This document shows positions 1-32,000 of a stretch of DNA of 32,000 nucleotides, piece after piece. The stretch is from Chloroflexota bacterium (GTDB lineage Bacteria; Chloroflexota; Anaerolineae; UBA4142). The notes under the pieces are model-generated. The model saw nothing but the letters and a program-made list of their open reading frames with translations. It was not told the DNA's origin and made no database searches. The DNA lies in assembly GCA_037440365.1 (NCBI GenBank), contig JBBIUF010000019.1, positions 1 through 32,000 on the forward strand, in the 5' to 3' direction. The position numbers and the translations under genes are program-made. Numbering within the stretch: position 1 is the first letter of the stretch; each line of letters starts with the position of its first letter.

Positions 1-1187
1 GCTTCCGCTTCCCCCGCACGCGCCGCGTCATCCGCCAACAGCATGCCGAGGTTGTTGTGCGCGCCAGCATCCTTCGGGTCAAGCCGAATCGCTTCGCGAT
101 ATGCGTTCTCAGCATCCACTAAATTATTGACTTGATGCGATTTGAGTCCTTGGGCAAAAAATGCCAACGCGCGATGCTTTTTTGCGTTTACCTGTTGTTG
201 CTCGGTCTGTTTTTCCAGCGCGGTTGCAATCTCCGCAAGCATATCAGCGACTTTGTCTTCTTGTGGAAAACGCTTGAGTTGTTCAATCATTTCATCTTGC
301 CGCTTGGATATGGAACCTAGCATTGTTGCAACATGAAAGCCGACCACGCCGCGAATATCTTCCATCAGCGCATCAAAGCCCTCAATCTCGACGAGGGAGC
401 CATGTTTCTTTTTCAGTAATGCCTTGACCTGGGCGTTCAGTTCCTCGCCGCGCCGGACACACCAGTACAACTCGCGCTGGTCGGAAAGTCTTTCGTTCAG
501 CATTTTCATCACGGACTTGTCGCCGCCGCTATAGCCCACCACAATCAAATCGTACTCGTTTAACACACCGGCAACCTGTTCCACCATATTGGGGTCTTGC
601 GCGCGGAGCTCGCCGCCGGTATTTTTTAGTTTCGAGTAGAGGAAATCGCCATGCAGTTTGAGGATTTTTGGGCGCGTCGCGGTCAAACGCATTTCGGATG
701 CCAGCACGCCATAGGCATACACCACCGGGCGAATGTCGGTAAAGGTCGCGCACGCGCTATACACCAAATCATCAAAGTTTGTCGTGATCATCGCGTTGAG
801 GTACCCTGTTGCCATCAAGTTTGCCAGCATTACATAGCCCAACGATGGCTTGGCATCTCGGATAATTTTTTCCTCAATGTATTTTTGTCTGCCGCGTTCC
901 TTGGATTCCATCCGCACAAAGAGCGAACCATACGGATTTTTCGGATCATACCAGTCTTGTTTTACGATCCACGCTTCCTTTTCCGCATCGGTCTTGTATT
1001 CAGCGGGACACTCGCGCCCCCAAATTTCCTGTTTGAAATCGCGAATCATCCAACCGGCGGTAGGAATTCTGGAATCGGCGGACGCGCCCGCGCCAAGGAA
1101 AAACGCAAAGCGCGCGCTGGGTGTGTCAGCGTAACCTTTGATCTTGTACGCTAGATCTTTGATTGCGATTTGATTGAAATTGGACAT
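1..1187 (-). CDS. SIR2-like domain protein with C-terminal TPR-like repeat, truncated by left window edge
   Basis: Not in supplied ORF track because it has no stop inside the window. Minus-strand translation from ATG at 1187: MSNFNQIAIKDLAYKIKGYADTPSARFAFFLGAGASADSRIPTAGWMIRDF...; SIR2 motifs FLGAGASADSRIPTA, ITTNFDD, KLHGDFLYSKL, DLIVVGYSGGDKSV; TPR-like segment ALAFFAQGLKSHQVNNLVDAENAYREAIRLDPKDAGAHNNLGMLLA at the edge. Confidence 0.88.
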   Translation of the reverse strand, partial: MSNFNQIAIKDLAYKIKGYADTPSARFAFFLGAGASADSRIPTAGWMIRDFKQEIWGRECPAEYKTDAEKEAWIVKQDWYDPKNPYGSLFVRMESKERGRQKYIEEKIIRDAKPSLGYVMLANLMATGYLNAMITTNFDDLVYSACATFTDIRPVVYAYGVLASEMRLTATRPKILKLHGDFLYSKLKNTGGELRAQDPNMVEQVAGVLNEYDLIVVGYSGGDKSVMKMLNERLSDQRELYWCVRRGEELNAQVKALLKKKHGSLVEIEGFDALMEDIRGVVGFHVATMLGSISKRQDEMIEQLKRFPQEDKVADMLAEIATALEKQTEQQQVNAKKHRALAFFAQGLKSHQVNNLVDAENAYREAIRLDPKDAGAHNNLGMLLADDAARAGEAE

Positions 1188-1259
1188 TGTGGTCTCCAAA
1201 GAACAAGAGGATTGTGCGTCTGCAAGCATTCAACGGTTGCTTTCCTACCATCCCAACGA

Positions 1260-1937
1260 TTATTGTTCCACGTCAATTAGTCCCTTGCGAATGGCGTACT
1301 TGACCAACTCGGTGCGGCTGTGCAAATTGAGTTTCGCCATAATGTTGGCGCGATGCCGCTCGACAGTTTTCACGCTGATCGTCAACCGGTCGGCGATCTC
1401 TTGATTCAGCGAGCCATCGGCGATGAGTTTCAAGACTTGATGCTCGCGCTCGGTCAAGCCGTCAAACGTTTCACGCTCGCCGCCGCCCTGCGCCACGCGC
1501 CCCATATAATCGCGCACGAGCGATTTAGCCAGCGCGGGGTACAGGAACACGCCGCCGCCGCACACCGTGCGGATCGCCATCACCAGGTCGGTGGGCGCGG
1601 CTTTTTTCGGCACATAGCCGGACGCGCCGGCGTCAAGCATCTTGAAAAAGTATTCGTCGCTCTCGTGCATCGTCAACGCCAGGATCGCCACCTGGGGAAA
1701 CGCCTTTTTGATTTGGCGCGTCGCTTCAAAGCCATCCAGGTCCGGCAAGGAAATATCCATCAGCACAATATCCGGTTGGAGTGAACGCACCTGGGTCACC
1801 GCGTCGCGCCCGTTATCCGCTTCGCCCACAATGTCAATATCGGTCTGCGCCTGCAACAGCATCCGCAAACCCGCGCGCACAATTTCGTGATCGTCCACCA
1901 TCAAGAGTTTAATTTTGGTCATGGCTTGCTCCGTCAC
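1260..1937 (-). CDS. NarL/FixJ-family response regulator (REC + LuxR-type HTH)
   Basis: IKLLMVDDHEIVRAGLRMLLQ receiver motif, DIVLMDISLPDLDG phosphoacceptor region, C-terminal LTEREHQVLKLIADGSLNQEIADRLTISVKTVERHRANIMAKL HTH. Confidence 0.96.
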   Translation of the reverse strand: MTEQAMTKIKLLMVDDHEIVRAGLRMLLQAQTDIDIVGEADNGRDAVTQVRSLQPDIVLMDISLPDLDGFEATRQIKKAFPQVAILALTMHESDEYFFKMLDAGASGYVPKKAAPTDLVMAIRTVCGGGVFLYPALAKSLVRDYMGRVAQGGGERETFDGLTEREHQVLKLIADGSLNQEIADRLTISVKTVERHRANIMAKLNLHSRTELVKYAIRKGLIDVEQ

Positions 1938-2057
1938 ACCCTAAACGCACGAGTGTCATGGCGAGGAGCTGGTTTTGCGACGAAGCAATCCGCAACGTCG
2001 CTGGAGATTGCTTCGCCGCTTCGCGGCTCGCAATGACAAAATGGAATTTTTCACCCG

Positions 2058-4004
2058 TTACGCCATTGGCACTTGGACCGTTATCGTGGTGCCGCGCCCC
2101 AGCACAGACTCGACACTGAATTTGCCGCCGACGAGTTCGACGCGCTCTTGCACGCCGAGCAAGCCCCACGCCAGTTGTTTGCCCTGCTTGCCCAGAATGT
2201 CTTGGACAATAAAACCGCGCCCGTTATCTTGCACGGTGAGCGTGACGAGTTGCTCGGCGAATTCCAAACGCACCGTCGCCTGGGTTGCGCGCGCGTGCCG
2301 CCCCACATTGTTCAAGCCCTCTTGCGCGATGCGAAACAAGACCGTTTCAACGCGCAAAGGCAAGCGGCATTTGTTGCCCGTCACTTGAAACTCGACCTGG
2401 AGTTTGGTGCGCTCGGCGTACTGTTGCGCAAACCAGCGCAATGCCGAAACCAAGCCCATATCGTCGAGGACGGACGGGCGCAAGTCCGCGACGAATTGGC
2501 GCAGACTGTCAATCGAACTCATCGTCATGGTTTTGAGTTGCGCGATTTGTTTTTGCGCGAGCGGTGGATTTTGCGCAATGGTTTCCTCGATGCCGCCCAA
2601 GCCCACCGCGAGCGCGGTCAGCATTTGCCCGGTTTCGTCGTGCAGTTCGCGCGCGATGCGTTTGCGTTCTTCTTCCTGCGCGGCGACCGCGCGTTCCAGC
2701 AATTGCCCGCGCAGATATTCGCGCTGTTGCACCTCGGCATAGAGCCGCGCATTTTCCAGCGCAATGCCCAGTTGCCGCGCGAGCGTTTGAATCACGGCAT
2801 AGTTTGAAAACGCGGCGCGATGCGCGAGGCACAATGCGCCGACAATGTCGCCGCGCGCGATGAGCGGAACGGCAATGAACGAGGTCGCCGTTTGGCTTGC
2901 CGAGTCATACGCGATCGCGCCCGATTCATACGCTTCATGCGCGGCGCGCTTGGCGCACTCGTCTTCTTTCAGCGCCAAGCGCAGATGCGGGTCGCGCATT
3001 TGACACGCCCGCCGGACGAGCCCGTGCGCGTCGCGATCATGCAAATACACAATGCCCGCGATCATCGGATCCAGCATCGTCACGATCTTGGCGAGTGACT
3101 CGTCAAGCAATTGTTGCATGTCCAGCGACGTGCCCAGGATGCGGCAGGTCTCGAACATGACCATCAATTCGCGCGTGGCGATTTCTTGCGCCGCAAAGCG
3201 CGCTTGGTTCGCGGCGTCCAAGCGCCGCGCGTATTCCACTTCAAAGACGCGCAACATTCGAATCACAAAAATTGCGAGGAATGCAATCGCAAGGATCCGA
3301 AAAACTTCGATGGGCAACCCGAACACGGCGAGAAACATATCGCTATTGAGCCAGGACGCCGGAAAGTACGGCGTGCGCACGTCAATGATCTGATCGAGCA
3401 ACGCGTACCAGCCAATCGCCAATGCCGCGCCCACCATCTCGCGCCCAAACTGCGGCATCCCGTCGCGCAAAAACGCGCGGCGTTGCGCGAGCATCGCCAA
3501 CACAGTTAGAATCGAACCGGGTAAACCGATGCTGTAATTCGTCCACTCTTCGGCAAGCGCGAGGCGGAGCGGAAACACATCGGTGGGTTGATACGCGTGT
3601 TGCAACCACAGAATCCCAGCCAGGTAAAGCATCGAAATCGCCATCGGGATCCAACGCAACCAACGTTTGTGTTGCGGCAACAGTTGGATCAGCAGGCGCA
3701 CGCCAAATTCCAGCAGGCAGAAAAACGACAAGCCCTTCCAGCCGATCTTGACGATTTCCGCCCATTCCGGCTCGCGCGCCACCGTGGGAATCTGCGCCGA
3801 GATCATGGAGAGCATTTCGATCCATTCATTGATGCCGTGGGTGATGCCAAACGCGGCGAGGAACGGCAAGGCGCGGAACAGACGCAATTGGCTCGTGCGC
3901 CCGGTTTCCAGCGCGACGGCAAAGCCGGTGATGAAATGCACCAGCCCATAGACAAAATAAATCGGAATGATGTTCGCTTGGAGAAATGCGGCCAGAACAA
4001 GCAT
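2058..4004 (-). CDS. Sensor histidine kinase: multi-TM N-terminus, GAF domain, HisKA_3/HATPase (NarX-like class)
   Basis: Hydrophobic N-terminal half; GAF-like region ILGTSLDMQQLLDESLAKIVTMLD...VIQTLARQLGIALENARLYAEVQ; H-box RKRIARELHDETGQMLTALAVGL; G boxes QDNGRGF / LLGVQERVELVGGKFSVESVLGRGTTITVQVP. Confidence 0.95.
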   Translation of the reverse strand: MLVLAAFLQANIIPIYFVYGLVHFITGFAVALETGRTSQLRLFRALPFLAAFGITHGINEWIEMLSMISAQIPTVAREPEWAEIVKIGWKGLSFFCLLEFGVRLLIQLLPQHKRWLRWIPMAISMLYLAGILWLQHAYQPTDVFPLRLALAEEWTNYSIGLPGSILTVLAMLAQRRAFLRDGMPQFGREMVGAALAIGWYALLDQIIDVRTPYFPASWLNSDMFLAVFGLPIEVFRILAIAFLAIFVIRMLRVFEVEYARRLDAANQARFAAQEIATRELMVMFETCRILGTSLDMQQLLDESLAKIVTMLDPMIAGIVYLHDRDAHGLVRRACQMRDPHLRLALKEDECAKRAAHEAYESGAIAYDSASQTATSFIAVPLIARGDIVGALCLAHRAAFSNYAVIQTLARQLGIALENARLYAEVQQREYLRGQLLERAVAAQEEERKRIARELHDETGQMLTALAVGLGGIEETIAQNPPLAQKQIAQLKTMTMSSIDSLRQFVADLRPSVLDDMGLVSALRWFAQQYAERTKLQVEFQVTGNKCRLPLRVETVLFRIAQEGLNNVGRHARATQATVRLEFAEQLVTLTVQDNGRGFIVQDILGKQGKQLAWGLLGVQERVELVGGKFSVESVLGRGTTITVQVPMA

Positions 4005-4109
4005 TTGTGTGGATCGGGGTCAGTGAGTGGTGGTCAGTGATTCAAAATCCGAGTACTGACAGCTGACATCTGACGCCAAACTTATTATACAAACGCGGCG
4101 CGATAAATG

Positions 4110-4147
4110 CAAAAACTCCCTCGCCGCAGTGAGACGGCGAGGGAGTT
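4110..4147 (-). terminator. Rho-independent terminator for the minus-strand NrfD operon
   Basis: Perfect 13-bp stem AACTCCCTCGCCG / CGGCGAGGGAGTT (4114-4126 / 4135-4147), followed on the minus strand by TTTTT; located just 3' of the NrfD-like stop. Confidence 0.8.
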
Positions 4148-4170
4148 GGACGCCAAGCCAGACCGCTCGT

Positions 4171-5742
4171 CTAGGCGTGCATCGGTTCAGCTTGGTGCGT
4201 AAAGACGGGCAAGTTTTTAGCGATCAATCCAAAGCCGACGACACCGAGTGAGAGCAAGAACACGCTAATGGTGATTTCGCCGACCGATGGAATATAGTAC
4301 GGGCCTGCGCCCGCATACGAAGCCCAGCCGAGCAAAGCCGTATTCAAGCGATTGAGAATCACGCCGCCCACGATCAGCCACGCCGAGGCATAGACAATGC
4401 GTGGATTGGCGCGCCCGCGCTTGGTGAGCAGAATGAGCATGGGCGCAATGACGCCCAAGCCCATTTCGATATAGTAGAGCGCGCTGTGGAAACCGGGCAC
4501 GAGCAAATAGGACGTTGCGCCGCGCGCGATCAGGTCAACCACCTTGAGCGCAAAATACAGCACCAGGACAATGCCCGCCGCGCGCCCCAGGTCCGCCAGC
4601 AAATCGCTTTCCAATTCCTTGCCAAACGCGCGCGCGCTTAGATTCGATTCGACAATCGTCATGCCCAAGCCGACGATCACCGCGCTCAGGAAGAAAAAGA
4701 CGGGAAGCAGAGGCGAGTACCAGAGCGGGTTGATCTTTTCTGGAAAGATCAGGAACAAGGTGCCGAGCGATGATTGATGCAACGTGGAGAGACACATGCC
4801 CAGGATCACAAGCGGGATCGTGATCGCGCGCATCACCTTGAGGGGCCAGTCGAGTTTGAAGCGTTCAAAAATGATCGGGCTAAATTCAAGCGCGAGCACC
4901 GTCGTGTAGAGAATGACACACCACGCCACTTCGAGCAAGGGCGAGTGCAAATTCCACATGAACATGGGATGCCACACATTGTACCAGCGTCCCAGGTCAA
5001 AGAGCAAACCGACGATGACCAGCAGGTAACCCAGGAGCGCGGTCAAGATCGCCGGGCGCACAATCGGCTGAAAGCGTTTAAGGTTGAACACGTGCACCGT
5101 GCCAGCCAGGACAAAGCCGCCTGCCGCCAGCGCGACGCCGCTCACCACATCAAAGCCAATCCAGATCCCCCACGGCGATGCGTCACTCATGTTCGTCATA
5201 TAGCCCAAGCCGAAAAAGAAGCGCACCACCGTCAAGCCGATGCCTGCCGTCCACAAGAGCGCGACCAAACTGACCGCGACCAGCGCGCGCCCGGATAAAC
5301 GCGGTAGTTGGATGCGTTGCAAAATTGGAAAGCGTTGGATCAGCGGCGTTGAAATTTCCGGCGTGAGTTCCGGGTGGAGTTTGCGCTCGAGCCACTTGCC
5401 GCCCAGCACCAATACGCCAATCGGCACCATCACGCGCAGGGCGAACAAGTACGCCAGCACCACCGCGTCGCGCGCCATGAGCAACACGGAGATGAACTGA
5501 TTCGTCGCGAGCATATAGCCGATGTAGAGAATCAGCATGATCGCAATCGCGCTTCCGGCGGCAACCAACGCGGGTGGAAAACTAGAGCGCGATTGAGCGG
5601 AAACAACGACCGTCCGATTCGTCAAACGCGGCTCAAGCCAGCGCTGTAACAAGTACAACACGCCAAAGATCAAAACGAACGGCACGACGAGCCGCGCAAT
5701 GAACATGAATACCAGCATAAAAAATTCGAGTGTGGGCGACAT
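4171..5742 (-). CDS. NrfD/HybB/PsrC-like polytopic quinone-interacting membrane subunit
   Basis: 523 aa, about 10 TM segments; sequence such as MGYMTNMSDASPWGIWIGFDVVSGVALAAGGFVLAGTVHVF and LGTLFLIFPEKINPLWYSPLLPVFFFLSAVIVGLGMTIVE, typical of HybB/HmcC-like NrfD proteins. Confidence 0.9.
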   Translation of the reverse strand: MSPTLEFFMLVFMFIARLVVPFVLIFGVLYLLQRWLEPRLTNRTVVVSAQSRSSFPPALVAAGSAIAIMLILYIGYMLATNQFISVLLMARDAVVLAYLFALRVMVPIGVLVLGGKWLERKLHPELTPEISTPLIQRFPILQRIQLPRLSGRALVAVSLVALLWTAGIGLTVVRFFFGLGYMTNMSDASPWGIWIGFDVVSGVALAAGGFVLAGTVHVFNLKRFQPIVRPAILTALLGYLLVIVGLLFDLGRWYNVWHPMFMWNLHSPLLEVAWCVILYTTVLALEFSPIIFERFKLDWPLKVMRAITIPLVILGMCLSTLHQSSLGTLFLIFPEKINPLWYSPLLPVFFFLSAVIVGLGMTIVESNLSARAFGKELESDLLADLGRAAGIVLVLYFALKVVDLIARGATSYLLVPGFHSALYYIEMGLGVIAPMLILLTKRGRANPRIVYASAWLIVGGVILNRLNTALLGWASYAGAGPYYIPSVGEITISVFLLSLGVVGFGLIAKNLPVFTHQAEPMHA

Positions 5743-5789
5743 GGGATTCCTCCAGGATCAAGCTCACAGGTTACAGCCTGACAAGCAAG

Positions 5790-6713
5790 TTATTTTTGAA
5801 GCGTGACCGGCGCGGGTTCCGCTTTGGCTTCATTGCGATGCGTCCACCATGCGATGCCGCTGAGCAAAACAGCCACCGAGCCAAGCACCGCAGGAATTTT
5901 TTCCATCGCCGCCCAGGTCAACTTGGGCAGGGGTTCATTCGGCAAGTCCGTGCGGAAACCTAGCACATCAAAGGGCGTGGCGGTGAGATACAAGCGGGAC
6001 GTGCCGCCAATCACATTTTCGCCATAGACTTGATCAATATACTGAGTCGGGTTCTGGCGGATGATCGTATGCGCGGTCGCCAACAATTCTTCGCGACTGC
6101 CATAGCTCAGCGCTTTTGCCGGACACGCGGCGACACACGCAGGCTTGTCGCGTTTGCCATCCGCCATACACGCTTGCTGACATTTATTGATCTTGGGATT
6201 CGGCGAATTCCAATCGTACTTGGGAATGCCAAACGGACACGCCGTCATGCAATAGCGGCAACCGATGCACACATTGGCGTCATACGCCACCGTGCCATCC
6301 GCTTTTTTGTACAACGCACCCACCGGACACACTGACACGCACGCAGGGTCCTGGCATTGCATACAACCGAACTTGTACGTTTTGACAATAGGTTTGTTTA
6401 GATCTGTCGAAATGTTTTTAAAGCAAACAATCGAGAGGGTCGTTGCCGAAAGACACGTGGGATTGTCGTCAGTGGGCAGGTTGTTGGCAACCTTGCACGC
6501 AGTCTGGCAACTCTTGCAACCCACGCACTTGGTCGTGTCAATCAACACGGCTGAGCCGGCGCGCGGCGAAATTGGCACGGACGCATTCGGATTCAACAAC
6601 ACCGGTGGTGCAATCTTGGCTCCCACCCCGGCTAACGCCGCGCTCGCCCCCACTAATTTAAGAAAATCACGTCGTGAAATATTCATCACTCGCCTCCTTG
6701 CGGCAATCATCAA
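5790..6713 (-). CDS. HybA/HmcB-like 4Fe-4S ferredoxin subunit with Tat-like signal and C-terminal TM anchor
   Basis: N-terminal NISRRDFLKLVGASAALAGVG; cysteine motifs CVGCKSCQTACK, CMQCQDPACVSVCP, CIGCRYCMTACPFG, CQQACMADGKRDKPACVAACP; C-terminal VLGSVAVLLSGIAWW. Confidence 0.94.
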   Translation of the reverse strand: MMIAARRRVMNISRRDFLKLVGASAALAGVGAKIAPPVLLNPNASVPISPRAGSAVLIDTTKCVGCKSCQTACKVANNLPTDDNPTCLSATTLSIVCFKNISTDLNKPIVKTYKFGCMQCQDPACVSVCPVGALYKKADGTVAYDANVCIGCRYCMTACPFGIPKYDWNSPNPKINKCQQACMADGKRDKPACVAACPAKALSYGSREELLATAHTIIRQNPTQYIDQVYGENVIGGTSRLYLTATPFDVLGFRTDLPNEPLPKLTWAAMEKIPAVLGSVAVLLSGIAWWTHRNEAKAEPAPVTLQK

Positions 6714-6749
6714 CGCACGTTCGCCTGGAGCTTGCCAAGCGAGCGTGGG

Positions 6750-7136
6750 TTACACGCCCAGCGCTTTCGGTTGATACAGCGCACAGGTAAAACATTCGGC
6801 ATTCACATTGCCGCCATCGGCTTGCAGTGCCAGCCAGCACGGCAGATCAGGATGTTGCGCCGCGGCGTTCTGCGCGCGCATCGTCGCTTGATTCTGGAGC
6901 GTATCCCAGCAATGCCCTTGCGCCTCAATTGTTTTCGCCGCGCGCGCCGGGAACGGAATAATTTTTGCGGTGGGGCGCACGACGCGGCGAATTTCGGTTT
7001 GCGGTTGCAATTTCTTTTCGAGCCAGCGTCCGAACGCCAGCGTCAACACGAGCGGCACGCCCACCCGCAAGGCGAACATCACAATCAAACCCGCCAAGTC
7101 AATCAACCCATCGAGCAACATGGTACACCTCCGCAA
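6750..7136 (-). CDS. Small single-TM protein with four-cysteine C-terminal tail, NrfD-operon associated
   Basis: 128 aa; N-terminal helix MFALRVGVPLVLTLAFGRWLEKKLQ; tail cysteines GHCWD, LPCWLAL, AECFTCAL. Same orientation and tight spacing with the ferredoxin gene. Confidence 0.75.
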   Translation of the reverse strand: MRRCTMLLDGLIDLAGLIVMFALRVGVPLVLTLAFGRWLEKKLQPQTEIRRVVRPTAKIIPFPARAAKTIEAQGHCWDTLQNQATMRAQNAAAQHPDLPCWLALQADGGNVNAECFTCALYQPKALGV

Positions 7137-7151
7137 CGTTCCGGTTGAACA

Positions 7152-7274
7152 TTACATCGTGGTCGTGTGATTCAACGCGCGTTCAAGGCGGCGACCGAGA
7201 TACAGTGTGAACAACACCGGCAAGGCAACGCGCGTGACAAACAGCGTGAGGACGAACACGATTTCGTTCAACAT
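7152..7274 (-). CDS. Putative 40-aa single-TM microprotein, first gene of the NrfD operon
   Basis: Below the supplied ORF cutoff; read manually: MLNEIVFVLTLFVTRVALPVLFTLYLGRRLERALNHTTTM*. Same helix module as neighbouring proteins (see findings). Confidence 0.6.
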   Translation of the reverse strand: MLNEIVFVLTLFVTRVALPVLFTLYLGRRLERALNHTTTM

Positions 7275-7377
7275 TTTGCGCCTCCCACGGAGCGCGTCTC
7301 TGCGATCCGTCTCTGCCTATGGTATACCACGCCAGCCCGTGCAGTGACTATCCGCTATGCGGTGCATCTTGACGTGA

Positions 7378-7412
7378 GGGCAACACCCCATTCGTGCATG
7401 GGGTGTTTGCCC
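7378..7412. other. Stem-loop in the divergent intergenic region upstream of arsR
   Basis: GGGCAACACCCCAT-TCGTGC-ATGGGGTGTTTGCCC, 14-bp stem with one bulged base; no U-run. Confidence 0.6.
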
Positions 7413-7433
7413 GAATCACGCGCGATTCGATAT

Positions 7434-7477
7434 TTGACACAGCAGAAGCATCGGCATAAAATTCAATATAGATTGAA
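7434..7477 (+). promoter_or_regulatory. Sigma70-like promoter with overlapping ArsR-type operator
   Basis: TTGACA (7434-7439), 17-nt spacer, TAAAAT (7457-7462), followed by TTCAA-N6-TTGAA (7462-7477). Confidence 0.7.
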
Positions 7478-7504
7478 CTATTTGGACGATGAAAGGATGC
7501 GAGC

Positions 7505-7891
7505 GTGGGCAATGCTAAACTAGCTGACATTGCGCAGATCATGAAAATCCTCGGCGACCCGTCGCGTTTGGCGATTTTCAATTTGCTCATGCAAGGTGTG
7601 CAATGCAATTGCGAGCTGGGCAACAAGCTCAACCTACCGATGAATCTCATTTCGCATCACCTCAAAGTGTTGCGCGTGGCAGGCTGGGTGAACGCCGCGC
7701 GCGATCCAACTGACGCGCGTTGGATTTATTATTCAGTGAACGATCAAGTGCTGGAGCAACTGCGCGGGCAATTAAATCAATTTCTGGACGCGCGGCGGAT
7801 TCAACCGCGTCAGCCAGTGTGTGGACCACATGCACTTGCGAAAAAACCACCCCAATCCTATCGTTCAATGACTAACCGGAGGCAATCTTGA
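7505..7891 (+). CDS. arsR: ArsR/SmtB-family transcriptional repressor
   Basis: GTG start; ADIAQIMKILGDPSRLAIFNLLMQGVQCNCELGNKLNLPMNLISHHLKVLRVAGWVNAARDPTDARWIYYSV; heads the arsenic cluster. Confidence 0.93.
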   Translation: MGNAKLADIAQIMKILGDPSRLAIFNLLMQGVQCNCELGNKLNLPMNLISHHLKVLRVAGWVNAARDPTDARWIYYSVNDQVLEQLRGQLNQFLDARRIQPRQPVCGPHALAKKPPQSYRSMTNRRQS

Positions 7892-8319
7892 AACGTCGGG
7901 TTCTGTTTTTGTGCACCGGAAATTCAGCGCGTAGTCAGATCGCCGAAGCACTCGTGAATCATCAGCGCGGCGACCAATGGCAAGCGTTCTCGGCTGGGAC
8001 ACGCCCCACCGGTAGCGTGCACCCATTCGCAATTGAGGTGATGCGTGAAATTGGCGTGGACATTGCCAACGCCCACAGTAAATCCACGGATGAATTTCGC
8101 AACGCCGCGTTCGATCAAGTTGTGACGGTGTGCGATCATGCGGCGGCGGATTGTCCCGTGTGGCTGGGTCAGGGCAAACGCACGCACATCGGTTTTCCTG
8201 ATCCCGCACGTGGCACGCTGGCTGATTTTCGCGCAACCCGCGACGCCATTCAAACTCGCGTCATTCCATTTTTGGATGCCCAATCAGATGAGCTGGCGCG
8301 AGCTGAGGTGGATCAATGA
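7888..8319 (+). CDS. arsC: Arsenate reductase, low-molecular-weight phosphatase type
   Basis: FLCTGNSARSQIAEAL P-loop-like CX5R motif; TVCDHAAADCPVW; GFPDPARG; overlaps the arsR stop. Confidence 0.94.
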   Translation: MKRRVLFLCTGNSARSQIAEALVNHQRGDQWQAFSAGTRPTGSVHPFAIEVMREIGVDIANAHSKSTDEFRNAAFDQVVTVCDHAAADCPVWLGQGKRTHIGFPDPARGTLADFRATRDAIQTRVIPFLDAQSDELARAEVDQ

Positions 8320-9569
8320 GTGGCGCGCAAACATTTTGGGCGGACGTAGATGACCAAGGTCGGCTTGCGTTACCCGCCGAACTCGTCGCGCAATACGGCT
8401 TGACGCCGGGCGCGCGTCTGCGAATTGATAGCGAAACGAATAGCGTGCGCCTGCATCGCCCAGTGACCCAGCTCGTCAAACTCTACATCGAACCGACCAG
8501 TCGGTGTAATCTCACCTGCCGCACCTGTATGCGCAACACATGGGATGAGCCGCTCGGTTCGATGACCATGCCAACGTTTGATCGCATTGTGCAGGGGCTA
8601 GCCCAGTTGACGACCCCGCCGACGATCATGTTTGCCGGGATTGGCGAGCCAACCGCGCATCGTCGGTTGGTCGAGATGATTCAACGCGTCAAAGCGCTGG
8701 GGTCTAGTGTCGAGCTGACCACGAATGGCACGTTGTTGACCGAGGAACGTTCGCGGCAATTGATCGCCGCGGGGTTGGATGTGTTGTGGGTTTCGCTTGA
8801 CGGGGCAACGCCGGAGAGTTACGCCGATGTGCGTTTGGGCGCGCAGTTACCTCACGTGATTGAAAATCTTTCGCGCTTGCGCAAATTGCGCCGCGGGGCG
8901 CACCATCCCAAACCGGAAATCGGGATTGCGTTTGTCGCCATGAAACGGAACATTAACGATCTCCCGCGCGTGTTGGCGCTGGGTCGCTCGGTCGGCGCAA
9001 AACTTTTTTCGGTCAGCAACGTTCTGCCGTATACCGCCGAGATGCGCGATGAATTGCTCTATGCACGCACGTTGATGGACATTACCTATTTTTCATCGTC
9101 TTGGTTACCGCGTCTCAGTTTGCCCAAGATGGATATTAACGAAACAACGCGCGATGCGTTTTTTAGCGCATTGAACAGCGGCGCCAGTGTCACCTTTGCC
9201 GGCAATAAATTGAGCGGCGCGAATGATGTCTGCGGATTTATCGAAGGCGGCGCGATGGCGATTGGGTGGAATGGCAATGTGAGTCCTTGCCCACCGCTGT
9301 TGCATAATCATGTGGTTTATTTGCGCGAACGCCAGCGCGCGCTCCGCCGTCATATCATTGGCAATTTGAACGAGCGCGACCTGGTGGATTTGTGGGCGGA
9401 TCCCGCTTACGTGGCTTATCGCGAGCGCGTGCAAGGGTTCGGTTTCGCGCCTTGCACATTTTGCGGCGGCTGTGACATGCTGGATTCCAACACCGAGGAC
9501 TGTCTCAGCAATCAATTCCCGGTTTGTGGCGGATGTTTGTGGGCGCAAGGCGTGATCCAGTGTCCATAA
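8316..9569 (+). CDS. AbrB-like N-terminal domain + radical SAM + SPASM-like C-terminus; resembles tungsten-cofactor oxidoreductase radical SAM maturases
   Basis: N-term ADVDDQGRLALPAELVAQYGLTPGARLRID (AbrB/SpoVT-like); EPTSRCNLTCRTCMRNTW (CX3CX2C); FAGIGEPTAH; C-term CTFCGGCDMLDSNTEDCLSNQFPVCGGCLWAQGVIQCP. Confidence 0.85.
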   Translation: MSGAQTFWADVDDQGRLALPAELVAQYGLTPGARLRIDSETNSVRLHRPVTQLVKLYIEPTSRCNLTCRTCMRNTWDEPLGSMTMPTFDRIVQGLAQLTTPPTIMFAGIGEPTAHRRLVEMIQRVKALGSSVELTTNGTLLTEERSRQLIAAGLDVLWVSLDGATPESYADVRLGAQLPHVIENLSRLRKLRRGAHHPKPEIGIAFVAMKRNINDLPRVLALGRSVGAKLFSVSNVLPYTAEMRDELLYARTLMDITYFSSSWLPRLSLPKMDINETTRDAFFSALNSGASVTFAGNKLSGANDVCGFIEGGAMAIGWNGNVSPCPPLLHNHVVYLRERQRALRRHIIGNLNERDLVDLWADPAYVAYRERVQGFGFAPCTFCGGCDMLDSNTEDCLSNQFPVCGGCLWAQGVIQCP

Positions 9570-9617
9570 CATCTGCATCGAACCGGTGTGGCATAATCAA
9601 CTCAAGGAGAATGGAAT

Positions 9618-10712
9618 ATGCACCAAGCAACTGCAGTGACGCAATCGCAAAGCAATGTATTTGAACAGCTCTCCTGGCTTGATCGTTTTTTGCCGCTCTG
9701 GATTTTTGCGGCTATGGCACTCGGCATCCTGCTCGGCGCGGTCGCGCCCGGCATCAAGGCTGTGTTCAACGCGCTTTCGATTGGAACCGTATCGCTCCCG
9801 ATTGCAATCGGTTTATTGTGGATGATGTATCCCGTCCTGGCTAAAGTCAAGTATGAAGAACTAGGCAAGATCGCTCAAGCGTGGGAGCAATTCGGCGTCT
9901 CGTTAATCCTGAACTGGATCATTGGTCCGATCATCATGTTTGCGCTCGCGTGGATTTTTCTGCCTGACCTGCCGCACTTTCGCACTGGCTTGATCATCAC
10001 CGGTTTGGCGCGGTGTATTGCGATGGTCCTGATCTGGAACATGCTCGCCGGCGGCGACAGCGAATACTGCGCGGTGCTGGTCGCGCTGAATAGCATTTTC
10101 CAAATCGTGATGTACTCACCGCTGGCATATTTCTTCCTGGTCATTGTGCCGGGATGGTTTGGCGTGCCAGGCACCGTCGTCAACATTGAGATGGGCGACA
10201 TTGCCAAAAGCGTCTTGATCTTTTTAGGGATTCCACTCGCGGCAGGTATTTTCACACGCTTTTATTTTCTGCGCACCCGCGGCACGGTATGGTATGAAAC
10301 GCGCCTGATGCCGCGCCTGGGTCCAACCGCCATGGTCGGTTTATTATTTACAATTGTCGTCATGTTCTCAATGCAAGGCGACAAGATTCTCGCCGCGCCG
10401 CTCGACGTAGTGCGCGTGGCGATCCCGCTATTAGCATATTTCGTCATCATGTTCTTTACATCATTCGCGTTATCACTCTGGCGCAAATTCCCGTACGAAC
10501 TCGCGGCAACGCAATCGTTCACGGCGGCAAGCAACAATTTTGAATTGGCGATTGCGGTCGCGGTCGGCACCTTTACGATCGCGTCGCAAGAAGCGCTCGC
10601 GGCGGTGATTGGTCCGCTGATCGAAGTGCCGGTACTGATCGGCTTGGTCTATGTGGCGCTGTGGCTTAAACGAACCTGGTTCGCCAGCGCGCCAACACAA
10701 TCGGCAAGCTAA
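9618..10712 (+). CDS. acr3: ACR3-family arsenite efflux permease
   Basis: LDRFLPLWIFAAMALGILLGAVAPGIKAVFNALSIGTVSLPIAIGLLWMMYPVLAKVKYEEL; WIFLPDLPHFRTGLIITGLARCIAMVLIWNMLAGGDSEYCAVLVALNSIFQI; FTAASNNFELAIAVAVGTF. Confidence 0.97.
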   Translation: MHQATAVTQSQSNVFEQLSWLDRFLPLWIFAAMALGILLGAVAPGIKAVFNALSIGTVSLPIAIGLLWMMYPVLAKVKYEELGKIAQAWEQFGVSLILNWIIGPIIMFALAWIFLPDLPHFRTGLIITGLARCIAMVLIWNMLAGGDSEYCAVLVALNSIFQIVMYSPLAYFFLVIVPGWFGVPGTVVNIEMGDIAKSVLIFLGIPLAAGIFTRFYFLRTRGTVWYETRLMPRLGPTAMVGLLFTIVVMFSMQGDKILAAPLDVVRVAIPLLAYFVIMFFTSFALSLWRKFPYELAATQSFTAASNNFELAIAVAVGTFTIASQEALAAVIGPLIEVPVLIGLVYVALWLKRTWFASAPTQSAS

Positions 10713-10752
10713 ACCCAGCGATAGAAATAAATTTTGATTAAGGAAAATCCCA

Positions 10753-11502
10753 ATGACAAACCTGATCGCGCCCGATCAAATTCGGCAAGCGGTTCAAACG
10801 CATTACGCCGACCTGGCACGCAATGCAACCCCGTGTTGCGAACCCAGCGCGTGTGATTGCCATTCCAACTATCCCGATCCGCTGGCGAATGCCGTGCCGG
10901 CAGACATTGCCAATTTTTCGCTCGGTTGCGGCGATCCGATCACGCTTGCCGCGCTCCAGCCCGGCGAGACCGTGATCGATCTCGGATCAGGCGGCGGCTT
11001 GGATTGCTTTCTTGCCGCGCAACGGGTTGGCGCAACCGGGCACGTCATCGGCGTGGATATGACGCCGGAAATGTTAGCCAAAGCGCGTGGGAATGCGGAA
11101 CGAATGGGGATCGCGAATGTCGAATTTCGTAACGGATACATTGAACATTTGCCTGTGGCTGACGGCGAAGCAGATGTCGTAATCTCAAATTGCGTGATCA
11201 ATCTGTCGCCCGACAAGTCCCAAGTCTTTCGCGATATTTATCGCGCTCTGCGATCCGGCGGACGCCTCTCGGTGTCGGATATTGTCACGCATGGCGACTT
11301 GCCGGAACTCGTGCAAAAAAGTATGGAAGCCTGGGGCGCATGTGTCGCAGGCGCGTTAGATGTCAAGGACTATATCGGCGGCTTGCGAACCGCCGGGTTT
11401 GTGGATATTCACGTCGAGCCCAAAGGCAAGTTTGATGCAGGATTATCCAATTTGCCAATTCACGCGCCGTTCTCGGCAAGCATCACCGCGCGCAAACCCT
11501 GA
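10753..11502 (+). CDS. arsM: Arsenite S-adenosylmethionine methyltransferase
   Basis: VIDLGSGGGLDCFLAAQRVGATGHVIGVDMTPEMLAKAR; VISNCVINLSPDK; EAWGACVAGAL; N-terminal CC/CDC cysteines; arsenic operon context. Confidence 0.95.
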   Translation: MTNLIAPDQIRQAVQTHYADLARNATPCCEPSACDCHSNYPDPLANAVPADIANFSLGCGDPITLAALQPGETVIDLGSGGGLDCFLAAQRVGATGHVIGVDMTPEMLAKARGNAERMGIANVEFRNGYIEHLPVADGEADVVISNCVINLSPDKSQVFRDIYRALRSGGRLSVSDIVTHGDLPELVQKSMEAWGACVAGALDVKDYIGGLRTAGFVDIHVEPKGKFDAGLSNLPIHAPFSASITARKP

Positions 11503-11677
11503 TCATCCCTGCCGAACAAATCTCCGCGTAGCAAGTCGCGCGGTTCGGCAACGCTCAAACAAAAAACAAAATCCAGCGGTCAAAAACGCAAAGACAACAC
11601 GCGTGTTATCGTCCTGAGTGATGCTAATGGGATCAGTACTATTTGTCACTCGTTCGATTCGCCGTTATAATCGCGGC

Positions 11678-12439
11678 ATGAATCCTACCGAGACCAATCC
11701 GCTACTGATTGCGCCAATGCCGCGTGGCACAATCGCCCCCTGGGGCTGGCGCGACATGCTCGCCGCAATTGCGGTTGCGGCATTCGGCGTGCTTGGGCTC
11801 AATCTCATTGTCGTCGGGGTCATGCGCCTCACCGGAATCAAACTCACCGACAATGGCAGTGTGTTGGCAATCTTTGCGATTGTCCAAGACCTCATCGTCG
11901 TCGGCACGGCGTGGCTCTTTAGCATCGCGCGGCATCGCGTGGGCTGGAGCGCACTGGGCGTGCGGCGCTATCCAGTCGCACTCGGTTGCGCGCTTAGCGT
12001 GGCGTTACTCATTGCCGCCTACTTGGTGCGAATTGTTTACGTCGCCGTTGCGCTGGCACTCGGCGTCAAGTTGCAAACACAAGACGTGTTGAATCGGCTG
12101 GATACGAACGGCGCGGCGTTTCTGCTCACCTTTCTTGCCGTAGCCATTGTGGCACCCATCGCCGAAGAAATTTTCTTTCGTGGATTTTTATACGGCGGTT
12201 TGCGTGGGCGTATAGGGGTCATCGGCGCGGTGATCGTGAGCGCCTTGTTTTTCACCATCTTGCATTTCACACTCGATCAATTCATTCCGATTTTTGTCCT
12301 CGGCGTTTTTCTCGCCGGATTATACGAAACGACCGGTTCACTCTGGCCGGGCATTTTTCTCCACGCCGCAAACAATGGCATCTCGCTAATCTTGCTAGCA
12401 GTTCTCCGCGCGGCCGGTTTCCCGCTTCAAGCCCCCTGA
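11678..12439 (+). CDS. CPBP-family intramembrane metalloprotease
   Basis: Multi-TM protein with PIAEEIFFRGFLYGGLRG, FTILHFTLDQFIPIFVLGVFLAGLYETTGSLWPGIFLHAANNG. Confidence 0.9.
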   Translation: MNPTETNPLLIAPMPRGTIAPWGWRDMLAAIAVAAFGVLGLNLIVVGVMRLTGIKLTDNGSVLAIFAIVQDLIVVGTAWLFSIARHRVGWSALGVRRYPVALGCALSVALLIAAYLVRIVYVAVALALGVKLQTQDVLNRLDTNGAAFLLTFLAVAIVAPIAEEIFFRGFLYGGLRGRIGVIGAVIVSALFFTILHFTLDQFIPIFVLGVFLAGLYETTGSLWPGIFLHAANNGISLILLAVLRAAGFPLQAP

Positions 12440-12576
12440 TGAAAACGCGCCGGCTCCCCGATACCCGCCGCCAGTCAGTTGACCACACAACGCGCTGGGC
12501 CAACTTGAACGCCAAGCGGCTTGTCGTTTTTCACATTGCCAAAAGTGTTTAATTCTGGTAAAATGTCCGCGCACTA

Positions 12577-12663
12577 GGGGACGTGTCGAAATTGGCAGCC
12601 GAGCATGGCTTAGGACCATGTGGGCGTAAGCTCGTGAGAGTTCGAGTCTCTCCGTCCCCACCA
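12577..12663 (+). tRNA. tRNA-Leu (anticodon UAG), CCA encoded
   Basis: Acceptor GGGGACG/CGTCCCC, anticodon arm CATGG-CTTAGGA-CCATG, class II variable arm, T arm GAGAG-TTCGAGT-CTCTC, ends ACCA. Confidence 0.97.
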
Positions 12664-12692
12664 GATCACAAATTGGAGATAAGGAAACCGAC

Positions 12693-14150
12693 GTGAAAGT
12701 AACCACAGAACGCACTCCCGATTGTAATGCCGTCATCACCGTTGAGGTGGATGAAGACCAAATCGCACGCGCCATGCGCACGGTCGCACAAAAAGTTTCG
12801 CGCGCGCGCCCAATTCCTGGCTTTCGCCCGGGCAAAGCGCCGTACGAGCGCGTCGAACGCGCGGTCGGCAAAAACGTGTTGCGCGACGAAGCCATCGAAG
12901 ACCTTGCCAAATCGTTGTACCAACAAGTTTTGGTAGACGAGAAAATTGACCTTTACGATGCAGGCTCGCTCGACATTCCGCAAAAAGAGCCGCTGATCTT
13001 GAAATTTACGGTACCTACGCGCCCCGTCGTGACGCTCGGCGATTACCGCGCCGTGCACGCGCAACCCAAGCCGGTAGACGTGACCGACGACGAAGTGACC
13101 CAGGTCATTGCCCGCTTTCAAAACGAGCAAGCGGAACTTGTGCCCGTCACCCGCCCAATCCAACTCGACGACTTGGTGACTGCAGACCTGAACGGTGGGC
13201 CAGAAGGCGAAGAGGCCACCGAGCGCACCGGCTTGCAACTCCGCATCAAAGCAGAGATCGGCGCTTTTCCATGGATCGAACAACTCGTCGGCGCAAACGC
13301 CAACGAGCCCAAGACGATCACGTACACATATCCCGCCGATGATCCGGCGACCAATTTCGCCGGCAAGACCGTCAATTACACCGTCACGATTACTGACGTT
13401 AAAGAATCGAAATTGCCGGAACTCAACGATGAATTTGCAAAATCGATCAGCGCGCTCGAAACGATGGACGCGCTCAAATCCACCGTGCGCGCCAATTTGC
13501 TGGCGCAGAAACAAACGGAAGAAAACAACCGGTTTGCCGATGAAATAGTGGACACGGTTGTGGATCAAGCGCAGATCGCGTTCCCCACATTAATGGTAGA
13601 CGATGAAGTCAATCACGAATTGGCACGCTCGAAAGACATTGCCCAACAACTGAGTTTGACCTGGGACAAGTATTTGGAATTGTCCGGCAAGACCGAAGCC
13701 GAATTTCGTGAGACCGTTCGCCCGCGCGCCGAGCGCCGGATCAAACGCTTACTGACCTTGATGGAATTGGCAGAAGCGGAAAAAATTACGGTGAGCGCGA
13801 AAGATGTGGACGTAGAAATTGATTATCGCGCTATGCAAGCCGCGCAAAATGGCGAACGCGCCGATCAAACTCGCCGCGCGTTATCCACCAAAGAATCACG
13901 GCGCGACATCGAGTTCAGTGTGCGCATGGGCAAAGCCATCGACCATGTCGTCGCGATGGCAAAAGGCGAACCGACCAGCGGCTTGATCGTCACGCCAGAA
14001 TCGCTCCGCGCTGAAGAGCAAGCCCGCGCCCAAGCCGCCAACGCCGCCGCGCCCGCACCCATCAGCTTGATCACCGATCCCGCGCAAGTCACCGGTGAAA
14101 ATTTACCCAGCAGTCTCGGTCGCGTACTAGTGCCGGGGCAAGATCAATAA
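12693..14150 (+). CDS. tig: Trigger factor (ribosome-associated chaperone)
   Basis: VDEDQIARAMRTVAQKVSRARPIPGFRPGKAPYERVERAVGKNVLRDEAIEDL; upstream of clpP/clpX. Confidence 0.94.
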   Translation: MKVTTERTPDCNAVITVEVDEDQIARAMRTVAQKVSRARPIPGFRPGKAPYERVERAVGKNVLRDEAIEDLAKSLYQQVLVDEKIDLYDAGSLDIPQKEPLILKFTVPTRPVVTLGDYRAVHAQPKPVDVTDDEVTQVIARFQNEQAELVPVTRPIQLDDLVTADLNGGPEGEEATERTGLQLRIKAEIGAFPWIEQLVGANANEPKTITYTYPADDPATNFAGKTVNYTVTITDVKESKLPELNDEFAKSISALETMDALKSTVRANLLAQKQTEENNRFADEIVDTVVDQAQIAFPTLMVDDEVNHELARSKDIAQQLSLTWDKYLELSGKTEAEFRETVRPRAERRIKRLLTLMELAEAEKITVSAKDVDVEIDYRAMQAAQNGERADQTRRALSTKESRRDIEFSVRMGKAIDHVVAMAKGEPTSGLIVTPESLRAEEQARAQAANAAAPAPISLITDPAQVTGENLPSSLGRVLVPGQDQ

Positions 14151-14224
14151 GCGCGTCAAAAATAAATCGGGCCGTGTGAGCAAAAGCCAGACAAACACGC
14201 GGCACTGAAATCAAAGGAGTCACC

Positions 14225-14851
14225 ATGGATAACCCAATTCGTTCGCCGTATAACGTCATCCCGATGGTGGTTGAAAACACGGGACGGGGCGAGCGCGTGT
14301 TCGATATTTTCTCGTTGTTGTTGAAAGAGCGCATCATCTTTCTTGGCACACCGATTGACGCTCACGTGGCCAACCTCGTCGTCGCGCAAATGTTGTTCCT
14401 GGATCGCGAAGACCCGGAAAAAGAAATTCGCATCTATATCAACTGCCCAGGCGGCTCGATCACCGCGGGCTTGGCAATGTATGACACGATGCAAATCGTG
14501 AGCGCGCCCGTCTCGACGATCTGCGTTGGCTTGGCGGCAAGCATGGGTACGGTTCTGCTCTCCGCCGGACAAAAGGGCCGGCGCTACGCCTTACCCAATT
14601 CGACGATTCACATTCACCAACCCTGGGGCGGCGCGCAAGGTCAAGCCGTTGACATTGAGATCGAAGCGCGGCGCATCATGCGCGAACGCGAACGCCTGAA
14701 TGAAATGTTATCGAAAAATACAGGCCAGCCGCTCGAACGCATCGTGCATGACACGGACCGGAACTATTACATGGATGCGTCCGAAGCCGTCGAATATGGT
14801 CTCATTGACGAAGTGTTGACCAGCCCCAAAGCCAAAGCCGCAAACGCATAG
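14225..14851 (+). CDS. clpP: ATP-dependent Clp protease proteolytic subunit
   Basis: [55 protein letters not shown]; catalytic [14 protein letters not shown]; [11 protein letters not shown]. Confidence 0.98.
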
Positions 14852-14862
14852 TCGAACGCTCA

Positions 14863-14896
14863 AGACCTGACCGGTTTTGCAAAACCGGTCAGGTCT
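14863..14896. repeat. Perfect 34-bp palindrome in the clpP-clpX gap
   Basis: AGACCTGACCGGTTTTG|CAAAACCGGTCAGGTCT, reverse-complement identical, no spacer. Confidence 0.9.
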
Positions 14897-14915
14897 CGCC
14901 GTTAGGAGAACCACA

Positions 14916-16199
14916 ATGCCGAACCTCCTCAAACGAGGTGAAGAGTATTGTTCATTTTGTAGCCGCAGTTCGGATCAGGTCAATCGCTTGATCGCCGGGC
15001 CGGAATCCGTGTTTATCTGCGATGATTGCGTGGAACTCTGCCGCGAAATCTTGGAAGCCGAAACGACCATCGTCAAAGGCGAAACGATCTCCATTTCCAG
15101 TTTACCCCCGAAAGAAATTTACAAACGGCTGAATCAGTATGTGGTCGGTCAAGACCGCGCGAAAAAAGTCCTCTCGGTCGCCGTCTATAACCATTATAAA
15201 CGGATTCAATCGGGTGCCTCGCCCGATGACATTGAGCTGGGCAAATCAAACATTTTGTTGATCGGTCCGACGGGATGCGGCAAGACCCTGCTCGCGCAAA
15301 CGCTCGCCCGCATTCTCGATGTGCCATTTGCGATTGCCGATGCAACCACCTTGACTGAAGCCGGTTACGTGGGCGAAGACGTGGAAAACATTTTGCTATC
15401 GCTGATCAAAAACGCCGAGGGCGATCTGACACGCGCGCAACGCGGCATCATTTACATTGACGAGATTGACAAGATCGCGCGCAAAGGCGGCGACAGCCCC
15501 TCCATCACGCGCGACGTATCCGGCGAGGGCGTGCAACAAGCCTTGCTGAAAATTTTGGAAGGCACGCTCGCCAATGTGCCGCCCCAAGCCGGACGCAAAC
15601 AGCCCAACCAGGAATACATTCGGCTCGACACGAAAAACATCTTGTTTATTTGCGGCGGCGCGTTTGAAGGACTCGATAAAATTATTTTAGAGCGCACCTC
15701 GGATCGCCGCGCAGTTGGCTTTAAGGGTGATCACGCGCGCGCCGCGCAGGAATTATCGCCAACCGAACTACTCCGCTTGGTCACAGCGGACGACTTGCTT
15801 TCGTTCGGCTTGATCCCGGAGTTTGTCGGGCGTATCCCGGTGATTGCCAGCGTCGATCCGTTGGACGCCGAAATGCTCGTGCAGATTTTGACCGAGCCAA
15901 AGAATTCCATCGTCAAGCAATACCAACGGCTCTTTGCGCTTGATCACGTGGAACTCGAATTCCAGCCCGAGGCGTTGCGCGCCGCCGCTGAAGAAGCTCT
16001 GCGGTATCGTACGGGCGCGCGCGGACTACGCACCATCATCGAAGGCATCCTGCTCGACGTGATGTACGAAATTCCGGGACGCCAAGACATTCACAAGTGC
16101 GTCATCACAGCCGACACCATTCACAATAAAACGCGCCCGCTCCTGCTCACCCAAACCGAACTCCCGGTCGAGTGGCTCGAAGCGCGCAAGACTGGGTAA
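14916..16199 (+). CDS. clpX: ATP-dependent Clp protease ATP-binding subunit
   Basis: N-terminal Zn finger [32 protein letters not shown]; Walker [16 protein letters not shown]; [10 protein letters not shown]; preceded by AGGAG. Confidence 0.98.
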
Positions 16200-16229
16200 T
16201 AATTTTCCATCCCTGCTATTGGAGAACTC

Positions 16230-17522
16230 ATGGACGTACTCCGCAACTTGCCACCCGAACCACGCTCAGTCGAAGAAACCGGCGTCAATCTCTCATTTCT
16301 CGCCGACCTTACGCTCAAGACAATGTACACGCGCGGCTTTTTGAAAGGTCACGAAATCGCCGATGCGCTTAGACTGCCCTTTGCGAATGTCGTGGATAGT
16401 GTGCTAGATTATTTGCGCCGCGAACATCTCACCGAAGTCAAAGGGTCGAGCGGCTTTGGCGAATCGTCGTACCAATATGTTATTTCCGAGAGCGGACGCG
16501 CGCGCGCGCGCGAGTTGATGGATCAAAATCAGTACGTTGGACCTGCGCCGGTCAAACTCGACGCGTACAACAAACAAGCACTCGCGCAATCCATGACCGG
16601 ACAAATGCTCAAATTAGACGAACTCAAACGCGCGCTGGCGCACCTGGTTTTGAGCGACACGTTCATCAACCAACTGGGTCCCGCGATCAATTCCGGCAAA
16701 TCCATTTTTCTCTTTGGCAACGCGGGGAACGGCAAGACCGCCATCGCCGAAGCCATCGGCAATCTGCTCCCCGGCGCAATTTTCATTCCGTATGCGGTCA
16801 GCGTTGATGGACACATCATTCGCGTGTTTGATGCCCTCCATCACCAACCCATTCCCGAAAAAACAGAGGATGACGATACCGCGCCGGGTTTACGCCAAGG
16901 CGAGCGGTATGATCGCCGCTGGGTGCTGATTCATCGCCCGATGATCGCCGTCGGGGGTGAATTGGTGTTGGAGAATCTCGACCTGGTTTTTGACGCGACC
17001 ATGAAATACTATGAAGCCCCGTTCCAAATGAAAGCGAACGGCGGTGTATTTCTGGTAGATGACTTTGGCCGCCAACAAGTCCGTCCGCGCGAATTGTTGA
17101 ATCGCTGGATTGTGCCGCTCGAAAAGCGCGTGGATTATCTCACGCTCGCCACGGGTCACAAAATTGACGTGCCCTTTGACGCGCTGATCGTCTTTTCGAC
17201 CAATCTCAACCCAGATGAATTAGTGGACGAAGCATTCCTGCGCCGCATCCGCTATAAAATCCACGTTGCCGATCCAACCTGGGAAGAGTACCGCGAAATT
17301 TTTATGCGCGTCGCCGCAAAAAACGGCATCCCGTATTCGGACGACGGTTTGAAATATATAGTGATGGAGCATTACATCAAACCCAAACGCAAACCGCGCG
17401 CGGTCCATCCGCGCGACATGCTCGATGAACTCGCCGACATTGCGCGCTTTCGCGGCATCCCACCCACCCTCACGAAAGAACTGATCGATCTCGCGTGCCA
17501 AGCGTATTTTCTCAAAAACTAA
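16230..17522 (+). CDS. AAA+ ATPase of unknown function
   Basis: Walker A LFGNAGNGKTAIAEAIG, Walker B-like GGVFLVDDFGRQQ, sensor VFSTNLNPDELVDEAFLRRIRYKI; N-terminal winged-helix-like region. Confidence 0.85.
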   Translation: MDVLRNLPPEPRSVEETGVNLSFLADLTLKTMYTRGFLKGHEIADALRLPFANVVDSVLDYLRREHLTEVKGSSGFGESSYQYVISESGRARARELMDQNQYVGPAPVKLDAYNKQALAQSMTGQMLKLDELKRALAHLVLSDTFINQLGPAINSGKSIFLFGNAGNGKTAIAEAIGNLLPGAIFIPYAVSVDGHIIRVFDALHHQPIPEKTEDDDTAPGLRQGERYDRRWVLIHRPMIAVGGELVLENLDLVFDATMKYYEAPFQMKANGGVFLVDDFGRQQVRPRELLNRWIVPLEKRVDYLTLATGHKIDVPFDALIVFSTNLNPDELVDEAFLRRIRYKIHVADPTWEEYREIFMRVAAKNGIPYSDDGLKYIVMEHYIKPKRKPRAVHPRDMLDELADIARFRGIPPTLTKELIDLACQAYFLKN

Positions 17523-17553
17523 ACCGGCCCAGACCCCACTCACCGAGGAGGCA

Positions 17554-18444
17554 ATGATGTTTGGATCCGATATTCTCGACGTAGCCATTGGTATGATCTT
17601 TGTATTCTTTACCGTCAGTCTGGTTTGCACGGCGATTGGCAATAAGGTTTCCGATTTTCTCAACTGGCGTTCCCAAAACCTTGAAAACGGCATTCGCACT
17701 TTGATTATGAGCGGCGACAGCAAAATGGTCGAGCAACTCTACGCGAGTTCCCTGGTCAAATCAATTGTGCCCGACGGCAAGAAACCCATTTGGATTCCGG
17801 ACAAGACGCTGATGCTCGCGGTGTTTGACACCTTTGTGCCAGGCGCAGCGGGGTTGACCAAGATTGACGAATTGCGCGATGCGATCAAGCAAATGAACGA
17901 CAGCTCGCCGCTCAAGGGCAAATTGCTCGCGCTTGTCACTGCCGCGGGTGATAACGTCGACGGTTTGTACAAGAATTTCGCGCAATGGTACGATTCAGTT
18001 GAAGCTCAAATGACGGCCGTGTATAAGCAAAAAATGTGGCTCTTTTCCATGGGCGTGGGCGTCGTCGTGAGCATCGTCTTGAATGTGGATACCATTGCGG
18101 TGGGTCAAAGTTTGTGGCGCGATTCGGCGGTGCGCGCGCAAGTAGTTTCCGCCGCTAATCAATATACCGTGCAGGCCGTCCAAAGCGTAAACGCCCAAGC
18201 CGCGCAAGAGAATACACAAAAAGCCATCCAGACCTTGAATCGGCTCAACCTGCCCATTGGCTGGAATGTCACCGTCAAACCCGCCATGTCTATCGCGCCA
18301 ACCGATTTCGTAGCCGCCACCGTTCCGATCGGCGGTCTCGCCTGGTTACTCAAACTTGCAGGATGGTTGGTTACCGGCGCGGCGGGCGCGCTGGGTGCAC
18401 CGTTCTGGTTCGACATTTTGAAAAAAGTGACCAATCGCGGATAA
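17554..18444 (+). CDS. Conserved-looking membrane protein of unknown function
   Basis: 296 aa; N-terminal TM VAIGMIFVFFTVSLVCTAIGNKVSDFL, internal TM MWLFSMGVGVVVSIVLNVDTIAVG, C-terminal TM plus GAPFWFDILKKV. Confidence 0.7.
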   Translation: MMFGSDILDVAIGMIFVFFTVSLVCTAIGNKVSDFLNWRSQNLENGIRTLIMSGDSKMVEQLYASSLVKSIVPDGKKPIWIPDKTLMLAVFDTFVPGAAGLTKIDELRDAIKQMNDSSPLKGKLLALVTAAGDNVDGLYKNFAQWYDSVEAQMTAVYKQKMWLFSMGVGVVVSIVLNVDTIAVGQSLWRDSAVRAQVVSAANQYTVQAVQSVNAQAAQENTQKAIQTLNRLNLPIGWNVTVKPAMSIAPTDFVAATVPIGGLAWLLKLAGWLVTGAAGALGAPFWFDILKKVTNRG

Positions 18445-18450
18445 CCTCGA

Positions 18451-18483
18451 ACGCCTTGCAGAAAAATCTGCAAGGCGTTTTTT
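18451..18483 (+). terminator. Rho-independent terminator
   Basis: ACGCCTTGCAGA-AAAA-TCTGCAAGGCGT followed by TTTTT; 7 nt after the preceding stop codon. Confidence 0.93.
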
Positions 18484-18494
18484 GATACGGCGCA

Positions 18495-18680
18495 TTGGTT
18501 CAGAGGATGTGCGTCAAACTTTTGGGCGTTGCCCGCCGCCGATTAGAAATATTCGGCGTCTCAATAAAGTGGAAACTCGATAAGTTTGTAACAACGGTTT
18601 CCAATTGATTTTCACCTCGCTGAGCCACCGAATACATTCGGTGGCGTTCATCCAAAAACGTGACGCACACCTCGGTTCAA
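18495..18680. repeat. 186-bp inverted-repeat-bounded, multi-hairpin segment upstream of the AOR gene (MITE-like or structured leader)
   Basis: Imperfect inverted ends TTGGTTCAGAGGATGTGCGTCAAACTTTTGG ... CCAAAAACGTGACGCACACCTCGGTTCAA; internal stems CGCCGA/TCGGCG, TGGAAAC/GTTTCCA, GCCACCGAA-TACA-TTCGGTGGC. Confidence 0.6.
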
Positions 18681-18833
18681 ATTCAAGGTTGACAGCAAGT
18701 AGAGGTTACGTTAAAATACCGTAAGAAATTCTCCGCGCGATATTTCATTTCGATGCAACTTGCCGGAGTTGCTTGGAATGACGAACGGTTCCAACGCAGT
18801 TGTTAGGCAAAAACAATTTCCTAGGAGGGAAAC

Positions 18834-20645
18834 ATGAACGGATTTGCCAATCGGGTTGCCCATGTCGATTTATCGACAGGGAAAGTTGCGTACGAGCCAA
18901 TCCCAGAAGAATGGGCGCGCAAGTATATTGGCGCGCGCGGGCTCGGCGTCAAGTACGTGTTTGAGAACGGACCCCAGGTTGATCCCCTTAGCCCCGAAAA
19001 CATCCTCTGCTTTATGAACGGTCCGCTGACTGGCTCGGAAGCCAACATGAGCGGGCGCATGGCAATTGTGACCAAGTCACCTTTGACTGGCACCGTCACC
19101 GATAGTCATCATGGCGGTTGGTCGGCGGCGCGCTTGCGCTGGGCTGGATTGGATGGTTTGATCTTCAAGGGCAAGTCGGCTAAACCGGTTTATGCCTATG
19201 TGCATGATAACACGGTCGAGTTGCTCGATGCATCTGAACTTTGGGGCAAGGGTGTCCACGCCACAGTCAAATTTTTCCAAGCCAAGTACGGCGAAAAAGA
19301 TTTGAGCGTGATCGCCATCGGCCCTGCCGGTGAAAACCTGGTGCGCTATGGCGCATGGGTCAACGAAAACGATCGCGCGAGCGGTCGCGGCGGCACGGGT
19401 TGCGTAGGCGGCAGTAAAATGCTCAAAGCCGTCGTCATCAAATCCGAACGCAGAATTCCACGCGCGGCGGATCGTGAAAAATGGGACGCGGCGCATAAAC
19501 GCGCGCTCGCAACCATCATGGACGAAAAGAACATTACCAGCCCACGCAAAGGCGGCTTGTCGGTCTATGGCACGAACGTATTGACGAACATCACAAGCAA
19601 CATGGGCGCATATCCAGTCCGCAACGGTCAGTCCACCTCGTTTGGCGATCGCGCCGAATTTCTGAGCGGCGAGTACGTCAAAGCGAACATCCTGGTCAAC
19701 GATCCCACGTGCCATGCTTGCCCGGTCGCGTGCAAAAAAGAAGTTGAGATTAAAGATGGTCCATTCAAAGGCCTGCGCATGGAAAGCATCGAGTACGAAC
19801 CCGCGTGGTGCCTCGGCGGCAACTGCGGCAACGATAACATTGCCGCGGTCGCCAAGATGATCGATCAAGCCAACGACTATGGCATGGACGCCATCGAAAT
19901 CGGCGATGTGCTGGCAACCTTCATGGAAGCCACCCAGCGCGGCTATGTCAAAGACGACGCCGGCTTGCAATGGGGCGATTACATGAGCATGGTTGCCACC
20001 GTGGATCAAGTCGCGTTCCGCAAGGGCATCGGCGATGTGCTGGCAAACGGCGTGGATGCAACGGCAGACCATTACGGTCATCACGAACTTGCGATGAGCG
20101 TCAAGGGTCAAGGCATCCCGGCATACGATCCGCGCGGCATCAAAGGCATGGGCATTGCGTATGCCACCAGCAACCGCGGCGCCTGTCACCTCCGCGCCTA
20201 CACGCCCGCCGTCGAGCTTTCGCTTATTTCGCTCACCGCCGATCCGCTCCTGTGGAAAGGCAAAGGCGAACTGACGAAACTATTGCAAGACCTGCACGCA
20301 TTCTCTGATAGTCTCGACCTGTGCAAATTTAGCGCGTTCGCCGAAGGCGGCGATGAGTACGCGCAACAGTATGCCGCAACGATGGGCGTCGAGTATACCG
20401 CGAACGATGTGCTGAAAGCCGGCGAGCGCATCTACAATCTCGAACGCTACTACAACAACCTGGCTGGTTTCCGCGAAGGCAGTGATTACCTGCCCAAGCG
20501 TTTCACGGACGAACCCTCAACCGAAAAAGGTTCCAAGGGTCACGTCTCGGAATTGCCGCAAATGCTGGACGAGTATTACACGGCACGCGGCTGGGTCAAT
20601 GGCGTGGTGCCGGAAGCCAAGTTGAAGGAACTGGAAATTTTGTAA
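18834..20645 (+). CDS. Aldehyde:ferredoxin oxidoreductase family tungstopterin enzyme
   Basis: GARGLGVKYVFENG; GPLTGSEANMSGRMAIVTKSPLTGTVTDSHHGG; 4Fe-4S motif DPTCHACPVACKK ... DLCKF; EYEPAWCLGGNCGNDNI; IKGMGIAYATSNRGACHLRAY. Confidence 0.97.
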   Translation: MNGFANRVAHVDLSTGKVAYEPIPEEWARKYIGARGLGVKYVFENGPQVDPLSPENILCFMNGPLTGSEANMSGRMAIVTKSPLTGTVTDSHHGGWSAARLRWAGLDGLIFKGKSAKPVYAYVHDNTVELLDASELWGKGVHATVKFFQAKYGEKDLSVIAIGPAGENLVRYGAWVNENDRASGRGGTGCVGGSKMLKAVVIKSERRIPRAADREKWDAAHKRALATIMDEKNITSPRKGGLSVYGTNVLTNITSNMGAYPVRNGQSTSFGDRAEFLSGEYVKANILVNDPTCHACPVACKKEVEIKDGPFKGLRMESIEYEPAWCLGGNCGNDNIAAVAKMIDQANDYGMDAIEIGDVLATFMEATQRGYVKDDAGLQWGDYMSMVATVDQVAFRKGIGDVLANGVDATADHYGHHELAMSVKGQGIPAYDPRGIKGMGIAYATSNRGACHLRAYTPAVELSLISLTADPLLWKGKGELTKLLQDLHAFSDSLDLCKFSAFAEGGDEYAQQYAATMGVEYTANDVLKAGERIYNLERYYNNLAGFREGSDYLPKRFTDEPSTEKGSKGHVSELPQMLDEYYTARGWVNGVVPEAKLKELEIL

Positions 20646-20681
20646 GCCGGGCAAGAGTGTGTCTGCATAATTGTACAAAAA

Positions 20682-20711
20682 TTCGGGGCGACTGAAAACA
20701 GTCGCCCCGAA
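20682..20711. terminator. Strong hairpin between convergent genes, likely terminator (best U-run on the minus strand)
   Basis: TTCGGGGCGACTG-AAAA-CAGTCGCCCCGAA, 13-bp perfect stem; minus-strand reading is followed by TTTT. Confidence 0.75.
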
Positions 20712-20725
20712 CTATTTCAAATTGT

Positions 20726-20965
20726 TCATCCCCCGGCGCGAATTGTTTTCAATTCAAACGCCGCCAACATAATCGGAAGCGTTTTCTCATCGCCCTCAAA
20801 ATCTACGTGAATTGTGCCGATACGGAGCGAGCCCACCGGCAAAAATTCGCCGTCACGGATCGTCGCCGACCAATCCGCGCCGCGCACCACATAATCTTCG
20901 GTCACGCCGCCGCCGACTTCGATCAAATAATCACGCGCAAGCCACATGGGAATACCGCGATACAT
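20726..20965 (-). CDS. 79-aa MoaD-associated small protein, resembling the C-terminal domain of MoaD-related proteins
   Basis: MYRGIPMWLARDYLIEVGGGVTEDYVVRGADWSATIRDGEFLPVGSLRIGTIHVDFEGDEKTLPIMLAAFELKTIRAGG; starts 4 nt after the moaD-like stop. The longer track ORF start is inside the upstream gene. Confidence 0.75.
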   Translation of the reverse strand: MYRGIPMWLARDYLIEVGGGVTEDYVVRGADWSATIRDGEFLPVGSLRIGTIHVDFEGDEKTLPIMLAAFELKTIRAGG

Positions 20966-20969
20966 TCGC

Positions 20970-21257
20970 TCAATTCGCACAGCCACCTCCAACAGGCGGA
21001 AAAATATCCAGCGCGTCTTGTTCCGTGATCGGCGTGTCGAGTCCTTGCGGCAGGTATTCCGATTGTCGTCCGTTGACAAAGACGTGAATATAATCGGTTA
21101 ATTGCCCTGCCGCATCCCATACTTTTTCCGCCAACTTGGGACGAATATCCGTGACCGCTTTTAACGCCGTTCGCGCGGTCACCGGCGTCGCGGGATCAAC
21201 CACAACCGTTTTCCCGCCTGCCAATTCGCGCAATGTCGCATAAAAATTCACCCGCAT
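20970..21257 (-). CDS. MoaD/ThiS-like beta-grasp sulfur carrier protein with tail beyond diglycine
   Basis: MRVNFYATLRELAGGKTVVVDPATPV...YIHVFVNGRQSEYLPQGLDTPITEQDALDIFPPVGGGCAN; AGGGAG RBS upstream of ATG at 21257. Confidence 0.9.
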   Translation of the reverse strand: MRVNFYATLRELAGGKTVVVDPATPVTARTALKAVTDIRPKLAEKVWDAAGQLTDYIHVFVNGRQSEYLPQGLDTPITEQDALDIFPPVGGGCAN

Positions 21258-21364
21258 AAAAGCTCCCTTGTGATAATAGTCATAGCCGAAACCGACCCAT
21301 CCGTTTATACTACGAACCAGGTAAATCGCAAAGGTTGCGACAATCAACGAATGACAGGTGCACT

Positions 21365-22282
21365 ATGATTATAACACAAGCCGATCCAAAGCTACAACCA
21401 CTCGTCGTGCCAATGCTTGAAGTGAGCGGACTGATGCCAACACCCGGCGATGAATGGACGCGCTTGCGCCGCTTTGTCGGTTTTGATCACGCTGACGAGA
21501 TGGCAATGGTGCAAACGATCGAGCCGCTGTTCGCGCGCGGACTAGATATCGTCACAGCGAATTACGATTACTTGCAACGGGTGCCAGAGACCGCGGCGAT
21601 CCTGGGTTGGGAAAATGGCGCAGACCCAACACATCTCGCCGAGCGCCGCCGCTTTTTAACCGTGTGGCTTGCGCGCACCTTCGGGCTCGACCTGGGTACA
21701 GACTTTGCCGAGTATTTATTTTATGCGGGCAAAGCACACGCCGCGCACGGACCGCGTCACATTCACACGCCAGAAACCTGGATCACGGGCGGCATTAGTT
21801 TGACGCAGACCACCTTCGCGCGCATCATTGCCGAAAACGTGCGTGATGCCGCGCTTGCCGCGAATGCGATTGCCGGATGGAACAAGTATCTAATGATCCA
21901 ACTCGATCTGATGCTGATGGGCTATCGCGCCGCGCGCGCGCTTGACGACGGAACCCTGCCGGTGCCGGTGGCATTCTTTGGACGCTTACGCGACAAAGCC
22001 AATACCTCCGCACTCGTCGCACACGCCAATCCCGATGCCACCGTTAGCGAGGTGTTGCGCAAATTGCTCAACTATTTTCCCGCCGTGCGCAATGAAGCGA
22101 TGGAAATTGTGTGGCGTGAAAACGCTGAACCCGATTCACTGTGGTCGCACGTGGAACCCGTCTATACGCCCAAACCCGCATGGCGTTTGCTTTTGAATGG
22201 CAAAGACTTGCGGTATCACGGTGGATTTGATGTACGCTTGAGCGCCAACGATCAACTCGATTTTTTTCCGCCCGGACGCTAA
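21365..22282 (+). CDS. Protoglobin-like (globin-coupled-sensor-like) domain fused to C-terminal MoaD/ThiS-like beta-grasp domain
   Basis: N-terminal part LRRFVGFDHADEMAMVQTIEPLFARGLDIVTANYDYLQRVPETAAIL ... RRRFLTVWLARTFGLDLGTDFAEYLFYAGKAHAAHGPRHIHTPETWITGGISL; C-terminal VPVAFFGRLRDKANTSALVAHANPDATVSEVLRKLLNYFP...WRLLLNGKDLRYHGGFDVRLSANDQLDFFPPGR. Confidence 0.75.
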   Translation: MIITQADPKLQPLVVPMLEVSGLMPTPGDEWTRLRRFVGFDHADEMAMVQTIEPLFARGLDIVTANYDYLQRVPETAAILGWENGADPTHLAERRRFLTVWLARTFGLDLGTDFAEYLFYAGKAHAAHGPRHIHTPETWITGGISLTQTTFARIIAENVRDAALAANAIAGWNKYLMIQLDLMLMGYRAARALDDGTLPVPVAFFGRLRDKANTSALVAHANPDATVSEVLRKLLNYFPAVRNEAMEIVWRENAEPDSLWSHVEPVYTPKPAWRLLLNGKDLRYHGGFDVRLSANDQLDFFPPGR

Positions 22283-22304
22283 CTTGACACACGCCAATTT
22301 TATC

Positions 22305-22341
22305 ACGGCGCGTTTGCCTTGTCGCAAACGCGCCGTTTTTT
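22305..22341 (+). terminator. Rho-independent terminator
   Basis: ACGGCGCGTTTGC-CTTGTC-GCAAACGCGCCGT followed by TTTTT. Confidence 0.92.
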
Positions 22342-22401
22342 CGTTTTTCAATCGAATCGTTTTGATGTATAATGCGCTCGTTCTCACCGAGGAGGATCAC
22401 G

Positions 22402-22824
22402 ATGGCGGAACGACCGATTCGCGTGTTGATTGCAAAACCAGGTTTGGACGGCCACGATCGCGGCGCCAAGGTTGTCGCACGCGCATTGCGCGACGCGGGC
22501 ATGGAAGTCATTTATACCGGCATTCGGCAAACGCCGGAAATGATCGCCGAAGCCGCACTGCAAGAAGACGTGGATGTCGTCGGGCTGTCGATCTTGTCCG
22601 GCGCGCACCTTGATCTCTTCCCGCGCATTGTTGCGCAACTCAAACAAAAACAATTGGATGATGTTCTGCTCGTCTGCGGCGGCATCATCCCCGATGAAGA
22701 TATCCCGTCGCTCAAACAGATGGGCTTTGCAGGCGCATTCGGTCCCGGCACATCCACGCAAGACTTGGCGCAGTTCATTCAAACTGAAATTGGCAAACGC
22801 CGCGCCGGAGCAGTCGCCGCGTGA
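22402..22824 (+). CDS. Methylmalonyl-CoA mutase cobalamin-binding (C-terminal/small) subunit
   Basis: [45 protein letters not shown] (DxHxxG), [22 protein letters not shown]; GGAGG RBS. Confidence 0.95.
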
Positions 22825-23759
22825 AAGTAGAATTGATCGAAGCGATCCGCGCCGGCCATCCTCGCGCCGTTGCGCGCGCCATCAGCGCGGTTGAACGCGG
22901 CGGCGCGGAAGCACGCGAGGTCATCGCCGGTATTTTTCGCTATACCGGACGCGCACACATTATCGGGGTGACGGGTGCGCCCGGCACCGGCAAAAGCACG
23001 CTCGTCAACGAACTAGCCAAGCACTATCGCCGACGCGGAAATCGCGTCGGTATTGTTGCCATCGACCCAACCAGCCCATTCAGCGGCGGCGCAATTCTCG
23101 GCGACCGCGTGCGAATGCAAGATTTGTCCGGCGATGCGGGGGTCTTTATTCGTTCGATGGCGACGCGCGGCAACTTGGGCGGGCTCGCGTCGGCAACTGC
23201 CGATACCGTCCAAGTGTTGGATGCCGCCGGATTTGAAATTGTTCTCGTCGAAACGGTTGGCGCGGGACAAAACGAAGTAGACGTTGCAAAGAACGCACAC
23301 ACCACGCTCGTCGTCGAAGCGCCGGGCATGGGCGACGACATTCAAGCGATCAAAGCCGGGATTCTCGAAATTGCCGATGTGCTGGTGGTGAACAAAGCCG
23401 ATCATGCCCAAGTCAGCGCAACCGTCGCCGCGCTCGAAATGAATTTAAACTTAAAGCCGCGCGTGGAAAATGATTGGCGCCCGCCTGTGCTGAAAACTGT
23501 TGCGCTCAATGGCGAAGGCATTGCAGATGTAGCAGACTGGATTGACAAGCATCGCGCTTTTTTACACGCGCATGATTTGCTCGTGACGCGCAACCAAGCG
23601 CGCATGCGCGCTGAACTGGAGCGCGTCGTTCAGCGTGAATTGATGCGGCGGTTGAGATATGGCGTCAACGGCGTGAACGTTGAAACACTTGTTGCACAAA
23701 TTGCCGCGCGCGAATTAGATGTATATACCGCGGCGGAACAGCTAATTGGATCGGAATAA
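22821..23759 (+). CDS. meaB: Methylmalonyl-CoA mutase-associated GTPase MeaB/ArgK
   Basis: [54 protein letters not shown]; [52 protein letters not shown]. Confidence 0.97.
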
Positions 23760-23765
23760 TTCTCA

Positions 23766-24395
23766 ATGCACCTGCTTTTGATTCGCCACGGCGAAACCGA
23801 TTGGAATATTGACGGACGCTTGCAAGGTCACACGGACATTGCGCTGAACGCCACCGGCATCACGCAAGCCGAAAACCTTGCCACACGGATGGCGCTGGAA
23901 GAAAAAATTGATGCGTTGTACACGAGTCCGCTTGCCCGCGCGCGCGTCACTGCCGAGATCGTCGCGCGGCACACCCGCACGACCGCGCAATGCGACGACC
24001 GCTTGAAAGAAAAACGGCTGGGCGATTTGGAAGGGCTGACGCGCGCTGATTTTCAGCAACGCTATCCCGAACTTTATACCGCGTGGCACACGAGCCAGGT
24101 ACACTATCCGCTCCCCGGCGAAGAAACGCCAATCGAATTGCAGACGCGCATTCAAACCTTTCTCGCGGACGTGCGCGCACAAAACGCACACGCAAATCGC
24201 ATCGTCATTGTCTCGCACGGCGGCACCATCGGCATGATGCTCGCCACACTGATCGGACTCGACATTGATCGCCGCTCGCCGTTCTGGTTCGACAACGCCT
24301 CGGTCAGCCGCGTGGATTTGAGCAACGCGCGCCCGCGCATTCGTTTCTTAAACGATACCTGTCACCTGCGAAATGGAAGTTCAAATGAGCAATGA
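23766..24395 (+). CDS. Histidine phosphatase family protein (phosphoglycerate mutase-like)
   Basis: LLLIRHGETDWNIDGRLQGHTDIALNATGITQAENLA; GLTRADFQQRYPELY; VIVSHGGTIGMML. Confidence 0.95.
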   Translation: MHLLLIRHGETDWNIDGRLQGHTDIALNATGITQAENLATRMALEEKIDALYTSPLARARVTAEIVARHTRTTAQCDDRLKEKRLGDLEGLTRADFQQRYPELYTAWHTSQVHYPLPGEETPIELQTRIQTFLADVRAQNAHANRIVIVSHGGTIGMMLATLIGLDIDRRSPFWFDNASVSRVDLSNARPRIRFLNDTCHLRNGSSNEQ

Positions 24396-25431
24396 ACCAC
24401 CCAACCCAGTCGATAAAATTTTGCACGATGCCGATGTCGCCACCGCCGCGGAGGACTGGGATGCGGTGATCGCGTTATATCGGCAAGCGCTCGCGTTTGA
24501 TCGCGCCCTGCAAGGCGCAGAAGCCAAATTACAGTGGGCGCTCCGCATGAAAGAGATTGATACCAACTATCAGCAAGGCAAAGCGCACCTGGCGGCGCAA
24601 CACTACCCTGAGGCACTTGGCGCGCTCCGCAAAGCGCGTCTAATGTATGCCAGTCATTACAAAGATACCGATGCTTTAATCGTGGAGGCACAAACCGCAA
24701 TGCAAAAAGAAAATTGGCAAGCGCGATCACAAACGGTCGCAAGTAAAAAAGGTTGCTTTCTCACCGGCACACTTGCGCTGATCGCCGTGCTGGCGATCGC
24801 GTTGTTGAGCGCGTGCGCCGCGCCGTCAACGCCCGCGCCCGCGGCAACCATCGCCGTGCCAACCGCTGGCGCGAGGCCAACGGTGAACGCGCCGGCGTCA
24901 GCCAACCCTGCTGGCACGGCAGACAAAATTCCACCCCAACAAAGGAGTGACATGTACAAATCCGCACCACCGATGACGATTGACGTGAACAAAACCTACA
25001 ACGCTACCATCACTACGGCGAAAGGCGTCATCGTCGCCGAGTTGTACCCCAAAGACGCGCCGCAACACGTGAACAATTTTGTGTTTCTCGCGCGCGATGG
25101 TTTCTTTAACAACCTGACTTTTCATCGCGTCGTCGCCGGTTTTGTGATCCAGGGCGGCGATCCGCGTGGCGATGGTACCGGTGGACCGGGGTACAACATT
25201 CCACCGGAAATCAAGGGCAAGCACACCAAGGGCGCACTCGCGATGGCGCGGCAAGGTGGACCCGCACAAACCACGCCGAGTAGTGGCAGTCAATTCTACA
25301 TCACGCTCGAAGCGCAACCGAGCTTGGACGGACAGTACACCGTGTTTGGTCAGGTCACGCAAGGCATGGATGTCGTCGGCAAAATTGCCGTTGGCGATAA
25401 AATCCAATCGGTTACCATCGAAGAAAAATAG
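24385..25431 (+). CDS. TPR-like N-terminus, TM segment and C-terminal cyclophilin-type peptidyl-prolyl isomerase
   Basis: TPR-like YRQALAFDRALQGAEAKLQ...LGALRKARLMY; TM FLTGTLALIAVLAIALLSA; cyclophilin ELYPKDAPQHVNNFVFLARDGFFNNLTFHRVVAGFVIQGGDPRGDGTGGPGY ... GSQFYITLEAQPSLDGQYTVFGQVTQGMDVV. Confidence 0.93.
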   Translation: MSNEPPNPVDKILHDADVATAAEDWDAVIALYRQALAFDRALQGAEAKLQWALRMKEIDTNYQQGKAHLAAQHYPEALGALRKARLMYASHYKDTDALIVEAQTAMQKENWQARSQTVASKKGCFLTGTLALIAVLAIALLSACAAPSTPAPAATIAVPTAGARPTVNAPASANPAGTADKIPPQQRSDMYKSAPPMTIDVNKTYNATITTAKGVIVAELYPKDAPQHVNNFVFLARDGFFNNLTFHRVVAGFVIQGGDPRGDGTGGPGYNIPPEIKGKHTKGALAMARQGGPAQTTPSSGSQFYITLEAQPSLDGQYTVFGQVTQGMDVVGKIAVGDKIQSVTIEEK

Positions 25432-25440
25432 AACAACCGC

Positions 25441-25472
25441 GTCCCTGCGGGTTGATCGAAACCCGCAGGGAC
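25441..25472. other. Stem-loop between cyclophilin gene and prs
   Basis: GTCCCTGCGGGTT-GATCGA-AACCCGCAGGGAC, perfect 13-bp stem, no U-run. Confidence 0.7.
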
Positions 25473-25491
25473 TGCTGGTGTGGAGGTCTGC

Positions 25492-26451
25492 ATGGCGAGA
25501 ATGTACGGCGATCTAGCGATCGTCAGTGGACGCAGTAATCGTCCGCTCGCGGAAGCGATTTGCAAACATCTCGGCGCGCCACTGGAAGAAATCGATATTA
25601 TTGATTTTCCGAATGAAAATATCTTTGTGCAACTGCAATGCAGTGTGCGCGGCCAAGATGTCTTTTTCGTCCAAAGTCTCTCGTCACCCGTCAATCGGAA
25701 TATCGTCGAAATGCTGATCATCCTGGATGCCTTGAAACGCTCATCCGCTGGACGCATCACCGTCGTGATTCCATTTTACGCCTATGGACGCAGTGACAAG
25801 AAAGATCAGCCGCGGGTACCGATTACCGCGCGTTTGCTTGCCGACTTGATCGTCGTGGCGGGCGCGGATCGCTACATGACATTTGATTTGCACGCGGGAC
25901 AAATTCAGGGATTTTTCAGTGTGCCGGGCGACGAATTTTCTGCGTTTCCGGTACAGATCGAATATCTGGCAAACAAACAAGTGCCTGACGCGGTGGTGGT
26001 TTCCGCCGACCTGGGTTTTGCGAAAAAAGCGCGCAACTTTGCGCGGCGCTTGAACACGCCGCTGGCATTCATCGAAAAGCGACGCATTGGCAATGATCCC
26101 AAAGCACAAGCACTCACCATCATCGGCGACGTGCAAGGCAAAAACGCCATCATCGTGGACGATGAAGTGGACACGGCCGGCACGCTTGTCTCGGCGGTCG
26201 GTTTGCTCAAACGCAACGGCGCGCGCGACGTGTATACCGCATGCACGCACGCCACACTTTCAAATCCGGCGGTTGAACGACTCAACGGCGCGCCGATCAC
26301 CGAATTCATTTGCACGGATACCGTGCCGGTGCCGCCGGAAAAACGTTTACCGAATATGACGATTCTGTCTGTCGCGCCACTCCTCGCCGAAACGATCCTG
26401 CGGACGCACGAAGGACGCAGTGTGGGCGATTATTTACACGATACGCAATAA
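25492..26451 (+). CDS. prs: Ribose-phosphate pyrophosphokinase
   Basis: MYGDLAIVSGRSNRPLAEAICKHLG; PFYAYGRSDKKDQPRVPITARLLADLI; DLHAGQIQGFF; NAIIVDDEVDTAGTL. Start could be 25480, 25492 or 25501. Confidence 0.96.
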   Translation: MARMYGDLAIVSGRSNRPLAEAICKHLGAPLEEIDIIDFPNENIFVQLQCSVRGQDVFFVQSLSSPVNRNIVEMLIILDALKRSSAGRITVVIPFYAYGRSDKKDQPRVPITARLLADLIVVAGADRYMTFDLHAGQIQGFFSVPGDEFSAFPVQIEYLANKQVPDAVVVSADLGFAKKARNFARRLNTPLAFIEKRRIGNDPKAQALTIIGDVQGKNAIIVDDEVDTAGTLVSAVGLLKRNGARDVYTACTHATLSNPAVERLNGAPITEFICTDTVPVPPEKRLPNMTILSVAPLLAETILRTHEGRSVGDYLHDTQ

Positions 26452-26489
26452 TTATTTCCGATTGAAGATTGCTGAGGTTGTAACTTTTA

Positions 26490-29400
26490 ATGTTGAAAAA
26501 TTTGTATACCAAAATCACAGGCGACCCGAACGAAAAAGAAGTCAAACGCCTGCGCGCACTCGTCGAAACGGAACTCAATCCGCTCGAAGCGCAATTGCAA
26601 AAACTCTCCGACGCGGAACTGCGCGCCAAGACCGATACATTCAAAACGCGCATCACGGAAGCGACAGAGGCCGCGCGCGCGCGCGTCGCCGAATTGCGCG
26701 ACCAGCTGACGACGGCGATAGACGATGACGAGCGGCGCGTGATCGACGAGCAAGTCAAGCAAGCCGACACGGAATTGGTAAACGCCGAGCGCGCGGTGTT
26801 GGACGAAATTCTGCCCGAAGCATTCGCGTGTGTGCGGGAAGCCAGCGTGCGCACGATTGGGTTGCGCCATTTCGACGTGCAAATGATCGGCGGCATTGTC
26901 CTGCATGAAGGCAAGGTCGCCGAAATGAAAACCGGCGAAGGCAAGACACTGGTCGCCACATTGCCGTTATACTTGAACGCGCTCACCGGTCACGGCGCGC
27001 ACCTAGTCACCGTGAACGATTATCTGGCGCGTTTGCACACGCAATTGATGGGCCCCGTCTATCACGCACTCGGCTTGACCGTTGGCGCGCTCCAGCAAGG
27101 CGAAGAGAAAAAAGCGTTGCTGTTCGATCCAACCATTACCGCGGCAACGCAAGAGATGAATTATTTGCGCGCCTGCACGCGGCAAGAAGCATACCGCGCC
27201 GACATTACCTATGGCACCAATAGCGAGTTTGGGTTTGATTACTTGCGCGATAACATGGCGTGGCGGTTGGAAGACCGCGTGCAACGCGAATTGTACTTCG
27301 CCATTGTGGACGAAGTGGACAATATCTTGATTGACGAAGCGCGCACCCCGCTTATCATTTCCGGTCCCGCGGGCGAAGCCTCCGACGAATACTATCGGCT
27401 GGCAGAACTCGTCCGCAAATTGTCGCCGGATCATTACACGGTTGATCAGCGCACGCGCGGGATCACGCTCACGGAAGCCGGGTATGATCGCGTCGAAGAA
27501 TTACTCGGCACACAACTGACAAACCCCGATCGCCCCGAAGAGACGGATACCCAGCAAGCCAAGATCATGCACCACCTCGAAGCCGCAATGAAAGCGCAAT
27601 ACCTGTTCCAACGCGACAAGGATTATATCATTCGCAAAGGTCAGGTCATTATTGTTGACGAATTTACCGGACGCTTGATGCCGGGTCGTCGCTGGTCGGA
27701 TGGTTTGCACCAAGCCGTCGAAGCGAAAGAGCACGTCGCGATCCAACAAGAGTCGGTGACGTATGCAACGATCACCTTGCAAAATTATTTCCGCCTCTAT
27801 AAAAAAATCGGTGGGATGACCGGCACGGCAAAAACCGAAGAGGATGAACTCTACAAAGTCTATGGCTTGAACGTCGTCGTCATTCCGACCAATCGTCCGA
27901 TGATTCGCAACGATCAACCCGACCTGGTCTATCGCAACGAAGAAGCCAAATGGCGCGCGGTGGCGGCGCAGATCGCACAGATCTATGCCAGCGGGCAACC
28001 GGTGCTGATCGGCACCACATCCGTCGAACAATCCGAGCGGCTCAGCGCGCGTTTTTCCGCCGCCCAACTTGAGCTCTACGCGCGCGCGCGTTTGCTCGCC
28101 AACGCCGTTGAAAACATTAAGGACTTGAACGACAAGCAACGCGCTACGCTCAAACTGATGCTGTCGCGCTCGCTCGATCAAGCACCAGAAAATTATGACG
28201 AAGTCCTGGCATCGCGTTTGTTTCACGAATTCAATCTCGGCGCAATCAGCAAAGCGACGATCAAGATGCCGGTGCGCGATTTGCTTGCGACGAAAAAACG
28301 TCTCGCGCAGAAAAGCGGCAAAGACAAGCCAACGTTAAGCGACAAGGATGCGCGCGAAATCGAAAATTTGCCTGAGCGCGATTTGAAATTTGCCGTCAAG
28401 CTGGAAGAGCGCAACCTGCGGCTCGATACCACGCAAACGCTGTGCGAAGAAATTGCCGCGCACCCCGACGACCTTGCCAAGATCGCGCCCAAATTCAACC
28501 TGTCGCTTGAAACCGTTACTGAAGTGTACACCGAATTGCATTTATCACGCGACGAGATGCGCGAAATCAATCGCGCGCTGATTGATTCGCTCGGCAATGT
28601 GGCGCAGGTGACCGCCGACTATCGCGTGCGCGCCGAAGATATGGACACCATCGTCAAGCGCATGTATTTGCGCGCGGCAGACGTAATCCAGTTGGCCAAG
28701 AAACTGGATGTCAATGCAGATCCGCTTGCCGCTGACAATGCCGCAACCGTGAGCGAAATTTTTAGCATTAGCGACAACGCGCTGCTCACGCGCCTTTTGC
28801 GCGAAGGCGTGCCGCACAATGTCTTGAATGCCAAGGAACATGAAAAAGAAGGCGGCATTATCGCGCGCGCGGGCGAACTGCACGCGGTCACGCTCGCAAC
28901 CAATATGGCGGGACGCGGCGTAGACATTAAACTCGGCGGCGAGTTGAGCGAAGAAACGCTGAATGAGGTCGGGCGCATTTTGCACCGCAACGGGACCGAT
29001 CCGTACAATCTCACGTTTGATCAGATCGCCGATGCGCTCACCAAAATTCCAAAAGAAAATTACGCGCTCGATGCGGAACACGTCGAAGCCTTTTTGAACT
29101 ATATGCGCGACCGCGCGCGCGTGCGTGAACTGGGCGGCTTGTGCATCATCGGCACAGAACGCCACGAGGCGCGCCGCATTGACAATCAGTTGCGCGGACG
29201 ATCGGGGCGTCAAGGCGATGCCGGGTCGTCGCGCTTTTACGTTTCGCTCGAAGACGAAATCATGCGCCGCATGGGCGGCAAAGGACTCGTGGATCGTGTT
29301 TGGATCGAGGACATTCCGATTGAACACGATTGGGTGACGCGCGCGATTGGGCAAGCGCAGATCAAGATGGAAGGGTACAACTTTGACATCCGCAAGCACC

Positions 29401-30953
29401 TGCTCGACTATGATGATGTGCTGAACAAACAACGCGAAATCATTTATGGGCAACGCTATCGCATTTTGACCAAAGCCGATCTCCGCGATGATGTGCGCGG
29501 CTGGCTCAAAGCAGAAATCGCGCGCATCCTCGCCGAAGATTTGAAAGCGAATGATCACGCAGAATCGCGGTTGCTCTTGCATCTCGATTCGCTTGTGCCT
29601 GGTTTTTTCATCAGCGAGACTGAAATGTGGCCCCCGTATTCGTTGGCGCTGGTGCAACGCGAACTCGGCGAGTTGAGCGATCTCGCATCTGCGCCCAAGA
29701 AAATTTTGGCGGCGGCACAGCGCGCCATGGAACAGCACCGCGAGTTTATTACAAACGCGCTGGTGCCGGAAGTCATCGCGCAATTTGAACAGCAAGCCAA
29801 ATCCACCTGGGACGAGATCGAAGACCTGGCAAAGAATACGCTCAGCACCTTGCGGCAGGAATCCGAAGAACAGCAACGTTCGTTCGACGCACGCACAATT
29901 ACGCAATCGGTTGGGCAAGCCGTGGGCATGACGCTCGACGTGCGCGCTGAACGCGGCACGGAAATCACCGAGCGCACGATCCTGGATGCGGTGCGCCGCG
30001 CGTTTGATGTGCGCGTCGCCGACCAGGTCGCGCGGCGCGTCGAAAAGCGCACGGGGCAACAATTCGATTTTCGCTGGACACCCGAAGGCGAATTACATTT
30101 TGATGAATTGCGCGCGGCCCTCGTCGCCGCGATTGATACCACGTATACCCAGCAAGCGAATAAACATCTCGCCGAGATCGAGCGTGAACTCGGCGAACGG
30201 ATCAAATCGGCGGACGATGTGCGCGGCACACGGCTCTCGTTCCTGCTGTTCACCCTTGCGCACACGCGCCACGCCGCGTTCGATCAGCGCACGCATCGCC
30301 GGTTTGAAGTACTGATGCCGCGCTTTCCCTGGGTGCATTTCGCCGCCGCGCAAATCGAGAAAATCGGCACGGATGAACTGCGCGACGAAATTTTCGCGTA
30401 CTGGAATCAATCGCTCGATCAACTCGAACCATTGCGTGGCGGCGCGGCGGCGTTCAACGATCTCTTGCGCGAGTTGATGCTCAGCACCGTTTCGACGTTG
30501 TGGGTGGATTATCTCACCGCGATTGAAGGTTTGCGCGAAGGCATTGGCTTGCAAGCATTTGGTCAGCGCGATCCGCTCGTCGAATACAAACGCCGCGCGT
30601 TTGAAATGTTCCAGGATTTGTACGCGCGCATTCGCTCCCAGGTCGTAACGTACGTATTCACGTACCAGTATCGCGGCTTTGCAAAACTGGAAAGCGAAGA
30701 TCGCGATCGCGCGTCGCGGCAAGCGGTGGAAGCCGTGGTGAGCCAAACCGCCGGCGTGAATCAAACAACGGTAAGCAGTCCACCCGCGCAAGTTGCCAGC
30801 GCGCAAAAAACCGACAGCAAAGCGCACAAGCCCGAGCCAGCGCGCAAACCGGTGAACGCGGCGGTCGGAGCCAAAATCGGACGCAACGATCCGTGCTGGT
30901 GCGGGAGCGGCAAGAAATATAAAAACTGTCACATGCAAAGCGATTCGCGATAA
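26490..30953 (+). CDS. secA: Preprotein translocase ATPase SecA, unusually long (1487 aa), with SEC-C zinc motif
   Basis: GEGKTLVATLPLYLNAL; YGTNSEFGFDYLRDNM; VDEVDNILIDEARTPLIISG; GTERHEARRIDNQLRGRSGRQGDAGSSRF; C-term GRNDPCWCGSGKKYKNCH. Confidence 0.97.
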   Translation: MLKNLYTKITGDPNEKEVKRLRALVETELNPLEAQLQKLSDAELRAKTDTFKTRITEATEAARARVAELRDQLTTAIDDDERRVIDEQVKQADTELVNAERAVLDEILPEAFACVREASVRTIGLRHFDVQMIGGIVLHEGKVAEMKTGEGKTLVATLPLYLNALTGHGAHLVTVNDYLARLHTQLMGPVYHALGLTVGALQQGEEKKALLFDPTITAATQEMNYLRACTRQEAYRADITYGTNSEFGFDYLRDNMAWRLEDRVQRELYFAIVDEVDNILIDEARTPLIISGPAGEASDEYYRLAELVRKLSPDHYTVDQRTRGITLTEAGYDRVEELLGTQLTNPDRPEETDTQQAKIMHHLEAAMKAQYLFQRDKDYIIRKGQVIIVDEFTGRLMPGRRWSDGLHQAVEAKEHVAIQQESVTYATITLQNYFRLYKKIGGMTGTAKTEEDELYKVYGLNVVVIPTNRPMIRNDQPDLVYRNEEAKWRAVAAQIAQIYASGQPVLIGTTSVEQSERLSARFSAAQLELYARARLLANAVENIKDLNDKQRATLKLMLSRSLDQAPENYDEVLASRLFHEFNLGAISKATIKMPVRDLLATKKRLAQKSGKDKPTLSDKDAREIENLPERDLKFAVKLEERNLRLDTTQTLCEEIAAHPDDLAKIAPKFNLSLETVTEVYTELHLSRDEMREINRALIDSLGNVAQVTADYRVRAEDMDTIVKRMYLRAADVIQLAKKLDVNADPLAADNAATVSEIFSISDNALLTRLLREGVPHNVLNAKEHEKEGGIIARAGELHAVTLATNMAGRGVDIKLGGELSEETLNEVGRILHRNGTDPYNLTFDQIADALTKIPKENYALDAEHVEAFLNYMRDRARVRELGGLCIIGTERHEARRIDNQLRGRSGRQGDAGSSRFYVSLEDEIMRRMGGKGLVDRVWIEDIPIEHDWVTRAIGQAQIKMEGYNFDIRKHLLDYDDVLNKQREIIYGQRYRILTKADLRDDVRGWLKAEIARILAEDLKANDHAESRLLLHLDSLVPGFFISETEMWPPYSLALVQRELGELSDLASAPKKILAAAQRAMEQHREFITNALVPEVIAQFEQQAKSTWDEIEDLAKNTLSTLRQESEEQQRSFDARTITQSVGQAVGMTLDVRAERGTEITERTILDAVRRAFDVRVADQVARRVEKRTGQQFDFRWTPEGELHFDELRAALVAAIDTTYTQQANKHLAEIERELGERIKSADDVRGTRLSFLLFTLAHTRHAAFDQRTHRRFEVLMPRFPWVHFAAAQIEKIGTDELRDEIFAYWNQSLDQLEPLRGGAAAFNDLLRELMLSTVSTLWVDYLTAIEGLREGIGLQAFGQRDPLVEYKRRAFEMFQDLYARIRSQVVTYVFTYQYRGFAKLESEDRDRASRQAVEAVVSQTAGVNQTTVSSPPAQVASAQKTDSKAHKPEPARKPVNAAVGAKIGRNDPCWCGSGKKYKNCHMQSDSR

Positions 30954-31041
30954 TTGCGATGAGAGATCGAGGACGAAAGACGAAGGGCGGTCTGCACCAA
31001 CAACCTTTTGTTTTTCGTCCTCTGCTATTTTGAGGTGTAAC

Positions 31042-31872
31042 ATGCAATTGGGTCAGCTTGAAATTTTTCTGGTGAGCGATGGCGTGATGCACAGCGACGC
31101 GGGCGGGGTCTATGGACTGGTGCCACGCGCGTTGTGGTCCAAGGTCACGCCACCCGACGATCAAAATCGCGTGCCAGCGACGTTGAATTGCCTGCTGGTT
31201 ATTTCGCGCGAACAAAAAATTTTGATCGATACCGGATTGGGGAACAAGCTCGATGCCAAAGCCGAATCCAATTTCGGACGTACCGGTGGATCCCAGTTGC
31301 TTGCCGAATTGCAGAAACTCGGCGTCGCGCCAAACGCGATTGACCTGGTAATCAACACACACTTGCACGCCGATCATTGCGGCGGCAACACAGTGGGCGA
31401 GCGCAATCAATTTGCGCCGACATTTCCGCGCGCGCAGTACGCGATCCAACGTTTGGAACTAGCCGACGCCATGTATCCGAACGAGCGCACCCGCGCAACG
31501 TACCTTGCCGAAAATTTTGCGCCGCTCGGTGAGCGCGTGCGCCTGCTCGATGGCGATACGCGCATCAATGATACGGTGCGGTGCATGATTACGCGCGGTC
31601 ATACGCGCGCGCACCAAAGCGTGCTGATCGAATCAGACGGCCAGCGCGCGCTTTTTCTCGGCGATGCAATTGGGCGCGCGGTGTATTTTGAGCGGATGGC
31701 ATGGATTCCGGCATTCGATGTCGAGCCGCTCGAAACGCTGGAAACCAAGCGGCGTTTGCGCGACTGGGTGATCGAAGACAAAGTGCTGTTGATTTTTCAA
31801 CACGATCATCTGACCACGATGGGGTACTTGAAAAAAGATGGCGACAAGTATCGCGTGGAAAAAGTGAGCTAG
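31042..31872 (+). CDS. MBL-fold metallo-hydrolase
   Basis: ILIDTGLGNKL; DLVINTHLHADHCGGN; ITRGHTRAHQSVLIES; FLGDAI. Confidence 0.93.
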   Translation: MQLGQLEIFLVSDGVMHSDAGGVYGLVPRALWSKVTPPDDQNRVPATLNCLLVISREQKILIDTGLGNKLDAKAESNFGRTGGSQLLAELQKLGVAPNAIDLVINTHLHADHCGGNTVGERNQFAPTFPRAQYAIQRLELADAMYPNERTRATYLAENFAPLGERVRLLDGDTRINDTVRCMITRGHTRAHQSVLIESDGQRALFLGDAIGRAVYFERMAWIPAFDVEPLETLETKRRLRDWVIEDKVLLIFQHDHLTTMGYLKKDGDKYRVEKVS

Positions 31873-31896
31873 TTCGTCTCGATTAAGCATAATAAA

Positions 31897-31925
31897 AAAC
31901 GCATTCGGAAATCCGAGTGCGTTTT
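31897..31925 (+). terminator. Rho-independent terminator
   Basis: AACGCATTCGG-AAAT-CCGAGTGCGTT followed by TT, with A-rich upstream flank (AATAAAA); 25 nt after the MBL stop. Confidence 0.75.
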
Positions 31926-32000
31926 GATTTTATGCTTATTTATCCACGACTTGCGAATCCGCACTAAATTTTGCTTGATTCGCGTTATGCGTGGACCAGG

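Follow-up and report, generated by a model that had tools for sequence, protein, structure and literature searches.

A fusion of a sensor-type globin and a MoaD-like domain encoded beside a tungsten-type aldehyde oxidoreductase in Chloroflexota

The main outcome of this study is a conserved Chloroflexota protein in which a globin with the heme residues of O2 sensors is fused to a MoaD-like beta-grasp domain that has lost the Gly-Gly end of sulfur carriers, and whose gene is linked in many genomes to those of a tungsten-type aldehyde:ferredoxin oxidoreductase (AOR) and its MoaD-type partners. We tentatively read the locus as a tungsten AOR with its cofactor-maturation genes and an accessory heme-sensor/MoaD-mimic regulator gating the O2-labile enzyme, an interpretation to which we give somewhat less than an even chance. 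On this view, gas sensing would have a direct link to the making or use of an oxygen-sensitive metal enzyme.

Layout of the locus and the AOR maturation genes

In the window, that is, the whole stretch of 32,000 nucleotides that was analysed, the genes for the AOR (+ strand), a DUF1952 protein (-), a SAMP1-type MoaD (-) and the globin::MoaD-like fusion (+) follow each other in this order, and the identities originally predicted for all four were confirmed by Pfam, NCBIfam, structure prediction and Foldseek. The left border of the cluster is marked by an intrinsic-terminator hairpin at the end of the upstream gene 17554-18444 (18449..18486, + strand; 14-bp stem at 18449-18480 then a U run; -23.4 kcal/mol, z -3.95), and the right border by a terminator 3' of the fusion gene (22305..22346, + strand; 13-bp GC-rich stem at 22305-22336 then U6). 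Between the convergent AOR and DUF1952 genes lies a bidirectional terminator hairpin of 13-15 bp (20682..20711, both strands); its folding energy is -25.8 kcal/mol (z -7.6) on the + strand and -28.2 kcal/mol (z -8.8) on the - strand, where it has a U5 tail. The three hairpins, predicted at 18451-18483, 20682-20711 and 22305-22341, are thus real if displaced by a few bases, with folding energies of -23 to -28 kcal/mol (z = -4 to -8.8) that 0/200 shuffles equalled. A candidate AOR promoter, identified by consensus match only, is the sigma-70-like TTGACA-17-TAAAAT at 18689..18717 on the + strand, which agrees with the consensus at 11/12 positions.

The AOR gene (18834..20645, +) encodes 603 aa (Pfam AFOR_N E 6e-73, AFOR_C E 4e-124), including the motif C293-x2-C296-x3-C300...C497, the four [4Fe-4S] cluster ligands of the AOR family. 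The closest solved structure is the tungsten-dependent AOR WOR83 of H. volcanii (9q1t, E 1.6e-205), followed by 1AOR of P. furiosus (E 2e-139). Given its family and the TIGR04317-like maturase described below, the enzyme presumably carries a tungsten rather than a molybdenum bis-pyranopterin cofactor; tungsten AORs are capable of carboxylic acid reduction.

The stand-alone MoaD (20970..21257, -; 95 aa) is a sulfur-carrier protein matching Pfam ThiS (E 6e-10) and the NCBIfam SAMP1 family NF041918 (82.8 bits, cutoff 60 bits). Its C-terminus, FPPVGGG, is followed by the three-residue extension CAN (GGG-CAN), which would have to be trimmed for the Gly-Gly to be free; orthologs mostly end in ...VGGG without an extension, and some have 1-3 extra residues. 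The MoaD partner is an 84-aa DUF1952 protein (PF09189; 20726..20980, -; 25.1 bits, cutoff 22 bits), whose start we assigned, from P0160 and from the sequence, to the GTG at 20980 and not to the ATG at 20962, the resulting 84 aa agreeing with P0160. A profile of its relatives matched the C-terminal domain of the Thermus thermophilus 'MoaD related protein' (PDB 1V8C) with E 8e-12, and its AF2 model (pLDDT 92) matched 1V8C in Foldseek (E 1e-7, TMq 0.74). Since the GTG start overlaps the final three MoaD codons (an 11-nt overlap) and the Shine-Dalgarno sequence GGAGGTG lies in the MoaD Gly codons, DUF1952 is, by its arrangement, translationally coupled to MoaD. MoaD and DUF1952 form one functional unit here as in Thermus, except that in 1V8C the two are fused with the Gly-Gly internal, whereas the window has two split, coupled genes, and DUF1952 here carries a tail of its own, R-[AG]-G-[GA] (...IRAGG in the window).

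A probable further component of the maturation set is encoded at a distance. The 417-aa radical SAM/SPASM protein at 8316..9569 (+) has as its best NCBIfam match TIGR04317, 'tungsten cofactor oxidoreductase radical SAM maturase' (278.9 bits, E 6e-83), a score below the equivalog cutoff of 380 bits. Its gene is detached from the AOR cluster, 9 kb upstream and wedged into an ars operon. Nevertheless, full-length orthologs with 55-67% identity lie within the AOR cluster in six loci of other genomes (L002, L010, L013, L019, L052 and L063), and the ortholog adjoins AOR in 22/80 AOR-seeded loci; from this linkage in relatives, the protein is probably a Cmo-like tungsten-cofactor maturase. The description of the cluster as a self-contained island can therefore not be upheld.

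Similar associations exist elsewhere. On Azospirillum and Thermovirga plasmids a SAMP1-like MoaD also adjoins AOR, in that case directly 3' of it, but without a DUF1952 annotation or a globin fusion. The AOR operon of Aromatoleum aromaticum contains two MoaD-like genes, aorD and aorE, which have been proposed to be W-cofactor maturation factors and with which specific activity rose from 4.5 to 16 U/mg (PMC9295118; PMC6365974). Compared by description only, AorD/E resemble the situation in the window in that two MoaD-like genes accompany a bacterial tungsten AOR; the A. aromaticum operon differs in having the electron-transfer subunits AorA and AorC, and no globin has been described for it.

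The globin and MoaD-like domains of the fusion

The fusion gene (21365..22282, +) encodes 305 aa with matches to Pfam Protoglobin (E 3e-16; 60.2 bits, cutoff 25 bits) and ThiS (E 6e-4), and was modelled by AF2 as two confident domains (pLDDT 88, pTM 0.85). The globin spans aa 27-194 (nt 21443-21946). In Foldseek it aligned best to the globin-coupled sensors AfGcHK (TMt 0.89) and GsGCS (TMt 0.84), and protoglobin was matched as well. H125 (nt 21737-21739) aligns with the proximal His99 of AfGcHK and Y67 (nt 21563-21565) with the distal Tyr45, the His F8 and Tyr B10 positions, and both are invariant in 81/81 fusion sequences despite a mean identity within the family of only ~50%. The E helix is strongly basic, with invariant E93-R94-R95-R96 and R104. 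The globin has thus kept the heme ligands of O2-sensing globin-coupled sensors, in agreement with its original designation as gas-sensor-like, and we infer that it binds heme.

The beta-grasp domain (aa 198-305, nt 21956-22279) has the fold of SAMP1 (4HRO, TMt 0.84) and SAMP3 (2M19, TMt 0.73; profile match E 2.6e-9). Its best NCBIfam family is SAMP1 (E 3e-9), the same as for the stand-alone MoaD, with which it can be aligned over the full length (25% identity, E 4e-6), so that by sequence both are of the same SAMP1 lineage. Like the carriers SAMP1, SAMP3 and MoaD (H. volcanii 3PO0 and 2M19; P. furiosus 1VJK), it has FPP before the tail. Unlike them, it ends in FPPGR, Gly-Arg instead of Gly-Gly, in 80/80 sequences, and it never occurs alone: an exhaustive search for free-standing copies gave only fusion fragments. 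The domain therefore cannot be a sulfur carrier, and the cluster does not gain a second one through the fusion. The window protein contains no Cys over its full sequence. Relative to MoaD, the domain also has a ~17-25-residue insertion with invariant Trp and Tyr residues, and thus its binding surfaces may differ from those of MoaD.

Globin-coupled sensors signal via kinases, cyclases, chemotaxis or STAS domains. As in AfGcHK, HemAT, EcDosC/BpeGReg, GsGCS and the Vibrio RsbR-type sensors, the globin of the fusion is N-terminal, belongs to the S family and has His F8 and Tyr B10, and its H helix continues directly into the output domain. However, none of the recognised transmitters (MCP, GGDEF/EAL, kinase, STAS or cyclase) is present; the sole second domain is the ~108-aa ThiS/MoaD beta-grasp, and no DNA-binding or enzymatic module was found in a Pfam domain search. 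A review of globin-coupled sensors lists MCP, kinase, diguanylate cyclase, adenylate cyclase, gene-regulatory and unknown-function outputs and does not mention MoaD/ThiS (PMC7475203), and no published description of a globin::MoaD-like fusion was found in the literature. This suggests that the fusion is a globin-coupled sensor with a previously undescribed type of output. A sensor globin with a disabled ubiquitin-like sulfur-carrier domain as its only output would be a new route from gas binding to response, and such an output would probably act directly on protein partners.

Distribution and genomic contexts

The fusion is a conserved family of ~800 clusters and ~230 GTDB species that extends over much of the Chloroflexota, with members in Anaerolineae, Caldilineaceae, Ardenticatenales and Promineofilum. 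We compared 48 well-flanked loci, each of a different species, and in 33 of them an AOR gene is no more than 6 kb away from the fusion, across 14 gene orders; by a rough estimate (~12 neighbouring genes and a few AOR copies in ~4000 genes), proximity by chance would be expected in <2%. The neighbourhood is thus not unique to this contig, and co-occurrence of the fusion with AOR, MoaD and DUF1952 was found in many Chloroflexota genomes. In the common arrangement, the fusion(+) precedes AOR(+) and DUF1952/MoaD are convergent; in some loci MoaD-DUF1952-fusion or rSAM-fusion-AOR form one co-directional row, and the fusion is co-directional with AOR in 39 loci. The 107-bp spacer between the divergent MoaD (-) and fusion (+) genes has exactly the predicted coordinates (21258..21364), and contains a -10-like TATACT (21306-21311) and the Shine-Dalgarno sequence of the fusion gene, AGGTG (21356-21360). 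A shared promoter region coupling the production of carrier and sensor is nevertheless not a general property, because this divergent layout was seen only in the window and in L001 and L002, the two loci most closely related to it. A TTGC...TATACT promoter-like motif is found 5' of the fusion gene in 27/76 loci. This and the fusion-AOR gaps, with a median of ~170 nt, argue against tight stoichiometric coupling.

An AOR context was found for ~55/80 fusion loci. Another 10/80 have the fusion 3' of a nosZDFYL cluster, encoding nitrous-oxide reductase, and lack MoaD and AOR genes in the surrounding 6 kb; in four loci the fusion lies directly 3' of nosL. The nos-linked fusions do not form a separate clade and are phylogenetically interleaved with the AOR-linked ones. 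Crp/FNR and cupin genes flank the fusion in several nos-type loci, and in one lineage it lies near hypABFCDE; across the loci compared, no further conserved neighbour or candidate partner was detected. Conversely, only 6/23 well-flanked AOR-seeded loci, about a quarter of the AOR clade, contain the fusion, which is therefore an add-on to a core of AOR, MoaD and DUF1952 (and the radical-SAM maturase). Of the proposed coupling between AOR and the fusion, the conserved linkage holds, but the fusion is optional, and its nosZDFYL association indicates that its role is not strictly tied to tungsten. The fusion is tied to two enzymes of environmental and biotechnological interest, tungsten AOR and NosZ, the latter being the N2O sink. 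The fusion-bearing Chloroflexota groups are abundant in sludge, sediments and hot springs.

Possible modes of action

According to our preferred reading, the SAMP1-type MoaD carrier, the coupled DUF1952 and the radical-SAM maturase 9 kb away would form a dedicated maturation set for the AOR, and the fusion would be a cytoplasmic accessory regulator. Like AfGcHK, its globin would use a heme with His F8 and Tyr B10 to bind O2 (or NO), and the H helix would relay the ligation state to the beta-grasp that is joined directly to it. Without a Gly-Gly tail, the latter can undergo neither adenylation nor thiocarboxylation; it would mimic MoaD by docking where MoaD normally binds, for instance on DUF1952, the MPT synthase/E1 or the apo-enzyme, thereby gating maturation or use of the O2-labile enzyme post-translationally, via protein contacts. 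Heme binding, ligand identity, docking target and direction of control are what we infer in this scheme. We count in its favor the sensor-globin fold with its invariant heme residues, the SAMP1 ancestry and constant FPPGR end of the beta-grasp, the aorD/aorE precedent, the AOR linkage, the lack of a DNA-binding domain and the lack of any other conserved neighbour; moreover, the optional presence of the fusion in the AOR clade is more readily expected of a regulator than of an essential maturation factor. Against it speak the insertion in the beta-grasp and the loose spacing of the fusion and AOR genes, and since the nosZDFYL context recurs, a purely tungsten-specific role as MoaD mimic cannot be the full explanation. 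MoaD, DUF1952, the radical-SAM maturase and the fusion could also make a practical set of helper genes for co-expression in bacterial tungsten AOR production.

It could also be, with a lower though appreciable probability, that the fusion senses O2/NO for anaerobic metabolism in general, and that the beta-grasp is simply an adaptor for a partner encoded elsewhere, for instance a partner-switching module or a regulator of the Crp/FNR type. Its position next to AOR and nos genes would then reflect co-regulation of O2-sensitive pathways and not an action on tungsten-cofactor synthesis. The two interleaved contexts, the Crp/FNR and cupin genes of nos-type loci, the proximity to hypABFCDE and the fusion gene's own promoter-like motif would all be accommodated; yet the output domain stems specifically from the AOR-associated SAMP1/MoaD lineage, the fusion stands in one row with MoaD-DUF1952 at several loci, and no candidate partner proved to be conserved among the loci compared.

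Rather improbable is a redox or protective role, in which the beta-grasp docks at the ferredoxin site of AOR and the heme takes electrons from the [4Fe-4S] cluster or consumes O2/NO locally, as in a flavohemoglobin with AOR as its reductase. No ferredoxin gene is present in the AOR cluster of the window, the fusion is frequently co-directional with AOR, and the solved AOR nearest to this one is that of H. volcanii, an aerobe, which makes O2 exposure a plausible problem for this AOR clade. However, the globin is of the sensor (S) family with an AfGcHK-like pocket and not a flavohemoglobin, a beta-grasp without Cys has no Fe-S cluster, three quarters of AOR-clade loci do without the fusion, and the exported NosZ would be beyond the reach of the nos-linked fusions.

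A speculative, quite unlikely idea is that the fusion, as a ubiquitin-like decoy gated by heme or as a shuttle for heme-bound sulfide, controls or supplies the insertion of sulfur into two unrelated metal centres, at the pterin dithiolene of the W-cofactor and at the CuZ sulfide of N2O reductase. If true, gas sensing would for the first time be seen to act directly on the assembly of a metallocofactor, and a candidate cytoplasmic donor of sulfur for CuZ would be at hand. Similarly slim are the chances that the fusion is a sulfur- or sulfide-handling assembly factor, its heme binding HS- reversibly and its MoaD-like domain targeting the sulfur-inserting machinery for the dithiolene and, by feeding NosFY, for CuZ. 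That both conserved contexts build sulfur-containing metal centres, the position directly 3' of nosL and the invariant basic E-helix motif would be compatible with this, but covalent sulfur carriage is impossible without Cys or Gly-Gly, the pocket with its Tyr B10 and Leu is like that of an O2 sensor, and no rhodanese, cysteine desulfurase or E1 gene was found near the fusion. Finally, a heme-free globin in a protein that does no sensing and only assists the AOR maturation set, as a chaperone or structural accessory, has precedents in non-heme globins of the sensor lineage such as RsbR and photoglobin (PMC8717448), but is the least likely of all, given the invariant proximal His and distal Tyr and a fold closest to that of heme-bound AfGcHK.

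Domain composition of the globin–MoaD fusion

The 305-aa protein encoded at 21365–22282 (+) matches Protoglobin (E 3e-16) and, weakly, ThiS (E 6e-4), and its AlphaFold model, built from an alignment of 20 homologs, contains two confidently predicted domains (pLDDT 88, pTM 0.85), a helical globin at residues 27–194 and a beta-grasp at residues 198–305, with nearly no linker between them. In Foldseek searches the globin was closest to the O2-sensing globin of AfGcHK, a heme-bound globin-coupled sensor (GCS; TMt 0.89), and also matched a Geobacter GCS, HemAT, BpeGReg and protoglobins, while the beta-grasp retrieved SAMP1, SAMP3 and MoaD (TMt up to 0.84). A profile alignment places H125, Y67 and L91 of the fusion at the positions of AfGcHK His99, Tyr45 and Leu68, which are, respectively, the proximal ligand, the distal Tyr and the distal Leu of that protein. 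Among 81 species-level sequences with a mean identity of about 50%, Y67, H125, E93-R94-R95, G129-P130-R131 and several Trp are invariant. By fold and alignment, the globin is of the sensor type, with its heme-ligand positions intact.

Over its full length the beta-grasp can be aligned with the adjacent MoaD (25% identity, E 4e-6), but it has additional residues and a two-residue tail in place of V-G-G-G; the C-terminus reads FPPGR in 80/80 sequences. A phmmer search with this domain alone, exhaustive over 1.84 billion representatives, gave 39 matches, and those inspected were all fusions or fusion fragments, except one ordinary MoaD (E 4e-4). Together, the alignment, the tail and the near restriction of matches to fusions show the domain to be a non-conjugatable, fusion-specific offshoot of the SAMP1/MoaD lineage, incapable of carrying sulfur. 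Relative to MoaD it has the fold but lacks the Gly-Gly, and a second sulfur carrier was rejected on that ground; a 2Fe-2S ferredoxin was rejected because there is no Cys, the fusion of the window having zero cysteines. The fusion has no DNA-binding or enzymatic output domain, and a transcription factor was dismissed because the two domains fill the whole chain and no HTH is present.

Compared with GCSs, the fusion has the expected fold and residues but lacks a recognised transmitter domain. The outputs covered in a review of GCSs are MCP, kinase, diguanylate cyclase, adenylate cyclase, gene-regulatory and unknown-function domains, with MoaD/ThiS unmentioned (PMC7475203). Our literature searches found no published description of a protoglobin–MoaD protein or of DUF1952, and nothing relevant linking GCSs to molybdopterin or protoglobin to nosZ, or on WOR83; in databases the fusion is named only 'MoaD/ThiS family protein' or 'protoglobin domain-containing protein'. 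It represents an uncharacterised, widespread and readily testable sensor architecture, linked to tungsten enzymes and N2O reduction.

Genomic contexts of the fusion

Relatives of the fusion number about 800 among 90%-identity clusters and occur in 230 GTDB species representatives, nearly all Chloroflexota. Window proteins were compared by tblastn with 80 of these fusion loci, 48 of them well flanked (3 kb or more to either side). The co-occurrence of the globin–MoaD protein with the tungsten-type aldehyde:ferredoxin oxidoreductase (AOR) in related genomes was borne out, AOR lying within 6 kb of the fusion in 33/48 well-flanked loci and MoaD in 28/48. Fourteen gene orders were found, the commonest being fusion(+) AOR(+) DUF1952(-) MoaD(-); the order of the window is common to loci L001 and L002 only, and in some loci MoaD, DUF1952 and the fusion stand in a single row. 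Clustering of all neighbouring ORFs gave no further widely conserved partner of the fusion. Seen from the AOR side, of 23 well-flanked metagenomic loci whose AOR belongs to the same clade, 15 have an adjacent MoaD, 11 have DUF1952 and six have the fusion; AOR with MoaD and DUF1952 without the fusion was also observed directly, and Azospirillum and Thermovirga plasmids carry AOR followed by a SAMP1-like MoaD. The core is thus the pairing of AOR with a dedicated MoaD, which is a known theme; the fusion comes as an addition to it.

The original prediction treated 18834–22282 as a self-contained island. This does not hold, because a radical SAM/SPASM gene at 8316–9569 (+), whose best NCBIfam match is 'tungsten cofactor oxidoreductase radical SAM maturase' (278.9 bits, E 6e-83, under the 380-bit equivalog cutoff), has full-length orthologs of 55–67% identity inside AOR clusters (loci L002, L010, L013, L019, L052 and L063), and an ortholog adjoins AOR in 22/80 AOR-seeded loci. 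In the window this gene breaks an arsenic resistance operon (7505–11502, +) made up of arsR (7505–7891, +), arsC (7888–8319, +), acr3 (9618–10712, +; TIGR00832 at 421 bits) and arsM (10753–11502, +); it lies between arsC and acr3, with a 4-nt overlap between its start and the stop of arsC.

Linkage of the fusion to tungsten AOR and its maturation genes is strong without being exclusive, and there is a second linkage, to N2O reductase. In 10/80 fusion loci (L047, L048, L050, L056, L058, L059, L061, L069, L070 and L079) the fusion is co-directional with and downstream of nosZ-nosD-nosF-nosY-nosL, in most at about 6001–6870 of the locus; it is immediately 3′ of nosL in four and near nosL in several more. 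Cytochromes c, cupins or a Crp/FNR gene also occur in the vicinity. These nos-linked fusions retain all invariant residues and, in a neighbour-joining tree, split into no fewer than three groups intermingled with the AOR-linked fusions, so that they are not a separate clade. In the lineage of database protein P0016 (locus L081, 8001–16903) no AOR is nearby, and a hypA-hypB-hypF-hypC-hypD-hypE [NiFe]-hydrogenase maturation cluster lies ~2.5 kb downstream of the fusion, a third context involving an O2-sensitive metalloenzyme.

AOR, MoaD and DUF1952 genes and their regulatory elements

ORF calling in the window returned the four ORFs of the cluster at their predicted positions. AOR (18834–20645, +; AFOR_N E 6e-73, AFOR_C E 4e-124) has a C293-x2-C296-x3-C300...C497 motif of the type that binds a [4Fe-4S] cluster, and its nearest solved structures are the H. 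volcanii tungsten-dependent AOR WOR83 (9q1t, E 1.6e-205) and then P. furiosus AOR (1AOR, E 2e-139). No globin gene was found in the neighbourhoods checked of its haloarchaeal plasmid relatives. MoaD (21257–20970, -; NCBIfam SAMP1, 82.8 bits against a curated cutoff of 60) ends in FPPVGGG-CAN, VGGG being the end in most orthologs. The DUF1952 (PF09189) gene (-), whose 84-aa product shares 92% identity with database protein P0160, starts at a GTG at 20980, an 11-nt overlap with the MoaD stop region that takes in the last three MoaD codons, and its Shine-Dalgarno sequence is formed by the MoaD Gly-Gly-Gly codons (GGA GGT GGC); overlap and Gly codons lie within 20970–20990 (-). The overlap points to translational coupling, and the three-residue CAN extension looks like a by-product of it.

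DUF1952 ends (20726–20737, -, and in orthologs of L001–L078) in a ubiquitin-like K-x-x-x-R-[AG]-G-[GA], of which the K, the R and the penultimate G are invariant. The fold is not beta-grasp, and the tail is probably flexible in view of its low pLDDT. A single-sequence homolog search gave one protein only; the best 120 matches of a profile search were all roughly 85-aa Chloroflexota-type proteins. A recognisable enzyme fold was rejected, the sole significant structural match being Thermus 1V8C, in which DUF1952 and MoaD are joined in one chain.

The three hairpins noted around these genes have perfect 13–15-bp stems (z-scores -4 to -8.8), and the 107-bp divergent spacer is exactly as claimed. 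The proposal that this divergent promoter is a conserved coupling device was abandoned, because just 3/81 loci have the layout, which shows a lineage-specific detail. Neither the window nor the cluster contains an Rfam family, including the Moco/Wco riboswitch, and in none of the loci examined is AOR, MoaD or the fusion preceded by an FNR/CRP-type TTGA-N6-TCAA box. A promoter-like TTGC...(17–18 nt)...TATACT lies 5′ of the fusion in 27/76 loci (window TATACT, 21306–21311). In an Ardenticatenales-type subgroup its -10 element is followed by a GTAC-N3-GTAC repeat, TATACTGTACAnnGTACC, which could be an operator.

Possible roles of the fusion, and other genes in the window

AOR and N2O reductase share a sensitivity to O2 and serve anaerobic metabolism; the fusion is a cytoplasmic protein. 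We envisage a heme-based O2/NO sensor that would work by protein contacts, its beta-grasp serving as a MoaD mimic, with DUF1952, MPT synthase or E1, the radical SAM maturase and apo-AOR as candidate targets. A. aromaticum offers an experimental precedent for a part of MoaD-like proteins beside AOR in maturation, with a 3.6-fold activity gain from aorDE (PMC9295118; PMC6365974). The nos context counts against a purely tungsten-specific mimic, which is why we hold the MoaD-mimic version to be plausible, if somewhat short of probable, and a general sensor of anaerobic metabolism, with a putative partner elsewhere, to be unlikely. We rank three other roles lower: a redox or protective globin that docks on AOR, an assembly factor that handles sulfide for both W-dithiolene and CuZ, and an accessory protein without heme.

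Several other genes of the window deserve mention. Two subunits are encoded at 4171–6713 (-), one a membrane protein of the NrfD type and the other a 4Fe-4S dicluster protein whose N-terminus is Tat-like (RRDFLK). The pair is reminiscent of small subunits from a polysulfide/tetrathionate-reductase-like complex, but a catalytic molybdopterin subunit is missing among the adjacent ORFs of 150 aa or more. At 22372–23759 (+), the gene for a stand-alone B12-binding domain protein of 150 aa, like the methylmalonyl-CoA mutase small subunit, overlaps with its 3′ end the 5′ end of a gene for a MeaB GTPase, with no mutase catalytic subunit adjacent to the pair. SecA (26490–30953, +), at 1487 aa, is much above the usual length, and large insertions split its DEAD and P-loop domains, the SecA_DEAD match spanning residues 7–454 for a 290-position profile.

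Follow-up and report, generated by a model that had tools for sequence, protein, structure and literature searches.

The window analysed here, a 32,000-nucleotide stretch of a Chloroflexota genome, exhibits a gene in which a protoglobin-type globin domain is joined to a ubiquitin-like beta-grasp domain (Table 1). Its enclosing open reading frame (21335..22282, plus strand) is opened by a TTG codon. An AGGTG ribosome-binding site precedes the ATG at 21365, and this ATG agrees with the N-termini of the homologues of 304-305 aa at 100% coverage. The start at 21365, and with it the gene delimited in the preliminary description, is therefore right. The adjacent genes encode a tungsten-type aldehyde:ferredoxin oxidoreductase (AOR), a small DUF1952 protein and a stand-alone MoaD/SAMP1-like protein, the last being transcribed divergently from the fusion gene across a spacer of 107 nt. 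The DUF1952 gene starts 4 nt past the MoaD stop, and its product ends in IRAGG. The stand-alone MoaD, previously read as ending in GG, in fact ends in PPVGGGCAN; its orthologues end in FP[AP]VGGG, most of them exactly at GGG. Some stand-alone MoaD neighbours in related loci possess short extensions past GGG, which would require trimming. A radical-SAM/SPASM gene precedes the AOR gene by 9 kb. In other genomes its orthologues belong to the AOR-MoaD-DUF1952 cluster itself, and it is uncertain whether the copy in the window is part of that system. No E1/MoeB or MoaE gene is among those annotated in the window, nor do E1 (MoeB/ThiF/UbaA) or MoaE/ThiG appear among the recurrent neighbours of related loci.

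Table 1. Position and supporting evidence of the genes and domains discussed
Feature	Position	Strand	Evidence
Radical-SAM/SPASM protein, 417 aa	8316..9569	+	Pfam; 63% identity over full length to the protein at 15987-17240 of related locus L046
AOR, tungsten-type aldehyde:ferredoxin oxidoreductase, 603 aa	18834..20645	+	Pfam AFOR_N 245 bits, AFOR_C 415 bits
DUF1952 (PF09189, 'MoaD_arch') small protein, 79 aa	20726..20965	-	Pfam 25.1 bits
Stand-alone AOR-linked MoaD/SAMP1-like ubiquitin-like protein, 95 aa	20970..21257	-	Pfam ThiS 41.2 bits, NCBIfam SAMP1 82.8 bits
Protoglobin / MoaD-like beta-grasp fusion gene, 305 aa plus stop	21365..22282	+	Open reading frame, homologue N-termini, AGGTG, domain matches
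Protoglobin-type globin domain, residues 30-189	21452..21931	+	Pfam PF11563, 2veb profile alignment, Foldseek, conservation
SAMP/MoaD-like beta-grasp domain, residues 196-305	21950..22279	+	Fold, profile matches, tail and Trp conservation

AOR-linked MoaD genes, as well as an AOR-MoaD fusion in Azoarcus, have been documented (Iyer et al. 2006, PMC1779556), and so has the arrangement of AOR, ubiquitin-like protein and radical-SAM enzyme in Thermococcus kodakarensis (tk1064-1066; PMC11323500). In a Thermus protein (PDB 1v8c), MoaD and DUF1952 domains are fused in a single chain. The window contains such an AOR cluster, with AOR, a GG-type MoaD, DUF1952 and the more distant radical-SAM orthologue. 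In contrast, a globin is absent from the clusters of both publications; the fusion is a lineage-specific addition, which also occurs in nos operons.

The N-terminal domain of the fusion is a protoglobin-type globin. It matches the Pfam Protoglobin model (PF11563) with 60.3 bits (E-value = 2.9e-16), above the curated gathering cut-off of 25 bits, in accord with what had been expected of this domain. The best sequence-profile match of the family is MaPgb, the protoglobin of Methanosarcina acetivorans (PDB 2veb; E-value = 2e-16, residues 14-185). In this alignment, Tyr67 corresponds to Tyr61(B10) and His125 to the proximal His120(F8), so that the segments ANYDYL and AGKAH had been correctly called as the helix and the proximal-histidine site, respectively. 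Residue 98, corresponding to Phe93(E11), is a leucine in the window protein and a phenylalanine in most members of the family. His125 is invariant in 120/120 homologues and 83/83 locus copies, Tyr67 is likewise invariant across both sets, and the same two residues are invariant in the aligned single-domain relatives. Further globin-domain residues conserved in the family are His90, Arg94-96, His128 and His134, the three histidines being specific to the fusion family when it is set against MaPgb and the single-domain protoglobins. In both MaPgb and the fusion the globin is of the extended kind, with a pre-A segment at its N-terminus and a long insertion between F and G; the Tyr at B10, the Phe at E11 and the His at F8 align. 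However, MaPgb is a single domain of ~195 aa, whereas the fusion is 305 aa long and continues into the beta-grasp after the H-helix. The domain is predicted to bind haem.

A Foldseek search with the AlphaFold model bears out the 3-on-3 sensor-globin fold. The best structural matches are globins of globin-coupled sensors (8h17, 5ohe and 2w31; target-normalised TM 0.83-0.89), with MaPgb at 0.70-0.77. Like the fusion, the globin-coupled sensors (HemAT, AfGcHK 5ohe, GsGCS 2w31, DosC, BpeGReg) have an N-terminal sensor globin followed by a non-globin domain. Unlike them, it lacks any recognised transmitter (MCP, GGDEF/EAL/HD-GYP, histidine kinase, STAS or cyclase), its sole C-terminal domain being ThiS/MoaD/SAMP-like. 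In the literature searched, we found no globin-coupled sensor with a MoaD/SAMP-like beta-grasp as its C-terminal domain. A small docking domain also serves as the output of the RsbR-type globin-STAS anti-anti-sigma factor 7o0i, which is among the family-profile matches. Outside the fusion family, the globin domain is related to single-domain globins and to globin-Rieske fusions, the latter being among its closest such relatives.

The C-terminal domain is a beta-grasp of the SAMP/MoaD type. Its scores fall below the curated cut-offs for Pfam ThiS (E-value = 5.6e-4, 20.8 bits, just under 22.5), NCBIfam SAMP1 (E-value = 3.4e-9, 37.1 bits against 60) and the moaD_arch model (25 bits against 49.5). 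The family profile nevertheless matches SAMP3 (2m19, E-value = 7e-10), the MoaD-related Thermus protein 1v8c (2e-6) and SAMP1 (2l52), and Foldseek superposes the domain on SAMP1, SAMP3 and MoaD at target-normalised TM 0.72-0.84 (4hro, 3po0, 2m19, 2l52). Given these profile and fold matches, the homology is clear despite the low scores. The proposed kinship with the neighbouring MoaD (20970-21257, minus strand) is upheld by BLASTP (25% identity over 103 columns, E-value = 4e-6, with a 12-residue gap). With SAMP1, SAMP3 and MoaD (2l52, 3po0, 2m19, 1vjk) the domain shares the fold and the motifs F..LR, ..NG.. and D...FPP. It differs from them in its sub-cut-off scores, in not being a free small protein, in a 12-residue Trp-rich insert (Trp250, Trp260, Trp273 and Arg274), and in its C-terminus. 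The fusion ends in FPPGR, a tail 1-2 residues shorter than that of MoaD. PPGR is found in 119 of the 120 homologues and PPTR in the remaining one; all 83 locus copies have Gly304 and Arg305, a single glycine preceding the terminal arginine. A Gly-Gly tail is found in none of the 120 homologues and none of the 83 copies, and the PPGR end recorded in the preliminary description is real and invariant. With PPGR in place of Gly-Gly, the domain is not a conventional sulfur carrier; its adenylation or thiocarboxylation is unlikely, as had been argued, since the diglycine is absent.

In the AlphaFold model (pLDDT 92.4, pTM 0.88), the long H-helix leads to the beta-grasp through a 3-residue linker, with a helix-to-strand junction at residues 194-198. 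The pTM and this junction suggest a rigidly coupled two-domain unit. Both folds are matched by Foldseek on the same model, and the fusion is real. The protein contains no cysteine, and reading of the sequence revealed no hydrophobic signal-like segment at the N-terminus.

The fusion constitutes an uncharacterised protein family of Chloroflexota. Its relatives in the databases number 799, and 230 species-level genomes encode a fusion; nearly all of the 80 whose loci were listed, on which the neighbourhood counts below rest, are Chloroflexota. The tail counts given above refer to a sample of 120 homologues and the comparison of key residues to 83 locus copies. Many of the relatives carry precomputed PF11563 and PF02597 annotations. 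We found no description of a protoglobin/MoaD fusion in the literature searched on globins, globin-coupled sensors, MoaD, AOR, Chloroflexi and nosZ/nosL, and the architecture is not described in the Photoglobin globin census. The earlier statement that no such fusion had been described accordingly holds for publications but not for databases, where the relatives bear generic names ('MoaD/ThiS family protein', 'protoglobin domain-containing protein', 'molybdopterin converting factor small subunit'), none with an assigned function.

The linkage of the fusion with AOR, MoaD and DUF1952 is conserved and not due to chance, and it is not obligatory; the preliminary description had noted the tungsten enzyme beside the fusion at one locus. 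An AOR gene lies within 1 kb of the fusion in 49 of the 80 listed loci, the AOR orthologues exhibiting 64-79% identity. In three additional loci AOR is found at 1-7 kb, and in another three, at contig ends, only MoaD/DUF1952 is present. The AOR-linked loci usually contain a genuine GG-ended MoaD and a DUF1952 protein, often with a radical-SAM enzyme; MoaA is linked to the fusion locus in L039, and a CooF/CODH pair lies between fusion and AOR in L015. In six loci (L031, L055, L079, L081, L087, L158) the fusion and MoaD-DUF1952 are read in the same direction, and in two others (L110, L112) the fusion directly follows DUF1952, with no stand-alone MoaD; these arrangements fit a beta-grasp in a MoaD position. 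A reverse survey of metagenome AOR-MoaD clusters with both flanks covered identified 25 without the fusion and 6 with it, and the view that such a cluster always requires the fusion was rejected accordingly.

A second context was found in 11 of the 80 loci, where the fusion gene closes a nosZ...nosFYL operon with no MoaD nearby; seven well-flanked loci exhibit neither AOR nor nos. The key residues do not differ between the contexts. Since a neighbour-joining tree mixes the nos-linked with the AOR-linked copies, the possibility that the former are a separate paralogue was rejected. The protein of the nos operons is orthologous to that of the AOR loci, and its function cannot be specific to tungstopterin supply, contrary to the control originally suggested. 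A mechanism confined to the MoaD machinery is too narrow for the same reason.

When the regions preceding the fusion gene were scanned in 84 sequences for an FNR/CRP box (TTGAT-N4-ATCAA, at most 2 mismatches), only 7 matches emerged, all weak and scattered, and the window had none. Rfam models, including the Moco/Wco riboswitch, had no match in the window at the gathering threshold, in 18300-21500 at E-value ≤ 1, or in 7 related loci. Across 37 spacers between fusion and AOR, with a median length of 169 nt, no operator or palindrome is conserved, the sole recurrent element being the ribosome-binding site AGGAGGTGA.

We tentatively favour, as possible rather than probable, a haem-based gas or redox sensor whose beta-grasp is a docking output acting on the maturation or activity of O2-sensitive enzymes. 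This reading is suggested by the invariant Tyr67 and His125, by the PPGR tail set against the GGG of the adjacent MoaD, and by the frequent AOR linkage; the globin-STAS protein, as a precedent, makes a small docking output plausible by analogy. A cytoplasmic haem-b protoglobin module would sense O2, NO, CO or the redox state, and the tail-less beta-grasp would be a ubiquitin-like mimic that docks to proteins. In the AOR context it may bind a partner that recognises the genuine AOR-linked MoaD, candidates being the DUF1952 protein, the radical-SAM maturase, AOR, or an E1/MoeB-type enzyme whose gene lies elsewhere. Binding would depend on the ligation or the redox state of the haem, and tungsten-cofactor maturation or AOR activity would thereby be coupled to anoxia through a post-translational partner switch like that of globin-STAS proteins. 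Haem binding, the nature of the ligand, the partner and the direction of regulation are what we infer here. Against the sensor reading, genes for E1/MoeB or MoaE are missing from the window, related AOR clusters manage without the fusion, and the globin-Rieske relatives hint at redox chemistry over signalling. The confident inter-domain packing of the model could also mean that the beta-grasp is merely structural.

We judge one alternative unlikely but weighty: a protective or detoxifying haem enzyme, in which the globin consumes or sequesters O2 or NO (as an NO dioxygenase or O2 scavenger) and shields anaerobic metalloenzymes labile to these gases, the beta-grasp serving only in structure, oligomerisation or the docking of an electron donor. 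Three O2-sensitive systems adjoin fusion genes (AOR, nos operons and, in L015, CooF/CODH), the globin-Rieske relatives are globins with a built-in electron donor, and the rigid domain packing would suit such a role. However, the fusion lacks cysteine altogether as well as any reductase or redox domain, and its invariant tail and its insert rich in Trp point to a surface for a specific interaction and not to a passive scaffold. Direct shielding of NosZ is unlikely because NosZ is periplasmic and the fusion has no signal-like N-terminal segment.

The more specific proposal of a haem-gated ubiquitin-like decoy, in which O2, NO or CO at the haem decides whether the beta-grasp blocks or recruits the machinery maturing AOR (in some lineages N2O reductase or others), appears improbable to us. 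More doubtful still is a cofactor-handling chaperone that binds or passes tungstopterin or another metallocofactor intermediate at the haem or at a His/Arg cluster. The close association of the gene with MoaA in L039 and with the maturation genes for AOR, MoaD, DUF1952 and radical-SAM, and the family-specific His90, His128, His134 and Arg94-96 besides the haem ligand, would fit it; yet the fusion also occurs in nos-operon and unlinked contexts, AOR clusters of other lineages lack it, the canonical haem-pocket residues are fully conserved, and a globin fold binding a pterin is without precedent. A genuine sulfur carrier or modifier, with the arginine trimmed or the tail activated unconventionally and the globin as cargo or regulator, is hardly credible: the domain is homologous to SAMP1/SAMP3/MoaD and some genuine ubiquitin-like neighbours would need trimming past GGG, but Gly-Gly is absent from all 120 homologues and 83 locus copies, the tail is shortened, and no JAMM peptidase or E1 is found among the annotated genes of the window or the recurrent neighbouring families.

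To our knowledge, the physiological role of protoglobins is still unclear, and globin-coupled sensors are known solely with classical signalling outputs. A conserved protoglobin hard-wired to a non-conjugatable MoaD/SAMP-like domain, in a family genetically tied to a tungsten-enzyme maturation cluster or, alternatively, to nos operons, offers a concrete hypothesis on what protoglobins sense; the fusion probably couples the sensing of gas or redox state to metalloenzymes that oxygen would harm. Should the protein be merely a protective globin, it would be a modest addition to globin diversity. If the sensor reading is true, the fusion would be a new kind of ubiquitin-like pseudo-modifier in the biology of prokaryotic ubiquitin-like proteins, and a haem-gated decoy would be the first instance in which a gas-sensing globin controls a ubiquitin-like/E1-type sulfur relay or the insertion of a metallocofactor. 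Facultatively anaerobic Chloroflexota are abundant in sludge, sediments and hot springs, and the fusion bears on how these bacteria may protect their O2-sensitive metalloenzymes or time their assembly.

The open reading frame of the fusion extends from 21335 to 22282 on the forward strand, with an AGGTG just ahead of the ATG at 21365. The 305-aa product read from this ATG agrees at its N-terminus with the full-length homologues (304-305 aa, 100% coverage); the coordinates 21365-22282 are therefore correct. Pfam identifies a Protoglobin domain (PF11563) at residues 30-189 (60.3 bits with a cut-off of 25, E=2.9e-16) and a ThiS domain (PF02597) at residues 202-303, the latter under its cut-off (20.8 bits with a cut-off of 22.5, E=5.6e-4). 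The NCBIfam matches to SAMP1 (E=3.4e-9) and archaeal MoaD (E=2e-5) are likewise under the curated cut-offs. A fusion-family profile built from 60 members and run against solved structures matched sensor globins (8h17, 5ohe, ApPgb, 2w31) as well as the beta-grasp proteins SAMP3 (2m19, 7e-10), a Thermus MoaD-related protein (1v8c, 2e-6), SAMP1 (2l52) and P. furiosus MoaD (1vjk). The AlphaFold2 model obtained from the 60-member alignment (mean pLDDT 92.4, pTM 0.88) is helical over residues 27-194 and exhibits a beta-grasp from residue 198. In Foldseek searches of the PDB, structures of globin-coupled sensors and protoglobins were matched at a target-normalised TM of 0.70-0.89 and those of SAMP1, SAMP3 and MoaD at 0.72-0.84. 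Sequence, profile and fold thus uphold both halves of the architecture proposed in the preliminary description.

An alignment of the globin half with its single-domain relatives provided a profile whose best solved match is the Methanosarcina acetivorans protoglobin (2veb, E=2e-16, residues 14-185). Tyr67 of the fusion corresponds to Tyr61 (B10) of 2veb, His125 to His120 (F8, the proximal ligand), and residue 98, a leucine in the window protein and a phenylalanine in about 95% of members, to Phe93 (E11). Tyr67 and His125 are invariant across the 120 homologues, the 83 locus-derived copies and the distant single-domain relatives. His90, Arg94-96, and His128 and His134 within the F-G insertion are also kept across the fusion family, Arg94 being invariant in the aligned single-domain relatives too. 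Since Tyr67 and His125 are aligned and invariant, haem binding by the globin domain is strongly expected.

The beta-grasp half is 25% identical to the neighbouring stand-alone MoaD over 103 columns (BLASTP, E=4e-6), relative to which it carries a 12-residue insertion. Trp250, Trp260, Trp273 and Arg274, in or around this insertion, are family-specific invariants. The reported replacement of the terminal GG by PPGR is borne out by 119 of 120 homologues, the remaining one having PPTR, and Gly304 and Arg305 are found in all 83 locus copies; the tails of the stand-alone MoaDs linked to the tungsten-type aldehyde:ferredoxin oxidoreductase (AOR) read ...FP[AP]VGGG, mostly at the very C-terminus. Homologous to MoaD and SAMP, the fused domain lacks the defining Gly-Gly, and we do not class it as a sulfur carrier. 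Two points are established: the protoglobin-type globin retains its haem-ligand residues and is joined rigidly to a MoaD/SAMP-type beta-grasp; and in this beta-grasp the reactive tail is gone, a conserved Trp-rich insert has been acquired and the end is fixed as PPGR. Two loci (L076, L077) exhibit separate ORFs of 104-106 aa ending in FPPGR, fusion-type beta-grasps standing alone; these possibly arose through splitting or frameshifting of the fusion gene, because the tblastn match in L077 covers 1191 nt.

Features of the AOR cluster and of other parts of the window
Feature	Position	Strand	Remarks
LuxR-type response regulator, GAF histidine kinase	1260-4004	-	
NrfD-like membrane subunit, 4Fe-4S dicluster protein	4171-6713	-	adjoins 1260-4004
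Radical-SAM/SPASM gene	8316-9569	+	within 7888-11502(+); 63% identity to counterpart in an AOR-MoaD-DUF1952 cluster elsewhere
Two ORFs, 430 aa and 296 aa	16230-18444	+	immediately 5' of AOR; no Pfam match
AOR	18834-20645	+	AFOR_N 245 bits, AFOR_C 415 bits
DUF1952 (PF09189) small protein	20726-20965	-	tail IRAGG
MoaD/SAMP1-like	20970-21257	-	SAMP1 82.8 bits
Fusion	21365-22282	+	PF11563 60.3 bits
B12-binding domain protein, MeaB			3' of fusion

The MoaD of the window ends in PPVGGGCAN, three residues past GGG. About two thirds of its orthologues stop exactly at GGG and the others have 1-14 extra residues; to serve as carriers, the latter would first have to be trimmed at the C-terminus. The DUF1952 protein has a ubiquitin-like tail of its own, which among 63 copies (loci L001-L164) reads ...R[AG]GG in 49 and ...RAGA in 13, so that the AOR cluster has two small proteins with Gly-Gly ends. 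A single chain holds both MoaD and DUF1952 domains in 1v8c. No E1/MoeB or MoaE gene was found within the window. The radical-SAM/SPASM gene is flanked by genes for an ArsC-like LMW phosphatase, an SBF/Acr3-type transporter and a SAM methyltransferase, in an arrangement reminiscent of arsenic resistance. The genes at 1260-6713(-) look like a polysulfide-reductase-like module, in which no catalytic subunit was identified. By eye, the 430-aa ORF exhibits a Walker-A-like GNAGNGKT and the 296-aa ORF is seemingly membrane-associated.

A 90%-clustered protein collection contains 799 relatives (E<=1e-3); the best 120 all have lengths of 272-339 aa and share at least 49% identity with the window protein. 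Only about 10 full-length fusion clusters exist in a 50%-representative library, followed by single-domain globins of about 185 aa and globin-Rieske fusions. The nearest non-fusion relatives include globins with one or two C-terminal Rieske-like domains (P0184, P0208, P0221; also P0175, P0197, P0204), assigned as Rieske [2Fe-2S] by eye from CxH...CPWHG motifs; they are apparently a further type of globin chimera that has not been described, with a putative built-in electron donor. Among GTDB contigs (one genome per species), 230 stretches encode a relative, and the best 80 are nearly all from Chloroflexota MAGs (Anaerolineae, Caldilineaceae, Ardenticatenales, Promineofilum). The two exceptions (L071, L080), with a fusion-AOR-DUF1952-MoaD cluster, are labelled Candidatus Methylomirabilis, which could reflect mis-binning or horizontal transfer. 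A full-text literature search found no publication on the globin-MoaD architecture, which is also absent from a 2021 globin-repertoire study (the Photoglobin paper). The fusion is real, conserved and undescribed in the searched papers, yet sequence databases already hold it under generic names: IMG uses "molybdopterin converting factor small subunit", and NCBI "MoaD/ThiS family protein" or "protoglobin domain-containing protein".

Genomic context was surveyed at these best 80 species-level loci. An AOR (64-79% identical) lies within 1 kb of the fusion at 49 loci and at 1-7 kb at three; MoaD and DUF1952 alone are visible, beside a contig end, at three more. The fusion is the final gene of a nos operon at 11 loci. 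Seven exhibit neither context over at least 3 kb on each flank, the neighbours being housekeeping genes (for example CinA, MurJ, UvrD), and seven are too short for a call. Linkage to the tungsten-AOR maturation cluster is established as strong but not exclusive. Most frequently, fusion(+) is followed by AOR(+) and, encoded on the other strand, by DUF1952 and MoaD, often with a radical-SAM/SPASM gene. Fusion and MoaD-DUF1952 point the same way in L031, L055, L079, L081, L087 and L158. In L110 (7889-9294) and L112, AOR is succeeded on the other strand by DUF1952 and, immediately behind it in the same direction, the fusion; within 6 kb a stand-alone MoaD was not detected. In the 1-7 kb group, the space between fusion and AOR is occupied by MoaA in L039, and by a CooF-like 4Fe-4S ferredoxin and a prismane/CO-dehydrogenase-family protein (598 bits) in L015 (7564-10213).

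The nos group has the order nosZ, membrane protein, nosF, nosY, nosL and directly the fusion, all on the same strand (Pfam-confirmed), often with two further genes close by, one YwiC-like and one for a Crp/Fnr-family regulator that has no Cys cluster at its N-terminus. These 11 Chloroflexota genomes (L030, L051, L052, L054, L060, L062, L063, L065, L073, L074, L083) are mostly Caldilineaceae and Anaerolineales, with the fusion at about 10001 in most. A separate nos-linked paralogue is ruled out by a neighbour-joining tree mixing nos-linked and AOR-linked copies and by key residues identical in every context. The fusion is a single orthologous protein with a changing neighbourhood.

With the window AOR as query, 80 metagenome loci (AOR identity 54-84%) exhibit MoaD downstream of AOR in nearly all cases, whether or not DUF1952 and the radical-SAM gene accompany it; where both flanks are covered, the fusion is present at 6 loci and absent at 25. 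The AOR/ubiquitin-like protein/radical-SAM cluster was described previously (Iyer et al. 2006, PMC1779556), and the same type occurs in T. kodakarensis (tk1064-tk1066; PMC11323500). The fusion is a lineage-specific accessory to this cluster. No FNR/CRP box was found for the fusion, Rfam families including the Moco riboswitch gave no match, and the fusion-to-AOR spacers exhibit no conserved element but the ribosome-binding site.

The earlier suggestion of gas control over tungstopterin supply or AOR finds only partial support. From the nos operons, the loci without linkage and the one locus with a CODH (L015), we argue that the shared factor is "O2/NO-sensitive anaerobic metalloenzymes", not tungstopterin itself. 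Our tentatively preferred reading is that of a haem-based gas or redox sensor, with the beta-grasp as a docking output (a ubiquitin-like mimic) controlling an O2-labile enzyme. The partner of the beta-grasp would be a protein recognising genuine MoaD (DUF1952, the radical-SAM maturase, an E1 or AOR), and the haem state would then set maturation or activity of the enzyme; globin-STAS partner-switching proteins offer a functional analogy. The shared context also keeps alive a protective or detoxifying haem enzyme, which the globin-Rieske relatives favour; we hold it somewhat unlikely, however, as the fusion has neither a redox partner domain nor a single cysteine. Less likely than either are a cofactor chaperone, which seems improbable, and a true carrier or modifier after tail processing, which we consider highly improbable. 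In the fusion, the globin-coupled/protoglobin theme acquires a ubiquitin-like domain as its putative output, a combination without precedent in the searched papers.
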